Part shown: one piece after another, positions 1 through 64,000 of the stretch
Layout: every line of letters begins with the position of its first letter
Numbering within the stretch: position 1 is the stretch's first letter
Source of the DNA: Marispirochaeta sp.
GTDB lineage: Bacteria > Spirochaetota > Spirochaetia > JC444 > Marispirochaetaceae
Direction: 5' to 3'
Assembly: GCA_963676835.2 (NCBI GenBank)
Contig: CAXXFF010000001.1
Coordinates: forward strand, 512,001-576,000
Length of the DNA stretch: 64,000 nucleotides
Translations under genes and position numbers: made by a program
The notes under the pieces: model-generated
Database searches by the model: none
What the model saw: the letters and a program-made list of their open reading frames with translations, nothing else
Told to the model about the DNA's origin: nothing

Positions 1-231
1 GGTGAGACCATGGCGGTACTCATGGTTGCAGGAAATGCCATCACCATGCCGACCAATCCGCTCTCGTTGACCAGAACCCTCACCATGAACGTCGCAACCG
101 ATATGTCCTATGCCTCCGGGGCTCACTGGACCAGTCTGTTCACCACCGGAATGGTACTGTTCGTCTTTATTCTGATTATCAACATTTCGGTACAGGTTCT
201 TCTGAAACAGGCCGTCAAGGAGACCAAATAA
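1..231 (+). CDS. pstC: Phosphate ABC transporter permease PstC, 3' end only (runs off window)
   Basis: GETMAVLMVAGN...RTLT...LFTTGMVLFVFILIIN is the PstC C-terminal signature; its stop overlaps the pstA start. Confidence 0.9.
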   Translation, partial: GETMAVLMVAGNAITMPTNPLSLTRTLTMNVATDMSYASGAHWTSLFTTGMVLFVFILIINISVQVLLKQAVKETK

Positions 232-1871
232 TGGAACTCAGTAAATCTACCCGTATCAGCAAAATGCAGGAAAACATTGCCAGAGGGGTTATCTGGTCTT
301 TTGCGGGCCTGACAATCGTTATCCTGGTCTGGATTGTAGGATATATTCTCTACCGCGGATTTTATTCCCGCCAGTATATCCCCTATGAGGTTCTTCCTAT
401 AGAAGAGACCGTCCTCCCCGTTGACGCAGAGGGAGATGCGGGGCTTAAAGTTATAGTAAACAAGAAAATAAAACTCGATGTACTTACCATGAGTCAGCTT
501 AATACCCTGTTTACCAAAAGCCGCCGGGAAAACTGGGGCTTTTATACACAGCAGGATATAAAGGTTCAGCCCTTTGCCTATAAATCGAACCAGAGCAGCA
601 GTTCCTTCGAGTATAAAGCGGAAAACACACTGCTGATGGAGGCTGAGAAACTGTCGAAATATACAACCTTTGTATCCACCCCCCAAGAGATGATTGAGAT
701 GGTTCACTCAACCCCCGGTGCAGTAGGCTACCTGCCTGCCGATTTTGACGGCAGCATTAAAGGGGTTAAAACAATACCGATCCGCAACTACGGCCTGATT
801 TTCAATGCAGCCACCCTGGAAGTTGAAAACAACAAAAAACTTCAGGAGCTGGATGAAGATAAGCTGAAAGATATTTTCCGCAAAAGCGAAGAAAACTGGC
901 TGGCCCTGGGAGGGATTGATCTTCCCGTAAAACCCGCGCTCTACGATTTCGGCAACGGTTTTCTCAAAAGCTTTACCGACACCTACATGAATAAAACTCC
1001 CATGGAGGCCGGTATCGCACTGTACAGCGATTTAGATAAATACTTCCAGTTTATCGCCGCTACTCCCGGAGCCGTGGGAGTTGCCCCCTATGCGGTAATA
1101 CAGGAGAAACAGCTCTCCTCGGTACCGGTAATTCATAAAGAGACCGGATGGAACCTTACCCTTGATTTTCTGATAAAGCCCCCTGCCCGCTCAGGTGCCT
1201 GGGGAGGTATCTCCTACATTATAATCAACACTCTGGTGCTGATCCTCGCAACCCTGCTGATCTCAACACCTATAGGTGTGGCGGCGGCTATCTATCTCAC
1301 AGAATACGCCAAACAGGGACCGCTGCTCAAACTCCTCAGAATGGGTACTGAAACCCTTGCGGGTATTCCCTCCATCGTTTTCGGACTCTTCGGCCGCATC
1401 TTCTTCGTGCAGATTCTCGGTATGGGGATCGGATTTCTCTCCTCCACCCTGACCATTACATTAATGATTCTGCCAACCATTGTACGCACCTCCGAGGAGG
1501 CACTCTCTGCAGTGCCCACTACTTTCAGGGAAGGATCCCTGGCTCTGGGAGCAACCAAGTTTGAAACTATCCGCAAGGTTGTACTTTCTGCAGCCAGCCC
1601 GGGAATACTTACCGGCGTAATTCTCGGTATCGGCCGGGTTGTCGGCGAGACAGCGGTTCTGCTCTACACCCTGGGATCAAGCTACGAGCTGGTTTCCGGC
1701 CCGAGCTCCCCTGCCCGCGTATTGAGCCTTCACCTCTACCTGCTCTTCTCCGAGGCGGTCTCATTCGACCGGGCCTTCGCCACCGGGACGGTGCTAATTT
1801 TCATTATTCTCATTGTAAACAGACTGACAACCAGAATGATCAGCCGTATGAACAAAATGGCGGGATCCTGA
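231..1871 (+). CDS. pstA: Phosphate ABC transporter permease PstA with large extracytoplasmic insertion
   Basis: LAGIPSIVFGLFG, EGSLALGATK, GRVVGETA motifs; ~270 aa soluble insert after TM1. Confidence 0.9.
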   Translation: MELSKSTRISKMQENIARGVIWSFAGLTIVILVWIVGYILYRGFYSRQYIPYEVLPIEETVLPVDAEGDAGLKVIVNKKIKLDVLTMSQLNTLFTKSRRENWGFYTQQDIKVQPFAYKSNQSSSSFEYKAENTLLMEAEKLSKYTTFVSTPQEMIEMVHSTPGAVGYLPADFDGSIKGVKTIPIRNYGLIFNAATLEVENNKKLQELDEDKLKDIFRKSEENWLALGGIDLPVKPALYDFGNGFLKSFTDTYMNKTPMEAGIALYSDLDKYFQFIAATPGAVGVAPYAVIQEKQLSSVPVIHKETGWNLTLDFLIKPPARSGAWGGISYIIINTLVLILATLLISTPIGVAAAIYLTEYAKQGPLLKLLRMGTETLAGIPSIVFGLFGRIFFVQILGMGIGFLSSTLTITLMILPTIVRTSEEALSAVPTTFREGSLALGATKFETIRKVVLSAASPGILTGVILGIGRVVGETAVLLYTLGSSYELVSGPSSPARVLSLHLYLLFSEAVSFDRAFATGTVLIFIILIVNRLTTRMISRMNKMAGS

Positions 1872-1915
1872 ATCAATCCCTAAGGGATCACAAGCAATAA
1901 ACCAGGAGTAAAGAG

Positions 1916-2674
1916 ATGGATAACAATATAAAACTGCAGTGTAAAGATCTTAACCTTTTCTATGGAGATTTTCAGGCTCTCCACGACATAAGCATGGACG
2001 TGGAAGCCAACAAGGTAACCGCCCTTATCGGCCCGTCAGGCTGCGGAAAATCGACCTTTTTAAGAACCCTTAACAGAATGAACGACATTCTTGACTATGT
2101 GCGCATAACCGGTGAAGTCAGCTACGACGGTGTTAACATCTTTACCGACTACGATGTAATCGAGCTGAGAAAGCGGATCGGCATGGTTTTCCAGAAACCG
2201 AACCCCTTTCCCATGAGTGTTTTCGACAACGTCGCCTACGGCCCCAAGCTTCACGGAGTCAAGGACAAATCCGAGCTGGAGGAGATTGTCGAGAAAGCTC
2301 TCCGGCAGGCGGCTATCTGGGATGAAATTAAAGACCGGCTCTACAAGCCTGCCCTGGGGATTTCCGGAGGGCAGCAGCAGAGACTCTGCATTGCCCGAAC
2401 CCTCGCGGTTAATCCCGATGTGGTTCTCATGGATGAACCAACTTCAGCCCTGGACCCGATATCAACCTCAAGAATCGAGGATCTTATCGATGAACTGAAA
2501 ACCCAATATACCATCATAATTGTAACCCACAACATGCAGCAGGCAGGCCGGGTATCGGACTACACCGCCTTCTTTCTCAACGGTGTTATAGAAGAGTTTG
2601 GAACCACTGAAAAAATATTCTTCAACCCGGAAAACCCCCAGACTGAAGCATATATAACCGGTAAGTTCGGCTGA
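1916..2674 (+). CDS. pstB: Phosphate ABC transporter ATP-binding protein
   Basis: [39 protein letters not shown]. Confidence 0.97.
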
Positions 2675-2702
2675 TATCAGTAATATGTAAGGAGCAGGCA
2701 GG

Positions 2703-3368
2703 ATGTCTTCAGTCCCCAGACGTCACTTCTCATCCAACCTCTATGACCTTCACCAGGAGATCCTCAAAATGGGAGTGCTGGTGGAGGAGATTATCCGCAA
2801 AGCTATCCTTGCCCTTAAAAACAGGGATGAGTTTCTGGCCGCAGAGGTACTGAAGGATGATGACGCCGTAAACGATATTGAAACCCGTATAAACGACAAG
2901 GCGGTTATCCTCCTGGCCACCGAGCAGCCCGTGGCAGGAGATCTGCGTTTTATAGTTTCTGCCATCAAGGCTGCCAATGAACTTGAACGCATAGCGGATC
3001 AGGCTGTGCATGTGGCTAAATGTTCTCTTAAGATCGGGGATGAAAAACTAATCAAACCCCTTGTAGACATTCCCCGCATGACAGAGCTCTGTATTCTGAT
3101 GATCCATGACATTCTGTCAGCACTGGTAGAAAATGATGCGGACAAAGCACGGAAAATCGCCGAAATGGATGACGAAATCGATGAACTTCACAATCGGGTA
3201 TCCCGGGAAATGGTCTCGTACATGCTTGAAGACAGTTCACGGATAAGTCAGGGGCTGGAACTCTCTTTTGCAGCCCGGTACATAGAGCGGATCGGGGATC
3301 ATGTAACCAATATCGCCGAGCTGATCGTCTATAACGCCACCGGAAAAAGAGTCGAATTAAACAGGTAA
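2703..3368 (+). CDS. phoU: Phosphate signalling protein PhoU
   Basis: QPVAGDLR, ELERIADQA, IERIGDHVTNIAE. Confidence 0.95.
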   Translation: MSSVPRRHFSSNLYDLHQEILKMGVLVEEIIRKAILALKNRDEFLAAEVLKDDDAVNDIETRINDKAVILLATEQPVAGDLRFIVSAIKAANELERIADQAVHVAKCSLKIGDEKLIKPLVDIPRMTELCILMIHDILSALVENDADKARKIAEMDDEIDELHNRVSREMVSYMLEDSSRISQGLELSFAARYIERIGDHVTNIAELIVYNATGKRVELNR

Positions 3369-3407
3369 CAAAACAAAACCGTAACATAAAGGTACAGGAA
3401 AAGAACA

Positions 3408-4118
3408 ATGTCAGAAGAACGACTGCTTATTGTTGATGATGAAGAATACATCCGGGAGCTCCTCAGTTTCAATCTGAAAAAAGAGGGGTACGCCATATCT
3501 TCCGCCGCCAGCGGAGAGGAGGCTCTGGAATCAGTGCTGAGCAACCCTCCGGATCTGATAATCCTGGATCTTATGCTTCCGGGAGTTGATGGCATTGAAG
3601 TATGTCAGCGGCTGAAAAAAGATCCGAAAACCAGGAATATTCCGGTAATTATGATTACAGCAAAAAGCGAGGATACCGATGTTATTCTCGGACTCGAGAT
3701 AGGTGCTGATGATTATATCACCAAACCCTTCAGCCCCAGGATAATCACTGCCAGGGTAAGAGCGGTACTGCGAAGAAAAGGCAGCCCGGAAGATGAGGCG
3801 GCAAGGGGAGAAAAGTTTATCATCCACGATATAACCATAGATTTCGCCCGTCATGAGGTAACCTGCGGAGATGAAGCGGTGGACCTCAGCGTAACAGAGT
3901 TTTCCATCCTTGAGTTTCTTTCCCGCAATGCGGGCTGGGTTTTTTCCCGCAGCCAGATTATCGGGGCAGTCAAGGGAGACGATTACCCGGTTACTGAAAG
4001 GGCTGTGGACGTACAGATTCTGGGTTTACGCAAAAAACTTGGAGATCGGGGCAACTATATTGAGACTGTCCGCGGTGTCGGCTACCGCATGCGGGAATCT
4101 GTGGAGCAGGCGGTCTAA
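3408..4118 (+). CDS. phoB: OmpR/PhoB-family response regulator
   Basis: REC domain (DLMLPG, GADDYITKPF) plus winged helix (ETVRGVGY); downstream of the pst operon. Confidence 0.85.
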   Translation: MSEERLLIVDDEEYIRELLSFNLKKEGYAISSAASGEEALESVLSNPPDLIILDLMLPGVDGIEVCQRLKKDPKTRNIPVIMITAKSEDTDVILGLEIGADDYITKPFSPRIITARVRAVLRRKGSPEDEAARGEKFIIHDITIDFARHEVTCGDEAVDLSVTEFSILEFLSRNAGWVFSRSQIIGAVKGDDYPVTERAVDVQILGLRKKLGDRGNYIETVRGVGYRMRESVEQAV

Positions 4119-5134
4119 TCGACGCAGGTCTGATTTCTTCCCTCAGCCTTGGCCCTGTACATGGCGGAATCGGCCCGGGCAATCCATGCTTCCCGGGTCT
4201 CCATTTTCTGAAACTGTGCAACCCCCAGGGAGGCAGTGTAGGTAATAACAGCCCCTTCAGCCTCTACACGGCAATCCATAATTGCCGTGCGGAAACGTTC
4301 GGCGATTATGAGAGCCTGATCCTTATAGGTATTGGGGAGAACAAGAAAGAATTCCTCTCCCCCGTATCTCCCGGCGTGGTCGTATTTTCTCAAGGTTCCC
4401 TGAAGCTTCATTCCTATTTCCCGGATAACCAGATCTCCCACAGGGTGTCCATAGTTATCGTTGATAAACTTGAAATGATCGATATCCATCATAATACCTG
4501 ACAGGGGCGTATTTGTACGCCGTGACCGTTCTATTTCGATATCGATAAGGGTAAAAAGACTCATACGGTTCAGCAGCCCTGAAAGCATGTCGTACTTGGC
4601 AATATGTTCAAGCTCTTCCTTGGTTTTCTCAAGCTGCTCCTTCTCCCCTTCAACTACTTCAAGGGTCTGTTTCAGATGGAGATGCCGATCGAGAATCTTA
4701 CTGGCAAGCTCCTCTTCCTGTTTCACCGCCTGGCGGTAAAACTCCCGCTCTTCGTAAAGGCGGACTTCGCTTCTGAGGCGGATATGTGATGCTTTTATGC
4801 GGGTCTGGAACTCGAGCTTGCGTAAAGGCTTCTGGATGTAATCATCAGCTCCTCCTTCGAGGGATTCATTGAGAAGCTTTTTTCTGGCAGCGGTAATGAC
4901 AATCTGCAGGGGGCGCTGGAAGTACTGCTTACGGAACTCCATGGCCAGCTCTCTCCACGAAGGATCCCTTACATCGAGGCTGATGACACAGATATTGATT
5001 TCTTCGCTTTTCAGAAAATTCAGGGCTTCACAGGAGCTTTCAGCAGCAAAAACCTGATAGCCTTCTCCCTCGAGGCAGGATTGCATGAATTCAAGATCTT
5101 CCAAGTGCGTATCAACCAGCAGAATACGGGTCAT
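4115..5134 (-). CDS. REC-like + GGDEF diguanylate cyclase
   Basis: DIDHFKFINDNYGH, RxxD I-site (RKYD), GGEEF. Confidence 0.9.
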   Translation of the reverse strand: MTRILLVDTHLEDLEFMQSCLEGEGYQVFAAESSCEALNFLKSEEINICVISLDVRDPSWRELAMEFRKQYFQRPLQIVITAARKKLLNESLEGGADDYIQKPLRKLEFQTRIKASHIRLRSEVRLYEEREFYRQAVKQEEELASKILDRHLHLKQTLEVVEGEKEQLEKTKEELEHIAKYDMLSGLLNRMSLFTLIDIEIERSRRTNTPLSGIMMDIDHFKFINDNYGHPVGDLVIREIGMKLQGTLRKYDHAGRYGGEEFFLVLPNTYKDQALIIAERFRTAIMDCRVEAEGAVITYTASLGVAQFQKMETREAWIARADSAMYRAKAEGRNQTCVD

Positions 5135-5163
5135 GTACCACCTATTTCTTCACATATTTTTAT

Positions 5164-6450
5164 TTAAAGTCCCAGCAAGTAGAGCAGAACCTGAACCCCT
5201 CCTATAACTGATCCAAGAAATGCACCGAAAATATTGATCCACTTAAGCTGCTTCTCTATCACTTCTAATAATAATGTCTCAACTCTCTCAATAGCAAGAG
5301 AATCAATCCGGTTTACAACAAGTTTCTCAATATCGACCACCTGCAGTGCTCCGGGAACGGCTTTCCTTATCAGATCGCCCGCTGCATCGGCAACTACCGG
5401 TACAAGCTGTTCCGAACCGCCTCTGTTCCAGTCAAGCAGATCGCCGATGAGAACATTGTCCGGCAGGTGTCCCATCAGCTGCCGCAGGGAAAATTTTCCT
5501 ATACCCGCAAGCAGATCAGGCTTATCAAGAATTCCCCTGAAGGCATTGGAAAAGTCTTCTGAACCCTTGGTCCTAAACAGCTCCTTCAGCGACCTTTTTC
5601 TGTTTCTGTTAAGATACTCCCGGAATGTGCTCACAAGGGAATCAGCGGTACTGGGAGATTCTATACTTTCTGTCAGGCTCTGACTGAAGCGGTCCACCAG
5701 ATAAGACATCTTCTCTTCCATAGTCCGGTCGTACTGCCCGGCAATAACAAAAAGACGCTGAAAGCTGTTCAAACTGTCCACGGCATCCCGCATCAGCAGG
5801 ACTCCCCGGCGATGCAGCTCTCTGCGGGTTGCCGGTCGATTAAGCCACTGAAGGATAAGTTCCCGCAGCAGAGGAAAGGCCCGTTCCATGGCGGCAATTA
5901 CTGCCGATTCCACAGAGGGGGAGACCAAATCGCCAAGGGTACATTCCTGGCTCAGCTTTGTATCGAGAAACCCTTTCTCCTCAAGGCCGGGATCACTGCC
6001 GCAGGCAAAGTTCTCCAGAAATGAGCGGAGAGAGCTGTTTAAAAGTTCGTGCAGCCCCCGGGAGCTGCCCACTGTCTGGAGTACAGCAGGAATAAATCCC
6101 TCTTTTCCATCCAGGCTCTGCAGCAGAGGCTTCAGGGGCAGATCGGCCCATTCATTTCCGGTTTTTAACAGAGCATCTTCGACTGCATGTCTGAAAGAGT
6201 CGGTTTCAAGCTGGGCGGTTACCGACTCTTCTGTAAACAGTTCCCGGGCAACCTGGCGTCCGATGCTTTTTGAAAGCTCATAGCGCTGCCTGGGTATTAT
6301 CCCCGGTGTCAGAGGCACCGGAATACCCAGAAACCTTTTCTTCTCATGAGGCCGGAATAGCATGATTATGGCAATTTTATTGGTTACATAGCCGATAAGC
6401 GCCCCGGCTGCGGGGGGAATAGTAAGGGCTGCAATAAATCCCGGGTCCAT
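5164..6450 (-). CDS. DUF445-family membrane protein
   Basis: GALIGYVTNKIAIIMLFRP...GIIP at the N-terminus and LKWINIFGAFLG at the C-terminus. Confidence 0.8.
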   Translation of the reverse strand: MDPGFIAALTIPPAAGALIGYVTNKIAIIMLFRPHEKKRFLGIPVPLTPGIIPRQRYELSKSIGRQVARELFTEESVTAQLETDSFRHAVEDALLKTGNEWADLPLKPLLQSLDGKEGFIPAVLQTVGSSRGLHELLNSSLRSFLENFACGSDPGLEEKGFLDTKLSQECTLGDLVSPSVESAVIAAMERAFPLLRELILQWLNRPATRRELHRRGVLLMRDAVDSLNSFQRLFVIAGQYDRTMEEKMSYLVDRFSQSLTESIESPSTADSLVSTFREYLNRNRKRSLKELFRTKGSEDFSNAFRGILDKPDLLAGIGKFSLRQLMGHLPDNVLIGDLLDWNRGGSEQLVPVVADAAGDLIRKAVPGALQVVDIEKLVVNRIDSLAIERVETLLLEVIEKQLKWINIFGAFLGSVIGGVQVLLYLLGL

Positions 6451-6465
6451 TACAAAACCGTGGGG

Positions 6466-6885
6466 CTAGCGGCTTTCCCTGGCCGCTCTGAGAGCCTGTT
6501 CCTTGGTACTGTACATCTCAACATAAGCTCCGAAGACCCAGCCGATGAGCCCGTCATAGGAAACCTGGTACCAGTAGCCTTCCCGTCCTTCAACCTCAAG
6601 CTTCCTGCCGGACTGGCTCAAAACCTCAAGCACCACATCACGCCGGTTCCAGAAAGTAGTAACCACATCGCTTCCAGCATCGGGAGCGGAACGCAGTCTC
6701 AGATGAGAAGAGGTGATGACACCCCATTTTTCCCGCATGGAGAGAATCGGCGTGGGCGGCAGGTTTATGGACGTTACCGGCTCTTCTTTTGCGCAGGAGG
6801 CAGCAAGTACCAGGAGAAAAATGGAATATACTGCAAATCTGCCCTTTAACTGCTTACACCGCATTCTGTTACAACTCTTTCTCAT
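6466..6885 (-). CDS. SH3b-domain lipoprotein (start uncertain)
   Basis: LAASC lipobox-like; LRLRSAP...WYQVSYDGLIGWVFG. Confidence 0.7.
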   Translation of the reverse strand: MRKSCNRMRCKQLKGRFAVYSIFLLVLAASCAKEEPVTSINLPPTPILSMREKWGVITSSHLRLRSAPDAGSDVVTTFWNRRDVVLEVLSQSGRKLEVEGREGYWYQVSYDGLIGWVFGAYVEMYSTKEQALRAARESR

Positions 6886-6978
6886 TAATGAATCTTATAT
6901 AAGGATATCGGCATGGATTATAGCACAGCCCGGGAAGGATGTCAGGATTCCTTTTTACTGCCCTTTTTAATCCCCTTT

Positions 6979-8961
6979 TTAATCCCCTTTTAAACGCTGT
7001 ATCTCGTCCCGGATGAGGGCTGCTTTTTCGAATTCAAGATTCTTTGCCGTCTCGAGCATCTCATTCTCGAGGGCTTTTATCAGGGCTGCCTTCTCTTTTG
7101 GTATAAGAATGTTATAACTGTTCTTAAGCACATCGATAACCTTCTCTTCCGCAGCCCGGCTCTCCTCTTTCTGCCGCACCAGAATATCCTGTATCGCCTT
7201 CTTTACCGTTTGAGGGGTTATACCGTGCTCCCGGTTGTACTCCTCCTGAATAGCCCTGCGCCGGGCGGTTTCACTAATAGCCTCGGTCATGGCCCGGGAC
7301 TCCCGGTCGGCATACATGATAACCCGGCCGTCGGCGTTACGGGCAGCCCGCCCGATGGTCTGGATCAGGGATGTGGCAGAACGGAGAAAGCCGATTTTAT
7401 CGGCATCGAGAATGGCGATCAGGGCTACTTCAGGCAAATCCAGCCCTTCCCGCAGGAGGTTGATTCCCACCAGCACGTCAAAGGACCCCTGACGCAGCTG
7501 GGTAAGCAGCTCCACCCGCTCTATGGTTTCAATTTCAGAATGCAGATAACGCACCCGAACCCCCAGCCCGCTGAGGTAATCCGTAAGGTCTTCGGACATT
7601 TTCTTGGTAAGGGTAGTAATCAGGGTACGGTATCCCGCGGCGGTGCTCTTTTTTATCTCGCCGTAAAGATCCTCTATCTGGCCGTCGGTGGGCCGCACCT
7701 CAATGGGAGGATCCAGAAGCCCTGTAGGGCGGATAACCTGCTCCACAACCTGGCTTGAGCGGCGGATCTCCTCGGTCCCGGGGGTGGCGCTGACAAAAAC
7801 CGCCTGATCCAGAAGCTGCTCAAACTCGGCAAAGATAAGCGGCCGGTTATCCAGGGCCGAGGGAAGACGGAAACCATGGTTTACAAGATTGTTTTTCCTG
7901 GACCGGTCCCCCTCATACATCCCCCCTACCTGAGGCAGGGTGACATGGCTCTCATCCACCATGGTAAGAAATCCCGGTGGAAAATAATCCAATAGAACCG
8001 AGGGACGCTCTCCCTCAATACGGTTGGAAAGATGACGGGAGTAGTTCTCTATCCCGGAACAGTAGCCCATCTCCTCCATCATCTCCAGGTCGTATTCGGT
8101 ACGGGTTTTAAGCCGTTGTGCTTCCACTATGCGGCCGGCCTCATTGAGACTGGTATATTGCTCCTCAAGCTCATCCCGGATAGCCTGAAGGGATTTGTGA
8201 ATCTGATCTTCGGGCATGACAAAATGCTTGGCAGGATAGACCACACAGTGGTCGGTCTCTTCCAGAACAGTCATTCCCACCGGGTCCATGCGGCGGATAC
8301 GGGCGATCTCATCCCAGTCAAGCTCAATTCGGTAGGCATGCTCAGCATAGGCCGGGTAGATTTCCAGCACATCACCGCGGATACGGAAATTACCCCTGTC
8401 AAGGATATGATCATTCCGGGTGTACTGCAGCCCGATAAGCTGCCGGGCTATTACAGCGGAATCAGCCACATCCCCCACCTTGAAGCGCAGACGCATATCA
8501 CTGAAGGATTTCGGGCTGCCAAGGCCGTAGATGCACGAAACAGTCGCTACGATAATCACATCCTCACGTTCCATCAGTGAGGAGGTGGCCGAGAGGCGCA
8601 GCCGGTCTATCTCGTCATTGATGGACGCATCCTTCTCAATATAGAGATCCCGGGACGGGACATAGGCTTCGGGCTGATAATAATCGTAGTAGGAGACAAA
8701 GTATTCCACCGCATTATCCGGGAAGAAATCGAGGAACTCCCGGTAGAGCTGGGCGGCAAGGGTCTTGTTGTGGCTCACCACCAGGGTCGGTTTCTGTACG
8801 GCCTCGATAATCTTGGCCATGGTGAAGGTTTTTCCCGACCCGGTAACACCTTTGAGGGTCTGAAAGCGGTCCCCTCTGCGGATTCCTTCAACCAGAGATT
8901 TTATTGCCGGCCCCTGGTCTCCGGCGGGTTCATATGCGGCTTTTACGGTAAAAGAGGCCAT
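6979..8961 (-). CDS. uvrB: Excinuclease ABC subunit B
   Basis: GVTGSGKTFT, YFVSYYDYYQPEAY, DESH, GINLLREGLD, QTIGRAARN. Confidence 0.98.
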   Translation of the reverse strand: MASFTVKAAYEPAGDQGPAIKSLVEGIRRGDRFQTLKGVTGSGKTFTMAKIIEAVQKPTLVVSHNKTLAAQLYREFLDFFPDNAVEYFVSYYDYYQPEAYVPSRDLYIEKDASINDEIDRLRLSATSSLMEREDVIIVATVSCIYGLGSPKSFSDMRLRFKVGDVADSAVIARQLIGLQYTRNDHILDRGNFRIRGDVLEIYPAYAEHAYRIELDWDEIARIRRMDPVGMTVLEETDHCVVYPAKHFVMPEDQIHKSLQAIRDELEEQYTSLNEAGRIVEAQRLKTRTEYDLEMMEEMGYCSGIENYSRHLSNRIEGERPSVLLDYFPPGFLTMVDESHVTLPQVGGMYEGDRSRKNNLVNHGFRLPSALDNRPLIFAEFEQLLDQAVFVSATPGTEEIRRSSQVVEQVIRPTGLLDPPIEVRPTDGQIEDLYGEIKKSTAAGYRTLITTLTKKMSEDLTDYLSGLGVRVRYLHSEIETIERVELLTQLRQGSFDVLVGINLLREGLDLPEVALIAILDADKIGFLRSATSLIQTIGRAARNADGRVIMYADRESRAMTEAISETARRRAIQEEYNREHGITPQTVKKAIQDILVRQKEESRAAEEKVIDVLKNSYNILIPKEKAALIKALENEMLETAKNLEFEKAALIRDEIQRLKGD

Positions 8962-8964
8962 AAC

Positions 8965-10197
8965 CTAGTTCCAGTACAGCTCTTCCGGCCGTTCCGAGAG
9001 TTCAAGCTGGAAGGTTTTCTCACTTCTGCCCCGGAGAACTACAACCTCTACAATATCACCTGGCCGGTTGTCTTCCAGAGCACCCAGAAGATCCGAAATT
9101 GTCTCAGTCTCCTCACCGTCGACCTTGATAATGATATCCCCTCCGAGGTAGAGCACAGAACGGCCGTAGCGGACAGGATTGTTCTGATCCCCCCCCCGAA
9201 TGCCGGCTTTCTCCGCAGCCCCCCCACGGGTAAGCTTGGACACCAGAATCCCCTTCTCCACGGGAAGCTTGGCATAACGGACAATATTCACATCCAGCTG
9301 AACCGGGACCAGATCTATCCATCCCCGGCGGACAACACCGTATTCGATAAGATCGGGAACAATTCTACGGGCGGTATCAACGGGAGAAGCAAACCCGATT
9401 CCCACGGAGCCACCGGAGGGACTGTAGATCATGGTATTTATTCCAATCATCTCTCCCCGGGAATTAAGCAGCGGCCCCCCGGAGTTTCCGGGATTAATGC
9501 TGGCATCGGTCTGAATCATGTCCCGGATAACCATATTCGAAGAGGTCCGTACCGGCCGTCCCAGACCGGAAACAATACCGGTGGTAAGGGTACGGTCGTA
9601 ACCGAATGGGTTTCCAATGGCAAGAACCTTCTGTCCCACCTTCAGATCGGAAGAGGTTCCGAAGGGTATGGTGACAAGTTCCTTCCCCGCCGGATCAAAC
9701 TTAACCACCGCAAGGTCGTTCTCGGCATCCTTGCCTACAACCTCTCCGTCGTACTGACTGCCGTCGGCCAGGTTTATATGAACCTTATAGGCCTTCTCTA
9801 CCACATGATAGTTGGTAAGAATATATCCCCGGCGGTCTATGATGGAGCCGGAACCGGTGCCGCCGTCGGAGGGTACGGGCTCGAGAAACCAGTTGAGAGC
9901 CAGGGTTTCGGTCGTAATATTGACTACCCCCTGATTCATTCGCTCATAGGTGCGGATATTCTGCAGCTCGTCTTCGGTATACTCATTTGAGTCATTAACA
10001 AAGTAGGCATGCTCAGGGGGCAGAGGGTTTGTTTCGAGATTGAAGGAGGACTCAGGCGCGGCTTTGCTGCCGGACACCGGAATTGCAGTCTCGCCGGAAG
10101 AACGGCTGAAAAGCCCAAACCCTGCGGCAATAAGAACCACAATCAGGGCGGTGGCAAGGGTATAGAAAAGCATCTGTCCGCGGCTGTAGAGTTTCAT
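8965..10197 (-). CDS. htrA: HtrA/DegP-like serine protease with PDZ domain
   Basis: TNYHVV, DLAVVK, IQTDASINPGNSGGPL. Confidence 0.9.
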   Translation of the reverse strand: MKLYSRGQMLFYTLATALIVVLIAAGFGLFSRSSGETAIPVSGSKAAPESSFNLETNPLPPEHAYFVNDSNEYTEDELQNIRTYERMNQGVVNITTETLALNWFLEPVPSDGGTGSGSIIDRRGYILTNYHVVEKAYKVHINLADGSQYDGEVVGKDAENDLAVVKFDPAGKELVTIPFGTSSDLKVGQKVLAIGNPFGYDRTLTTGIVSGLGRPVRTSSNMVIRDMIQTDASINPGNSGGPLLNSRGEMIGINTMIYSPSGGSVGIGFASPVDTARRIVPDLIEYGVVRRGWIDLVPVQLDVNIVRYAKLPVEKGILVSKLTRGGAAEKAGIRGGDQNNPVRYGRSVLYLGGDIIIKVDGEETETISDLLGALEDNRPGDIVEVVVLRGRSEKTFQLELSERPEELYWN

Positions 10198-10275
10198 GCT
10201 GCCTCCTTACTGCAACCCTTTTAATATAGCGGTATGGAGGCCCTCTGCCAACCGAGAACAGATATTCCTAAACAA

Positions 10276-11658
10276 CTACTTCATGGTGCGGGCAGCCTCT
10301 TCCAGGGCGGCCACCAGCTCTTCGGTGGAGGGAATTATGGAAGGATATTTCATCTCTCCGTTGATATAGATACAGGGAAGACAGGGTATCTCCTGATACT
10401 GAATTCTGGCTATATCACCGGGGGTGTTGTACTGAAACACCTGCATCTCTATGGCGTCTTTAAGAATTTCCTCTGCAGATTCCGCTGAAGCAAGCATGTA
10501 GGTACAGGCAGCGCAGGCCTTGGGATCGAGGAGAAAAACCTCCATCAAGGGCTTTTCCAGGGAAGAATAGTCCGGCAGACGCACCTGTATATTTGCGAAA
10601 CTGCCTCCGGTGGAGTATTTCTTTACAATATCCCTGATTGCATTTCGTTCCTGTACCGCCTGGGCTACGCCTACTGCATTTTCAGGAGGTACATCGTAGG
10701 GCATGTCGCAACCCGGAGCTATAATCAGATTCTTTGTAAGAGAGAGTCCCGCACCTTCGATCCTGTCCATGAGATCAATGGTAAACTTCATGTTATCCAT
10801 CTGGTTTCCGAAGAGCATGACCGTTGTAAGGGGAATGTTTCCTCCAAGTACAATATTGTACTTGTCGGTAATGGTTTTTGCCTCGATCATGTTAACATTT
10901 TCATCCACCGCAATGGCATCAGGCGCGGTACGGCACATATTTTCTATGTTGAAGATGGCATTGCCGCAGACAAAGAGAGAACTGAAGGCCTTGCGGCTGC
11001 GGATATGATCAAAAAGCCGGGTGTAGGGTTCCAGAAAAAACTGCTCAAAATGCTTCGGAGAGATCTGTGACATAAGCGGATCAACAGGAACAATCACGTC
11101 CATGCCCTCATCGATATAGTAATCCGCCATGGCAATGGCAATATCCGTTGTGTAGGCAATAATCTTATGGATATATTCAGGCGCCTTGACCAGATTCATG
11201 AAAAGCTTCATCCCCCTCAGGTGAGAAGCTAGGGTCAGGGGACCGCAGAACAGACCATAGAGGGCGGTAGTCTCACCGACGGCCTCTTTAAACCGGCGCA
11301 TCACATCCCAGACCATGGGCAGACGGCCCTCATCCTTTCCAGGAATCTTTGTCGGAATCTCATCGGTTTTTTCTAATGGATGACTCACCACCGAGGGCAG
11401 ATTGTTCTCTATCCAGGCAAGTTCGCAACCGAGAATCTCTGCTTCAAGCTGCAGATCAAACATAACGGTCTGACCGTCGGGACTGTAAAGACGGTTAACC
11501 TCCATAAGGGATTCAAACAGTTTATCCGGATCCTGAAGCACCTCTATGGCGTTGTATCCTCTGGTTTTTCCCGCATGGATGCCCGCATAAGGAACCCATG
11601 GCGGACGTTCCACCTCTTCGTGACGGAGTACTTTATATATAAGCTCTTTACCGTTCAT
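10276..11658 (-). CDS. UroD/MtaA-family (MT2-type) methyltransferase with C-terminal thioredoxin-like CxxC domain
   Basis: LEAEILGCEL, GPLTLA, GGNIPL, APGCDMP; C-terminal CAAC...PCIYING; start set at ATG 11658 behind GGAG. Confidence 0.8.
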   Translation of the reverse strand: MNGKELIYKVLRHEEVERPPWVPYAGIHAGKTRGYNAIEVLQDPDKLFESLMEVNRLYSPDGQTVMFDLQLEAEILGCELAWIENNLPSVVSHPLEKTDEIPTKIPGKDEGRLPMVWDVMRRFKEAVGETTALYGLFCGPLTLASHLRGMKLFMNLVKAPEYIHKIIAYTTDIAIAMADYYIDEGMDVIVPVDPLMSQISPKHFEQFFLEPYTRLFDHIRSRKAFSSLFVCGNAIFNIENMCRTAPDAIAVDENVNMIEAKTITDKYNIVLGGNIPLTTVMLFGNQMDNMKFTIDLMDRIEGAGLSLTKNLIIAPGCDMPYDVPPENAVGVAQAVQERNAIRDIVKKYSTGGSFANIQVRLPDYSSLEKPLMEVFLLDPKACAACTYMLASAESAEEILKDAIEMQVFQYNTPGDIARIQYQEIPCLPCIYINGEMKYPSIIPSTEELVAALEEAARTMK

Positions 11659-11680
11659 AGCATAATCTCCTGCTCTGGTA

Positions 11681-12352
11681 TTAAAAATATTGCTCCATCC
11701 CCATAACTTCTCCGGGTGGCAGAATGATAATATCTTCCGACTCTTCAAAGAGAAGCATCCGCTCAAACAGACTTCCCCGGACAGAGCGCTCCTCAAATTC
11801 AAGGGCGAACTCATCTGCAAACCCTTGAGAAATCTCCCGGTACTTTTCCATTCCGTATGCCCCGGTATCAAGCAGCATGATCCTTCTGTAATGGGTAAGG
11901 ATCATCCCCATATACTCCCTGGCCTGCTCTTCGCCGTAGCGCTCTTTGTACGCCGGATATTCAAGGAGATGGCACTGCCCTTCTGCGGACTCAATAAAGC
12001 CTTTTGTCAGGTAGAGGGTTCCCTGTTCCTCTTCCGTGGCTTCACGGAACTGCCTGTGGGAACCGAAAAAAAGACCTATACAGTCATGCACCCGGGGAAA
12101 AACAAGCTCTTTGTCCGCAGAAGTGAGCCCGACAACACTGTTTGAACAGAGTCCGATACCGAAAATAATCCGTCTGATTTCCGCCGGGGCAGTGTCTATG
12201 GTTTCCTGCAGATAGCTGTTCATCTCTTCCTGACGGCTGTGTTTTTCAAAGGGAACAACATGAACCATCATCTCCGGTGGAATGAGTTTTCCGTATTCGT
12301 ACACTACAGTCTGGCAGATAACCACCATGGTATCGGCAGGGGGAGTATTCAT
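11681..12352 (-). CDS. DUF1638-like protein associated with corrinoid methyltransferase clusters
   Basis: N-terminal Cys (IC), GIGLCSNSVVGL, PRVHDCIGLFFGS, LYLTKG. Confidence 0.7.
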   Translation of the reverse strand: MNTPPADTMVVICQTVVYEYGKLIPPEMMVHVVPFEKHSRQEEMNSYLQETIDTAPAEIRRIIFGIGLCSNSVVGLTSADKELVFPRVHDCIGLFFGSHRQFREATEEEQGTLYLTKGFIESAEGQCHLLEYPAYKERYGEEQAREYMGMILTHYRRIMLLDTGAYGMEKYREISQGFADEFALEFEERSVRGSLFERMLLFEESEDIIILPPGEVMGMEQYF

Positions 12353-12370
12353 ATCACCGTAAAATGTAAA

Positions 12371-12389
12371 CCGGCAGCACTGCTGCCGG
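12371..12389 (-). terminator. Perfect inverted repeat followed by T-rich run on minus strand (hairpin/terminator-like)
   Basis: CCGGCAGCA-C-TGCTGCCGG just after the corrinoid gene stop, followed by TTTACATTTT on minus strand. Confidence 0.45.
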
Positions 12390-12401
12390 CCATATTCTGC
12401 A

Positions 12402-13100
12402 TCAGGCGTTCAGGGCGCCGAGAATAATCGGCTCCTGACTGCCTCCGGCAGCCCCGCGTTCCATAAGCTGGTTGCAGAGATGCACACATTCACCGGCGGT
12501 ATTTGAGTACCCGTCGGCACTTATCATCTGCGTCCACTGGGGAGTAACCGGCCCTCCGCCGAGAATTACCGAATACTTATCCCGGATCCCCATAGCTTTA
12601 AGGGTCTCAATAAGCTCTTTCTGGTAGGGAAGAGAGGTGGTAATAAGGGTTGAGCAGGCAATTATATCCGCCTCTTCCCTCACTGCAGTATCAATAAACT
12701 GCTTTACTCCTACATCAATTCCCAGATCGACGACCTTGAAGCCGTTGGCGGAAAGCACCGCCTTGACCAGGTTCTTTCCGATATCATGGTGATCCCCGGC
12801 CATTACTCCCAGAATGATAGTCCCGGACTCGGCACCGTCGCCTCCGCGTTTGCGGATTTCCGCAAGAAGAATATTCATTGCCTCAGTGGCCGCCTCACCG
12901 CCGAGCATCAGCTCCGGAAGAAAGGCTTCTCCGTCCTCAAACTGCTGGCCCATAAGATCCATGGCAGTCTGAATCCCCTGTTTGATTACCGTCAGGGGCT
13001 CCAATCCGGCAGCCAGACTCTCTTCTGCAGCCTTTGCGGCATCTTCAGCCTCGCCTTCCATAACAGCGTTATACAGTTTCTTGATTATTTCATCTGACAT
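12402..13100 (-). CDS. Methyltransferase cognate corrinoid protein (MtmC/MttC-like)
   Basis: Cap domain (MGQQFEDGEAFLPELM) plus B12-binding DxHxxG (GDHHDIGKNLV), GGGPVT. Confidence 0.92.
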   Translation of the reverse strand: MSDEIIKKLYNAVMEGEAEDAAKAAEESLAAGLEPLTVIKQGIQTAMDLMGQQFEDGEAFLPELMLGGEAATEAMNILLAEIRKRGGDGAESGTIILGVMAGDHHDIGKNLVKAVLSANGFKVVDLGIDVGVKQFIDTAVREEADIIACSTLITTSLPYQKELIETLKAMGIRDKYSVILGGGPVTPQWTQMISADGYSNTAGECVHLCNQLMERGAAGGSQEPIILGALNA

Positions 13101-13156
13101 ATCGTCTCTCCTGATTACGTTCTCTTTTCAAATCAGCTCAAATCGGCACTCAAAAT

Positions 13157-14536
13157 TTAAGCCAGGGGAAATCCGCTTTTAACGGCCTCTTCCCGTACCT
13201 GGTCATATACCTTCTCCGCCTCCGGCAGGGGCCGGAAATTCTTCAGATCCCAGACCTCTTCCACGGGCTTTCCAATATCCGGCGTTTTGATCTGATCCTC
13301 GTATTTGGGGGCGAAGGTTTTCGCAAGCTCGTTCACAGATTCCAGGGACATTCCCGATGCAGCATGGGCAACTTCAGCACACCAGCGGCACTCAAGGGGA
13401 GAAAGATAGTCATTGAACTTTCCTCCCGCTGCCCGGGGACCGGTACTGAAAGCGGCACCTGACGCGGCAATAATGGAAACTCCAACCAGGGTTTCGTACA
13501 TAAGGCCCGGTGTTCCCGGTCCGCTTACCTGGTTTGCAATACCGTGGGAGCAGATATGGGTGTTTCTGCTCAGGGCCTGGTGGGTAACACTGAGAGCCCA
13601 GAGTCCATCCCGGTTTACATTGGAGAGATAGCGGATATCGTAGAGTTCTCCACCGCCGACGGTGGAAAAGAGCACTGCATACTGAAGAAGACCTGCAGCG
13701 ATACTTGAGATGATAGCCCCTTCAGGGGTTCCCGGCATTCCACCGATCATTCCCGGAGAACCGGCAAATATCATTCCATCGACTTCAAGGGAATGGACTA
13801 CCTTGTGAAGAGTCTGATTATTGATCTTCAGCTCAGAAGGATAGAGAATCAGCGAGAGATCGGTATTATAGAAACCATCCTTTGCGCCATAGCAGAACTG
13901 ACCGTATTCGGTAACCGCGGAAATATTACCGATTCCCGGCATACCTTCCCGTCCGGCCTTTTTGCGGATAACCCGGTGCATCTTGGCCTGCTCATAGGTT
14001 AGCAGGGTTTCCGAAGGATCATTGGGAAGGGCTTCAAGTCCGTTGATGGTACACATGGATCCGCCTTCCAGAAGGTCAACCTCAAGCTGACGGGCAATAC
14101 CTTCAGTAAGCAGAGGCCATTTATCTTCCGAGATAGTTATACCCAGAGAAGCTCCGAAAAGCATGGGTCTGGGATCCTCGGGAACCCGGCTTTTCATAAC
14201 CCGCTTGTCCGGTCCGAAACCGAGGGTTACTTCCGAAGGGGCCAGATGAAGGGCGCTTTTAAGTTCGTCTTCACTGATGCGTATTATTCTCTCCCGGGCT
14301 TCGTTATACATACCCAGTTCCAGGGCCAGCTCAAATCCAGCCTGGAAAAACCTGTCTGCCAGCTCCATGTTGGTGTTTACAGGATTCTCCCGGTCTACAC
14401 TCTTCTGAAGCTCATACTTCTGCAGCATTTTCTTTACCGCCTGGGGGATCTTTTTCAGGTCCCAGTCCCTGGCACTGCAGTACTCTCCCTCACGGGAACG
14501 GCGTAAAATCTCTATCAAATCCGGTTTCTGTTTCAC
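13157..14536 (-). CDS. mtmB: MtmB-family (monomethylamine:corrinoid methyltransferase-like) protein lacking pyrrolysine
   Basis: 459 aa; LADRFFQAG, AGREGMPG-I-G, ELKI, GGMPG, SGPGT, LECRWCAEVAHA, GKPVEEVWDL are collinear with archaeal MtmB as I recall it; no in-frame TAG. Confidence 0.8.
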   Translation of the reverse strand: MKQKPDLIEILRRSREGEYCSARDWDLKKIPQAVKKMLQKYELQKSVDRENPVNTNMELADRFFQAGFELALELGMYNEARERIIRISEDELKSALHLAPSEVTLGFGPDKRVMKSRVPEDPRPMLFGASLGITISEDKWPLLTEGIARQLEVDLLEGGSMCTINGLEALPNDPSETLLTYEQAKMHRVIRKKAGREGMPGIGNISAVTEYGQFCYGAKDGFYNTDLSLILYPSELKINNQTLHKVVHSLEVDGMIFAGSPGMIGGMPGTPEGAIISSIAAGLLQYAVLFSTVGGGELYDIRYLSNVNRDGLWALSVTHQALSRNTHICSHGIANQVSGPGTPGLMYETLVGVSIIAASGAAFSTGPRAAGGKFNDYLSPLECRWCAEVAHAASGMSLESVNELAKTFAPKYEDQIKTPDIGKPVEEVWDLKNFRPLPEAEKVYDQVREEAVKSGFPLA

Positions 14537-14806
14537 AGTCTACTCCTTATAAAACGTGATCATACAGACCTGTCACTGTCTGGTTGAATTAGTGTTTTAG
14601 AAAGAAGGCAGTTATACTAAGTTCGTGAAATCGCCATTCAAGCAGCTTGGTTTTAGACTTGCACCAGTTGCAAGGTTTCATTTGCCTGTGATTAAAATGC
14701 TTTCACTATAACCACAATCTTTTTTTCCGGCCCTTACCTGAAAGTATGGTACAGAAGGTACGGAACATTCCAATCTCTTTTACTGCTTTCCTCCTCCCGT
14801 TCTCCC

Positions 14807-16690
14807 TTATATCCCCCGGGGAATATCAAAATACATATGCGCCATCAGCCTCCGGCTGAAACCTTTATCAAAGGAAAGTTCCAGATAATCCAGACTCTCC
14901 CTCAGCTTTCCTGTACGGCGGCGAAAATCCCCGGACAGGGTATAATAGACCGCACCCCGCTGGGAGGTGTTCCCGGAAGGAATCACCCGGCCCTTAAGCT
15001 CTGCAGGCAGAAGCCCGATCTGAAATGCGCTCTCAGGATCAAGGGCACTGCCGAAACCGCCTGCAAGATAGACCATCTCAACATCTGTTACCGCCATGTT
15101 CCGGCAATTGAGCAGGGTCTCTATTCCGGCAGCAACCGCACCCTTGGCCAGTTGAACCTCCCTGAGATCCTTCTGGGAAAAATAAACCGGCGAACCATGG
15201 GCCGATTCCGATGCAGGTGAAAGGAGAAATACCTCCTCACCGTCTATAGTTGTCCGGCGGGATTTCAGCTCATCTCCGGTAGATGACGAAAGCTTATCCA
15301 CTGCCAGAAAACGGCCTTTGCCGTCAACCAGGCCTTCCCGTACAAGAAGGGCGGCTATGTCGACGATACCGCTGCCGCAGATACCGGAAGGAGCTCCTCC
15401 TCCAATGCAGCCAGTTTTCAGACGGCCTGTATCCGCTTCAAAAACAACACTGTAAACCGCACCGGCTATACTGCCGGTCCCGCAGGCAATATGAGCCCCT
15501 TCAAAGGCCGGACCCGCCGCGGTGGCACAGGAAACAAGCGCATCCCTGCTGCCCAGAACAATTTCTCCATTGGTGCCGATATCCACAAAAAGAGCGGTCT
15601 CTTCCTGCATATCCATACCAACCGCGGCAATCCCGACGGTAATATCCGCACCGATGTAGGCGGAACGTCCCGGAACAAGCCTGGTAACCATTTTACCGAA
15701 AGGGCTGCTGCCCAGGGGACCGGTTCCTTCTGCAAAATGCAGTGCCTCGGTAAAAACCGGCACATAGGGCGTCTGGGCTATCCCCAGGGGATACACTCCG
15801 GCAAAAAGGTGCAGCATACTGGTGTTGCCTGCCAGAACACAGGAATTCACCTTTTCCGGTCTGATTCCATTTTTTATGCAGAGATCTTCCATCATCTCCC
15901 CAATCTGAAGAGTGATGGAATCCTGCAGCTCCTTAAGCCCTTCCACTGAATCTGCAGCATGGGAAATCCGGGTAATTACGTCGGCACCGTAGATTCCCTG
16001 CCGGTTCAGACCCGCCCGCCGGTCAATCTCCTTACCGCTGCTGGCATCAACCAGACTGACAACAACCGATGTAGTTCCTATATCTACTGCAAAGGACCAG
16101 AGGGCTGCGGAGGTATCCCCGGATTCAATATCCAAAACCCTGTTTCCGTCCAGAATCAAAGTAACCCTTCTCTCCCGCAGCTGCACAAGCCGGGAAAGAC
16201 TATCTGCAGCTGAGCCGGAAAAAACCATATCCTCTATCCCTGAAACCTTCCGTACCTGGTCAAAAAGGTTCAGCTGGCTCTTCCCGTCCCTCTCCTCAAG
16301 GAGAATCATCTGCTTGCGGACAAGAGGGCTAACTACCCCCCCGAAAGCCACAGGGGAGACCAGCACTGCTGCCTCTCCGGAACTCTGCAGCTCAACCGTA
16401 AGATCCCCGGATGGAAACAGGCGGCATGCCAGCCGCATCCCGCTTTTAAGCTCCTGTTCCGAAAGAGACTGCTTTTCTTCCGGACCGGGTTCACGACAGT
16501 CACCGGATAAAATCCGAACACGGCATTTTCCACAGGTTCCCTTCCCGCCGCAGGGAGCGGCCATTTCCCGGCCGGAGCGGCTTTTTCTCAAAACCTCGAG
16601 CAGACTCGGTCCGGGTGGAAAATCAACAAACTCGTTACCGGGAATAATTTCAAGTCTGAACTCCCCGGAATTCACCTCTCCTGCAGCCAC
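14807..16690 (-). CDS. Corrinoid reductive activator (RACo/RamA-like; 2Fe-2S + ASKHA ATPase)
   Basis: CGGKGTCGKC...RLAC, DIGTT, GADVITRI, DIGTNGE, AAGPAFEG, GICGSG. Confidence 0.9.
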   Translation of the reverse strand: MAAGEVNSGEFRLEIIPGNEFVDFPPGPSLLEVLRKSRSGREMAAPCGGKGTCGKCRVRILSGDCREPGPEEKQSLSEQELKSGMRLACRLFPSGDLTVELQSSGEAAVLVSPVAFGGVVSPLVRKQMILLEERDGKSQLNLFDQVRKVSGIEDMVFSGSAADSLSRLVQLRERRVTLILDGNRVLDIESGDTSAALWSFAVDIGTTSVVVSLVDASSGKEIDRRAGLNRQGIYGADVITRISHAADSVEGLKELQDSITLQIGEMMEDLCIKNGIRPEKVNSCVLAGNTSMLHLFAGVYPLGIAQTPYVPVFTEALHFAEGTGPLGSSPFGKMVTRLVPGRSAYIGADITVGIAAVGMDMQEETALFVDIGTNGEIVLGSRDALVSCATAAGPAFEGAHIACGTGSIAGAVYSVVFEADTGRLKTGCIGGGAPSGICGSGIVDIAALLVREGLVDGKGRFLAVDKLSSSTGDELKSRRTTIDGEEVFLLSPASESAHGSPVYFSQKDLREVQLAKGAVAAGIETLLNCRNMAVTDVEMVYLAGGFGSALDPESAFQIGLLPAELKGRVIPSGNTSQRGAVYYTLSGDFRRRTGKLRESLDYLELSFDKGFSRRLMAHMYFDIPRGI

Positions 16691-16710
16691 TTCGACGAAT
16701 GCCCCGGTAA

Positions 16711-17652
16711 CTACCGTTCTTCCCTGAAGTAGGAGACACCCAGTGCCTGGGGAGCTTTGCTCACGCTGCTGCGGCGCACTGCATCCATAATCAGAATCAG
16801 AATGGTCATGCCGTAGGGAAGAACATCCAGCACATACTGGGATACGGGCAGATCAAATTTCTGCAGCCGGAAACCGATTATATCCAGACCGCCGAAAAAG
16901 AGAGCGCCTAAAAGAAGGCGGTAGGGATTCCATTTTGAAAAGATAACCAGCGCAACAGCGATCCACCCCCTGCCGGCAACAAGTGAATCCTGCCAGGCCG
17001 GAACATATACGAGAGAAAGGTAGCCTCCGGCAAAACCGCACAGGCCGCCGCCAACCAGGAGGTGAACATACTTGTAGAGCCCCACGGGAATACCCAGAGC
17101 GTCCGCAGCAGCGGGATTTTCCCCCACGATGCGGAGATTGAGTCCTGTCCTGGTGGTGTACAGATAGAGGCCGGATACAAGAACCAGCAGAAAGCTTATA
17201 TAGATGAGGATATCGTGGTTGAAGAAAATCTCCCCCAGATAGGGAATATCACCAAGTACCGGAAGCTTCAGGGGCCGGAAAACCTGCATAATACCATCCG
17301 GGGCCTTCTGGCCCACCATGGAAGCTCCTGCAAATCCTGCAAAACCTGTTCCGAACAAAGTAAGGGTCAGACCGGTTACAATCTGGTTGGCCCTCATACT
17401 GATGGTAAGAAAACCGAAAATTAGTGCACCGGTCATTCCCGCAAGTACAGAACCGGCAACAGCCATAAGAGCCGAGCCGGACTGAAGACCGAAGTAGAAG
17501 CCCATGACAGCGCCCATATACATCATGCCTTCAACCCCCAGGTTGAGACTGCCACTCTCTTCGCTGATCAGCTCACCGAGGCCGGCTATCAGAAGAGGAG
17601 TTGCAGACACCACCGCGGCGGCCAGAAAGTTTACTACCCAGGCACTATCCAT
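16711..17652 (-). CDS. Nucleoside-type (CUT2) ABC permease
   Basis: LNLGVEGMM, ANQIVTG, GENPAAAD, AGRGWIAVALV. Confidence 0.88.
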   Translation of the reverse strand: MDSAWVVNFLAAAVVSATPLLIAGLGELISEESGSLNLGVEGMMYMGAVMGFYFGLQSGSALMAVAGSVLAGMTGALIFGFLTISMRANQIVTGLTLTLFGTGFAGFAGASMVGQKAPDGIMQVFRPLKLPVLGDIPYLGEIFFNHDILIYISFLLVLVSGLYLYTTRTGLNLRIVGENPAAADALGIPVGLYKYVHLLVGGGLCGFAGGYLSLVYVPAWQDSLVAGRGWIAVALVIFSKWNPYRLLLGALFFGGLDIIGFRLQKFDLPVSQYVLDVLPYGMTILILIMDAVRRSSVSKAPQALGVSYFREER

Positions 17653-18773
17653 TACCTTTCTCCTTCCTCCGGGGTTCCCTCATCTTCAGTCTCTGTTACC
17701 GGTGAAACAGCAGCATGCCTGCCGGAGGAGAAACTGAAGTGAACCTTGTAGCGGATAAAAAACTCGCTGCCCAGAACAAAGAACAGAATAAGCCCCTGGA
17801 GCAGATCTGCAGCTGCCTGGGGAATATGATACACAGTCTGAATAAAGGAACCGCCTTCCACCATGACAGCGAAAAAGAACGAGGCAATCAGAATAGTCAC
17901 CGCGTTCAGCTGGGCGAGCCAGGCGATTATTATGGCGGTATACCCCACCCCGTTGCTGACATCCACACTCAGGGTACTGTTAACTCCGGAAACCTGGATC
18001 ATGCCCACAAGACCGCAGATACCGCCGCTGGCAAACAGGGTTGCTCCGATAATCAGGGGAACGTTCATGCCGGCATAGCGGGCAGTCTCTTCACTTTCAC
18101 CAATAACCCGAATCTCATAGCCTTTTTTAGTGTAGCGTATAAACAGAAAGAGCCCTGCCACCAGCACCGGCAACAACAGCAATCCGATATGCACCCCGAA
18201 AAGATCGGGTAGCTGGCCGTTTTCCGCCAGATTAGGGATTTTCGGATAGCCGTATGCCTCTTTATCCCGCCAGGCGACATACTGAAGCCAGGTTATCCAC
18301 TTAAGGGCAACATAATTCAGCATCAGTGTAAGGATTGTTTCGTTGGCTTTAAAGCGTATTTTAAATACCGCGGGAAAGAGCGCCCAGATGCCGCCGGAAA
18401 ACACCGCCACAAGGGCCATGAACAGCAGAAGCAGCGGCCTCGGCATCTCTGGAAATGTGAGGGCCGCCCAGGTTGCCGCAAAGGCTCCCATCATAATCTG
18501 CCCTTCGCCGCCGATATTCCAGAACTTCATTCTGAAAGCAAGGCTTATCCCCAAAGAGGCGATGGCCAGGGGAATGGTACGCACCAGGGTTTCCCGGAAG
18601 CGGTAGCCGCTTCCAAGGCCTCCGTCCAGCATGGATCGGTACACAGAAAAGGGGTTGTACCCCATTAACGCAAGAAGGATTCCCGCCGCTGCCAGGGCGG
18701 CCAATACCGCCAGCAACCGAATCCTGAGGCGGGACTTGAGTGGTGTCTCTGCAATCTGGGTTAATCGGAACAC
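17652..18773 (-). CDS. Nucleoside-type (CUT2) ABC permease
   Basis: WNIGGEGQ, NETILTLMLNY, GYTAIIIAWL; GTG start at 18773 behind GGGAG. Confidence 0.88.
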   Translation of the reverse strand: MFRLTQIAETPLKSRLRIRLLAVLAALAAAGILLALMGYNPFSVYRSMLDGGLGSGYRFRETLVRTIPLAIASLGISLAFRMKFWNIGGEGQIMMGAFAATWAALTFPEMPRPLLLLFMALVAVFSGGIWALFPAVFKIRFKANETILTLMLNYVALKWITWLQYVAWRDKEAYGYPKIPNLAENGQLPDLFGVHIGLLLLPVLVAGLFLFIRYTKKGYEIRVIGESEETARYAGMNVPLIIGATLFASGGICGLVGMIQVSGVNSTLSVDVSNGVGYTAIIIAWLAQLNAVTILIASFFFAVMVEGGSFIQTVYHIPQAAADLLQGLILFFVLGSEFFIRYKVHFSFSSGRHAAVSPVTETEDEGTPEEGER

Positions 18774-20284
18774 GATTTGTACTCCCCTAATTGTGACATA
18801 AGCAGTCCAAGTTCCTCTTTCCCCGTTTCGGCGGCAGAAAGAATACCCGATACCTCGCCGCAGTACAGCACCATTATTCTGTCGCACACTTCAAGGAGCA
18901 GATCGAGATCTTCAGCCACAAGCAGCACACCAGCACCGGCGGCTTTCTGCTCATTCAGCATATCGATAACCGTATGGGTTACCCCGAGGTCCAGACCGCG
19001 CACCGGATAGGCTGCAATAAGAACATCCGGCCGGGTATCGATTTCCCGGCCCAGCAGCACTTTCTGCATATTACCCCCGGATAAAACCCGGATAGGCCGG
19101 TTAATCCCGGGGTGCATTATACTCAGGGAGTCTGTCAGTTCCTCCGATTTTTTCTTTCCGAAGGCACGGTCAAAGAGCATCCCCTTCCGGCTTCTGTACT
19201 GGCGGAGCATGATATTGTCCACCAGGTCCATGCCGGTGGCGAGCCCCATACCCGTCCGGTCTTCCGGAATGTATGCCATGCTGATTTCGGGATCGGTTAG
19301 AATCTGCCGGGTTGATTTACTGCTTATATCAGTACCGCAGACAGAGATACGTCCTGCCTGAATCTTCTGCAGACCCAGAAGTGCATGGCAGAGCTGTTTC
19401 TGGCCGCTGCCGGAGACACCGGCTACACCGAGAATTTCTGAACCATGCAGGGTAAAGCTTATATTCTTAAGCTCCCTTGACGCCTCTTTATCTTCGATAC
19501 TGAGGTTTTCCACCTCAAGAACTACCCGCCCCGGGGCGGTTTCCACCCGGGGGTACTCCATATTCATGGATTTACCCACCATAAGCTCTGCCAGAAGCTT
19601 CTGACTCACCTCGGAGGTATTAACCGTTTTTACCAGCCGTCCTTTTCTAAGCACGCTGACCCGGTCGCTTATTTCCATAACCTCGTTGAGCTTATGGGTA
19701 ATGATGATGGTTGTCTTTCCCTGCATTTTCATTTTACGGATAATGCAGAAAAGAACCTCTGTCTCCTGAGGGGTAAGCACCGTGGTGGGCTCATCGAGAA
19801 TCAGAATATCCGCCCCCCGGTAGAGAACCTTCAGAATTTCTACTGTCTGCTTTTCCCCGACACCCATGTCTCGGATTTTTCTGTCCAGATCTACACAAAG
19901 ACCGGTATCATCGGAAAGACTTTGTATTCTCTCCTTTATTGCCCGGGGTTTGAGGAACAGGGAGCCCTTTGTTCCGGCGCAGATATTTTCCCAGGAGCTT
20001 AAGGCATCTATTAGTTTGAAATGCTGATAGATCATACCGATACCGGCGGCAATTGAATCCTGGGGAGACCGGAACCTCTGTTCCTTTCCCCGGAGATGTA
20101 TACTCCCCGAATCGGGAGCATAGATACCGGTAAGGATATTCATGAGGGTACTTTTACCTGCACCGTTTTCACCCAGCACGGCATGAACCTCACCTTCCCG
20201 GACAGATAGATCTATTCTGTCATTGGCTTTGAGACTGCCGAATTCCTTGGTAATTGATTCCATGCGGATAAATTCACCGGACAC
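18761..20284 (-). CDS. Double-domain ABC ATPase (sugar/nucleoside type)
   Basis: GENGAGKST, LDEPT, LSGGNMQK. Confidence 0.92.
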   Translation of the reverse strand: MSGEFIRMESITKEFGSLKANDRIDLSVREGEVHAVLGENGAGKSTLMNILTGIYAPDSGSIHLRGKEQRFRSPQDSIAAGIGMIYQHFKLIDALSSWENICAGTKGSLFLKPRAIKERIQSLSDDTGLCVDLDRKIRDMGVGEKQTVEILKVLYRGADILILDEPTTVLTPQETEVLFCIIRKMKMQGKTTIIITHKLNEVMEISDRVSVLRKGRLVKTVNTSEVSQKLLAELMVGKSMNMEYPRVETAPGRVVLEVENLSIEDKEASRELKNISFTLHGSEILGVAGVSGSGQKQLCHALLGLQKIQAGRISVCGTDISSKSTRQILTDPEISMAYIPEDRTGMGLATGMDLVDNIMLRQYRSRKGMLFDRAFGKKKSEELTDSLSIMHPGINRPIRVLSGGNMQKVLLGREIDTRPDVLIAAYPVRGLDLGVTHTVIDMLNEQKAAGAGVLLVAEDLDLLLEVCDRIMVLYCGEVSGILSAAETGKEELGLLMSQLGEYKSCSD

Positions 20285-20339
20285 CGTAACTGTTCCCCTC
20301 TTTTTCCTTTATTTCAGAACATCGTACAAAAAGAAAGTC

Positions 20340-20371
20340 TGCAGAACCCCCGGATATACAGGGGCTCCGCA
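20340..20371 (-). terminator. Hairpin between binding-protein gene and ATPase (mRNA-stabilising/attenuating)
   Basis: TGCGGAGCCCC-N10-GGGGTTCTGCA on minus strand. Confidence 0.5.
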
Positions 20372-20380
20372 TTCTATGCA

Positions 20381-21457
20381 TTATTCTGCAATCTTACCGA
20401 TTACACCTTCAACAAGCCAGTTCATGCCGAGAAGTGCACCATCATCGGGTGTTGTACCTGCGGGTACAACGGTTTCACCCTCATTATTTTTAAGAGGACC
20501 CGCAAAGACCACAAGAGAACCGTCGGCGATTTTCTTCTGGGCTGCTGCAACAGCTTCCGCTGCTCCGGCAGGAGCATTCTTGCCCATTTCAGCTACACGG
20601 ACAATATCCTCGTCCATGCCGCCCCAGTAGTTCACCGCTTCCCAGGTTCCATTCATAACTTCCTGAACAGCCTGAATATAGTAGGGCTCCCAGTTCCAGT
20701 AGGCAGAGGTCAGACAGGCATCGGGTGCTGCATCATTCATGTCTGCATGGTAGCCGATACCCCATACTCCCCGGGCTTCTGCAGCCTGAAGGTTGGCAGG
20801 TCCGGTCTGGTGCTGGGCAATGATATCGCATCCATTGTCAATAAGAGCATTGGCAGCTTCCTTCTCTTTAGGAGGATCATTCCAGTTGTGAGTCCAGATA
20901 ACTTCTACTGTGGCATCGGGATTAACACTGCGCACACCGAGGGTAAAGGCATTGATTCCCCGTACAACCTCGGGAATCTCAAAAGCGGCAAGGTAGCCGA
21001 TCTTATTGCTTTCAGTCTTCATCCCGGCGACAATACCGGACAGGTAACGGGCCTGATACATACGTCCAAGATAGTTGATCGCATTGTCCGCCTGCTTGTA
21101 TCCGCCGCAGTGGAAGAATTTGACATCCGGATTATCCGCGGCAACTTCCAGCATATAGTCCATATAGCCGAAACTTGTTGCAAAGATCATCTTCGCGCCC
21201 TGGGAAATCATGTCACGCATAACCTTTGCAGACTCCTGAGTATTGGGAACACTCTCTTTATAGAGTGTTTTTACTCCAAGCTCTTTCTCAATAGCCAGAC
21301 GACCTCTGTCATGCTGCTGTGTCCAGCCGCCGTCACTTATCGGACCGGTAAAGACAAACCCTACAGTGAACTGCTCTTCCTGCTCACTCTGACCGCCGGC
21401 ATAAGCGAAAGCTGTCAGAAGAGCCAGGCCCAAAAGAAGGACCAGTAATTTTTTCAT
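20381..21457 (-). CDS. BMP-family (PnrA/Med-like) ABC substrate-binding protein
   Basis: GPISDGGWTQQH, FATSFGY, YLSGIVAG, PEVVRGINAFTLG. Confidence 0.9.
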   Translation of the reverse strand: MKKLLVLLLGLALLTAFAYAGGQSEQEEQFTVGFVFTGPISDGGWTQQHDRGRLAIEKELGVKTLYKESVPNTQESAKVMRDMISQGAKMIFATSFGYMDYMLEVAADNPDVKFFHCGGYKQADNAINYLGRMYQARYLSGIVAGMKTESNKIGYLAAFEIPEVVRGINAFTLGVRSVNPDATVEVIWTHNWNDPPKEKEAANALIDNGCDIIAQHQTGPANLQAAEARGVWGIGYHADMNDAAPDACLTSAYWNWEPYYIQAVQEVMNGTWEAVNYWGGMDEDIVRVAEMGKNAPAGAAEAVAAAQKKIADGSLVVFAGPLKNNEGETVVPAGTTPDDGALLGMNWLVEGVIGKIAE

Positions 21458-21808
21458 ACCTAACTCCTAAGAATAGTATTTATGGAAACTCTGCCGCACT
21501 GCAGAATTTTCATCCCTGACTGAGGAGAATCGAAGTTAAGAGTGAGTATAACAGGTAGACTATCAATCTCTTCACATCCGTTCCCTGATGGAAACTGATA
21601 CAAATAGATTCAATTTTTATGCACACACACTGCAGCGTGAGCAAGCACGGTCTGTTTTAAACTTGCGATTGCAAGGTATCTTGTTACCTGCCGGATACAT
21701 AAAGAACCAATGTACCAGTAGATTATTTTGAAGAAGTATTTCCAACACCATGCAATCCCTGAAGGATCTATGGTATTTTTCCGTGAATACAACTCTTCGC
21801 AAATAAGT

Positions 21809-21825
21809 TGCAAAATATGAACCAA
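21809..21825 (-). promoter_or_regulatory. Candidate sigma54 -24/-12 promoter for the BMP/ABC-methyltransferase cluster
   Basis: TTGGTTCATATTTTGCA (GG-N10-GC) on minus strand ~350 nt upstream of the BMP gene. Confidence 0.35.
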
Positions 21826-22014
21826 CTTCAGCCAGGCTGCTGTACCATTCCGGTTCCTACACTAATAATACCATACTATTTAATTGATATACAAACAGTT
21901 ATTACACAGGTAAAACCAATAAATTTTTATCTTAAATATTTTTCCCCGGCCACAACCTGACAGAGACAGCAAAAAAACATACAACAATGTACCCAATCGC
22001 CATAAGGTTTTACA

Positions 22015-22038
22015 ATTTTGTAGATAATTTTACAAAAT
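22015..22038. promoter_or_regulatory. Palindromic operator / enhancer-like site (TGT-N10-ACA)
   Basis: ATTTTGTA-GATAATTT-TACAAAAT, an 8-bp inverted repeat. Confidence 0.4.
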
Positions 22039-22138
22039 GATGTAATCAGGCAAGCTGCATATTTCTCCGGTGTAAAAGGGCAAAAGACTATTGCGGGGCC
22101 TGGCAGTCCAACCATGAAAAGCCCTTACTCTGCCTCTC

Positions 22139-25100
22139 CTACTTTGACTGCAGATAGCCGTTCAGAAGATCCAGCGCCTTTTCATACTCAATATCTTCAA
22201 TCTCTTTCTGTATTTCCAGAAAAACCTCTGCATCAGCTGTCCCCTTCATACGCAGTACAAGCTCTTCAACCACATCTCCCGCCCGGGAATCATCCCCCAG
22301 TAAGAGCGCCTTAAGGTCACCTGCAAGATCTGAAATATCCTCTGGAGAGGTTTCAGCCGCTGTATCAGGGGGACTCTCTTCAACAAGATGGTTGTTTATC
22401 TCAGTTACTATGGTATCGAGGATATTCCCAATCTCGTTCAGCAATGCCGCTGTTTGATCCTGTTCGTCACCCTTAAGCAGACTTTCCAACCCCCGGGCCT
22501 TTTCCTGGAGTTCCGAAGCGCCTACGGTACCGGCTATCCCTTTCAGAGTATGGGCAATCCTGACAGCCTCTTCCATCGACCCGGAGTTTATGGCTTCCTG
22601 TATTCTTACGTGTGCTCCCCCCTGATTGGATGCAAACTGCCGCAGCAGCTTTTTATACCTGCCGATATTCCCTCCGGTTCTCTCGATTCCAGAAGAAACG
22701 TTTATTCCCGGAAGAACCGGAATGGAACCATCGGGACTATCAGCGGCTCCATTCCGGCCGGACAGGGAGGCTATATACTCCCCGGGCAGCACTCTTTTCC
22801 CCGGGGTAATCCATTTATACAGCACCGAATAGAGAGCCTCAGGATCAACCGGCTTTGTTACATAATCGTTCATGCCGATCTTCAGCACCTTTTCGGAAAC
22901 ACCACTCATGGCATCAGCAGTCATGGCTATTATGGGAAGATCAGCAAAACGTACATCTTCACGGATCAGTTCGGTTGCAGTATAGCCGTCCATAACCGGC
23001 ATCTGCAGGTCCATAAGCACAAGATCAAAGGATTCACCCTCTGCGGAAGCAAGGACCGCATCAACCGCCTCTTTTCCATCCCTGGCAAGGGATACAACAA
23101 AGCCTTCTCCTTCGAGCAGTTCCGTAGCCACCTGCTGATTAAACTCATTATCTTCAACCAGGAGCAGCCGGGAACCTCTGACCTCATCGAAATTATCCGG
23201 AATAACAATATCAGCTCCCCTTCGGGGGGTCCTTACCGCAACATCGAAGCCGAAAACATCCATAATAGTATTAAAAAGCACCGACGGACTTACCGGTTTT
23301 ACCAGAAACGCATCGATACCAATATCCTCAGCCAGCATCATATACTCTTCCCTGCCATAGCCCGTTACCAGGATCACTTTTGTATATTTTCCCAGTTCAG
23401 GATTGGATTTGATAATTCCCGCGGCCTCAATACCATCCATATCGGGCATACGGAGATCCATCAGCACCAGGGGTATGCGCTTTTCGCCGGCAGAGTCTTC
23501 AAGAATCTCCAGAGCATCCACCGCTGATGTGGCGGTGGTAACCTCAAAACCGAATTCTTTGATAATATTGCGCATGGTACCAAGAGAGTTTTCATCATCA
23601 TCTACAATTAAGACCCTGAGACCTTTCAGATCCAGTCCGGGAGTCGCATACTTTTTATCCTTCCCGGCCTGTTCACTCTGGAGCCTGAATGGAAGTTTTA
23701 CCCAGAATGTACTGCCTTCTCCCGGAGCCGAAATAACACCGATCTCACCCCCCATTAACTCCGACAATTTCTTGCTTATGGCAAGTCCGAGACCGGTCCC
23801 TCCGTATTTTCGGGTTGTGGAGGTATCTGCCTGGGTAAAGGACTGAAAGAGCTTATCCTGCTGCTCCGGAGTCATACCAATACCGGTATCCCGTACACTG
23901 AAGCGGACCAGTACAGATTCTTCGTCTCTTTCAAGAATCTCAGCAGACACCAGAATATCGCCCTCTTTGGTAAACTTAACGGCATTACTACTCAGGTTCA
24001 GAAGGATCTGCCCGAGACGCAGAGGATCACCGATTAAGTAGGCAGGAAAATCCGGGGCAAGATCGAATTTCAGTTCAAGGCCCTTTTCATTGCATTTTAC
24101 CCCGATCATGCCAGCCAGGTTGTCCAGAACATCATCAAAGACAAAAGGCACCGTCTCTATTTCCAGTTTTCCCGCTTCAATCTTACTGAAATCAAGAATA
24201 TCGTTGATGATATTCAGCAATGATTTTGAAGACTGATCTATTTTATTCAGGTAGTCCCGCTGGCGGTGGGTAAGCTCGGTTTTCAGAGCAAGGTGGCTCA
24301 TTCCGATAATCGCATTCATGGGAGTCCGGATTTCGTGACTCATGTTGGCCAGAAAGTCACTTTTTATCCGGTTGGCAGCCTCTGCAGCCTCCTTGGCTTC
24401 CCACAGGGCGGTTTCTCCTTTTTTACGCTCCGTAATATCCTGCAGCCAGCCTAGAACCCCCTCTTCTCCCTCGTAGGTAATGGGAAGAAAGGTAATCAGG
24501 TAGTCCCGGATATCCCGGTTTATGTCTATCAGTTTTATTTCGTGGTTATCCAGCACTCCCGTCTCATGCATCTTCTCAATTACTTCCTGCCTGTCCTCAG
24601 GGTTCTGATATATTTTTATAGCAGGGTCTCCAATATCCAGGCCGAACATTTCGACGAATCTATGGTTGGTAAAGCGGAAAATCCCGTTAAAGGTAAATGC
24701 AACCCCCACAGGAGCATTATTCAGAATAAACTCCAGCTGGTCCCGGGCCCTTTTTATCTCGTTTTCCGCCCGCTTGCTTTCAGTAATATCTTCCAGTGTG
24801 CTGATTACATCATAGGGATAGCCACCTGAATGCACCGGGTTGAACAGTATTCTTAAAAATGCCTTTTTACCTCCGGTAACTGAAATGTACTCACCCTCAA
24901 ATTTGGAATTCTTCCCCGTAAGTGCCGTTGTTAAGGTCTGACGCATCTCCGGATCAACTATCTGCCTGGGAGCATTAAAGCCGAGCAGCTTCTCCATTGG
25001 TGCTCCCAGGTAATCTGCAGCAATGGAGTTACAATTAATAATGGTGCCTTCACTGTTGAAGTGAATAATGCCTATGGGAGAGTTTTCAACAATAATACGC

Positions 25101-27874
25101 AGCTGGGCTTCCCTTACCCGGATTTTTTCCTCATCCTGTTTTCGCCGGGTAATATCTGTAGATAAAACTAAAAGAGCATAGGGCTCTCCCCGGTCATCGC
25201 GAAGAAGCACTTTATTGGTCAGATAGGTATGGGGTGTACCGTCCGGATGAGGCGGCATCTGCCATTCAAAGCGGACATTTTCTCCACTTTCAATAATCTC
25301 CCGGTCCTTCTCCATTATAATACGGGCTGTTTCCTGAGGAAATATCTCGGCATCGGTGAACCCGAGAATCTTCTCCGACGAAAAACCGGTGGCTTGTTCA
25401 AAAAAGCTGTTGACCAGAAGATGCCGACCATCCAGGTCCTTGAGAACCACGGAACTGGGAAGGTTGTCGATAATTACCTGAAGCTGCTGCCGGCCGGCAC
25501 TGAGCTCTTCTTCAATCTTCTTCCGCTCCGTTATATCCTGATGGGAACCGTAGATTGAGGCGGGCGCTCCTTTTTCATTAAAACGAACATGGTAGCGCAC
25601 ATGGGAAATCTGAATTTCCCCGTCTGGAAGAACTACCCGATAGTCCAGCTCCCGTTCATAATCCTCATGTTCCTGATAAGCCTGGCCGATATTTTTTCTC
25701 AACAAGGCCCGGTCATCGGGATGACAAAAACGGCTCAGATACTTATCAACCGCTATTTCAGCGGATCCTTCTCCTTCAATACTGGTTCCAAGCAAATTCC
25801 ACAGCAGAGCGTCAAAAGTAAAGACCATGGAAGACAGATCGAGTTCAAAATAGCCAAGTTTGGATATCTTTGCTGTTTCGATTATGCGCTCTTCATTTCG
25901 TTTTACCGCAACCTCCATCTCCCGCCGCTGGGTGATATCTTCCCGTATGGCCACAAAATGGCTTATCTCTCCGTCGGGTTTTCGCACCGGGGCCAGGGTC
26001 ATAAACTCCCAGAAGGGTTCCCCGTTTTTTCTGTGGTTGCGAAACTCTCCATACCAGGGGTGACCGGCCTGGAGTTCCGCTTTCATAACCTTATAGTAGT
26101 GCTCCGAGATATCACCGTATTTCAGATAACCCGCATCCTGCCCAAGAACTTCAGCTTCTATATAGCCCGTAAGATCTGTGTAGGCAGGATTAACATATTC
26201 AATAGTACCGGTTGCATCGGTTATCATAACCGCCATTGGACTTGCAGCAATGGCCTCGGAAAGCTTGTGCAGCTCCGCCTCCGATTTATATCGCGCAGTT
26301 ACATCCTGAAAACTCCAAACCCGGCCTATTATCTCATTTCCCAGACGCTGGGGCCGGGAATAGCGGTGCAGAATCCTGCCGTCCTTCAGATGAAAAATCG
26401 AAGAGTCTTCTGCCGCCGGCTTGCTGTAGAGATCATTCACTGATTTTATGAATTCATCCTCACCAAGAACCTTTTTGATACAGGCACCCAGCAGCACTTT
26501 ATCCTCACCGCTTTTAGCAAGGGATTCATCTACCTGCCAAATCTCCAGAAAGCGACGGTTATAGGAGCTTATATTCTGGTTTAAATCGACAACAAGAATG
26601 CCGTCGGTGGTGGATTCAAGGGTGGCAGAAAGCCTGGATGTCCGTTCATCAATATTTGCAACCATTCTGTCCAGAGCCAGGGAAAGCTGACCGATTTCAT
26701 CCCGCCGTGCCAATGCTCTCCAGTGATGCCGCTCCCCCCGGGAGACGTCATCTGCCATGGCAATAATTTTTTTGAGGGGACGGGTAAAGGTGGTACCCAT
26801 AAATACCGCAAACAGAACAATACAGGCGGTAAGCATCATGGCCACCACCGCCGCCTGATTCAGCAGGGTAATAACCGGCTGCTCCACTTCAGCTTCATCA
26901 ATCTCCGCAATAATCGCCCAGGTTATTCCTCCGGGAAGGATAAGAGGAGAATAGCTGGTAAGCACCTTATTTCCTCTATAATCAATTATTATGCCGTCAC
27001 CGGAATTCCATTCCAATGCATTTCGAACAGCTTCCGTATCAACACCATTGACCTCAACTGTTCCGGCGAGGGAAGCCTGGACAGAATGGTTATCCGGATC
27101 AAGGTAGGAATCGGTTCTCATGAGCTTATCAGGCCCTACAAGGTAGGTCTCGGCGGTGCCCCCCATACCGGTACGTCCCTGCATAATGCGGTTAAGGCTC
27201 TCAAGATTCAGCTGAACCGCCAGGACAGCAAGTATCTCGCCATTCTCCGACAGAAGAGGAGTACCCATAAACATGGCGGGTACGTTTCCCGAAGGAAGAT
27301 ACAAAGCCATGTCGGACCAGGAAATTCCACCCGACTCTCTCACCGCCTTCCAGACTTTATGAAGACCGCTGTTTTGCATACTGCCCTGGCTTACATCATC
27401 TCCCGGATTTCCTTCCCTGGTTGCTGAATAGAGAAGATGTCCATGCTCCGGACAAAGAAGAAATGCGTTGTAGAAATCATAGGTACTGATAATATATTCA
27501 AGAAATTTTCCATTTTCCCGGTGAATAGTATAGTACTCATCAGACCGGTCAAGAGGTGTTTCCGATCCCAATTCATGGGTTTCAAGAAAGGTGCTTATTT
27601 TAATAAATGTATTGCGTACATCCGTACTGTTTGCCAGAGCTTTAAGATCGCGGGTACAATCCATGAAATAGTCAAGAACCTGTTCTCTTTTTATGGACTT
27701 TACGGCTTTAAGTTTATACAGGGCATCATCAAGCATGTAATTGTCCATCTTCATTAGAAGGACAGTTACAGCAATAAAGAGGGGAATTAACCCGGAAAAG
27801 AGAAAGGCTCCGATCAGCTTGGGCCTGATTTTGATATTCTTAAGTAAAAACCTTTCTATCCCCGACTTTTGCAT
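22139..27874 (-). CDS. Hybrid sensor histidine kinase (Cache-HAMP-multiple PAS-HisKA-HATPase-REC-REC-Hpt)
   Basis: [35 protein letters not shown], two LMDL(R/Q)MP receivers, AHTLKG Hpt; repeated DITERK PAS-C motifs. Confidence 0.93.
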
Positions 27875-27986
27875 TCCCCGGCCTGTCTCTTCCCCTATAG
27901 CTATACGATTCCCCTTTAATTCTAATGGGGCCTGTGGGGAGAATGCAATTTATTTATTCAGGGACTTCTAAAAAAGAAATTAAAAA

Positions 27987-28448
27987 TCAGCGCTCAGCCT
28001 TTACTGCTGCGATCGCTTCCTGCACCAGGGCATCACAGCGTTCATTCTCGGGATGACCGGCATGCCCTTTAACCCAGGCCCAACTTACATTGAGTGAATC
28101 CCGGAGCTCCTTTAAGGGAACCCACAAATCCTTGTTTTTAACCGGCTGCTTCGAGGCCGTACGCCAGCCGTTACGGGACCAGTTTTCTATCCAGCTGCTT
28201 ATGCCGTTTTTTACATACTGGGAATCGGTGTGTACCGCTATCTTCAGCTCTTTCAACTCCGGTTTCGCTGAAACGAGGGTCAAAGCCTCTATAACCGCGG
28301 TAAGTTCCATACGGTTATTGGTGGTGGCAGCCTCTCCGCCCTTACCTTCAAGGGCCCCGTTTGCTGTCAGTAACCTGTAAGCCCAGCCGCCGGGTCCGGG
28401 GTTTCCCCAGCAGCCGCCGTCGGTGTAGATGTTTATATCGCTATCCAT
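27987..28448 (-). CDS. rnhA: Ribonuclease HI
   Basis: YTDGGCWGNPGPGG, TNNRMEL, TDSQYV, WVKGHAGHPENERCD. Confidence 0.96.
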   Translation of the reverse strand: MDSDINIYTDGGCWGNPGPGGWAYRLLTANGALEGKGGEAATTNNRMELTAVIEALTLVSAKPELKELKIAVHTDSQYVKNGISSWIENWSRNGWRTASKQPVKNKDLWVPLKELRDSLNVSWAWVKGHAGHPENERCDALVQEAIAAVKAER

Positions 28449-28518
28449 GGGGCCATAGTAGGCAAAAGCGGCTTCTCCTGCAAGATCTTCCGTATTCAGG
28501 CCTACCGGATACATTCCG

Positions 28519-28547
28519 TTGACCCGCAGGCCCCTGGAGCCTATACT
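28519..28547 (+). promoter_or_regulatory. sigma70-type promoter for the AAA ATPase operon
   Basis: TTGACC-N17-TATACT. Confidence 0.55.
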
Positions 28548-28583
28548 GGAGGCCTAAAGCGTCCGTGCCTTGGAACGGGAGGG

Positions 28584-30338
28584 GTGATGTCGGAACAGCT
28601 GATAGTTAAAAACCTGGATTTTATCAAGATTCTGCCCAGCTGGGCCCAGGAACTTTCCTATAAATATCTCTCAAAAACCACAAACCTTTACATAGCCCAC
28701 GGGAACATCCGGGACTTTCTACCCAACAAGATGATTGCGGGCGAATTCGTTTTTGTCCGTATTCAGGAGTTTATCTCCGAGGTCCTCTTCGGAAACCGGG
28801 ATATTGTCGCCTTTTACGACCGCTCCTCGGGTATCAATTTCTGTACCCCGGAGATGCAGAAAGAGTATCTGGATATAATGGAAGCCCAGTTTCCCGATAC
28901 AGACCGGAGGGATTTTATCTCCCTGGACCCCATGAAAGCCTTTGATTATCTGGAAAAATACTTTTTCATGAACCTTCCCCATAAGAAGAGGATTGTTCTG
29001 ATAATAGACTATGCGGAAACCCTTATTCCCAACACAGAACTGGCCCGGCTCTCCGATGAAGACCGTTACGCTCTGGTTACCCTCAATCGCTGGTCCCATG
29101 ATCCCATTTTCACCCAGGGGGATGTCTCCATAATCCTGCTTACGGAAAACCTGGCAGATCTCAGTCCAAGGATAGTCCGTTCTCCCCACACAGTTAAGGT
29201 ACATGTTCCCATTCCGGACGAAACCGTACGTGAACGCTTTCTTGAATTTCTGGACAGACAGGAAATTCTTCTCCTGGAAGGCCGCTTAACACCGAAAAGG
29301 GTGGCTAAGATCACCTCGGGACTGAATCTGCAGAACCTCAACCAGATTGCCGCCGAAAGTTACCAGGAAGACAAGGCAATAAGCCTTGAATACCTTACTG
29401 AGCGGAAGAAAGAGATTATCGAAAACGAAGCGGTGGGACTGCTTGAGTTTATTGAGAGTGAACACGACCTCTCCATGGTTTCCGGCCACGAGTTTGTAAA
29501 AAAGCGCTTTAAAAGTGCTGCCCGGGCAATCAAACAGGGCCGGCTGGATGTGCTTCCCATGGGTTATCTCATGGCCGGCCCGGTAGGAACGGGAAAAAGC
29601 TTTATGGTCACCGCTTTTACCTCGGAAATTGGCGTACCCATTGTACGCTTAAGGAATTTCAGAAGTAAATGGCAGGGAGAAACTGAAGCAAACCTGGAGA
29701 AGGTACTGAATATTCTGAAAGCCATGGCCCCGGTAGGGGTGATGATCGACGAGGCGGATGCATTTCTGGGCGACCGCAACCAGGAGGGTGATTCCGGCAC
29801 CAGTAACCGCATATTCGCCCAGATTGCCAGCTTTATGGGCAACACGGAATACCGGGGGCGCATTATCTGGTTCCTCATAACCTGCCGTCCCGACCTGCTC
29901 CCCATCGACCTCAAACGCCAGGGCCGTGCAGAAGAGCATCTGGCGATTTTCTACCCGGAAACAGTCACAGAAAAAGAGGAACTCTTTACCACCCTGGTCA
30001 AAAAACTGAAAATCAAACTGCAGAATTTCCCCGTTGCAGATCTTTTAAAACGTTTTCCCAATGAATACTCCGGTGCCGACCTGGAATCCATTCTAATCCG
30101 GGCAAAATTTAACGCTGCCATGGAAAATCATGTCATAATAACCCGTGAAGATTTAGAAAAGGCGATGCACGACTTTGTTCCTTCCAGTTATCCCCACGAG
30201 ATACGGCTTCAGAACCTTGTGGCGGTGCTTGAGTGTACAAGCAGAGAGATGGTTCCCAAACGGTTTCAGAATCTTGACCGATCCAAACTGGTGTCGGAAA
30301 TTCGGGACCTCAAGGAACTCCTGGGCGAAAAGGCCTGA
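28584..30338 (+). CDS. AAA+ ATPase (one intact C-terminal module, degenerate N-terminal module)
   Basis: Walker A GPVGTGKS, Walker B VMIDEAD, SKWQGETE, LKRQGR. Confidence 0.85.
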   Translation: MMSEQLIVKNLDFIKILPSWAQELSYKYLSKTTNLYIAHGNIRDFLPNKMIAGEFVFVRIQEFISEVLFGNRDIVAFYDRSSGINFCTPEMQKEYLDIMEAQFPDTDRRDFISLDPMKAFDYLEKYFFMNLPHKKRIVLIIDYAETLIPNTELARLSDEDRYALVTLNRWSHDPIFTQGDVSIILLTENLADLSPRIVRSPHTVKVHVPIPDETVRERFLEFLDRQEILLLEGRLTPKRVAKITSGLNLQNLNQIAAESYQEDKAISLEYLTERKKEIIENEAVGLLEFIESEHDLSMVSGHEFVKKRFKSAARAIKQGRLDVLPMGYLMAGPVGTGKSFMVTAFTSEIGVPIVRLRNFRSKWQGETEANLEKVLNILKAMAPVGVMIDEADAFLGDRNQEGDSGTSNRIFAQIASFMGNTEYRGRIIWFLITCRPDLLPIDLKRQGRAEEHLAIFYPETVTEKEELFTTLVKKLKIKLQNFPVADLLKRFPNEYSGADLESILIRAKFNAAMENHVIITREDLEKAMHDFVPSSYPHEIRLQNLVAVLECTSREMVPKRFQNLDRSKLVSEIRDLKELLGEKA

Positions 30339-30375
30339 TACATTGCCGGTATATCGCTTATAAAAAGGAGAAATA

Positions 30376-31419
30376 ATGAAACTTGAAAGAATACCCTACG
30401 GGACAACCGAAACCGGGGAAAAGATTGATGCATTCTCCGTGGATAACGGATCCGTCTCTTTTCAGGCACTCACCTGGGGTGCAACATTGAGTTCCGTTAA
30501 AAGTATTGACCGCGACGGCAACATGGAGGAACTCACCCTGGGCTTTGATGAGCTTTCCGGTTGGACAGGAAAGCATCCCCATTTCGGTGGTACCATAGGA
30601 CGCTTCGCCAACCGCATCGGCGGCGCAGCCTTTACCCTGGATGGAAAAACCTACCCCCTTCTGGCCAACAACGGCCCGAACCACCTGCACGGGGGAGCAC
30701 AGAACTTTGAGAAATTCGTGTGGGACGGTTTTCCCTTCCAGAACGACCGGGAAGCGGGGGTTAAATTCTCCCGCACCAGCAGTGCCGGCGAAGAAGGTTA
30801 TCCGGGAAATCTGGATATAACCGTGACCTTTTCCCTTTCCATAGATAATGAACTGTCCATCAGCTATGAGGCTGCCTGTGATGCCCCGACAGTAATCAAT
30901 ATGACCAACCACACCTACTGGAACCTTGACGGCTCCGGAGGGAAAACCGATGTACTGGACCATGAACTGGTACTTCATGCTGACAACTACCTGGAAGTGG
31001 ATGAAGGGGCCATTCCAACGGGAAAAATACTTTCGGTAAACGGTACCGCCTTCGATTTCACCAGCCGTAAAGCGGTGGGCAAAGATATTGCCGGTCCCGG
31101 CGGCTTTGACCATTGTTTTATTGTAAAGCAGACCGAAAAAGAGGAACCTTCTCTGGCCGCCGAGGTTTACTCACCGGCAAGCGGGCGGGTAATGAAGGTT
31201 TACGGAACACAGCCGGGGATTCAGTTTTATACCGGCAATTTTCTCAACGGTTCGGTAACCTGTAGAAATGGAATAAAAGCGGAAAAACATTCAGCCCTCT
31301 GCCTGGAAACAGAGGCTTTCCCCGATGCCCCCAATAAAACGGAATTCCCTTCGGCGGTACTCCGGCCCGGGGAACGGTATTTTGAGAAAACAGTCCACCA
31401 TTTTTCGGTGATCAGGTAA
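30376..31419 (+). CDS. galM: Aldose 1-epimerase
   Basis: GRFANRI, NHLHGG, NMTNHTYWNL, QFYTGN, CLETE. Confidence 0.95.
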   Translation: MKLERIPYGTTETGEKIDAFSVDNGSVSFQALTWGATLSSVKSIDRDGNMEELTLGFDELSGWTGKHPHFGGTIGRFANRIGGAAFTLDGKTYPLLANNGPNHLHGGAQNFEKFVWDGFPFQNDREAGVKFSRTSSAGEEGYPGNLDITVTFSLSIDNELSISYEAACDAPTVINMTNHTYWNLDGSGGKTDVLDHELVLHADNYLEVDEGAIPTGKILSVNGTAFDFTSRKAVGKDIAGPGGFDHCFIVKQTEKEEPSLAAEVYSPASGRVMKVYGTQPGIQFYTGNFLNGSVTCRNGIKAEKHSALCLETEAFPDAPNKTEFPSAVLRPGERYFEKTVHHFSVIR

Positions 31420-31428
31420 GGAAAATTA

Positions 31429-32277
31429 ATGAAGATTGTTAAGCAGTCCGTAAAAGACGGACTTAAACTGACCAACGATGGAGAGCTGAGTTTATTCTGG
31501 CTGGGAGTGGGCAGTGCCTTCTCCAAGCTTCACTACCAGACCAATCTGCTGATTATCAAGGGTGACGACCATATTCTCATTGACTGCGGAACCAAGGCCC
31601 CCCAGGCCCTTTACGATCTGGGGGTGGCAACCACGGATATCCGCAACTTTCTCATTACCCACTCACATGCCGACCATATCGGCGGTCTGGAAGAGGTAAT
31701 GCTCCTGAACCGCTATGTTACCCGGCAGAAACCTACCATTGTAATTAACCCGACCTATCAGCACCTTCTATGGGACCTTTCTCTCAGAGGCGGAACGGCC
31801 TATAACGAGGAGAAAGGCGGGGCCGATCTAGCCTTCGGCGATCTGTGGGATATTATCCGCCCGGAATGGCTCCCCTCCTACCCCCGGGAAACCCACGAGG
31901 CAAATGTCGGGTCCATAAATCTCAAGATGTTCAGAACCATGCACATCCCGGACATGACGGGCAGCTGGCAGGGGTCGTTCTGGAGCTGCGGTGTCGTTAT
32001 CGACAACCGCGTAATGTTCACTTCCGATACCCGTTTTGACCCGGAACTGATAGACAGCTTTACCGAGAACTTCGACATTGAGTACATCTTCCACGACTGT
32101 CAGTTTTTTACCGGCGGGGTTCATGCCGGCCTGGACGAACTGGCAACCCTGCCGGACAATGTGAAAGAGCGGATTATCCTTACCCATTATGGAGACAACT
32201 GGAAGGATAAAGAGGCGGATATTGCGAAGATGGGCTTTTACGGCCTGGCTAAACAGTGGCACCACTACACCTTCTGA
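31429..32277 (+). CDS. Metallo-beta-lactamase-fold hydrolase (RNase Z/phosphodiesterase-like)
   Basis: LGVGSAFS, LIDCG, THSHADHIGG, SDT, LTHY. Confidence 0.85.
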   Translation: MKIVKQSVKDGLKLTNDGELSLFWLGVGSAFSKLHYQTNLLIIKGDDHILIDCGTKAPQALYDLGVATTDIRNFLITHSHADHIGGLEEVMLLNRYVTRQKPTIVINPTYQHLLWDLSLRGGTAYNEEKGGADLAFGDLWDIIRPEWLPSYPRETHEANVGSINLKMFRTMHIPDMTGSWQGSFWSCGVVIDNRVMFTSDTRFDPELIDSFTENFDIEYIFHDCQFFTGGVHAGLDELATLPDNVKERIILTHYGDNWKDKEADIAKMGFYGLAKQWHHYTF

Positions 32278-32283
32278 GGGCGG

Positions 32284-32961
32284 ATGAAGTTCTGGAAAAG
32301 AGTCATCTACAACACTATCCGCGGAGTAACCCGGCTTAATCTTTCCCTGTTTTATGATTTTCGGGTCTGGGGTAAGGAACACATTCCCCCGGAAGGGCCG
32401 AGAATCTACTGTTCCAACCATTTTTCATCCTCTGACCCCGGGTTTGTTATAACCCTCATGCCGGAACCGGTTCATATGGTCATCGGTTCAGCCTTTGGAA
32501 TTCCCGGTCTCGGCGCACTGCTGAAAGCCGGGGAGCAGATCAATGCCTTCGGGGAGGAGGACCGTAAAAGGGTTATCCCCGAAGCGGTTGAGTATCTGAA
32601 GAAAGGGGAATCGGTCTATATTTTTCCTGAAGGTGATATCGGCGACCAGCAGGAGCTGAGGCGTTTTTACACCGGTATTGCCCGTATCTACCTGGAATAT
32701 CCCGTACCGATCATACCCATCGGCCTGATCTCACCCAGGCGTAATGTATCCGATAAGGACGTTACTGTTCACGAAGTGCTTTTCCATCAGCTGCGGGTGG
32801 TTTCCAAAAACTACTATGCCAATATTGGTGCACCCCTGGAGTTTCCAGAGTATCTGAAAATAGAAGATACCAGGACGGCGGCCGGTGAAATTACGGATCT
32901 GATAAAACTGAAAATATCAGAGCTCATTGACGATATCAAACAGAACAAATTCTGGAGTTAA
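32284..32961 (+). CDS. plsC: 1-acyl-sn-glycerol-3-phosphate acyltransferase-like
   Basis: NHxSxxD (NHFSSSD) and FPEG motifs. Confidence 0.8.
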   Translation: MKFWKRVIYNTIRGVTRLNLSLFYDFRVWGKEHIPPEGPRIYCSNHFSSSDPGFVITLMPEPVHMVIGSAFGIPGLGALLKAGEQINAFGEEDRKRVIPEAVEYLKKGESVYIFPEGDIGDQQELRRFYTGIARIYLEYPVPIIPIGLISPRRNVSDKDVTVHEVLFHQLRVVSKNYYANIGAPLEFPEYLKIEDTRTAAGEITDLIKLKISELIDDIKQNKFWS

Positions 32962-32973
32962 AAGGAGGGGACA

Positions 32974-33771
32974 ATGAAGGTCCTTGAAGAGATAAAACAA
33001 ATTTTCAATCTGATTATGGAACATTCCGAGGATGTTTCAAAAATTCGCTTTGAAGCCCGCATGAAAAACGGAGCGGCTTTTAAATACAGCTTCGACCGGC
33101 AGAAATGGGAGAAAGAGCTGCAGAAAGACAAAATTCCCAAGCGGGAATCCAACCAGCTTATCAACGCGATCCTTGATGTTGTCGGTATTGCCGCGGCAGT
33201 TTCCATCCTGGTGCTTCTGGCTACCCTTGCCGGGATTGGCGGGAAATCCGCGGAAGCGGCCAGTTACAGCGTGGGCGGAGGCCTTCTGATCCTCTATTTT
33301 CTCTTCAGTGCTATATTCAACTTTCTCACACCAGGTCATACAGCCCGGGATTTCTTTTTCCGCTTCAGAGGAATTTTACTCTTTCTTACCATGGCCGGGT
33401 TTTATCTTCCCCTCTTTCTTGTCTACACCGGTGGAACCTCCGGCGCAACCTTTGTAGGTATTATGCTGCTGTTCTCCCTGGTGGGACTCTACATGTTCGG
33501 TCTTAATACAAAAGGTGCCCGTAAAACGGCTGGTATTTTCGGCATCCTGCTTTCATGGATTCCGGTGGCTGCCCTGCCCTTTATGATCCACCCCCTGGGG
33601 TTTTTCCGCAGCGTTCTAATTGCAGTAACCTCACTGCTTTTAAGCTTCTGGACGGTGGCAGCCATGAGGGAAAATCCGGCGGAGCAGAAGGAGACACCTG
33701 CAACCAACCTCTTCCTGCTGTTTGCAAGCCTCTGTCTCTTCTGGCTGCATCTGCTCTGGCTGGGAGCCTGA
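32974..33771 (+). CDS. Divergent hemolysin III/PAQR-like membrane protein
   Basis: About 7 TM segments; INAILDVVG, SAIFN, AGFYLP in HlyIII-like positions. Confidence 0.5.
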   Translation: MKVLEEIKQIFNLIMEHSEDVSKIRFEARMKNGAAFKYSFDRQKWEKELQKDKIPKRESNQLINAILDVVGIAAAVSILVLLATLAGIGGKSAEAASYSVGGGLLILYFLFSAIFNFLTPGHTARDFFFRFRGILLFLTMAGFYLPLFLVYTGGTSGATFVGIMLLFSLVGLYMFGLNTKGARKTAGIFGILLSWIPVAALPFMIHPLGFFRSVLIAVTSLLLSFWTVAAMRENPAEQKETPATNLFLLFASLCLFWLHLLWLGA

Positions 33772-33778
33772 TCAGACG

Positions 33779-34369
33779 TCAGGCAAGATCGGGAGATAGA
33801 TTAGAAGAGAGGTCCATAGAAAGTTCAGGAGAACCGGTTAAACCCTTCTCTTTCAGCATATCCGAATAGTACCTGGCCTCCAGGCGGCTTTCGGATATGC
33901 CGGTCTCCCGGTAAATCTGCATAATCTCTTGCCGTGCAGTTTCAGCATCTGCCTCCTCTTCGGGGACAACTTTTTCAATCTCAAGAAAGCGGCCCAGCCC
34001 GGCCACTTCCACAAACTCGACAATAAGCCCCCGGCCGGTAAACTTCAGACCCGATTTCTTTTTGCGCAAGAAAAATGTGCAGCCGAACCGGCGGAGGAGT
34101 TCATCCAGAACTTCAAAGCTTCCCACGGTGGTTTCATGCTCCCGGTTTATTTCAAGGGCACCTTCACGCCGTTTATCTTTGTAGGTAAGAATCCATTCAT
34201 CACCGCTTCTGCGCAGCCGTATGGTCCTCAGCAGAGGAAACTGTTCACCCGCCTCGTAATAGATATCATCCTTATAAATCTCAGAAGCCTCGCCGAACAA
34301 CTCCCGCAGCCGGGCTTCCACCTCTTCGGGATTATCCACCCAGGCTTTAAGTTCTATTTCCATGGACAT
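33779..34369 (-). CDS. CYTH-domain protein (class IV adenylate cyclase-like)
   Basis: EIELK (ExExK), IRLRR, LTYK, GLGRFLEIE. Confidence 0.85.
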   Translation of the reverse strand: MSMEIELKAWVDNPEEVEARLRELFGEASEIYKDDIYYEAGEQFPLLRTIRLRRSGDEWILTYKDKRREGALEINREHETTVGSFEVLDELLRRFGCTFFLRKKKSGLKFTGRGLIVEFVEVAGLGRFLEIEKVVPEEEADAETARQEIMQIYRETGISESRLEARYYSDMLKEKGLTGSPELSMDLSSNLSPDLA

Positions 34370-34411
34370 GATGAACTCCTTCTTACTTTATTTTTCCCCT
34401 TTCCCTTTTTC

Positions 34412-35686
34412 TCAGTCAAACCAGATAAAAAAGGCAGGCTGATAGAGGAACTCCGCAAGGCGGCTCTGCAGCTGAGGGCTCTCCCGGTAGGCAATTTCAA
34501 GATCCGTCGGTGAAGGAGAAGCCGCAAAAAACGAGGGGATTCCCCCGTGGATCTTCGGCATGGCGGTGATCAGCGACCGGCCTCTGAGCATACCGTCCAG
34601 CCGATACTGCTCCATACCGGAAACAACCGCAACATCCCGTTCGCTCAAATCGGGGTGCTGTCCGGGTATATAGGAGAAAATACCCGGATAGAAGAGAAAC
34701 CGTTTTCTCTCATCCCTGTAGGCGTTGAAACTTCCCTCCCACAGAACCGGAGAAGGTTTTACAGTTCTTGAATTGCCGATCTTTTTCAGCACCGTGGAGG
34801 TAAAAATCCTGCCGGTAATTTCCGGAAGTCCCGGATCAAGCAGCGGGGTTGCCCCGGCAAAAAGACCGAGATCACCAATACGGACATCCTCATACAGGGA
34901 AGCTCCCTCTGGGGCTTCGGAAAAATCCAGAGAAATCGCTTCTGCACCCTTTGTCAGATCCTCCACAGGAATGGAAAACTCAAGAGCCAGGCCATTGGAA
35001 TAATTCGGCAGGGTCAGAGGAGCACGGGGAATAAAGACAAGACTGCGAAAGCCCCGTCTGCTGCCTCCGGCAGCACCGGTTTCGAGAATACTGTCCAGAA
35101 CCCTGCCAGTCTGCTCATTTAAACCTGAAGCAAGCTCAGGATACAGCTGCTTTGCATCTTTCAACGACGAAATCCCGCTTCTGTATTGGCGTGATCCTTC
35201 GGGAGCGGTCAGATAGAGAGGTTCTGCAAGCAGGGAGGCATCAAGAAAAATCAGGGCCTCAGGCAGTTCCGCAGTATCCCGCTGTGATGCAAAAAAATCA
35301 TCCCCATCAACTGCACCGGCTATAAACCCCGGTGTACGTTCCGGTGCGGTTCGTAGGATGAGAACATCCGCTTTGGATAACTCTGCAGACCCGTAGGTCT
35401 GAATCGGGACAAGCCGATGAACCGTGTCAGTCTTGAAGATAAAACGTTCAGGCTGTATCGACCATGCCCCGGGTCTGTCGAAGCGCATAACCAGCATGCG
35501 TTTCCCGGGAACCCTGCCCTCTTCCAGCTGCATGATGGTGACATCCTCTACGGGCAGGTAGACCGAATAGACCGGCTTCTCCGGGACAGGAGCCGGAACT
35601 GCCTCCGGAATAATCTGGGGTTCACCCGCTTCCGGCTGACTGCTGCATGAAGCAACACCAAGCAGAACAACTGTCAGGAGGAGCAT
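34412..35686 (-). CDS. Hypothetical lipoprotein
   Basis: MLLLTVVLLGVASC lipobox-like start just downstream of gpmI; no family recognised. Confidence 0.6.
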   Translation of the reverse strand: MLLLTVVLLGVASCSSQPEAGEPQIIPEAVPAPVPEKPVYSVYLPVEDVTIMQLEEGRVPGKRMLVMRFDRPGAWSIQPERFIFKTDTVHRLVPIQTYGSAELSKADVLILRTAPERTPGFIAGAVDGDDFFASQRDTAELPEALIFLDASLLAEPLYLTAPEGSRQYRSGISSLKDAKQLYPELASGLNEQTGRVLDSILETGAAGGSRRGFRSLVFIPRAPLTLPNYSNGLALEFSIPVEDLTKGAEAISLDFSEAPEGASLYEDVRIGDLGLFAGATPLLDPGLPEITGRIFTSTVLKKIGNSRTVKPSPVLWEGSFNAYRDERKRFLFYPGIFSYIPGQHPDLSERDVAVVSGMEQYRLDGMLRGRSLITAMPKIHGGIPSFFAASPSPTDLEIAYRESPQLQSRLAEFLYQPAFFIWFD

Positions 35687-35738
35687 AAAAATACCGGCAG
35701 CCCCTGAAGGCCGCCGGCGGTAATCACCCGAAAAGAAC

Positions 35739-37388
35739 TTATTTCCAGTCAAGAACACTGGTGTCATAGTCCTCAGGGGCCGTATAGCCCAGAAGTTCGA
35801 TGGAGGTTGCCGCAAGAGAGCTGATTCCAAGACCCTCTTTGAGTTTGGGAGCATATTCACCCTTGCTGTCAAAATCCACAATAACACAGGGCACAGGATT
35901 AAGGGAGTGAGAGGTCTTTGCCTTGGGCTGACCATTCTCCTTGATAACAACACTGCCGTCTTTTTTGTGCTCGTACATGTCGTCGGAGTTACCGTGGTCG
36001 GCGGTAAGAATAAGGGTAGCTCCGGCCTTCTTCGCAGCTTTTTCAAGCCTTCCCAGCTGCAGGTCCATGGCCTCTATGGAGCAGACTACCGCAGGGAAAA
36101 TACCGGTATGACCGACCATATCGCCGTTGGGGAAGTTCAGCCGGATAAAATCATATTTACCTTCTTCAAGGGCTTCAATAACCTTGTCGGTAATCTCCGC
36201 AGTCTTCATCCAGGGACGCTGTTCGAAGGGAACGATATCTGAAGGAATTTCAATATAGTCTTCCAGCTTTTCATCAAACTTGCCGGTTTTGTTTCCGTTG
36301 AAGAAGTAGGTAACATGGCCGTACTTCTGGGTCTCGCTGATAGCAAGCTGCTTAACCCCGGTGGCGACAAGGTATTCTCCCATGGTGCGGTCGATGGATG
36401 GAGGGGGTACCAGATACTGTTTGGGTACATGCAGGTCGCCGTCGTACTCCATCATTCCCGCATACTCAACTGCAGGTCTCCGTTTGCGGTCGAAGGCGGT
36501 AAAATCATCATCCTCAAAAGCCGAGGTAATTTCCAGGGCACGGTCGCCGCGAAAATTAAAGAAAACCATGGAATCGCCGTCTTCAACAGTACCAATGGGG
36601 GTTCCGTTCTCGCCGATTATAAAGGGGGGAAGGTCCTGGTCGATGGCTCCGGTCTCTTCCCGAAGGGTTTCTACAGCTTCGTGGGCAGAGGCAAACTGAC
36701 GGCCCTCTCCCAGAACATGGGTATACCATCCATTCTCCACCATTTTCCAGTTAGCCCCGTAACGATCCATGGTGATCTGCATTCTTCCGCCGCCGGAGGC
36801 AATCCGGTAATCTACACCTTTAGCATTGAGACCGGCCAGAAACTCTTCAAAGGGATCAATATATTCAAGGGCAGAAGTTTCACCCACATCCCGTCCATCA
36901 AGGAGAATATGCACCCGTGCCTTCTTTACCCCCAGGGAGAGGGCATTTTCCAGCATGGCTCTGAGGTGAGCTACATTGGAATGCACATTTCCGTCGGAAA
37001 AAAGACCGAGAAAATGGAGGGTTGATGATTTGTCATTGACATTGGCAACCAGTTTATTCCAGGTTTCGCCCTTGAAGAAGGTCCCCTCTTCGATGGACTT
37101 ACCGACCAGTTTTGCACCCTGGGCAAAAACGCGTCCGCAGCCGATGGCATTATGACCGACTTCACTGTTTCCCATGTCGTCATCCGAAGGCAGACCGACA
37201 GCAGTTCCGTGAGCCCGAAGCCGGGTTGAAGGCCACTCGGCGGTAAGCCTGTCCAGATTGGGAGTAAGGGCTGCCTTGACTGCATCACCCTGTTCGTAGG
37301 AGCCGTAGCCGACTCCGTCCATTACAATAAGTACAACCGGCCCCTTGCGGCCCTTGAACTTCGAATTCTTCGCCAATGCTTTAACCAT
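35739..37388 (-). CDS. gpmI: 2,3-BPG-independent phosphoglycerate mutase
   Basis: MGNSEVGH, DGRDV, NFRGDRA, ETQKYGHVTYFF, DMVGHTG, TADHGN. Confidence 0.97.
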   Translation of the reverse strand: MVKALAKNSKFKGRKGPVVLIVMDGVGYGSYEQGDAVKAALTPNLDRLTAEWPSTRLRAHGTAVGLPSDDDMGNSEVGHNAIGCGRVFAQGAKLVGKSIEEGTFFKGETWNKLVANVNDKSSTLHFLGLFSDGNVHSNVAHLRAMLENALSLGVKKARVHILLDGRDVGETSALEYIDPFEEFLAGLNAKGVDYRIASGGGRMQITMDRYGANWKMVENGWYTHVLGEGRQFASAHEAVETLREETGAIDQDLPPFIIGENGTPIGTVEDGDSMVFFNFRGDRALEITSAFEDDDFTAFDRKRRPAVEYAGMMEYDGDLHVPKQYLVPPPSIDRTMGEYLVATGVKQLAISETQKYGHVTYFFNGNKTGKFDEKLEDYIEIPSDIVPFEQRPWMKTAEITDKVIEALEEGKYDFIRLNFPNGDMVGHTGIFPAVVCSIEAMDLQLGRLEKAAKKAGATLILTADHGNSDDMYEHKKDGSVVIKENGQPKAKTSHSLNPVPCVIVDFDSKGEYAPKLKEGLGISSLAATSIELLGYTAPEDYDTSVLDWK

Positions 37389-37522
37389 AACAATATCCTT
37401 CCGTTTTACTTCAAATAGCTGTCTGACTGTAACAACAGGGACAAGCTCATAATTTCCTTCCGGTTTCTACACAATATAGTAATACAATCTTGTCAGGGAA
37501 AGAGTTATATTCCGCCGTCTGA

Positions 37523-38398
37523 CTAATCGAAGATTACTGTTTTATTGTTGAATACCAGTACCTTGTTATCCACGTGGAGCTGAACCGCCCGGGACAGCAC
37601 CATCTTCTCCAGATTTTTACCTTTCTGCACAAGATCCTGAACCGTATCCCTGTGGGAAATACGGGTTACGTTCTGCTCTATAATCGGCCCCTGATCCAGT
37701 TCCGCAGTAACATAGTGACTGGTGGCTCCGATAATCTTTACTCCCCGGGAGTATGCCTGATGATAGGGCTTGGCCCCGATAAAAGCAGGGAGAAATGAGT
37801 GATGAATGTTGATTATTCTGTTTTTATAACGCTCGACAAAGGAGTTGCTTAAGATCTGCATATACCGGGCAAGGACAATAAGGTCCGCCTGATGCCGGTC
37901 GATGACTTCCCACTGCGCAGCCTCTGCTTCCGCCTTGGTCGCTTTGGTAACCGGGATATGATAGAAAGGAACTTCGAAGTATTCCGCGATGGAACTGCAG
38001 TCATCATGATTGGAGATTATACAGACAATCTCCGCATCCAGTTCCCCCGACTTCCAGCGGGTCATGAGATCCCACAGACAGTGATCAAACTTTGATACAA
38101 AAATGGCTGTCCGGGTGACTCTGGTGGAGAACTCGATACGCCACTGCATCTGAAACTTCTCGGCAATAGCTTCGAATGCCTGGGGAATTTTATCCTTCTT
38201 GATGGTGAAATCCACCAGGTCCCACTCAATGCGCATAAAAAAAGTGCCGGTCTCGTCATCGTTATGCTGATCTGAATGGAGGATATTTCCGTTATAGGTA
38301 AAAATAAAATGGGTAACTTCAGCTACGATTCCCCGGTGGTCGGGGCAGCTTATCAGCAGGGTTGCTGTATCGCCGGAATTGGGCCGACTGGTTGCCAT
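37523..38398 (-). CDS. purU: Formyltetrahydrofolate deformylase
   Basis: CPDHRGIVA ACT domain, LARYMQIL, INIHHSFLPAF, GVKIIGATSH, LDQGPII. Confidence 0.96.
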   Translation of the reverse strand: MATSRPNSGDTATLLISCPDHRGIVAEVTHFIFTYNGNILHSDQHNDDETGTFFMRIEWDLVDFTIKKDKIPQAFEAIAEKFQMQWRIEFSTRVTRTAIFVSKFDHCLWDLMTRWKSGELDAEIVCIISNHDDCSSIAEYFEVPFYHIPVTKATKAEAEAAQWEVIDRHQADLIVLARYMQILSNSFVERYKNRIINIHHSFLPAFIGAKPYHQAYSRGVKIIGATSHYVTAELDQGPIIEQNVTRISHRDTVQDLVQKGKNLEKMVLSRAVQLHVDNKVLVFNNKTVIFD

Positions 38399-38599
38399 GG
38401 ATGAAAAGCTCCTTTGCGTAAGTCGCGCCATACTGCCCGGTAATAAAACCGGAGAGCAGCGCATTTCATCGGGTATTCTATCAGGTTGATGCAAAAAAAA
38501 GCAATGATGCGCCGGTTTTCTTCAGCATCCTTTTTCATACCTGTGTAAGCCTCTTTTTCTGGCTTCCCTTAGTCCTCTATACGGGTATAATCATAAGAT

Positions 38600-39415
38600 A
38601 TGAATAATGATTCACCCCGCATTATCCAGAGTGCCCGACCCCTGTTTTTAAGGGGAACAAACAATACAGCCGTCCTGCTTATACACGGCTGGACCGGCTA
38701 TCCGGGGCAGCACTATTTTCTGGCGGAAGCCCTCAACAAGCAAGGCTATACCGTCGCCGTACCCCGTCTTCCGGGGCACGGCAGCACAACCGCAGACTTT
38801 CTCTCCGCCAGGGGAGCTGACTGGATAAGAAAAGCGGAAGATGCCTATATGGAACTATCCGTGGACTACCCGAGGACTGTCCCGGTGGGAGTTTCCATGG
38901 GAGCCCTTCTGGCACTGCACATCGGCGCCCGCTGGAAAGTTCCCGGAATAGGAGCTGCGGCCCCGGCGGTTTCCCTGAAAAACCGCTTTGCCCATTTTGC
39001 CCCCTGGATTCACCCTTTTATAAGCGAAATCCCCCTTTCACCTGAAGAAAAGGAAGGAAAAAAAATGAAAAAAAGAACAGATGAGGGGGATGAGAAAAAA
39101 TTTGAAGATCCCGATGAAGAGTATATCCGGGAACAGTACTGGTCTGCCCGTTACCCATCAGCTGTTGCACAGTTTTTAAAGGTGCGCAGAAAAGTGCTGA
39201 AGGAACTCTCTCTGGTAGAGGCTCCCCTCTATATTGTCGAAACCGAACAGGATGAGATGGTGACTCTGAGATCCGGACAGTTTATTCAGGAAAAAAGCCG
39301 TTCAGCCAAGGTGGACCGGCTCCTGCTGAAAGAGAGTAAGCACCAGGTTTTTAACGGAACAGAGCGGGAAACCGTTGCGTCAGGGCTTATTACCTGGCTT
39401 GATTCCCTTGAATAG
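38600..39415 (+). CDS. Alpha/beta hydrolase (carboxylesterase-like)
   Basis: HGWTG, LPGHG, GVSMG nucleophile elbow. Confidence 0.88.
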   Translation: MNNDSPRIIQSARPLFLRGTNNTAVLLIHGWTGYPGQHYFLAEALNKQGYTVAVPRLPGHGSTTADFLSARGADWIRKAEDAYMELSVDYPRTVPVGVSMGALLALHIGARWKVPGIGAAAPAVSLKNRFAHFAPWIHPFISEIPLSPEEKEGKKMKKRTDEGDEKKFEDPDEEYIREQYWSARYPSAVAQFLKVRRKVLKELSLVEAPLYIVETEQDEMVTLRSGQFIQEKSRSAKVDRLLLKESKHQVFNGTERETVASGLITWLDSLE

Positions 39416-39434
39416 TAATTAAAAAAGCACAACC

Positions 39435-39935
39435 CTATTCCCGGGGAATCTTCGCTTTAAGAACTATCTCTTCACCGCCAAGGCGGATAACCGCCTCTAT
39501 TTTTTCATCCCCCGGACTGTAGGGTTCCCTGCCCCGGAGTATCTGCTCCTCATCTTCCGGGTTCAGATAGCCGAAAAGGCGGACTTCCCTGCCCCCGGGC
39601 AGAACCCTCAGCAGACACTCAACCTCTTCTTCCTCCGGATCCCCATCGGGTATCGCCCGTACTGCGGTAAGGATTGTGCCGTCAAAGAGGCTCACATTCA
39701 TAGAGAAACGGTAGTCTGCTGCAGTTTTATCCCCGCCGCGGAAATAGGGAAGCAGAAACATACCCACTGCGGTCATTATGAGAATGTCCAGAAAGATCAC
39801 CATAAGATGACGGTTTCGGCTGAAAAAGCTGCCTTTCTGCCTGTTTTTAATATCATCGGGGAGTCGGGATTCCCGTTCTTCCCGGTTGTAATGAAAATGA
39901 AGCTCCCCGGGTCGATGGCTTTCAGGCCCCTTCAC
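39435..39935 (-). CDS. Hypothetical single-TM protein
   Basis: GTG start behind GGGGAG overlapping the nnr stop; FHYNREER motif, one TM. Confidence 0.55.
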   Translation of the reverse strand: MKGPESHRPGELHFHYNREERESRLPDDIKNRQKGSFFSRNRHLMVIFLDILIMTAVGMFLLPYFRGGDKTAADYRFSMNVSLFDGTILTAVRAIPDGDPEEEEVECLLRVLPGGREVRLFGYLNPEDEEQILRGREPYSPGDEKIEAVIRLGGEEIVLKAKIPRE

Positions 39936-41439
39936 GGCGAAACTCCCCTGTAATGCGTCCAATAACAAGAAGAAGATCGGAAGCAGTAAATACTCCGAAC
40001 TCCTCTGCTGCCTGTGCTGCCGCCTGCTGATGTATCCAGGCAGCAGTTCCTGCACAGGCAAATCCGTCGAGGTCTCCTGCGGCCATAAGTCCTGCAGTAA
40101 GACCCGCCAGAACATCGCCGCTGCCGCCGGTTCCAGTTAGAGGGTTCATACCGTCGATAACGGCCGATCTGCCCCCGGGGGATACCACACAGGAGACATG
40201 GCCCTTCAGAAGAACCGTGGCATTGTATTTTTCTGAAGCCGCCGCTGCGGCTCCGAAGGGATCATCTGTAATGTCGCTATTTGAACAGTTCAGAAGGCGG
40301 GCACACTCCCCGGGATGGGGTGTCAGAATCCAGTCAGGATTCAGCTGAAGTGAGCTTTCCGCCAGCTGCGACAAAAGAGTCAGGCCGTCGGCATCAATAA
40401 CTCCTCTTTTGAAAGAGGAGACTATATCCGGCAACAGATTACCCCGCCCATCAAGCCCCCATCCGGGTCCCACAAGTACCGATGCATACCCCCGCAAATC
40501 CGGCAGATCCACAGAAGAATTCAGTGCAACAGGCCGCATAATCACCGGGGGAATCTGCCCCGCGGCGCTTGAGTAAATATCATCATCCAGAAAAAGGGTA
40601 ACAAGCCCTGCTCCGCTTCGTGCACACGCTTCTGCTGCCAATAGTGCTGCCCCCAGGGTGCCTTTTGAACCGGCAAAGAGTGCCGCATGTCCGCGGGTTT
40701 TCTTGTATGCCGTGGCAGCAAAGGGCTTCAGAACCTCGCGTACTTCATCCCGGTCCCAGAGGGTCCAGCCCGGAGTCTCGTCGACAAGACCTTCCGGAAA
40801 TCCGATGGGAATGTGCCGGATTTTTCCGCAGAACTCCCTGGCTGCAGGATGATACAGCGCCAGTTTTCCCGGAGCCACCGTAAGGGTAAGATCTGCAGGC
40901 AGAACGGTAAAGCCGGGCTTGAAGGAGTCCCCGATTCCCGAAGGCACATCCACTGCAGCTGTTCGGAAACTTTTCTCAGAAAGGTTCGCGACAAAAGAGG
41001 CGCACTCCCCCGGCAGCCGCGAAAGTTCTCCCTTGAGGCCTGTGCCGCTTAAGCCGTCGATGAGAATATCTGCACTGCGTATGGCATCTTCAGCCTTTTC
41101 CCTGTTGCGGGCAAAGGAAATCTGCTCCAGTCCCAGCTTTTTGCAGACAGCAAGCCACTGTCCAGCCAGACCTGAGTATTCATCTTTAAAGGTAATTATT
41201 GTTATAGAGGAGTATCCGGCGGCAGCTGCCTGCCGGGCCATAACCAGGGCATCCCCCCCGTTATTTCCGCCCCCGGCAAGAATAATTAGAGAATCAGTTT
41301 TTTCCGGGCGGAATTCCGACTCCAGGGCTTCAAAAAGACGTATACCGGCATTCTCCATGAGAATAACACCGGGAATGCCGTACTCATCCTGTGTGCGGCG
41401 GTCTATTTCTACTGCTCCAGTGTCAGGTACCAGCTTCAT
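39922..41439 (-). CDS. nnr: Bifunctional NAD(P)H-hydrate epimerase/dehydratase
   Basis: LMENAG, GNNGGD, DVPSG, GPGWG, DADG, TPHPGE, GGSGDVLAG. Confidence 0.93.
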   Translation of the reverse strand: MKLVPDTGAVEIDRRTQDEYGIPGVILMENAGIRLFEALESEFRPEKTDSLIILAGGGNNGGDALVMARQAAAAGYSSITIITFKDEYSGLAGQWLAVCKKLGLEQISFARNREKAEDAIRSADILIDGLSGTGLKGELSRLPGECASFVANLSEKSFRTAAVDVPSGIGDSFKPGFTVLPADLTLTVAPGKLALYHPAAREFCGKIRHIPIGFPEGLVDETPGWTLWDRDEVREVLKPFAATAYKKTRGHAALFAGSKGTLGAALLAAEACARSGAGLVTLFLDDDIYSSAAGQIPPVIMRPVALNSSVDLPDLRGYASVLVGPGWGLDGRGNLLPDIVSSFKRGVIDADGLTLLSQLAESSLQLNPDWILTPHPGECARLLNCSNSDITDDPFGAAAAASEKYNATVLLKGHVSCVVSPGGRSAVIDGMNPLTGTGGSGDVLAGLTAGLMAAGDLDGFACAGTAAWIHQQAAAQAAEEFGVFTASDLLLVIGRITGEFRREGA

Positions 41440-42709
41440 CTTTCTTTTTTGCCCTTTCTGCGGTTTTCTCTGCATCCCGCTGCATATCAAGTACTTTATC
41501 GGTCCGCCACCAGACCAGATCGGCCTCATACTCCCTGCAGAGAACTGCAGTCAGAATGCCGTCGTTATTGAGATGAAAATCCCGGTAGAAGATCTCCCGG
41601 TCCTGGAGGTTGATCCTGGGGCGGTCGATAACCACGCCGTTACGGTCGACCACCAGAATCTGATACTGTCCCGCGGAAAACGGCCCTATGAGAAAGAAAA
41701 ACCCTCCCCGGGCAACACCGAGAAACTCATGCAGAACCTCTTCGTCCTGGCCTGCCCCGAGTCCGGGGAGTTCCTGCTTGCGGACCACATGGGGAACCTC
41801 CATGGAGCCCTCATACTCTCCAGTGGCAGGATTCAGCCAGTAGAAATAACTTGCATAATAGTCGATTCTGGTTCCGGTCCCGCTGATAGACTCCCGAACC
41901 TCCCGGTAGGTATCGATCTTTACATAGAGGGTATCGTCTTCGGTGTCGGGAATGATTTTTTCCAGAGACGGAATAATCCCCTCTTCATCCGGTGCGGGAA
42001 GATTGGACAACGGTACAGTTACCTGGTATTTCAGGGATCCCCCCGAGGTAAACCAGAACACCAGCCAGGCATCCTCTCCCCGGGAAACGATTATAATATC
42101 ATCCCTGCTGTTTACGTGAATGTTCTCGATGTAGGGAAAGGGAGTACCGCCGATACCCTCCTGTCCGAGATAATCAAGATAGTTACCGGCGGCATCAAAC
42201 CGGCGCACAACCCGGTTAAGGTAGGCATGCATCTCGGGGCTGGTTTCCGCCCGGGCATCCGGAACCGCATCCTCCACCAGCAGATTGCCGCCGCTTGAAA
42301 CCGCTATCTCACCAACCTCCAGAAAAGGGAAAGGAAGTGCTACCCTGCTTGATACCCGGTCATCACCTTCCGGCGTGTTGAGCAGCACCGGTTTGGGATT
42401 GAAATCGGGATTGTAATGCAGGCTGAGAAGGTCTCCGTAGGAAGAGAACTCCATAACCTTGCGTCCCCGGGAGTTGGCGAGAAAGATAATTCCGTCCTTC
42501 ATGTTGACCCTTATACGGTCATCGAAGGAGGAAATCCCGTCATAATAGATATCCAGCTGGTCTTCCATTTTGCCAATGGGAATGGAAAAAAGCTGCTCCT
42601 GTTCGAGGGTGGCGTTCCCTCCGGAAGAACAGGAGAAAAAAAGAACAGGGATAAGAGAAAATAATATAAGCCCCCGCAGGCGGCTGTAGTCGTCGGTACT
42701 GCTTTTCAT
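41423..42709 (-). CDS. Spirochaete lipoprotein, LIC_12708-like (beta-propeller-like)
   Basis: FFSC lipobox; KVMEFSSYGDLL, YLGQEGIGGTPFPYI, VWWRTD; family name is from memory. Confidence 0.6.
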   Translation of the reverse strand: MKSSTDDYSRLRGLILFSLIPVLFFSCSSGGNATLEQEQLFSIPIGKMEDQLDIYYDGISSFDDRIRVNMKDGIIFLANSRGRKVMEFSSYGDLLSLHYNPDFNPKPVLLNTPEGDDRVSSRVALPFPFLEVGEIAVSSGGNLLVEDAVPDARAETSPEMHAYLNRVVRRFDAAGNYLDYLGQEGIGGTPFPYIENIHVNSRDDIIIVSRGEDAWLVFWFTSGGSLKYQVTVPLSNLPAPDEEGIIPSLEKIIPDTEDDTLYVKIDTYREVRESISGTGTRIDYYASYFYWLNPATGEYEGSMEVPHVVRKQELPGLGAGQDEEVLHEFLGVARGGFFFLIGPFSAGQYQILVVDRNGVVIDRPRINLQDREIFYRDFHLNNDGILTAVLCREYEADLVWWRTDKVLDMQRDAEKTAERAKKKDEAGT

Positions 42710-42756
42710 AGCTGTCAGGATTCTACAACCGCCATAGTAAAAGGTCAACAAAGGGA

Positions 42757-42782
42757 ATTTACTGACTTTCCCCGAACTTTTC
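42757..42782 (+). repeat. Island boundary direct repeat, left copy
   Basis: ATTTACTGACTTTCCCCGAACTTTTC, identical to 52309-52334. Confidence 0.95.
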
Positions 42783-42963
42783 AAAATTGCTTTACGACCA
42801 ATCCAAATTGACGGTAATCGATAATTGGGCTATTATTTACATGGTAAGCCCATGAAAACAGACAGTCAGTCAAAAAGACAGGAACCATCATCTCATCCAA
42901 AAGAATCACAAAAACCAAACAGGCAAAGGCCGGGACAGGGTTTTCCCGGACCACAGATACAAA

Positions 42964-43524
42964 ATGAAGGCTGGAAACCGCGTTCCTGCCGCAGTTAGAA
43001 AACAACGCACCATAACAGGCAGATCGGCTCTTCTCTATGAATACTCACGTTATGTGTATGATCACAGCATTGCCCGCTTCGGCCGGGTCGACCAAAAGGC
43101 TGCCGGTATGCTGTCGACTTCTGTTATTGTCATCGGAGTTGTCTTCGGTCTGGGTTCAGAATGGGTCTATGCGGATTTAACAAACCGCTTATCCACTGCC
43201 TTTTCTCTGCTCTCATGGTTATTTGCAACCGGAATCCTTATATCAGCAGGGATGGCTATCGGCTCAGGAATTGCCGCCCTGAGAATCAGTGAAATTTAAA
43301 CACCGCCTCTCCACGAAGGGGTGCCTGATTACATGCTGGATCAGCCACTTGTAGATTCACACACAGGGGCGGCAACAACCCTGCTTGAGGCAAACATATC
43401 CATTACGGAACAGCTGGACCGCAAAGGACGCAATGTGGAACGGGCTGTTATATGGACAATCGTGCTTATTGCTTTCAGCGCCGCCGCTTTTCTGTCATCT
43501 ATGATCCGTAGTGTGCTGGTTTAG
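42964..43524 (+). pseudogene. 3-TM membrane protein gene interrupted by an in-frame TAA (43297-43299)
   Basis: ORFs 42964-43299 and 43321-43524 share a frame; the intervening codons read ISEI*TPPLHEGV. Confidence 0.6.
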
Positions 43525-43541
43525 AAGGATGCGGGCTCCAG

Positions 43542-43665
43542 CTGCCTTCGACTCCGCTCAAGCACCGCGTCTTAACGGTGAATGCTGCCTTCGACTCCGC
43601 TCAGGCAGCGCTGGTACGACGCGGGGTGAGAAGTCCTACTCTTCATATACCGTAACCATCCCCTC
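43542..43665. repeat. Junction repeat R1 (two TGCCTTCGACTCCGCTCAGGCA-type hairpins + SH3-gene 3' end)
   Basis: Motif copies at 43543-43564 and 43586-43607; homologous to R2 and R3. Confidence 0.9.
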
Positions 43666-44889
43666 GCCTTCGTAACGCAGCTCACCCTGCTCCTCGGCCA
43701 GGTCAAGGAAGGCGCCGAAGCACCAGCCGGAGAGGCCGTCGGATTCCCGGACTATGCGGTACCAGGGGTGTTCGCCCCAGGGGTCGATGGTCTCTTTGGG
43801 GCCGGAGCGGTCAAGGACTTTTACCGTTTCGCCCTGTTCCAGGAAGCCCATGTGTTTTGCCTGGAGGTTGGGTTTTTCGCGGACACGGATGTGGGTGTCG
43901 GTTACTTTGGCGGTGGTTTCTTTGAAGAGGAGGTTGTGGGTCATTAACCAGTCGCGGAGGGGGGTTGCGTCGACCAGGTACGGATGATAGTCATCCCCAC
44001 CAAAACCCCAACGGAAATTCGGTGAAAACCGGAATGTTGAAGGTTTTCCATTGAGAGTTATATTTAATTTGACTGCCTTAGCCGGTTCTCCTATACGCTG
44101 CAGCCAGTAATTTCCATTCTTCTCATTTGGACCACATGGAATAAGAATGTTCTCGTTACCTACAAAATGGCCTCCATAATCTGCATCCGACCAATCGCCA
44201 CCTTCTTCAAATAAAGTTCCATATCCAATTTGTTTCTGGCCTGCGTCTATTTGGTAGATAGAGAAATCCCTGTCTTCTACTTCTGTATCATCATAGTACT
44301 CATCATTCTCATCTTCATCGATCAACAAATACTCTTTATCCGGGGAAATAGCATGCAGAACACCTTCCACAGGGAATGGTTCCCAGGTTTCATCAGCAAA
44401 GTTAACCAGGGCTACTTTACTGGAAAATGTCCCCGCTTCATCAGACATGAACTTACGCATCTGCACATAACCAAAATCATTTTGGTAATAGAGCATATAG
44501 GACATAGGAAATGAAACTCCAGACATTTTATTTTCAGCCATGAAACGTTGTACAAAAGAATATTCATTAGAGCTTTTAGTTGTTACATTATACAATATTC
44601 CCGGAAGTCGTCGTTCCTGTACAATAATAAACTTATCCTCCCAAGGGCATAATAGATAAGTCCCATACGTCGAACCGATAAAAACTCCATTTAAAGTCCG
44701 TAAATCATACAGCTTAAAATCACGTTGATGATTCTCCGGTAAACTTTCCATAACACATAAAAAATCATTCATTAGTACAGATGAATGCAAAACTTTCCCA
44801 ATCTGTTTTACCGGTTTTAGATCTATAGTCTGAGCATATGACATAACCGCACACAACATTCCCATGACAAGTATTATTCTTTTTTTCAT
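43636..44889 (-). CDS. Secreted protein with variable N-terminal region and C-terminal SH3b domain (cassette A; candidate immunity protein)
   Basis: Signal peptide MKKRIILVMGMLCAVMSYA; IRVREKPNL...WYRI...GWCFGAFL. Confidence 0.8.
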   Translation of the reverse strand: MKKRIILVMGMLCAVMSYAQTIDLKPVKQIGKVLHSSVLMNDFLCVMESLPENHQRDFKLYDLRTLNGVFIGSTYGTYLLCPWEDKFIIVQERRLPGILYNVTTKSSNEYSFVQRFMAENKMSGVSFPMSYMLYYQNDFGYVQMRKFMSDEAGTFSSKVALVNFADETWEPFPVEGVLHAISPDKEYLLIDEDENDEYYDDTEVEDRDFSIYQIDAGQKQIGYGTLFEEGGDWSDADYGGHFVGNENILIPCGPNEKNGNYWLQRIGEPAKAVKLNITLNGKPSTFRFSPNFRWGFGGDDYHPYLVDATPLRDWLMTHNLLFKETTAKVTDTHIRVREKPNLQAKHMGFLEQGETVKVLDRSGPKETIDPWGEHPWYRIVRESDGLSGWCFGAFLDLAEEQGELRYEGEGMVTVYEE

Positions 44890-44938
44890 ACTCTTATTCT
44901 CTCCTCAAGTAAGCATACATGTGTGAAAAACTACCAGA

Positions 44939-46612
44939 CTACTGATTATAATACAGATCCGGATCCCATCGATCTTCCTTCAATACGTCGTCATGCAGAA
45001 TTACAGATGAATGATTCTGATTATACTCTTCAATAGCATCCTGGAACCAAAATGGTAGAGAAAGATCATTATTATTATCATTGAAAAAATAGAGCCAACT
45101 ATGCTGAAACGCATATGTATTAATATCTGCAAGCCAGGAATCAGCAACCGTAGTATCTATTTTTGGTTTTTGGGTAATAGTACCTGAAGAATACTCTGTA
45201 CGCTTTTCTTCATAACTTCCATGGCTTCCTACCAGTCTTGCCCACCACCCATAGGTGTCCAGTCTTTCAGTTGCTCCGGTTACATCAGTCTTTGTAAGGG
45301 TATACAGAGAATGATCAAAACACGAAAGAAGATTTACTCGTTCCCATACATTGCTGCCATTCTCAATAAATGATTCATACACTTCCATATGAATATGCGC
45401 CCCGGTTGAACCTTCGCCGAGGTTTCCAACATAACCAATCCGTTCACCTTTTTTAACCGGCAACAGGAAAATCTTGTTGGGATCCTGTTCTTGCCCTACT
45501 ATAGCCTCAAATTGAGTGGCATTTTGTAATGTCCCGTCTGTATAGTGCGATAAATAGGGAAAGTCTTCCTGGATATTTCCTGAATTACCCATATGACAGA
45601 ATAGGTAAACCCGTCCCTGCCGGGGGTCATCCGGCCTTGTTACTAAAACACCTATCCAACCATATATTTGTGATCTGTAAGCTTGCAGAGAGCCTTGTTT
45701 ATTCTTATCCGAACCGTACACAGGCATTTCATTGGCTGTATCCCAATCTACCGACCTCCACAGATAAAACTCACCATCTTCCGGAGCAAGAAAAACCGCT
45801 CTATTGGATTCGGTATTCCAAAATGTTGTTGCATTTTCATCATCAGCATCTGGTATCGTCGGAATAGCCCTTGAACGGCTAATATCCACACCAAGGTGGT
45901 AGTTAATAAAGTGTCCCGTCACCACACCACTGTTTTCAACCACCCTATTACGCCAGCCATTAAGCTGAGTTATTTTAACCCTGTCTGTTCCCGGAAAAAG
46001 CGGCTGGTCTGTTCTGTAAGACAAAGAGGTTGATGGAAGTTCGCGATGGTAATAATTCTTGGGCGTCGAAACACCTTTAACTTTTCCAGAAACCAAATGC
46101 TGTAGAATACTTTTATCGTTTTCCGTTAACGCTTCATCACCAGTTAAATCAGTTGCATCCGGTTCTATTCGGTAGGCTGCCCGCGGCACCTCCGTCTCCG
46201 GCGGATAATAACTCCTCAACTTAACCTTATACTCATCCAGCAACTCCCACCCCGGCTTCTCCCCCGCCGCGCTCAACTCCCCGGTCGCACTCTTCTTCAA
46301 GAGCCTTCGGGCATGGTATTTACCCGGTTCCAGGCTGAAGCCGCCGAAGCCCCCTGCGGGGTTGCCCCAGGTTGCAAGGCTCACCTGACGCAGGCTGCGG
46401 TTTACGGATATAAGGTAGATGCTGTTCATGTAGTCCTGGGTGGTGGCGCTGCTGTCGAGGCCGGCAAAGTTAGTGCGGACAACCACGCCCAGGTGGGTTT
46501 CGCCGGTGTCATTGGTACGCATAATGAGGTCCCCCGGGCAAATTTGGGAGAGGGAGGGGATTATGGTGGTTATGCGTTCGAGTTCCGGCGATACTGGGAC
46601 TGTACTTTTCAT
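44939..46612 (-). CDS. M23-family metallopeptidase with constant N-terminal region (cassette A; candidate toxin)
   Basis: HxxxD (YHLGVD), LAPEDG, VKKGERIGYVGNLGEGSTGAHIH (HxH); no signal peptide. Confidence 0.8.
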   Translation of the reverse strand: MKSTVPVSPELERITTIIPSLSQICPGDLIMRTNDTGETHLGVVVRTNFAGLDSSATTQDYMNSIYLISVNRSLRQVSLATWGNPAGGFGGFSLEPGKYHARRLLKKSATGELSAAGEKPGWELLDEYKVKLRSYYPPETEVPRAAYRIEPDATDLTGDEALTENDKSILQHLVSGKVKGVSTPKNYYHRELPSTSLSYRTDQPLFPGTDRVKITQLNGWRNRVVENSGVVTGHFINYHLGVDISRSRAIPTIPDADDENATTFWNTESNRAVFLAPEDGEFYLWRSVDWDTANEMPVYGSDKNKQGSLQAYRSQIYGWIGVLVTRPDDPRQGRVYLFCHMGNSGNIQEDFPYLSHYTDGTLQNATQFEAIVGQEQDPNKIFLLPVKKGERIGYVGNLGEGSTGAHIHMEVYESFIENGSNVWERVNLLSCFDHSLYTLTKTDVTGATERLDTYGWWARLVGSHGSYEEKRTEYSSGTITQKPKIDTTVADSWLADINTYAFQHSWLYFFNDNNNDLSLPFWFQDAIEEYNQNHSSVILHDDVLKEDRWDPDLYYNQ

Positions 46613-46621
46613 GATGAGAAA

Positions 46622-46630
46622 ATGGTATCA
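46622..46630 (-). promoter_or_regulatory. Extended -10 element of cassette A
   Basis: TGaTACCAT 9 nt before ATG, no SD; same geometry as cassette B. Confidence 0.5.
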
Positions 46631-46823
46631 TGCCTTTTCTATTACTTCCAGTATAAGCAGTTACAATCTTCCAAAACAGGTATGGCCATACAGTTTTAAA
46701 ATAGCAATACGATCGACCTGTATGGGTAAAGCAACAATAAGCGGGAACTGCATGATTCTACCGGGAATCTCTCAACGCATATCCGTCTTGCTCCCGCTTT
46801 CTATAGTGCAGTATACTAAAGGC

Positions 46824-47699
46824 ATGAATAGAAAACGTCCTTTAAACCCAATGGATGATATCTTTGTCAAATATCTTCTGGGAACAGAAGAGAACAAAGA
46901 TCTGCTTATAAGCTTTATCAACGCCGTATTGGATGAAAAAGGATATGACCTCGTTTTGGATGTTGAGATTAAAAACCCCTTCAATCCGGCAAAGATTATT
47001 GAGTCCAAGTTTTCTGTTCTGGATATTAAAGCAAAAGACACCAAAGGCAGAATGATCAACATAGAGGTACAGGTTAGCTCAGACCCCTATTTTGCATCAC
47101 GAAGTCTCTACTACTGGGCAAAGATTTACAGTGATCAACTGGAATCGGGGGATCAATACAGAGAGCTGAATCAGACAATATGCATAAACCTTTTGTCGTT
47201 TAATCTCTTTGAAACCCAGGACAGTTTCCACAGCTGTTTTCAGATAACGGAAGTTGGAAAACCGGAAAATATACTTACAGAAGATCTTCAGATTCATTTT
47301 ATTGAAATAGAAAAACTGAAATCTCATCTGGAAAAACATGAGCCAAGAGATACCCTGGAAGGCTGGTGTTATTACTTCTTAAATGAAGGCCTGATCGAGG
47401 AGGACAAGATGCCCGTTTTACTGAAAAAGGACAAAATATTTAACAAAGCCGGCTCAATATACAGAAACTTTACCGCCGATGAAGAAAAAATGGAGCTTAT
47501 TGAAGCCCGTGAAAAATGGCTTAAGGATTACAATTCCAAAATAGAGTCTGTACGTCAGGAAGGACGTCAGGAAGGTCAGCAAGAAGGACGTCAACAGGGC
47601 CATATGGAAGATGCCAGAAACCTCAAGCAGTTGGGGGTTGATTTGGCGATTATTTCCAAGGCAACGGGGTTGGCCCTTGATGTTATTGAGAAATTGTAA
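46824..47699 (+). CDS. Rpn-family PD-(D/E)XK nuclease
   Basis: DIFVKYLLG, LDIKA, NIEVQ, RSLYYWAKIY, QIHFIE, C-terminal (Q)EGR repeats, IISKATGL; TTGCTC-N18-TATACT 6 nt before ATG 46824. Confidence 0.88.
   Translation: MNRKRPLNPMDDIFVKYLLGTEENKDLLISFINAVLDEKGYDLVLDVEIKNPFNPAKIIESKFSVLDIKAKDTKGRMINIEVQVSSDPYFASRSLYYWAKIYSDQLESGDQYRELNQTICINLLSFNLFETQDSFHSCFQITEVGKPENILTEDLQIHFIEIEKLKSHLEKHEPRDTLEGWCYYFLNEGLIEEDKMPVLLKKDKIFNKAGSIYRNFTADEEKMELIEAREKWLKDYNSKIESVRQEGRQEGQQEGRQQGHMEDARNLKQLGVDLAIISKATGLALDVIEKL
47409..47699 (+). CDS. Putative internally translated small C-terminal protein (RpnS-like antitoxin, 96 aa)
   Basis: GAGGAGG (47397-47403) 5 nt before in-frame ATG 47409. Confidence 0.55.
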   Translation: MPVLLKKDKIFNKAGSIYRNFTADEEKMELIEAREKWLKDYNSKIESVRQEGRQEGQQEGRQQGHMEDARNLKQLGVDLAIISKATGLALDVIEKL

Positions 47700-47716
47700 A
47701 GTTTAGTTGATTAGGA

Positions 47717-47845
47717 CTGCCTTCGACTCCGCTCAGGCACCGCGTCATAAAGGTGAATGCGGACCTGCCTTCGACTCCGCTCAGGCATCGCTGGTATGAC
47801 GCGGGGTGAGGGGCCCTACTCCTCATACACCGTAACCATCCCCTC
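47717..47845. repeat. Junction repeat R2
   Basis: Motif copies 47718-47739 and 47766-47787; outer IR CCGCGTCATA (47740-49)/TATGACGCGG (47795-804). Confidence 0.9.
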
Positions 47846-49075
47846 CCCGTTATACCGCAGCTCACCCTGCTCCTCGGCCAGGTTTAGAAACGCTCCGAAG
47901 CACCAGCCGGAGAGGCCGTCGGATTCCCGGACTATGCGGTACCAGGGGTGTTCGCCCCAGGGGTCGATGGTCTCTTTGGGGCCGGAGCGGTCCAGGACTT
48001 TTACCGTTTCGCCCTGTTCCAGGAAGCCCATGTGTTTTGCCTGGAGGTTGGGGTTTTCGCGGACACGGATGTGGGTGTCGGTTACTTTGGCGGTGGTTTC
48101 TTTGAAGAGGAGGTTGTGCGACATTAGCCAGTTGCGGAGGGGGGTTGCGTCAACAAGTCCGTCGCCATGGTCAGTATCACATAGGCCCCAGCGGAAATCC
48201 GGTGAGAACCGGACATAAACCTGTTCTCCGTCAACAGATATTGTCAGTTTGACAGCCTTATTAGGCTCACCAATTCTTTGCAGATAATAATTACATTCCT
48301 TATTATTAAAACCAGCAGGAATTAAAATGTTTTCATTTCCGGCAAATTGACCACCGTAGTCTTTATCCATCCAGTCCGCATCTGTGTAGTCGCCATATCC
48401 ATTTGCCAGTAAATCTTCATCAAATCTATAGATAGAAAAATCCGAGATATCATCAGAAACTACTCTTTCCCCTTCATCAACATCGATCAATAGGCACTCT
48501 TTGTCCGGTGAGATGGCATGCAGAACACCCCTAACCTGAAAAAAATCAGTCTTCCCGGTACTAATGTTTAATATCCCGATTTTACTGCCCCAAGATCCAC
48601 CTTCCTCTGAAAACATTTTCTGCATTTGAATGTAGTAGATATCATTCTGATACGGCAACAGTGCTTCCACGGGTACTGCACCCCATCTATTTGTGTTCTC
48701 TTTGATGAATTGATCCCCGAGAGGAAAACGTTCGGATGTCTGTGTGGTGAAATCGTAGAGATAGCTTCGAATAGGGTTCAACACAACAACCCAGACTCTA
48801 TTGCCTATTGGACCCGCAAGTGCAGTCAGTCCCTCGTACCCACCGAAGACCTCTTTCTGATCACTTAGTACGAATTGGAAAAGATCTGGTGATGTATCTC
48901 CATTTTCAATTCTTTTTCTTCTATACGCAAAAAATGCTTCGTTTGTAAAGAAAGCGCTATTTACAGATAAATGGTTAAAGGTATCAATACCCTTTAGCTC
49001 TATAGTATCTGCAGTGAGATCAAAGGTAGTAAAAATGAAAATATTTACAATAATTATTTTGATGAGTGTCTTCAT
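47816..49075 (-). CDS. Secreted protein with variable N-terminal region and C-terminal SH3b domain (cassette B; candidate immunity protein)
   Basis: Signal-peptide-like N-terminus; last 113 aa are 108/113 identical to the cassette A paralog. Confidence 0.8.
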   Translation of the reverse strand: MKTLIKIIIVNIFIFTTFDLTADTIELKGIDTFNHLSVNSAFFTNEAFFAYRRKRIENGDTSPDLFQFVLSDQKEVFGGYEGLTALAGPIGNRVWVVVLNPIRSYLYDFTTQTSERFPLGDQFIKENTNRWGAVPVEALLPYQNDIYYIQMQKMFSEEGGSWGSKIGILNISTGKTDFFQVRGVLHAISPDKECLLIDVDEGERVVSDDISDFSIYRFDEDLLANGYGDYTDADWMDKDYGGQFAGNENILIPAGFNNKECNYYLQRIGEPNKAVKLTISVDGEQVYVRFSPDFRWGLCDTDHGDGLVDATPLRNWLMSHNLLFKETTAKVTDTHIRVRENPNLQAKHMGFLEQGETVKVLDRSGPKETIDPWGEHPWYRIVRESDGLSGWCFGAFLNLAEEQGELRYNGEGMVTVYEE

Positions 49076-49105
49076 CCTTCAACTCCATATTTAATAAGCA
49101 CAACA

Positions 49106-50737
49106 TTAATCGAAATACTTTCTTTCATCCCAGCGGTCTTCCTTGAAAAGATCAGTAAACTTGATCGAGGTTCCATTATTTGTATTGAACTCATTAATCT
49201 CTGCAATCAAGTCATCATAAAACTTTATCCATGTTTGGGCATACTCATATGTATCTTCTGTCCCAAACCAGGACCCCAGTACAGTAGTATCAATTAATGG
49301 GTCAATTGACATAGCGGCTGTTAAGACAACACGGGCAGCATCATACTGATTCCAGCGACCTACGACCCGGGACCACCAGCCATAACTATCCAGAAAACCC
49401 GGAATACTGTTCAACCGATAGAGGGAGGTATCAAAACAGGAAAGAGGATCTACTCTTCTCCAAACTTTATCTCCATCCGATCCAAAGGCTTCATACACCT
49501 CCATATGGATGTGTTTCCCAGTCCCTGCGCCCAGAGCACCCACATAGCCTAATCTATCACCCTTTCTAACATTGAGGATAAGACGTTCATTAATGTTTTC
49601 CTCCATACCAGAGATAACATTAAAATCAGTTTGCCCTTCCGGCAAAGTCGGATCTAATGGCCCGTCAATGTAATCCGCAAGTTGCTCGGCATTAAACGGA
49701 ACTTCTGTGGTTGGCTGACCGCTTCCTCCCATATGTGCAAAGAGATATATCCTACCTGACTCAGGATTATCTGGACGGGTTATAAGAATACCCATGTAGC
49801 CGTAACTATAAGAACTGTGAGCCGCAATAGTTCCTTGTTGATTTTTATCGCCAGAATATACCGGGATTTCTCCAGGCGTCCTCCAGCTGTTTGATCGCCA
49901 GATATAAAAAATACCATCCTCCGGAGCAAGGAATACATCTTTCTGTTCATCATTACCCAATGCAGGATCACGGGAAAAATCGACTCCTGTATGGTAGTTA
50001 ACATAGTGGTATATTATATCGTTACCCTCAGTATCTTGTATCGGTTCCCCATCCTCATCTACAACATTATCCTCTCGGTTTCGCCAGCCGGACAACTGAG
50101 TCACCACAGCCCGGTTTCCTATTGGATATAGTCGTTGGTCGGTCCGGTACGAAAAAGAAGTAGTCGGTAGTTCGCGGTGGTAATAATGGTGTTTATATAA
50201 GCCAATCTCACCTGCCACAAGTTTTTTGATAACACTCTCATCGTTTGCCATCAATGCAGCCTCACCAGTTAGGTCAGTTACATCTGGAACTATCTTATGA
50301 GCTTCCCGCGGAACCTCCGTCTCCGGCGGATAATAACTCCTCAATTTAACCTTATACTCATCCAGCAACTCCCACCCCGGCTTCTCCCCCGCCGCGCTCA
50401 GCTCCCCGGTCGCACTCTTCTTCAAGAGCCTTCGGGCATGGTATTTATCCGGTTCCAGGCTGAAGCCGCCAAAGCCCCCTGCGGGGTTGCCCCAGGTTGC
50501 AAGGCTTACCTGACGCAGGCTGCGGTTTACGGATATGAGGTAGATGCTGTTCATGTAGTCCTGTGAGGTGGCGCTGCTGTCGAGGCCGGTAAAGGTGGTG
50601 CGGACAACCACGCCCAGGTGGGTTTCGCCGGTGTCGTTGGTACGCATTATGAGGTCCCCCGGGCGGATTTGGGAAAGGGAGGGGATTATGGTGCTTATGC
50701 GTTCGAGTTCCGGCGATACTGAGACTGTACTTTTCAT
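49106..50737 (-). CDS. M23-family metallopeptidase with constant N-terminal region (cassette B; candidate toxin)
   Basis: YHTGVD, LAPEDG, VRKGDRLGYVGALGAGTGKHIH; first 144 aa are 137/144 identical to the cassette A paralog. Confidence 0.8.
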   Translation of the reverse strand: MKSTVSVSPELERISTIIPSLSQIRPGDLIMRTNDTGETHLGVVVRTTFTGLDSSATSQDYMNSIYLISVNRSLRQVSLATWGNPAGGFGGFSLEPDKYHARRLLKKSATGELSAAGEKPGWELLDEYKVKLRSYYPPETEVPREAHKIVPDVTDLTGEAALMANDESVIKKLVAGEIGLYKHHYYHRELPTTSFSYRTDQRLYPIGNRAVVTQLSGWRNREDNVVDEDGEPIQDTEGNDIIYHYVNYHTGVDFSRDPALGNDEQKDVFLAPEDGIFYIWRSNSWRTPGEIPVYSGDKNQQGTIAAHSSYSYGYMGILITRPDNPESGRIYLFAHMGGSGQPTTEVPFNAEQLADYIDGPLDPTLPEGQTDFNVISGMEENINERLILNVRKGDRLGYVGALGAGTGKHIHMEVYEAFGSDGDKVWRRVDPLSCFDTSLYRLNSIPGFLDSYGWWSRVVGRWNQYDAARVVLTAAMSIDPLIDTTVLGSWFGTEDTYEYAQTWIKFYDDLIAEINEFNTNNGTSIKFTDLFKEDRWDERKYFD

Positions 50738-50746
50738 GATGGGGTG

Positions 50747-50755
50747 ATTTTAGCA
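50747..50755 (-). promoter_or_regulatory. Extended -10 element of cassette B
   Basis: TGcTAAAAT 9 nt before ATG, no SD. Confidence 0.5.
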
Positions 50756-50867
50756 TGCGCGGGGAAGGATCGCTACCCGGACATATACATCGCCGAGGAC
50801 CTATAAACCATATACCCAAATTCTATAAACAGGAGGAACGTGCTATTTTATTGTCATCAGAGTTATT

Positions 50868-50894
50868 TTCATGTAACATATTGATATACATGAA
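50868..50894. promoter_or_regulatory. Inverted repeat upstream of the DinJ/YafQ-like TA pair (possible operator)
   Basis: TTCATGTA-N11-TACATGAA. Confidence 0.4.
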
Positions 50895-50915
50895 TACAGT
50901 AACGGGGATTTACCA

Positions 50916-51137
50916 ATGAACAGCACAATGAAACAGTTGATCATTGCTGAGCTTGATACACTTTCTGACCGTAAAGGCTACTCTCTACTCGATTATCTTC
51001 ATTTTTTGAGAAATGAAGCTGAAGATTATTTACCAAATGATACAACACTAAACTCAATCAAAGAAGTTGAAGACAATAAAAGTACATTAAAATCGTATTC
51101 ATCTTCGGATGAACTCTTTTCAGACTTGGATATATAG
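50916..51137 (+). CDS. Putative antitoxin (DinJ/RelB-like C-terminus)
   Basis: PNDTTLNSIKE...YSSSDELFSDL resembles the DinJ C-terminal motif; directly upstream of the YafQ-like toxin. Confidence 0.65.
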   Translation: MNSTMKQLIIAELDTLSDRKGYSLLDYLHFLRNEAEDYLPNDTTLNSIKEVEDNKSTLKSYSSSDELFSDLDI

Positions 51138-51145
51138 GCCAAGAT

Positions 51146-51433
51146 TTGTACAGGATTACTCCCTCAACTCAATTTAAAAAAGATCTGAAGAAATTGAAAA
51201 AATCGGGCCGAAAACCAAGTGACTTTGATCGAATAAAATGGGTTATAAATCAATTGGCTATCCCTGCGATACTGCCTGAACAATATAAAGATCATGCATT
51301 ATCCGGCAATTTCAATCAGTATCGGGACTGCCATATTTTCCCGGATCTCTTACTCATCTACTACCAGGATGAGGACAATCACCAGTTATTCCTTTACAGA
51401 ATCGGGTCTCATTCAGAATTATTCAGAAAATAG
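51146..51433 (+). CDS. yafQ: YafQ-family mRNA interferase toxin
   Basis: QFKKDLKK, KDHALSG, RDCHIFPDLLLIY, RIGSHSELF. Confidence 0.9.
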   Translation: MYRITPSTQFKKDLKKLKKSGRKPSDFDRIKWVINQLAIPAILPEQYKDHALSGNFNQYRDCHIFPDLLLIYYQDEDNHQLFLYRIGSHSELFRK

Positions 51434-51442
51434 GCAATTGAT

Positions 51443-51577
51443 TGCCTTCGACTACGCTCAGGCACCGCGTCATACAGGTGAATGCTGGCGGGACTGTCTT
51501 CGACTCCGCTCAGGCACCGCTGGTACATCGCGGGGTGAGGGCCCCTACTCCTCATACACCAAAACCATCCCCTCACC
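51443..51577. repeat. Junction repeat R3 with relic 3' end of a third SH3b gene
   Basis: Motif copies 51443-51464 and 51495-51516; 51545-51577 encodes GEGMVLVYEE* on minus strand. Confidence 0.88.
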
Positions 51578-51899
51578 CTTCCTTAATCGCGTCATTCCTC
51601 TCTTGCATTACCGGGAAGGGGATTACATGAATCTCTTTATTCTCAGATTCCCAGAGATCCAGTTTCGCCTGCATCCCCAACCAGCTTTCGGGGCTGGTAT
51701 TTGTTGCCTTTGATATTCGAACTGCCATATCAGGACTTAATGCTATCTTCTCACCAAGGAGTTCAGATAAGTTCTTTCTCGACACTCCCAAATCTTTTGC
51801 GGCTTCTGTTATGGTCAAACCAAGAGGCTTTAATACCTCTTCCTTAAGTAAATATCCGGGATGGGTTGGTTTTCTTCTGCTATTCATGGGTCCCCTCAC
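51573..51899 (-). CDS. higA: HigA-family antitoxin (HTH)
   Basis: PTHPGYLLKEE, LGLTITEAAKDLGVSR, SPDMAVRI, PESWLGMQAKLDLW. Confidence 0.92.
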   Translation of the reverse strand: MRGPMNSRRKPTHPGYLLKEEVLKPLGLTITEAAKDLGVSRKNLSELLGEKIALSPDMAVRISKATNTSPESWLGMQAKLDLWESENKEIHVIPFPVMQERNDAIKEG

Positions 51900-52178
51900 C
51901 TAATGATAATCCCTGTAATCAACGACATATGCATCACCTTTTTCAAAATAGAAAGTGACTCTCCAGTTTCCATTAACCACAACCGACCAGATATCCTTTT
52001 CTTTTCCTGAAAGCTGGTGAAGTCTGAATCCCGGAAGATTCATGTCTTCTACTCTGATTGATGCATCCAATCTATCTAAAATTCTTCCAATCTTTGAAGC
52101 TTGTTCAGGAATGATGCCTTTCTTTGTACCGGTTACAAAATACTGCTCCAAGCCTTTATGTTTGAAAGATTTTATCAT
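51900..52178 (-). CDS. higB: HigB-family toxin
   Basis: MIKSFKHKGL, PGFRLHQLSG, VNGNWRVTF, DYRDYH; toxin-first gene order. Confidence 0.92.
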   Translation of the reverse strand: MIKSFKHKGLEQYFVTGTKKGIIPEQASKIGRILDRLDASIRVEDMNLPGFRLHQLSGKEKDIWSVVVNGNWRVTFYFEKGDAYVVDYRDYH

Positions 52179-52184
52179 TCAAAT

Positions 52185-52214
52185 ACTGTAACCCGGCAGG
52201 TTACACACTGTCAA
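52185..52214 (-). promoter_or_regulatory. higBA promoter with overlapping palindromic operator
   Basis: TTGACA-N18-TACAGT-N6-ATG; TGTAACC-N5-GGTTACA at 52187-52205. Confidence 0.7.
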
Positions 52215-52308
52215 TGAAAAAGAAATACCCCTTAATCTATCATCCAAAGCAGTAAGCCCCTCATTAAGCAGCAAAGTACCATGTACAGCACTTCCCCCCG
52301 CACAAGTT

Positions 52309-52334
52309 ATTTACTGACTTTCCCCGAACTTTTC
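52309..52334 (+). repeat. Island boundary direct repeat, right copy (overlaps putative secA -35)
   Basis: Identical to 42757-42782; CTGACT(52314)-N17-TATAGT(52337) precedes secA. Confidence 0.95.
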
Positions 52335-52370
52335 TGTATAGTAGACGGAACAACAGGAGGATCCTGATAC

Positions 52371-55097
52371 ATGTTTCAAAAAATACTGACAAAATTATTC
52401 GGTTCCCAGCACGAACGGGACCTCAAGCAGCTCCTTCCCCTGCTGCATACTATCAACGGGAAAGAACAGTGGGCCATGGGACTCTCCAACGAGGACTTTC
52501 CCCGGCAGACCGAAGAGTTTAAGCAGCGTATCAAGGACGGCGAAAGTCTGGATGATATTCTGCCTGAGGCCTTCGCCCTGGCACGGGAAGCCGCCCGCAG
52601 GGTTCTGGGCGAGCGTCACTACGATGTGCAGCTTTTAGGCGGAATTGTCCTTCATCAGGGCAAGATTATGGAGATGAAAACGGGAGAAGGAAAAACCCTC
52701 TCGTCCGTTACCGCCGCCTACCTCAACTCCCTCACCGGTCGGGGGGTGCATGTTATTACCGTCAACGACTACCTGGCCGAACGTGATGCCAACTGGATGC
52801 GCCCGGTTTACGACCTTCTGGGAATCTCCGTCGGATCAATCCTTGCCAATATGGATCCCCAGGCCCGGAAAGAGGCCTACAAACAGGATATTACCTATGG
52901 AACCAATAACGAGTTCGGTTTCGACTACCTTCGGGATAACATGTCCCTGGAAATGGAGTCCCGGGTTCAGCGGGAGCATCATTACTGTATAATTGATGAA
53001 ATTGACTCCATTCTTATCGATGAAGCCCGGACTCCCCTGATTATTTCCGGCCAGGCAGAAGACGATACAAAGAAATTTACCGATGTAAACCGCCTGGTTT
53101 CCCGCCTCAGGGAGTGCGACAAGGACCCTGAAACCGGGGAATATCCGGAAGAGCCGGAAGGCGACTACAAGGTGGAGGAAAAGTCAAAACGCATCTCCTT
53201 TACCGATGAGGGAATGAACAGCGCAGAGAAGCTGCTTCTGCAGAATAATCTTATCTCCGGTTCTGTCTTTAATGAGGAAAACTTCGAGTACATCCACTAC
53301 CTTACCCAGGCCCTGAAGGCCCATAAACTCTTCAAGATTGATACTGACTATGTAATCCAGGACGGCCAGGTTCAGATTGTCGACGAGTTCACCGGCCGTA
53401 TCCTTCACGGCCGCCGCTATTCCGACGGACTTCACCAGGCAATTGAAGCTAAAGAGAACATAAAGGTAGCCCGGAGGAATAAAACCCTGGCAACCATTAC
53501 CTTCCAGAACTTCTTCCGTATGTACGACAAAATCTCCGGTATGACCGGTACCGCAGACACGGAAGCAAAGGAGTTCGGCAAGATTTATGAACTTGAAGTT
53601 GTGGTTATTCCCACCAACAGACCGGTGGCGCGTAACGATCAGGACGATATTATCTTCTTTAACGAAACCTTCAAGTTCAACGCCATCTGTGATGAAATTG
53701 AGCGGGTAAACAAGAAAGGTCAGCCCATTCTTGTGGGAACCGTCTCCATCGACAAGTCGGAACGGCTTTCTGCTCAGCTCGCCAAGCGCGGCATCCGCCA
53801 CGAGGTTCTGAACGCCAAGAACCACCACCGGGAAGCCATGATTATCTCCGAGGCCGGAGCAAAGGGCTCGGTAACTATTGCCACCAATATGGCCGGCCGC
53901 GGTACGGATATTAAACTCGGGGGCAACCCCGAATTCCGGGCCCGCAAAGAGGCGGGAACAGAGGCTTCGCCCGAGAAGTATGCGGAAGTGTACAAACGGG
54001 TCTACGCAAAAACCCGCAAAGACTATGAAGAGGTTAAATCCCTCGGGGGGCTCTATATTCTCGGAACTGAACGGCATGAATCCCGGCGGATCGATAATCA
54101 GCTGCGGGGCCGTGCGGGACGTCAGGGAGACCCCGGAGTAAGCCGCTTCTTTATCTCCCTGGATGACGACCTGATGCGGCTGTTTGCCAACGACAACATG
54201 AAGAACATTATGGGTAAACTGGGAATGGCCTCGGGAGAACCAATCTTCCACCCCTGGCTGAATAAAACCATCGAGCGCGCCCAGACCCGGGTGGAAGACC
54301 GCAACTTCGAAATCCGCAAGCACCTGCTTGAATACGACGATGTACTCAATGAACAGCGTACCTTTATCTACAATCAGCGGAATGAAATTCTCAAAGACAC
54401 AGAGCTGCATAAACGGGTGCTCTCCACCCTGGACGAGATGCTTGAAGATATCCTGGATGACTACAAGGATGACCACACTGAAAGCGGGCTGACGGAACTG
54501 CTGGAAAACCTGAGCGCCACATTCTTCTACAGTCCCTCGGCATCCAGGGAAGAGATTGCAGCCATGGATAACATCGCCCTGCTGGAATACATTCAGGACG
54601 ATTTCAAACGTGATATTGCGGAAAAACAGGAAAAGATCGGCAACGGCAACCTGAACAACATTATCCGCTGGGAATATCTGCGCCTTATCGACGTCAAATG
54701 GCAGGATCACCTGGAAAATCTCGAATCCCTGCGGGAGGCGGTTTACCTCAGAGCCTACGGACAGAAAAACCCGCTTCTGGAGTACAAGCTTGAGGGATTC
54801 AGAATATTCGACACATTGATAGTGGATATCAGAGAAGGAATTGCCCGGAAGATCATTTCTGTAAGAATAGAAAAGGCGGATGGGCCCCGCCGGCCCCAAA
54901 CGGCTTCTGTAACCAACGAAAGCCATCGTCAGCTGGGTCAGTTTTCCGGCGGAGGAGCTGCTCCCGCGCCTCAGCAGCCCAGGGGAGCATCACCAACCGG
55001 AACGGTTACGGTGGAACGGTCTCTACCCAAGGTCGGCAGGAATGATCTCTGCCCCTGCGGCAGCGGTAAAAAATACAAGCACTGCCACGGGACTTGA
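52371..55097 (+). CDS. secA: Preprotein translocase ATPase SecA
   Basis: [41 protein letters not shown]-terminal [13 protein letters not shown]. Confidence 0.99.
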
Positions 55098-55253
55098 TCA
55101 GACTTCTGTTGTTTGTTCAATGACTGACGAACTTGCAGCTTTTTCAGCTGCAAGTTCATCGGTATAGGCCCGGATAAAGGTGAAAAGGGCCACCAGAGTG
55201 ATAAGGACAATCACCAGCTTTCGCATTCTGCTCTCCTGAGTTTATACTCCACG

Positions 55254-56336
55254 CTAATGTAAAATTGCCAGAGGATCAACGGGTCGGTTATTCTGATAGA
55301 TGGAAAAGTGCAGATGAGATCCGGTACTTCTACCGGTGGATCCCATCAGGCCTATCCGCTGCCCCTGTTTTACCCGCTGGCCTTCCCGTACATTTATGCT
55401 GCTCAAATGGCCGTAGAGGGTCTGATAGCCCCGGCTGTGGCGGATAACAATATATTTACCGTAACCTGCCGGGCGGTTTTCAACATCCACAACAACGCCG
55501 TCCATAGCCGCAATAATTGGTGTTCCGATACTGTTGGCAAGATCAATCCCGTAATGAAAACGGCGTACACCGGTAAAGGGATCAGAGCGGTAACCGTAAC
55601 CAGAAGTAAGGCGGCCGCGGGTTGGATATATAATAAGCGTTCCGGTAGCCTTTTTATACTCATAATCACTTATGGCCGCACCGGGGAGAAAGAGTACATC
55701 CCCGGGCTGAATCAGGGCGCTTTCCAGATTATTCGCATCAAGAATCGCGTTGACCGTAACATCATTGGCAAGAGCAATGCTGCTCAGGTTATCACCGCGG
55801 CGAACCTCATAGCGAATACCGTCATAGGTGGGTATCTTCAGAACTGTCCCGGTGTTAATACGGCGTACATCCTGCACACCGTTAAAATTTATCAGGGTGC
55901 CCACCTCAACATTGTAAGCTGCGGCGATCTCGGAAAGGGTGTCCCCCGGCTGCACGGTATGAACCTTCTCGCCGATGCCGCCGAGGAATGAGGCAACCGG
56001 AGGCATGTCACCTTCAACAGAAACATGATCCGCCGCAGCCGATCCTTCAAGGAAGGAGAGCAGATTTGCCTGAATCTGCTGGTCTGCCGGGAGCAGAAGC
56101 GGCTCATCGTACATGCCCTTGTAACGGGGAAACAGGGAATAGACCCCTGCGGCGATTGAAAGACTCAGACCAATGACAATGGCCAGGCCTGCCAGTTTTT
56201 CCGGTGCTTTAACCAGGGAGCGTAAAAAGTTCATTCCCGCTGAAGCCGCCTTCTCAGCTGAAACTTCAGGCAGAATGAAGTGGTGAGATCCCTGTTTTCT
56301 TTTTCTAATGTCCTGTTGCTGTATAAGTTCAATCAT
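55254..56336 (-). CDS. LysM-LysM-M23 peptidoglycan endopeptidase (housekeeping type)
   Basis: Two LysM (VQPGDTLSEIA, VRRGDNLSSIA); HYGID and STGSHLHF. Confidence 0.9.
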   Translation of the reverse strand: MIELIQQQDIRKRKQGSHHFILPEVSAEKAASAGMNFLRSLVKAPEKLAGLAIVIGLSLSIAAGVYSLFPRYKGMYDEPLLLPADQQIQANLLSFLEGSAAADHVSVEGDMPPVASFLGGIGEKVHTVQPGDTLSEIAAAYNVEVGTLINFNGVQDVRRINTGTVLKIPTYDGIRYEVRRGDNLSSIALANDVTVNAILDANNLESALIQPGDVLFLPGAAISDYEYKKATGTLIIYPTRGRLTSGYGYRSDPFTGVRRFHYGIDLANSIGTPIIAAMDGVVVDVENRPAGYGKYIVIRHSRGYQTLYGHLSSINVREGQRVKQGQRIGLMGSTGRSTGSHLHFSIYQNNRPVDPLAILH

Positions 56337-56419
56337 AAGCTATACTATTCATATCGACATTAACCCGCCGACGTATTACTATAATGATCGGTATAAAAAC
56401 CTGATACCAGATAAATATT

Positions 56420-58270
56420 ATGATAGCAAAGCGCCAGCTCACACGATTTATCATCTTCGTCATCTTTGCCACCATCGCCGTGATGCTCATACTCTGGCGC
56501 TACACGGTTATAATGGTAAGTCCGTCCGATGCGGAAAGCCGAATGGTAGCCGCCGGCGCCGTGGAACGGGGCCCTATTCTGGACAGAAACGGCCGGGTAC
56601 TGGCCATACAGACCCAGCTGGATACGGTGACGGCATGGATGCCCAGTATTGATGATCCTGCCGGAACCTTTAACAGCCTCATATCCGTCCTCGATGTTGA
56701 TCATAACGAGTTGAAATCAAAGTTTGACACTAAAAAAGGCTTTTTTTATGTTAAACGAAAGATTTCCCGTACGGAAAGCAGAGCCATGCAGAGCCTCCTT
56801 GAGAAGGAAGGACTTCCGGGTATAAGCCTTATCCCTGAATACGGCAGAGCTTACCCCGAAAAAGAGCTGGCATCCCATCTTATCGGCTATGCCGGAACCG
56901 ATAATGTCGGACTGCTCGGTATAGAGTACAGTTACGATGATATCCTCTACCCGGAACCCGGAGCAGGGGGAATCCGGTATGGAAACCAGCTTTTCCTCAC
57001 CATAGATATCAACCTGCAGTACATACTTGAGTCCCTGGCCAGGAAATCCTTTGAAGAAAACCTGCCGGAATCGATTACCCTCATTGCGGCGGAAGCCAAA
57101 ACCGGCGATATTCTCGCCTACGTTTCAGTCCCCGATTTCGACCCCAACAACTTCACTGAGTCAACCAGCGTGGAGCGCTTCAACGTTCCCGTGGCGGCAG
57201 CCTATGAACCGGGATCGGTATTCAAGATCTTTTCCATAGCAAGCTTTCTTGAACTCGGGGGAATTACCCCGGAGTCAACCTTTTACTGCGATGGAAGCTA
57301 TGATGTACTGGACCCGCCGATCAACTGTCTCGGAGTGCATGGCTTTGAGTATACCGCAGACATTATAAAAAACTCCTGTAATGTCGGGGCGGCAACGGCC
57401 TCGGAAACGGTAAACAGCGCAGACTTCTACAGCATGATTACCGCCTTCGGTTTCGGAGCAAAGACCGGTGCCCCCTTTCCGGGAGAAACCTACGGAATAC
57501 TCCGCAGTCCCGATAACTGGACAGAACGAACAAAACCCACAATTGCCATGGGTCAGGAGATCTCCGTTTCTGCAATACAGGTTATAGGTGCAGCAACAGC
57601 CTTTGCAAACGGGGGAACTGTGCTGAAACCTCAACTGGTCCGGAAAATAGTCAGTCCCGAGGGAAAGACTATTCAGGAGTTCTCAAGAACCCCCGTCAGA
57701 CAGGTGCTCTCTCCCCAGGTTGCCCGTCAGGTACTGCTGATGATGGAAACAGCCACGGAGCCCACGGGAACAGCCCACAGGGCCGCTGTTGAGGGCTTGC
57801 GCATGTCTGCCAAGACTGGAACAGCCCAGATAAGCGACCCCGCCACAGGCGGCTACTCGGAAGATGATTATGTGGCAAGCTGCATAGCCCTCTTTCCCAC
57901 CCCGGAACCCGAAATAATTGTCTACGCGGTTATTCACAAACCCCAGGGCCCTGAACACTTCGGCGGAAGAATTGCCGCTCCTCTTGTGAAAGAAGCCACC
58001 GAGGAGATTGTCCGGCAGATGGGTATTTCCCTGGAAGGAGACAAGGTAGTTTCCCATCCCGGTCAGGTCACCATCTCAACCCCGTCTCCCCTGAAAGTAG
58101 ATTCCACCATTCCCAATCTCATCGGGCGGTCAAAGCGGGACCTGATGGTTCTCTATCAGATTCCCGATGCGGAGGTGGAGATTCACGGTGAAGGATGGGT
58201 TACTGCCCAGGATCCTCCCGCAGGAACTCCGGTAACTCCGGGTATGCATATCCGGGTGGATCTGGAATAG
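56420..58270 (+). CDS. ftsI: Class B penicillin-binding protein (FtsI-like) with PASTA domain
   Basis: RGPILDRNG, EPGSVFK (SxxK), SCN (SxN), KTGTAQ. Confidence 0.85.
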   Translation: MIAKRQLTRFIIFVIFATIAVMLILWRYTVIMVSPSDAESRMVAAGAVERGPILDRNGRVLAIQTQLDTVTAWMPSIDDPAGTFNSLISVLDVDHNELKSKFDTKKGFFYVKRKISRTESRAMQSLLEKEGLPGISLIPEYGRAYPEKELASHLIGYAGTDNVGLLGIEYSYDDILYPEPGAGGIRYGNQLFLTIDINLQYILESLARKSFEENLPESITLIAAEAKTGDILAYVSVPDFDPNNFTESTSVERFNVPVAAAYEPGSVFKIFSIASFLELGGITPESTFYCDGSYDVLDPPINCLGVHGFEYTADIIKNSCNVGAATASETVNSADFYSMITAFGFGAKTGAPFPGETYGILRSPDNWTERTKPTIAMGQEISVSAIQVIGAATAFANGGTVLKPQLVRKIVSPEGKTIQEFSRTPVRQVLSPQVARQVLLMMETATEPTGTAHRAAVEGLRMSAKTGTAQISDPATGGYSEDDYVASCIALFPTPEPEIIVYAVIHKPQGPEHFGGRIAAPLVKEATEEIVRQMGISLEGDKVVSHPGQVTISTPSPLKVDSTIPNLIGRSKRDLMVLYQIPDAEVEIHGEGWVTAQDPPAGTPVTPGMHIRVDLE

Positions 58271-60076
58271 ATGTATACAAGCAATACGGCAGCGCTGAAA
58301 AAGCTCTGGCCGGCCTTTACCGAAGAGATTGAAGAAGCATACACACCGGACCCCAATGCGGAGGTTGTGACAACTGCTTCCGGACATGCAGGACTTAAAT
58401 ACAGCGGACGCTTCCTGACCTCCTCCAGAGATCCCGAAAAAGACGCACAGCGTCTTATCGATGCAGCCTTTCCCGAGTTTGTGGATATAGCTGTTTTTCT
58501 CCATTTTTCCTGCGGATATGAAATCGAAGCTCTCAAGAAACGATGGCCGGAAACAGCAATAATCGTTCTGGAACCCCTAATTCCCCTGTTTCTTTCCGCC
58601 CTCCATGCAAGGGACCTTTCCAGAATCTTTACACCACCAGGGATAACCCTCATTATGGACAGCTCACCGGAAGTTCTCGGTCAGCTTTTGAATGAACGGC
58701 ATCATGAATCGGTACAGTTCTTTCCTCTGCGGAACATTGCCCGAATACATCCTGAATATCTGGAAAATGTCAGGGAATGGTTCCGCCGCTTTGATTCCCG
58801 CCGGGAAATCAATACCAATACCCTCAAAAGGTTCGGCCGGGTTTGGGTCCGCAATCTTTTCTCCAACCTGCCGGTCATGGCAAAGGCGGGAGCAATAGGC
58901 AACCTTCAGGATGTACTCAAGGGTATCCCTGCCCTTGTTCTTGCCGCAGGCCCCAGTCTGGACTGTCTTATACCTGTAATAAAACAGCTTCAGGAGAGAA
59001 TGGCCATCATCGCCGTAGATACCGCCGCAGGCTGGTGCAGATTACATCAGGTTGAGCCGGATTTTCTCGTAGTCGTGGATCCCCAGTACTGGAATACCCG
59101 GCATCTGAACTATTTCACGTATGACTGCATCCTGGTATCAGAGTCATCAACCTACCCTTCTGTTTTCCGGAATCTTCACTGTACAACCTATTTCAGCTCC
59201 TCCCTCTTTCCTCTTGGCAGGTTTCTTGAATCATACTGCGGCATAGAAGGCAACCTTGGTGCCGGAGGATCGGTCTCCACCACAGCCTGGGACCTTGCCC
59301 GCTTTCTGGGAGCCTCTTCAATTCATGTTGCCGGACTAGATCTCGGCTACCCGCAGCTCAGGACCCATTATGGTGGAAGCCTTTTCGAAGAACTATCACA
59401 TGTCTGGTCAGTACGAAAAAGTCCTGCGGAAACAATGCATTTCAAGGCAGTCAGGGATGGCAGCCCCGTGAAGGCGGACGCAAACGGCGGCGGAGAGGTA
59501 ATAAGCGACCGCCGCCTGAGTCTCTACCGCTGGTGGTTCGAAAACCGCATGAAAGAAGCCCAGTCACCGCCTTCTTATAACCTCTCCGACGGCGGAGTCA
59601 AAATCGAAGGTATGGATCCCCGGAACCCTGAAGAGCTGACAAACCTGCCCAATCTACGAAATCGTATAAATGGTGCATTGAAACCGTACTGGAAAAATCC
59701 GGAAAGCCAGAATGCAACAATGGCTGGAAGTGAACACTCTCTGGTCCAACCCCCACTCGTAAAAGGGCTTGAACTTCTGAAGAAGTCACTGACTGATCTT
59801 TCCTGTGTATGTAAAAACGCCCTGGAAATTCTGGATAAGTACAAAACGGCACCGGAAGTCTGTTTCAAAAAACTTAAGGTCATTGATGAGCAGATTATTA
59901 GAAGTCCGGTGAAAGACATTGCCGGTTTTCTCATTGACAGTCCGGAAAACAGTTCCGAGCAGGATACAGATAATGCTCAAGCTGTTTCAAGAAAACTCTA
60001 TTCGGGTATTCTGCAATCCATCGAATTCCACCTTCAGCACATTGACCGGGCCACAGCAGCTCTTCAAAAAAACTGA
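58271..60076 (+). CDS. Motility-associated factor (MAF_flag10/DUF115) glycosyltransferase-like
   Basis: AAGPSLD, IIAVD, PDFLVVVDP, GGSVSTTA, GLDLGY. Confidence 0.8.
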   Translation: MYTSNTAALKKLWPAFTEEIEEAYTPDPNAEVVTTASGHAGLKYSGRFLTSSRDPEKDAQRLIDAAFPEFVDIAVFLHFSCGYEIEALKKRWPETAIIVLEPLIPLFLSALHARDLSRIFTPPGITLIMDSSPEVLGQLLNERHHESVQFFPLRNIARIHPEYLENVREWFRRFDSRREINTNTLKRFGRVWVRNLFSNLPVMAKAGAIGNLQDVLKGIPALVLAAGPSLDCLIPVIKQLQERMAIIAVDTAAGWCRLHQVEPDFLVVVDPQYWNTRHLNYFTYDCILVSESSTYPSVFRNLHCTTYFSSSLFPLGRFLESYCGIEGNLGAGGSVSTTAWDLARFLGASSIHVAGLDLGYPQLRTHYGGSLFEELSHVWSVRKSPAETMHFKAVRDGSPVKADANGGGEVISDRRLSLYRWWFENRMKEAQSPPSYNLSDGGVKIEGMDPRNPEELTNLPNLRNRINGALKPYWKNPESQNATMAGSEHSLVQPPLVKGLELLKKSLTDLSCVCKNALEILDKYKTAPEVCFKKLKVIDEQIIRSPVKDIAGFLIDSPENSSEQDTDNAQAVSRKLYSGILQSIEFHLQHIDRATAALQKN

Positions 60077-60158
60077 ACAACTCACCATCAAGTCTAAAGT
60101 TTGCCGGCCAATCGTCCGAAATGAAAAATAAGAAGATTATGAACTGCTTCTTATAATT

Positions 60159-60199
60159 AAACGGTATGCTGAATCGACGTCCAGGCATACCGTTTTTTT
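60159..60199 (+). terminator. Intrinsic terminator
   Basis: AAACGGTATGC...GCATACCGTTT followed by a T run. Confidence 0.65.
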
Positions 60200-60432
60200 A
60201 TGCCCAGATGACAAGTCAAAACAGATGAACAAAAACCATTACTGACATTTTCCAGGAACAGTCAAAAAGCAGACAGGACCAATTGTGATCTTCAACAGAT
60301 ATATAGCTCGTATATCTGCATTATTGGATACAATGTTTCATATTTTTTCTTCTTATTACTACTCATAGATACATTTTGTATATTATTTCGATATTTTTTT
60401 AGCTTTTTAACAGGTTTTCGCCAGCACCAGCG

Positions 60433-60462
60433 TTGACATCAATCCTAAAGCTATCCTACTAT
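60433..60462 (+). promoter_or_regulatory. sigma70-type promoter of the TRAP operon
   Basis: TTGACA-N18-TACTAT. Confidence 0.5.
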
Positions 60463-60534
60463 TTTCCTGAAATTTGTCAGACAAATCTTAACGCCGAACT
60501 GCGGTTCGGAGTTAAAACAACGGAGGTTTTACTT

Positions 60535-61560
60535 ATGAAGAAGATTTTGTTTGTCTGTGTTGTCCTGATGCTGGGAGCAGTACTGTTTGCCCAGGGTGGT
60601 TCCGAAGGTAATGGTGCCATTAGCCTGAAGATTCAGCACAATGATCCTCAGCCCGATCTTTCTGCATGGCACCAGGGATTCCTGAGCCTTCAGGAGACAC
60701 TTGAAGCCGAGTATGAAGATCAGGTAAATGTTACCATCTATTCCGGCGGTTCACTTTCCAAGGGAAACTGGAAAACCAGCATGGAGCAGGCTCAGAACAA
60801 CGTCATCCAGATGATGGTTGAGTCCCACGTTCCCTGGGGATCTGTTGTACCCGAAATTTCCGCCCTCAGTACTCCCTTCCTTTTCGACGGAATGGAGCAC
60901 CAGATGAGATTCTTTGACAGCCAGCCTGCAGTACTTCAGGAATGGGTCAAGAAATTCGAGGAAAAAGGGCTGGTATTCGTAGGATGGTGGCCCCGCCCCT
61001 CACGGCAGAACGTCAACAACCAGAAGCAGATTGTTGTACCCGAGGATATCTCCGGGATGAAGTTCAGAAGTATGGGTGTTGATCTTGCCATCAAAACCTG
61101 GGAAGCAATGGGCGCAAAACCCGTACCCATGCCCTCCGGAGAAATTTACACCGCTATCCAGACCGGTACAGTTGCGGGTGAAGACAATGCAATCAGCACA
61201 GTCTACAACTTCAAAACCTTCGAGCCCTGTAAGTACTTCAACAAGTGGGACTACATGGCTGACGGTGCACTTATCGTTGTAAACAAGAGCTGGTGGTACA
61301 ACCTTTCTCCCGAAGTACAGGAGACTATCAAGACTTCCCTTAACGGCAGTGCCCGACAGGTTGTCTACGAGTTCTACCAGAAAATGGAGAAAGAAGCCCG
61401 GACAGCAATGGAAGACTACGGCATCGTATTCACTGATTTTACCTACGACATGAAAAAACCCTGGATTGAAAAGATGGGTCCCGTTTATGACTATGTAAAA
61501 TCACTAACCGGTGAAGAAGGATGGAGTGGTTTCTCTGCTGCAGTAGAGGCTACCCGCTAA
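60535..61560 (+). CDS. dctP: TRAP transporter substrate-binding protein DctP
   Basis: Signal peptide after GGAGG; PFLF, GMKFR, GAKPVPMPSGEIYTAIQTGTV. Confidence 0.9.
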   Translation: MKKILFVCVVLMLGAVLFAQGGSEGNGAISLKIQHNDPQPDLSAWHQGFLSLQETLEAEYEDQVNVTIYSGGSLSKGNWKTSMEQAQNNVIQMMVESHVPWGSVVPEISALSTPFLFDGMEHQMRFFDSQPAVLQEWVKKFEEKGLVFVGWWPRPSRQNVNNQKQIVVPEDISGMKFRSMGVDLAIKTWEAMGAKPVPMPSGEIYTAIQTGTVAGEDNAISTVYNFKTFEPCKYFNKWDYMADGALIVVNKSWWYNLSPEVQETIKTSLNGSARQVVYEFYQKMEKEARTAMEDYGIVFTDFTYDMKKPWIEKMGPVYDYVKSLTGEEGWSGFSAAVEATR

Positions 61561-61699
61561 TAAGCCTTAGAGCTGGATTTTCATACCAGTCGCTTATTAT
61601 AAGGCTGGCATGGTGCAGTAAACAGACTGGGCCGGCCAGCCTTTTTCGGCTTATAAGCTTTTTGACGACTGGTAAAACGAACGGAGGGGAGCTGCGTTT

Positions 61700-62224
61700 A
61701 TGAAGAAATTCTTTAAAATACTGGCGAATCTGGATGAATACATTCAGCCGCTGTTTTTCACAATCCTGCTGGTTGTAATTATCCTGCAGGTATTAGCCCG
61801 GTTTATACACAGTTTAAATTTACCCTGGACCCTTGAAGTGATCACTTTCACCTTCAATGCATCGGTCTGGTTTGCCGTCAGTCTGGGAATAAAAACCTAT
61901 TCCCACGTAGGCATCGATATTCTTCTTACAAAAACTTCAGGAAAAATACTGCGGGGGCTGCTGCTGTTTCAGTATTTCATGTTTATTTTCCTTTTAATTG
62001 CCCTGTTCTGGTCAGGCAGCATGGCCCTGACGGGATATTACAAAATTCATGACATGCCCCAGGTACTGAAAGTACCTCTTTGGATAATGAGGTCTCCCAT
62101 TATTCTGGGATGCATATTCAGCATTTTCAGGGCAGTTGAACAGATAGTTATGCTCTTTCAAAACAAATACGACTATTCACGTTTTAATGAAATGCACATT
62201 AACCTGACAGAGGAGGAAGCATAA
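61700..62224 (+). CDS. dctQ: TRAP transporter small permease DctQ
   Basis: LQVLARF, PWTLE, HVGID, 4 TM. Confidence 0.88.
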   Translation: MKKFFKILANLDEYIQPLFFTILLVVIILQVLARFIHSLNLPWTLEVITFTFNASVWFAVSLGIKTYSHVGIDILLTKTSGKILRGLLLFQYFMFIFLLIALFWSGSMALTGYYKIHDMPQVLKVPLWIMRSPIILGCIFSIFRAVEQIVMLFQNKYDYSRFNEMHINLTEEEA

Positions 62225-62226
62225 AT

Positions 62227-63513
62227 ATGGGCTCTCAAATAAGCATTACCGTTGCTTCCATCACCGTATTACTCATGGTGCTTGGAACACCGATCGCTGT
62301 AGCCTTAGGAGCAGCTTCTGTAGTTTCCCTGCTTATCTTCAACATCATTCCGTTCGTTAGTGTTGCACAGCAGTTATTCACAGGAATGGAAAGTTATATC
62401 CTTGTGGCAATTCCCTTTTTCATTTTTGCCGGAGTAATCATGGAAGCCGGTGGAATCGCCCGGGCGCTGATCAACTTCACCAAGTCTTTTCTTGGGTTCT
62501 CCCGTGGTGGACTTGGTGCGGTTAATATCATCAGCAGCTTTATCTTCGGCGGTATTTCCGGTTCTTCAGTAGCAGATACTGCAGCAATCGGATCAATTAT
62601 GGTGCCCACCATGGTGGAAGAGGGTTACAGCAAGGATTACGCTGCTGCCATTACCGTTACCTCATCTACCCTGGCCGTAATTGTGCCTCCCAGCATTATC
62701 ATGCTCATTCTCGGAGCTGTAGCTGAAATATCAATTGCAAAACTGCTTCTTGGCGGAATTCTGCCGGGAACTCTGGTTGTAATTTTTATGATGATTCAGA
62801 ACTACTACATCTCTTTCAAGCACAACTACGGAACGATTGTTCCCTTCTCTATTAAAAACTTTTTTCTTTCCGCATTACGCGGTCTGCCAGCCCTTGGTGC
62901 ACCGATTATCATCATCGGCGGAATTCTTACCGGGTTTATTACCCCGACAGAATCCGGTGGAATGGCGGTTGTCTATTCCCTGATAGTAAGTGCCGTGGTA
63001 TACAAAACCCTCAGCTGGAAAAAACTGTATGAAGCCATAGTAAAAACTGCAATTATTACCGGATGCGTTGTTTTTGTTATCGGCATTTCAAACCTGTTTA
63101 CCTTCATACTCTCTTTTGAGAATACGCCTCAGAGAATTGCAGAAATGATTATGGGTATATCCCATAACAAATATCTGGCACTCTTTGTTATCAACATATT
63201 CCTGCTGGTGGTTGGAATGATCATGGATGGTGGAGTTGCGATTATCCTGCTGGTACCGCTTCTTTTTCCTGTTGCAGAGCACCTCGGGCTCGATCCGATT
63301 CACTTTGGAATCGTATTTTCCATAAACCTTGCCATCGGCCTGGTTACCCCGCCCTTTGGGGTGTGTCTCTTCAGCTGCTGTAATATTTCCCAATTGTCCA
63401 TGGAAAGACTGGTAAAGGCATCTCTGCCGCTCTACGGCAGTCTGCTTCTGACACTTTTTATCGTTACCTATTTCCCTTCTTTTGTTATGTTATTGCCCAA
63501 CCTGCTTAAATAA
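62227..63513 (+). CDS. dctM: TRAP transporter large permease DctM
   Basis: AIPFFIFAG, GISGSSVAD, VPPSI, TPTES, GLVTPPFG. Confidence 0.93.
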   Translation: MGSQISITVASITVLLMVLGTPIAVALGAASVVSLLIFNIIPFVSVAQQLFTGMESYILVAIPFFIFAGVIMEAGGIARALINFTKSFLGFSRGGLGAVNIISSFIFGGISGSSVADTAAIGSIMVPTMVEEGYSKDYAAAITVTSSTLAVIVPPSIIMLILGAVAEISIAKLLLGGILPGTLVVIFMMIQNYYISFKHNYGTIVPFSIKNFFLSALRGLPALGAPIIIIGGILTGFITPTESGGMAVVYSLIVSAVVYKTLSWKKLYEAIVKTAIITGCVVFVIGISNLFTFILSFENTPQRIAEMIMGISHNKYLALFVINIFLLVVGMIMDGGVAIILLVPLLFPVAEHLGLDPIHFGIVFSINLAIGLVTPPFGVCLFSCCNISQLSMERLVKASLPLYGSLLLTLFIVTYFPSFVMLLPNLLK

Positions 63514-63515
63514 TT

Positions 63516-63548
63516 AAAAAAAGCGGCTTCCCTGTGGAGCCGCTTTTT
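63516..63548. terminator. Bidirectional intrinsic terminator
   Basis: AAAAAAAGCGGCTTC-CCTGT-GGAGCCGCTTTTT between convergent genes. Confidence 0.75.
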
Positions 63549-63575
63549 ACTGTCCCTTTCAAAAAGTCTAACCGA

Positions 63576-63974
63576 TCAGGAAAAATCGAGCAGCCCCCGG
63601 AGATTTACAATTTGAATATCTGTCTCTCTGTTTCCGACAACCAGTGCTGACAGGGGAGAAAGTTCAACTTCATTTCCATAAACAAAATCCGGCGGAAAGC
63701 TTTCTTCAAAAAGTACCTTTTCAACAAGCAGATAGGCTGCACCCTTGTCAGTCTTAACCTTCAACAGAACTTCATTTTCGGGAAATCCGTCACTGATAAT
63801 CAGATTACCGTCACAGGTATACACCGGATAGCCCTGATACGCTATGAGCCCCTGGTTCTCACGGGTAAAAGCTGCGGCATCCGGTTCTTCAATCCCCATG
63901 ACAGAAGACTGATCCATTGCCATAATACGCTGTTTGTGCAGTACAAAAAGATATTTCAGAGAAGCGGTATCCAC
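63576..63974 (-). CDS. Hypothetical protein, weakly CheW-like (start may lie further upstream)
   Basis: GLIAYQGYPV, YLLVEKV pattern; converges on the terminator. Confidence 0.4.
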   Translation of the reverse strand: MDTASLKYLFVLHKQRIMAMDQSSVMGIEEPDAAAFTRENQGLIAYQGYPVYTCDGNLIISDGFPENEVLLKVKTDKGAAYLLVEKVLFEESFPPDFVYGNEVELSPLSALVVGNRETDIQIVNLRGLLDFS

Positions 63975-64000
63975 AGGAATGCGTATAAGAAATCGGCTCC

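Follow-up and report, generated by a model that had tools for sequence, protein, structure and literature searches.

Several described systems move methyl groups through a corrinoid (B12) protein. In Methanosarcina, the MtmB/MtmC/RamA system (1L2Q, 1NTH) combines a pyrrolysine-containing MT1 methyltransferase with a cognate corrinoid protein bearing a DxHxxG motif and an ATP-dependent reductive activase. MtqB/MtqC of Methanococcoides methylutens Q3c is described as a tetramethylammonium and choline methyltransferase, and MtqB is presented in that account as the only pyrrolysine-free MtmB homologue of demonstrated function (PMC13044021). In published accounts, the glycine-betaine system MtgB/MtgC/MtgA of Desulfitobacterium and marine Rhodobacterales relies on a pyrrolysine-free relative of MttB, and DUF1638 proteins are tied to RamA-like activases. 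Type 1 mlp gene clusters, as set out in a preprint, hold MtaA-like proteins, a corrinoid protein and a RACE activase, and the suggestion made there is that they transfer methyl groups of thiols or selenols (bioRxiv 10.1101/2023.07.31.551370). On the side of transport, 3S99 is a BMP protein from Brucella deposited with adenine, and AtzT shares 54% identity with it (AtzT paper); AtzT binds guanine with a Kd of 0.11 uM, also binds hydroxyatrazine and ammeline, and does not bind GTP (6PI5/6PI6 paper). The AtzT residue Asn220 hydrogen-bonds guanine, and adjoins the N-alkyl groups in the hydroxyatrazine complex.

Here we consider a 64,000-nucleotide stretch of the genome of Marispirochaeta sp. (the window), in which components of both kinds stand together. 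Judging from sequence comparison, its nine genes would import an N-methylated, purine-like base and demethylate it by B12-dependent methyl transfer, a reading to which we assign a probability of roughly 0.6.

Gene content and shared motif of the cluster

The nine co-directional genes that the first-pass annotation had claimed on the minus strand at 10276-21457 were all recovered by open reading frame and Pfam searches at unchanged coordinates (Table 1), and the 20 bp that it gave from the last permease to RACo are confirmed exactly (16691-16710). The likely start of Permease A is GTG 18773, with a GGGGAG site ahead of it. The URO-D frame runs from 10276 to 11871, and its most likely start is ATG 11658 (ribosome-binding site AGGAG, 11672-11668), since the paralogue and orthologues align from there only; the span of the cluster is unchanged by either choice. 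The best NCBIfam rows for the ATPase are those of B6, allose, xylose and ribose ATPases, all under their cut-offs, and a scan for terminator-like structures found a strong stem-loop of 13 pairs, eight of them G-C, with a T-rich tail in the gap between the BMP and ATPase genes (20340-20371, minus strand).

Table 1. Genes and RNA elements of the cluster, with coordinates in the window
Feature	Coordinates	Strand	Evidence and remarks
Upstream hairpin motif copy	21637..21697	-	core CCTTGCAATCGCAAGTTTAAAAC 21654-21676, ~200 nt ahead of the BMP start codon
BMP/PnrA-family substrate-binding protein, 358 aa	20381..21457	-	Pfam Bmp 1.9e-63
Tandem-domain ABC ATPase, 507 aa, sugar/nucleoside (CUT2-like) type	18761..20284	-	Pfam ABC_tran, two stretches
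Permease A	17652..18773	-	Pfam BPD_transp_2; ORF extends to 18887
Permease B, 313 aa	16711..17652	-	Pfam BPD_transp_2
RACo/RamA-type ATP-dependent reductive activase of corrinoid proteins	14807..16690	-	Fer2 1.3e-09, Raco_middle 7.9e-45, RACo_C_ter 3.1e-69
Conserved 66-nt element, 270-nt RACo-mtmB gap	14630..14695	-	outer helix and hairpin CCUUGC...GCAAG, then UCUAAAACC
Pyrrolysine-free MtmB-family methyltransferase, 459 aa, predicted substrate:corrinoid MT1	13157..14536	-	Pfam MtmB 1e-65
Corrinoid (B12) protein, cap and Rossmann domains	12402..13100	-	B12-binding_2 3.8e-16, B12-binding 1.3e-23
DUF1638 protein	11681..12352	-	Pfam 4.5e-38
URO-D/MtaA-like methyltransferase with thioredoxin-like domain, 460 aa, predicted methyl-corrinoid:acceptor MT2	10276..11658	-	URO-D 6.3e-51

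The MtmB homologue, single-copy in the genome, is a full-length member of its family: the match spans profile positions 3-447 of 450 (PF05369), and the alignment to PDB 1L2Q covers residues 6-451 (7.3e-45). Its frame is open, without an in-frame stop, and an isoleucine stands opposite the pyrrolysine (X) of 1L2Q (Pyl202); this I202 is invariant in 15 aligned homologues, and a stop at the pyrrolysine position is absent from every homologue match spanning it in the 70 loci surveyed below. The genome, 97.3% complete, gave no match to PylS_Cterm, and its best PylD match, at 25.6 bits, stayed under the cut-off of 150.

The corrinoid protein has the cap and B12-binding domains and carries GDHHDIG, an instance of the DxHxxG motif, and RACo has its 2Fe-2S, middle and ASKHA ATPase domains, scoring 374 bits on the NCBIfam AcsV row, under the cut-off of 800. 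Given the published tie of DUF1638 to RamA-like activases, the DUF1638 protein is likely an accessory to corrinoid reactivation. The URO-D protein scores 131 bits on the MtaA/CmuA row (cut-off 235) and matches PDB 4AY7 at 5e-20; its C-terminus gives a thioredoxin-like match (NF047660, 9e-05, NCBIfam) with an invariant CAAC (CxxC) motif. It has Phe in place of the zinc-ligand His of MtaA (seven of seven orthologues) and retains the two Cys, so that its chemistry and acceptor are tentative, a point against our main reading. Pterin_bind matches across the genome comprise MetH and one other gene only, and as no stand-alone methyl-corrinoid:tetrahydrofolate methyltransferase was found there, a thiol is our best guess for the methyl acceptor.

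A regular-expression search of the 4.43-Mb genome found a hairpin motif at two places only, where shuffled sequence would yield 0.2 occurrences: one copy precedes the transporter genes and the other mtmB. The motif is also found upstream of the BMP gene in three related loci (L001, L003 and L005). The 66-nt element between RACo and mtmB is kept in all seven spirochaete loci compared, with flanks that are not conserved. Model R1 gives the upstream copy 14.8 bits (E 0.021) and the 66-nt elements, which are its own training sequences, 68-77 bits; Rfam 15 returned no covariance-model match at E up to 0.1 in positions 6000-30000 of the window. Perhaps the hairpin motif co-regulates the transporter unit and the mtmB unit.

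The binding protein and its pocket

The BMP protein, which carries a signal peptide (MKKLL...AYA/GG), has 3S99 (6e-86) and AtzT (6PI5, 5.3e-83) as its closest structures in a PDB sequence search, against 4.8e-11 and 1.3e-05 for the nucleoside binders 2FQW and 6SHU. It shares with these two base binders the aromatic sandwich and the contacts made by Ser, Phe and Glu: seven of its eight pocket residues (W45, S95, F96, E163, G167, W192, H216 and T218) are identical in 3S99, with Ser95, Phe96, Glu163 and His216 exactly as in the adenine-bound structure. The eighth differs, as Thr218 replaces the Asp of 3S99 and the Asn220 of AtzT. The protein has the PF02608 fold, the sandwich and the Ser/Phe/Glu set of the purine-base subgroup, and lacks its acidic or amide residue at position 218. 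Among the 121 closest homologues, the 24 with at least 66% identity all carry Thr or Ser at this position, and the 97 below that value carry Asp (96) or Asn (1). All seven genome loci bearing an orthologue are MtmB-linked, and the change from Asp to Thr/Ser is fixed in this MtmB-linked ortholog group alone.

Looking more widely, the Trp-Trp sandwich is kept in nearly all of 34 MtmB-linked BMP proteins, and three other MtmB-linked types also match AtzT/3S99 best, above the nucleoside binders. Those of other phyla share 25-37% identity with the Marispirochaeta protein and differ in their polar pocket residues, so that their ligands probably differ. The importer itself, from its sequence relationships, is more likely to carry free bases than nucleosides. 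The earlier proposal of a B12-dependent demethylation of methylated nucleosides or bases is supported by these comparisons, with bases as likelier substrates than nucleosides.

Recurrence in other genomes and a proposed pathway

The BMP transporter is conserved beside Pyl-free mtmB homologues, as emerged from the neighbourhood survey that the first-pass annotation had suggested; the lack of conservation that it had named as refuting its idea is thus not seen. Among 70 MtmB-homologue loci, those of related organisms not being independent, 29 contain a BMP gene, 31 any XDH-family subunit, 29 an Amidohydro_1 enzyme and 48 at least one of the three; when only loci of 12 kb or more are counted (44), the figures are 27, 24, 25 and 39. 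Of these 44, 31 have an MtmB that shares 50% identity or more with that of Marispirochaeta, and 30 of the 31 show one or more of the three. BMP-bearing loci occur in Spirochaetota, Verrucomicrobiota/Kiritimatiellota, Chloroflexota, Actinomycetota, Bacillota and archaea, and some islands hold many MtmB paralogues. Five genomes, picked for already showing the association, contain 4-12 matches to Bmp and 4-16 to the XDH large subunit in 3-5.4 Mb each, from which roughly 2-8% per 20 kb would be expected by chance. In a tree of 95 MtmB homologues, the Marispirochaeta protein falls in a 17-row clade (SH-aLRT 99) of Spirochaetota, Chloroflexota and Verrucomicrobiota/Kiritimatiellota, and all 16 other members have BMP, XDH or Amidohydro_1 neighbours within 8 kb.

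Gene order is kept in seven spirochaete loci, with protein identities of 62-97% for the transporter, MtmB, corrinoid-protein and URO-D genes, 33-59% for RACo and 40-73% for DUF1638. In the closest relatives (L002-L006), an XdhD-type gene (TIGR03313, 1324.7 bits, cut-off 1101.9) lies between DUF1638 and URO-D, abutting or overlapping its neighbours, and amidohydrolases in L011 and L023 (two in the latter) exceed the 8-oxoguanine-deaminase cut-off (NF006055). Both the XDH family and Amidohydro_1 include enzymes for other rings, among them nicotinate, pterins and triazines. The genomes showing the association are rich in both families, which weighs against a purine reading.

Pfam searches found no xanthine-dehydrogenase-family enzyme, deaminase or other purine-catabolic enzyme in the Marispirochaeta cluster itself. 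Elsewhere, the genome encodes a YgfK-SsnA-YgeY-XDH-8-oxoguanine-deaminase-XdhD-YgeW cluster for anaerobic purine/urate catabolism; its XDH-family and deaminase genes are ~1 Mb away on another contig, and their absence from the methyl-transfer cluster too weighs against the purine reading. A purine-like substrate nonetheless draws support from this genomic cluster, from the kinship of the BMP protein with 3S99 and AtzT, and from the recurrence of XDH and 8-oxoguanine-deaminase-type enzymes in the surveyed loci.

How might such a pathway run? The periplasmic BMP protein would hold a methylated, planar base in the sandwich of Trp45 and Trp192, where Thr218 in place of Asp could leave room for a methylated ring nitrogen, or reflect that a hydrogen bond to that nitrogen is no longer needed, and the ABC system would bring the base in. 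On the MtmB-like enzyme, the N-methyl group would then pass to the corrinoid protein's Co(I), which would become methyl-Co(III) and leave the base demethylated; RACo, likely helped by DUF1638, would spend ATP and a low-potential electron on reducing oxidised Co(II) back to Co(I). The URO-D-thioredoxin-like enzyme would hand the methyl group to its acceptor, possibly a thiol, and the freed purine could enter the purine/urate pathway encoded elsewhere. We infer that ring-N-methylated purines would be chemically better methyl donors than N6-methyladenosine.

More tentatively, and with somewhat less than even confidence, we could speculate that Pyl-free MtmB is the core of a widespread, undescribed, oxygen-free B12 route of methylpurine demethylation, with paralogues for different N-methyl positions wired to dedicated purine-base importers, XdhD-type hydroxylases and 8-oxoguanine-type deaminases, and with a new, substrate-sensing RNA switch in this spirochaete lineage. 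Its candidate substrates would be 7-methylguanine and other methylpurines derived from RNA or DNA, or methylxanthines such as caffeine. Our literature search found no published description of a pathway like the one proposed for the cluster.

Perhaps the same architecture serves another methylated N-heterocycle, be it a pyridinium betaine (trigonelline, homarine or N-methylnicotinamide), a methylated pyrimidine or pterin, or an N-alkyl triazine. The Trp-Trp sandwich of the MtmB-linked proteins demands a planar ring only, AtzT accepts hydroxyatrazine and ammeline as well, the XDH family includes nicotinate, quinoline and nicotine-pathway hydroxylases among its PDB rows, and the top rows for several linked amidohydrolases are of TRZ/ATZ type or those of 5'-deoxyadenosine deaminase, none of them reaching its cut-off. 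We nevertheless consider this unlikely, as the four residues shared with adenine-bound 3S99 argue for a purine, the enzymes that exceed curated cut-offs are purine-type (XdhD-type TIGR03313 and 8-oxoguanine deaminase NF006055), and the genome encodes a purine/urate pathway. It is somewhat less probable still that a methylated nucleoside is imported, with the base released or demethylated inside the cell: the BMP/PnrA family does include the nucleoside binders 2FQW and 6SHU, and an MTA-phosphorylase-like gene lies near one Verrucomicrobiota locus, but the closest relatives of solved structure are binders of free bases, AtzT leaves GTP unbound, all three other linked types tested score AtzT/3S99 over nucleoside binders, and Pfam searches found no nucleoside hydrolase or phosphorylase in the cluster.

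MttB relatives without pyrrolysine classically act on quaternary amines, which counts towards the idea that the MtmB homologue demethylates a quaternary or simple amine, its BMP transporter carrying that amine or being functionally unrelated; so does MtqB, with its activity on choline and tetramethylammonium, as the only Pyl-free MtmB described with a demonstrated activity. The cluster, however, holds no betaine/choline-type carrier by Pfam, the BMP pocket is purine-like, the association with transporter, XDH and deaminase recurs across phyla, and one motif is common to the transporter genes and mtmB, making an amine distinctly improbable. Hardest to credit would be an adjacency without pathway meaning, a purine-salvage importer that merely sits beside corrinoid methyl/thiol salvage (for instance of methyl-sulfur or methyl-selenium compounds via URO-D). 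A second genomic cluster, with a paralogue of the URO-D-thioredoxin gene, RACo, a corrinoid protein and CobW but without MtmB, would fit such salvage, as would the methyl-selenide/methyl-sulfide chemistry to which the preprint ties bacterial MtaA-like proteins. Against it stand the gene order held in seven spirochaete loci, the restriction of the Asp-to-Thr/Ser change to the MtmB-linked ortholog group, the hairpin motif of both units and an enrichment far over background.

Comparison with known demethylation systems

Taking demethylation of a purine-like base as the preferred reading, the cluster shares with the Methanosarcina system an MT1 of the same family, a cognate DxHxxG corrinoid protein and an ATP-dependent reductive activase; it differs in having Ile for pyrrolysine with no PylS/PylD found, an activase of the bacterial RACo type, a bacterial host, a dedicated BMP-type ABC importer and, as predicted from sequence, a heterocyclic substrate rather than a methylamine. 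Like MtqB/MtqC, it pairs a pyrrolysine-free MtmB homologue with a corrinoid protein, whereas the Mtq system is, by its published description, archaeal, acts on quaternary amines and feeds coenzyme M through MtqA/MtbA. The glycine-betaine system, as described, has a similar list of parts (MT1, corrinoid protein, MT2, RamA/RACo and DUF1638), and there the loss of pyrrolysine accompanies a switch to a larger methylated substrate, as it would here. It differs in its MT1 family, PF06253, which has no member in the Marispirochaeta genome, in a pterin-binding MT2 that methylates tetrahydrofolate, and in its betaine-type carriers. Type 1 mlp clusters, as the preprint presents them, resemble the spirochaete cluster in their bacterial MtaA-like URO-D enzymes, corrinoid protein and activase, and in having no tetrahydrofolate methyltransferase; the spirochaete cluster, by comparison, has one URO-D gene only, whose product ends in a thioredoxin-like domain with CxxC and has lost the zinc-site His, and it adds an MtmB-family MT1 and an importer.

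In outcome, the proposed pathway would resemble NdmABCDE of caffeine-degrading Pseudomonas, reportedly O2-dependent Rieske N-demethylases that release formaldehyde. Both would remove N-methyl groups from specific positions, of purine alkaloids in the case of Ndm, ahead of xanthine oxidation, although the two are unrelated in sequence, cofactor and mechanism. Indeed, the islands of many MtmB paralogues recall the set of NdmA, NdmB and NdmC.

Gene content and setting of the cluster

The first-pass annotation had described nine co-directional genes with a 20-bp gap between permease and RACo, and this description proved correct, the nine genes and their Pfam domains being confirmed (table). In translation, the corrinoid protein contains GDHHDIG, a match to the DxHxxG cobalamin motif. 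Against the closest locus (L001, from a Marispirochaeta MAG; MtmB identity 97%), MtmB, the corrinoid protein and the BMP protein are 94-97% identical, RACo only 59% and the DUF1638 protein only 73%: the cluster looks as if it were mosaic, RACo and DUF1638 having apparently been exchanged. A large hybrid sensor kinase lies upstream, and was rejected as the sensor of the cluster: it is absent upstream of the BMP gene in L001 and in all other loci, and we leave it out of the module because its place is not conserved in relatives. Elsewhere in the window, two gene pairs in tandem, alike in size, occupy a stretch of low G+C (0.40-0.43, versus ~0.50 elsewhere), and a protein matching the anti-Pycsar Apyc1 family is encoded amid housekeeping genes.

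Features of the window, of its genome (G000) and of related loci
Feature	Coordinates (strand)	Content and basis
Corrinoid cluster	10276-21457 (-)	Nine genes, head to tail, in transcription order below
Gene 1		Bmp/PnrA substrate-binding protein (Pfam)
Gene 2		ABC ATPase, two ABC domains (Pfam)
Genes 3 and 4	first permease start likely 18773	BPD_transp_2 permeases (Pfam); a corrected start
Gene 5	14807-16690	RACo-type activase: 2Fe-2S, middle and ASKHA domains (Pfam)
Gene 6		MtmB-family methyltransferase (Pfam)
Gene 7		B12-binding protein, two domains (Pfam)
Gene 8	11681-12352	DUF1638 protein (Pfam)
Gene 9	start most likely 11658	URO-D-family methyltransferase (Pfam); AGGAG site ahead, corrects a longer call
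Downstream flank		HtrA, UvrB (Pfam); unrelated
Hybrid sensor kinase	22139-27874 (-)	1911 aa; dCache, HAMP, several PAS, HisKA/HATPase, two receiver domains (REC), Hpt
Conserved element, mtmB	14630-14695 (-)	66-nt block; core motif at 14650-14675
Conserved element, BMP gene	21637-21697 (-)	Core motif at 21654-21676
Apyc1-family protein	31429-32277 (+)	Metallo-beta-lactamase fold; family match 9e-38
Tandem gene pairs	43636-46612 and 47816-50737 (-)	SH3_3-domain protein (417 or 419 aa) beside a Pfam-less protein (557 or 543 aa)
Second corrinoid cluster (L071, other contig)	G000:C3:796000-812000, 5795-12105 (-)	RACo, PocR/AraC regulator, corrinoid protein, URO-D-Trx paralogue (55% identical), CobW-family GTPase
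Purine cluster (L073)	G000:C2:1504000-1523999	YgfK, SsnA, YgeY, XDH with FAD subunit, 8-oxoguanine-deaminase-type amidohydrolase, XdhD-type enzyme, YgeW
MtmB island, L014 genome	G301:C1:2817-52110	Paralogues with BMP and XDH genes interleaved
MtmB island, L020 genome	G302:C13:55770-127264	Paralogues with BMP and XDH genes interleaved

A pyrrolysine-free MtmB and its purine-type neighbours

The frame of the MtmB-like gene is open throughout, with an Ile aligned opposite the pyrrolysine of the Methanosarcina enzyme (1L2Q) and invariant across 15 aligned homologues. Its genome (97.3% complete) encodes this single MtmB homologue, and we found neither PylS and PylD genes nor MttB-family enzymes in it. 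Within a Spirochaetota sample, 19 of 301 genomes hold an MtmB homologue, the window's included, and the remaining 18 are just 26-32% identical; such a patchy distribution of the cluster would fit lateral transfer. When one genome per species was scanned with a pattern, 70 loci encoding relatives of the MtmB-like protein came out, and no stop was found at the pyrrolysine position in the locus matches that span it. The orthologue in L011, from a Spirochaetes MAG (10001-11374), has one stop within its tblastn match and an open frame of just 417 aa, which could point to a pseudogene or to misassembly.

A neighbourhood survey of pyrrolysine-free MtmB homologues had been suggested as a check on the link to the BMP transporter, and the link held. 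Using the window proteins and locus representatives as tblastn queries (E <= 1e-8, query coverage of 50% or more), we found a BMP-type transporter beside MtmB in 29/70 loci, or 27/44 of those of at least 12 kb. The figures are similar for a xanthine-dehydrogenase (XDH)-family subunit (31/70; 24/44) and Amidohydro_1 (29/70; 25/44), and any of the three is present in 48/70 and 39/44 respectively; five long loci (L018, L059, L062, L065 and L066) have none of them. Pfam and NCBIfam confirmed the neighbour identities in six scanned loci: the L002 enzyme clears the cut-off of the XdhD-type model TIGR03313, amidohydrolases encoded in L011 and, twice, in L023 do so for the 8-oxoguanine-deaminase model, and L020 encodes a near-PucD XDH (735 bits versus 784) as well as a CDA-fold deaminase. 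GntR/UTRA regulators recur in these loci, and in L011 and L020 a pterin-binding MT2 replaces the URO-D type. In L002-L006, the five closest relatives outside Marispirochaeta, DUF1638 and the URO-D gene are separated by the genes for the FAD and Mo subunits of an XdhD-type enzyme; in L002, where genes were called, these adjoin or overlap the genes on either side. Loci of the L002 type also encode a MarR protein past the end of the cluster.

In a maximum-likelihood tree of 95 homologues, the window falls within a well-supported 17-row clade from Spirochaetota, Chloroflexota and Verrucomicrobiota/Kiritimatiellota, and all 16 other members have neighbours of the surveyed types no more than 8 kb away. 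Could chance proximity account for this? Five of the genomes hold 4-12 Bmp matches and 4-16 XDH large-subunit matches per 3-5.4 Mb, for a chance expectation of roughly 2-8% per 20 kb. Among the 35 MtmB matches of these five genomes, a Bmp gene lies within 10 kb in 20 and an XDH gene in 23. The five were picked for showing the link beforehand, and related loci are not independent; the weight lies in the size of the excess over background rather than in a P value. Two of the five, the genomes of L014 (an Anaerolineales MAG) and L020 (an Acidimicrobiia MAG), encode 17 and 10 stop-free MtmB paralogues respectively, most of them in islands (table) which suggest families of position- or substrate-specific demethylases.

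The binding pocket and a shared upstream motif

What would such a transporter carry? The best solved relatives of the BMP protein are 3S99 (6e-86) and AtzT (6PI5; 5.3e-83), while the nucleoside binders TmpC (2FQW) and BmpD (6SHU) reach only 4.8e-11 and 1.3e-05. In three more MtmB-linked BMP types, 25-37% identical to that of the window, AtzT and 3S99 again outscore every nucleoside binder; across 34 linked BMPs, the two sandwiching tryptophans are kept in nearly all and the polar residues vary. The accessible text of the AtzT paper gives affinities of 0.11 uM for guanine and 2.5 uM for adenine, with GTP unbound, and states that the 3S99 deposition contains adenine. It places the ring between Tyr45 and Trp194, with hydrogen bonds from Ser97, the Phe98 backbone, Glu165, Asn218 and Asn220, the two asparagines adjoining the N-alkyl arms in the hydroxyatrazine complex.

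Mapped by hand via printed alignments, the pocket of the window BMP consists of W45, S95, F96, E163, G167, W192, H216 and T218, and that of 3S99 is identical except for an Asp at the T218 position. Among the 121 closest database homologues, residue 218 is Thr in 22 and Ser in 2 of the 24 with at least 66% identity, and Asp in 96 and Asn in 1 of the 97 below 66%; all seven ortholog-bearing genome loci (7/7) are MtmB-linked. What sets the MtmB-linked clade apart from ordinary binders of purine bases is thus a single fixed change in the pocket, at a ligand-contacting position. Loss of the Asp removes an acidic hydrogen-bond acceptor and gains space, which, we infer, is as expected with a methyl on the contacted ring nitrogen.

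In the 270 nt that separate mtmB from RACo lies a 66-nt block conserved across seven spirochaete loci, its flanks not being so. The block comprises an outer helix, a hairpin CCUUG(Y)...(R)CAAG with loops of variable length and a closing pair of C-G, U-G or U-A, and an invariant tail U(C/U)UAAAACC. Its core, CCTTG-N4-12-CAAGT-NN-AAAAC, has exactly two copies in the whole genome of 4.43 Mb (0.2 expected from shuffles), one before mtmB and the other ~200 nt ahead of the BMP gene, and precedes BMP in L001, L003 and L005 as well. Whatever its nature, the motif would make a single regulon of the transporter unit and the methyltransferase unit. The element matches no Rfam family, nor does anything else in window positions 6000-30000. 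RNAalifold on the seven sequences gave 11 pairs with one covarying pair, too little to say whether the element acts as RNA or as a DNA operator; its variable spacing speaks for an RNA hairpin over a dimeric operator, and a riboswitch, an RNA-protein site and an operator are all candidates. A metagenome scan for AACCTTG-N4-12-CAAGTYTAAAACC returned 32 stretches, a total about at chance level by rough estimate. Only L086 and L098, which nearly duplicate the L002 type, adjoin genes for MtmB, RACo and a corrinoid protein; in the 30 remaining stretches no corrinoid-cluster gene lies within 2.5 kb (one weak ABC-ATPase match aside), and the element is thus known so far only from the spirochaete group of the window.

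The proposed pathway and its relation to known systems

How three-component corrinoid systems work chemically is established in general terms, and so are the genes present here. We posit that the binding protein and ABC system would import a ring-N-methylated purine-like base, whose methyl group the MtmB-like enzyme would hand to the corrinoid protein in its Co(I) form. Co(II) would be re-reduced by RACo at ATP cost, with the DUF1638 protein a likely helper: DUF1638 is reported to co-occur with RamA-like activases, to be required by Phaeobacter for making methionine with B12, and to be co-induced with RamA in Ruegeria. Methyl-Co(III) would be unloaded by the URO-D-Trx enzyme, and the demethylated purine would enter a purine/urate pathway encoded elsewhere in the genome. 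The L073 cluster is typical of anaerobic purine/urate catabolism, its genes lying mostly above NCBIfam cut-offs, including the 8-oxoguanine-deaminase-type amidohydrolase (576 bits versus 532) and the XdhD-type enzyme (1303 versus 1102). The second corrinoid cluster, L071, has neither MtmB nor MttB.

Where would the methyl group go? The URO-D-Trx enzyme resembles MtaA (4AY7; 5e-20) and keeps both cysteines of its zinc site, with Phe replacing His. Its C-terminal part resembles small thioredoxin-like proteins (NCBIfam), with CAAC invariant in 7/7 orthologues and paralogues, and an ESM Atlas query returned unnamed URO-D + Thioredoxin_3 clusters only. A full-length MetH is encoded, and we found no stand-alone pterin-binding (tetrahydrofolate) methyltransferase in the genome, the Pterin_bind matches being MetH and one other gene. 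As no pterin-binding MT2 was found, our best guess for the acceptor is a thiol, in agreement with proposals for bacterial MtaA-like proteins in bioRxiv 10.1101/2023.07.31.551370, as far as its accessible text goes.

The case for this putative pathway rests wholly on comparative evidence, which we consider strong. As to the substrate, 7-methylguanine would be the leading single candidate, with a probability that we put at about one in four at most. Three points favour it: the compound is ubiquitous, the pocket resembles those that take guanine or adenine, and the enzymes often encoded alongside include XdhD-type ones and deaminases of the 8-oxoguanine type. Decaying RNA, DNA caps and purine alkaloids are everywhere a source of methylated purines, and we know of no enzyme for their oxygen-free N-demethylation. 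Searches of main texts in the literature, part of them weakly designed, returned no such enzyme, nor any publication linking MtmB or corrinoid methyltransferases to purines. A 2026 preprint traces methane in anoxic sediment to caffeine N-methyl groups, naming no specific enzyme in its accessible text.

If true, this B12-dependent route would form a bridge in anoxic habitats between nucleic-acid turnover and the metabolism of one-carbon units, possibly also of methyl-sulfur compounds, and biocatalysis would gain N-demethylases that need no oxygen. Two compact features lend themselves to direct testing, namely the switch from Asp to Thr in the pocket and the hairpin motif specific to the cluster. 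The route would also give a directly testable function to MtmB sequences that a 2026 paper on MtqB (PMC13044021), in its accessible text, places beyond the MtqB branch and the pyrrolysine enzymes in a tree of 1,061, the rest being "of unknown function". MtqB, which acts on tetramethylammonium and choline, is there the sole characterised pyrrolysine-free MtmB. The system as a whole is a member of the three-component corrinoid kind, and its MT1 belongs to the MtmB family, yet lacks the pyrrolysine that defines it.

Follow-up and report, generated by a model that had tools for sequence, protein, structure and literature searches.

As far as the consulted sections of the reports go, four described systems come closest to the locus presented here. 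In polymorphic toxin systems, a constant secreted body is followed by a variable C-terminal toxin, the toxin gene precedes the immunity gene, and stand-alone cassettes with 5′ homology are found (Zhang et al. 2012, PMC3482391). The MafB/MafI islands of Neisseria encode carriers with a signal peptide, a VSGDF motif at the junction and mafB-CT cassettes, some of which have start codons (PMC4287609). In Pseudomonas aeruginosa, the peptidoglycan peptidase Tse1 is blocked by Tsi1, a periplasmic inhibitor with a (partial) beta-propeller fold (PMC3391265). In Acinetobacter, three type VI secretion system (T6SS) effectors, Tpe4, Tpe18 and Tpe24, provide examples of an M23 peptidase that serves as antibacterial effector and has its immunity gene adjacent (PMC6833914).

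The window, that is the whole 64-kb stretch of DNA that was analysed, contains two tandem two-gene cassettes (A, 43636–46612; B, 47816–50737), each made of an M23 ORF and a partner gene. They are located upstream of secA in an island of about 9.55 kb, which is bounded by an exact 26-bp direct repeat present in only two copies in the genome. The features of the island are as follows.

42757–42782, no strand: left 26-bp direct repeat, exact copy at 52309–52334
42964–43299, plus strand: ORF of 111 aa at the left end of the island, no Pfam family above cut-off; at the same site in the sister species G002, dS 0.88
43540–43628, no strand: two REP-like repeats of 22 nt behind partner A
43542–43977, minus strand: 3′ arm A, formed by the repeats and the partner's last 113 codons (SH3b)
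43636–44889, minus strand: partner A, signal peptide, beta-propeller (fold taken from paralogue B), C-terminal SH3b; putative periplasmic immunity protein
43978–46179, minus strand: variable core A, with the M23 tip and the propeller of the partner; GC content 40%
44939–46612, minus strand: M23 ORF A, 557 aa, without signal peptide; 5′-truncated tip of a large carrier family
46180–46616, minus strand: 5′ arm A, made of the C-terminal half of an NlpC/P60 domain that lacks the Cys, and of a linker ending in PPETEVPR
46824–47699, plus strand: Rpn-type PD-(D/E)XK nuclease gene between the cassettes, within a 2,048-bp block 95.5% identical to the second locus
47715–47808, no strand: pair of REP-like repeats after partner B
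47717–48157, minus strand: 3′ arm B
47816–49075, minus strand: partner B, signal peptide, beta-propeller (predicted structure), SH3b
48158–50304, minus strand: variable core B, 42% GC; M23 part common to G002 (dS 0.205)
49106–50737, minus strand: M23 ORF B, 543 aa, without signal peptide
50305–50741, minus strand: 5′ arm B
50916–51137, plus strand: small ORF ahead of yafQ, whose position makes it a probable antitoxin; equivalent module between two cassettes in G002
51146–51433, plus strand: YafQ-family toxin of a type II toxin-antitoxin pair (family scan)
51440–51580, minus strand: third repeat pair and remnant of about 40 bp of a partner 3′ end, scar of a lost cassette
51573–52178, minus strand: HigB-like toxin and HTH antitoxin pair (family scan)
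52309–52334, no strand: right copy of the 26-bp direct repeat, which lies upstream of secA and overlaps a promoter-like site

The initial annotation had described near-identical outer arms around a strongly diverged, AT-rich core with abrupt boundaries, and this description holds. The 5′ arms (46176–46616 and 50301–50741) are 95.5% identical in DNA and the 3′ arms (43585–43977 and 47765–48157) 93.6%, with 137 of 144 and 108 of 113 aligned residues identical, respectively. The GC content is 40–42% in the cores and 58–60% in the arms, a step of about 18 points at the boundaries (for example, 17 of 60 nts are G or C at 44521–44580 in the core and 42 of 60 at 43681–43740 in the arm). Identity between A and B drops sharply at 46180 (from 95% to 50%) and at 43977 (from 80% to 40%), and there is a shoulder of 65–85% at 46100–46159. 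The core/arm boundaries are located at 46180 in A and 50305 in B on one side, and at 43977 in A and 48157 in B on the other. Both cores are matched without differences by contigs of the best-matching sequencing run, which may be the source of the assembly itself. An assembly artefact was ruled out, because the cores are recovered as clean contigs and cores of the B and C types are present in G002.

Both peptidases keep the HxxxD and HxH motifs reported initially, and these zinc ligands (H249, D253, H409 and H411 in B) are invariant in a 31-row alignment. Although the Pfam M23 scores are below the cut-off (19.8 and 18.2 bits vs 28.7), the M23 assignment of A and B is backed by the zinc ligands and by the predicted LytM fold, peptidoglycan cleavage being putative. 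The predicted structure of B resembles LytM/M23 folds with a VIA Z of 10.5 (rmsd 2.7, 131 aligned) and with Foldseek E values of 9e-5 to 9e-4. Residues 6–106 of the same model resemble the second half of NlpC/P60 domains, including those of Tse1 and MepS, at a modest VIA Z of 4.2–5.4. The 5′ arm contains the second half of such a domain only, which is incomplete and without the catalytic Cys; it represents half of a dead NlpC/P60 domain, to which the Atlas features also point, as a lead. No hydrophobic N-terminus was detected in M23 ORFs A and B by a check of their N-terminal sequences. The partners were annotated with a signal peptide and a C-terminal SH3b, in agreement with their hydrophobic N-termini and with a Pfam SH3_3 match above cut-off.

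The M23 ORFs align with the last third of proteins of 1,288–1,733 aa and, judging from these alignments, are the 3′ third of a family of predicted secreted spirochaete proteins of 1,200–1,900 aa. In these carriers, a signal peptide and a Cys-less NlpC/P60 domain precede the tip, which varies (NlpC/P60, M23 and a few others). A search with the arm profile yielded 125 representatives (clusters at 50% identity), 64 of them of at least 1,100 aa; a hydrophobic N-terminus was found in 54 of these 64, and a Cys is kept at the motif just upstream of the arm in only one of the 79 relatives with the motif. When 103 proteins with at least 80 aa after the arm were clustered by tip (23 further proteins being too short to class), 65 fell into one cluster, 32 into an M23 cluster, in which most members carry M23 motifs, and 6 remained singletons. 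Re-clustering of 56 proteins on their last 210 aa gave an NlpC/P60-like group of 50 with Cys and His motifs and 6 that differ, one of which has a weak TNT match. Pfam support for the NlpC/P60 tips is weak, with two orphan tips at E 0.002–0.004, under the cut-off, and none of 33 full proteins; a PDB sequence search with an orphan NlpC-type tip returned no useful match. Where source names are given, family members belong to the Spirochaetales or Spirochaetia. The arm was matched in 15 of 401 Spirochaetia genomes, the present one counted and the matches in G041 and G386:C1:11493 being weak, and in one of five congeners. A search for related loci returned one locus in genomes and one in metagenomes, and the closest long relatives of the M23 ORFs are 27–38% identical, none above 38% being found.

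The partner gene follows the type of tip. A gene encoding an SH3b protein lies directly after the M23 carriers or tips in all seven loci with a readable next gene (G158, three in G062, G312, G013 and L022, with an eighth, G133, cut before the next gene) vs none of nine loci of NlpC/P60-type carriers. The NlpC/P60 tips have partners of about 325 aa. SH3b genes also occur behind the M23 tips of an Rhs-type and of another toxin-like ORF (G127, G386), and an orphan M23 tip beside gspD in G044 is again followed by an SH3b gene. In G130, a carrier, a partner, an orphan tip and a partner stand in a row. Propeller-SH3b homologues without an M23 neighbour were found in 7 of 12 loci of other genomes (G363, G276, G324, G306, G330, G243 and G373), indicating that the family is not only an immunity family. 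A complex prediction for M23 B (146–543) with partner B (24–419) scored 0.00 in two runs, with no controls folded, and speaks neither for nor against binding.

In this genome, a second cassette locus is located about 270 kb away, beside a type II secretion gene (presumably gspD, named from its features), and contains cores C and D together with another two SH3b remnants and additional small modules. The 2,048-bp block shared by both loci at 95.5% identity covers the 5′ arm, the Rpn gene, repeats and the 3′ arm, and the Rpn genes, one at each locus, are the only two copies in the genome. The 22-nt repeats, which we take to be REP-like, occur 13 times in the genome, always at the two cassette loci, and the folding of their pairs was not better than that of shuffled sequences (z −1.65 to 0.38). 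At the second locus, M23 D carries a frameshift, the 5′ truncation of M23 C goes further, and an IS element interrupts partner C. The gspD locus of G002 carries a C-type and a B-type cassette with a YafQ module between them.

The genes that flank the island in the window are adjacent in four of five congeners, while the fifth, G002, has the first ~770 bp of the island and after that a different cargo, to which an SpvB/FG-GAP fragment and pieces of IS elements belong. Joints resembling an empty site, with a 34-letter side, were seen in contigs of sequencing runs and are only a hint, because joints at 85% likeness may stem from other organisms or from repeats. Scans for tRNAs and Rfam families gave no match in the 64-kb window, hence no tRNA att site. 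With regard to integron cassette arrays, which are marked by a neighbouring integrase and by attC sites, no integrase-like ORF was noticed in the ORF listings beside either cassette locus. A Y1 transposase has a single copy in the genome, on another contig, and a tie between it and the repeats is unsupported. The Rpn gene, the third 3′-arm remnant, the two toxin-antitoxin modules, the 26-bp repeat, the second locus and the signal-less state of the M23 ORFs all go beyond the initial annotation.

The initial annotation had called for a search for more cores between the same arms. Besides the four cores at the two loci of this genome, a fifth in the protein set starts directly after PPETEVPR, and all five core types switch at this one junction. 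Among sequencing runs, of which 4 of the 11 matching ones were taken in with joints at 85% likeness, two contain the B-type core and one has loose ends exactly at 43977 and 46180. Different cores are near synonymous saturation, whereas arms have a dS of 0.05–0.26 in most pairs, the 5′ arm of the sister's B-type cassette being an outlier at about 0.4. The 3′ arm is 94–97% identical in DNA among six copies from two species. The 5′ arm of B is 96–97% identical to the arms of A, C and D and 86% identical to that of the sister's B-type cassette, the M23 part of which is 91% identical in protein. Cores B and C differ from those of the sister by a dS of 0.205 and 0.32, against 0.74–1.40 for secA and six neighbouring genes, which argues for transfer after the species split; this comparison draws on small samples from one species pair, and the low dS could partly come from sample size and base composition. 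As judged from these alignments, recombination at the cassettes is real, since low-dS arms flank saturated cores and cores B and C are common to the sister.

Exchange by recombination, as initially proposed, is borne out by the different histories of arms and cores. The proposal that each pair is exchanged as a unit is contradicted, because patchy partners stand beside near-identical M23 cores: between partner B and its counterpart in the sister's B-type cassette, identity is 46% over residues 1–70, 91% over 71–170, 55% over 171–284 and 96% in the SH3b arm, and the C-type pair is patchy in a similar way. Hence the pairs are not swapped strictly as units, and partner variation of this kind without a matching change in the M23 protein, as seen at sequence level, weakens the case for strict cognate co-evolution.

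Taken as a whole, A and B are probably orphan toxin-tip/immunity cassettes of a polymorphic peptidoglycan-hydrolase system, which would form a reservoir and an immunity library supplied by the carriers of unsampled strains. Elsewhere in the Spirochaetia, the putative toxin is a large protein in which a signal peptide and a constant body are followed by a Cys-less NlpC/P60 domain and a variable tip, and behind M23 tips comes a predicted periplasmic propeller-SH3b protein, an arrangement seen in the sequences. By analogy with Tse1/Tsi1, the propeller of the partner may block the M23 active site, and the SH3b may anchor the partner at the wall. In the cassettes of this genus, the dead NlpC/P60 domain is reduced to its last half, the 5′ arm, and the SH3b end makes up the 3′ arm. 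Homologous recombination in these arms carries cores between loci and between species, as shown by their incongruent divergence, and additional patchy exchange is seen within the partner. The initial reading as a toxin-immunity system is in part sustained, by the tip-specific coupling of the partner across the class. It is also incomplete, as the tips are 5′-truncated and signal-less and a full-length carrier was not found in this genome with five carrier queries (97% complete, 4 contigs) or in G002 with one full query (96% complete, 1 contig). The carrier N-terminus was not found in the five congeners, in a search run without a positive control genome. The cassettes are therefore without a local recombination target, which counts against the favoured reading. 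Because no carrier was found and the M23 ORFs lack an export signal, the likeliest working output here would be periplasmic immunity proteins and a reservoir of tips.

It is unlikely, and still the best of the alternatives, that the truncated M23 ORFs have been domesticated as stand-alone bacteriolysins, which would be transcribed from a near-leaderless promoter, harmless in the cytoplasm where they are made and released without a signal peptide by lysis or another route, with arms that serve autonomous exchange without a carrier. All five intact M23 5′ ends, from two species, share a start Met behind a TGnTAnnAT-9 nt-ATG motif, although they are not independent, A and D being identical there. 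This motif is extended −10-like and is only a lead as a promoter, since a promoter scan did not flag these sites and showed no excess over shuffles (18 vs 17.5). A terminator scan likewise gave no excess over shuffles, and none of the listed runs that contain the locus is an RNA sequencing run. Pieces in three other sequencing runs begin at or near the same point and, among the matches listed, none reads into a carrier. The catalytic residues are intact, and dN/dS is below 1 even in M23 codons 1–80 (0.44 at a dS of 0.58, B vs sister), with values of 0.23–0.26 in shared cores and mostly 0.1–0.25 in arms. On these ratios, shared cores and arms are under purifying selection, which, with the shared start, fits expressed proteins better than silent cassettes. 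However, no export route was identified, the ORFs of the second locus are damaged in both M23 C and D and in partner C, and selection may have acted while the arms sat in the carriers of unsampled strains. A wider form of this explanation, in which cassettes are exchanged without any carrier, is equally doubtful: tips cut from a large secreted carrier would now be expressed on their own as M23 bacteriolysins that lack a signal peptide and pass between species by way of two arms, of which the second is the SH3b of the immunity protein, and the propeller-SH3b proteins would represent M23 inhibitors of a new class.

M23 and SH3b proteins are common parts of wall remodelling. The pair could be free of conflict and consist of an M23 wall-remodelling enzyme and a regulator or activator anchored by its SH3b, which gene conversion would have diversified under selection by phages or on other surface traits, a reading to which the stand-alone propeller-SH3b homologues also lend themselves. 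It is nevertheless improbable in view of the patchy range (15 of 401 genomes, one of five congeners), the setting in islands with toxin-antitoxin, IS and Rhs genes, the tip-type polymorphism with orphan arrays and the lack of signal peptides on the M23 ORFs. Finally, a plain tandem duplication, with constrained arm domains conserved and the rest drifting without exchange, would explain why arms coincide with domains and why dN/dS is below 1, but can practically be set aside, as it is contradicted by synonymous sites near-identical in arms and saturated in cores, by the GC step and by arm relationships that conflict with core relationships.

The family to which the proposed orphan toxin-tip/immunity cassettes belong shares with polymorphic toxins, as far as the consulted sections of PMC3482391 describe them, a secreted body with a variable tip, the toxin-immunity order and orphan cassettes with 5′ homology. 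At family level, a constant secreted N-terminal carrier with variable C-terminal tips is found, as are a tip-specific downstream partner gene (7/7 M23 vs 0/9 NlpC/P60 loci) and orphan cassettes that share 5′ homology and bear marks of recombination. No resident full-length toxin gene to receive the cassettes was found in this genome, hence the locus is not filed as a complete polymorphic toxin system. The same sections describe one crossover at the 3′ tip, whereas here the partner gene contains a second homology arm and a search of the genome gave no carrier; the present carrier and the propeller-SH3b partner are absent from them, with no occurrence of "M23". As in the consulted parts on MafB/MafI, carriers have signal peptides, the junction is conserved (VSGDF there, PPETEVPR here) and some C-terminal cassettes have start codons. 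In contrast, the carrier is unrelated, the tips are putative peptidoglycan hydrolases with periplasmic partners, and the cassettes persist without a full-length gene. The peptidoglycan peptidase and periplasmic propeller partner recall Tse1/Tsi1, binding here being putative. In the portions of PMC3391265 seen, Tse1 is a single-domain NlpC/P60 protein delivered by the T6SS, while here the enzyme is of the M23 type and the partner has an SH3b. The Acinetobacter effectors are VgrG-linked LysM/M23 proteins, for which the consulted part of PMC6833914 mentions neither SH3 nor arm-flanked cassettes.

In the literature searched, which left most subscription papers and the supplementary gene lists of PMC3482391 (these may include the present loci) outside its scope, no description of the carrier family or of a propeller-SH3b partner of M23 enzymes was found, and the consulted parts of PMC12419801 and 10.1101/2025.07.04.663154 held nothing relevant.

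The locus raises the puzzle of headless tips that appear to be under purifying selection and traded between species, though their carrier was not found. It also makes available natural cognate and non-cognate pairs of M23 proteins and partners for the study of protein inhibitors of M23 peptidases. To our knowledge, little has been described of the interbacterial weapons of free-living spirochaetes, and the locus leads to a sizeable family of carriers (the 125 clusters at 50% identity) with putative peptidoglycan-hydrolase tips and tip-specific partners.

The site upstream of secA, which holds cassettes A and B, and the site beside a gene that we take to be gspD, which holds the second locus of the same genome (G000), both gather toxin cargo, because in the sister species G002 the first carries an SpvB/FG-GAP N-terminal fragment and the other several Rhs core fragments (L018:3853-8168 and L014:9000-15000, covering the two sites). 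In G044, a genome of another family, an orphan M23 tip and an SH3b partner adjoin gspD (L065:9555-11428), the same position as that of the second locus of G000. Around this second locus (G000:C1:819000-834700; L001 and L002) lie a Sir2 gene, a number of small gene pairs of toxin-antitoxin-like type and an IS element that also occurs at the Rhs locus of G000.

Rhs locus of G000 (G000:C3:665000-684000; L077)

This interval contains a full-length Rhs gene with a 3,357-codon frame and, downstream of it, genes of immunity-like type, IS elements and an orphan Rhs tip. The region is a polymorphic toxin locus separate from the M23 cassettes. Within the window, a 1,911-aa ORF (window:22139-27874) resembles a very long chemoreceptor-type membrane protein.

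Genes of the SH3b partner type also occur elsewhere. G133 has a tandem of two SH3b partner genes (L071:2-2156), which look like a poly-immunity stretch. Stand-alone propeller-SH3b genes were observed at three loci of one family (L066, L067 and L070), in a conserved neighbourhood, next to a gene that is presumably nitroreductase-like.

Some of the carriers, the long secreted proteins with variable tips, have a tip of another kind than M23 or NlpC/P60-like: P0114, with a weak match to TNT in Pfam, and P0070, P0075, P0042 and P0049, whose tips match no Pfam family. In G360, a divergent Rpn nuclease gene (L057:3708-4571) lies upstream of a 5′-truncated carrier, an arrangement resembling the Rpn-M23 layout of the window. 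The gene directly before a carrier is often very large or Rhs-like, with similarity in the C-terminal region (L022:1-9207, L055:1-3288, L064:2-3628 and L015:3-1031), and is possibly a delivery partner.
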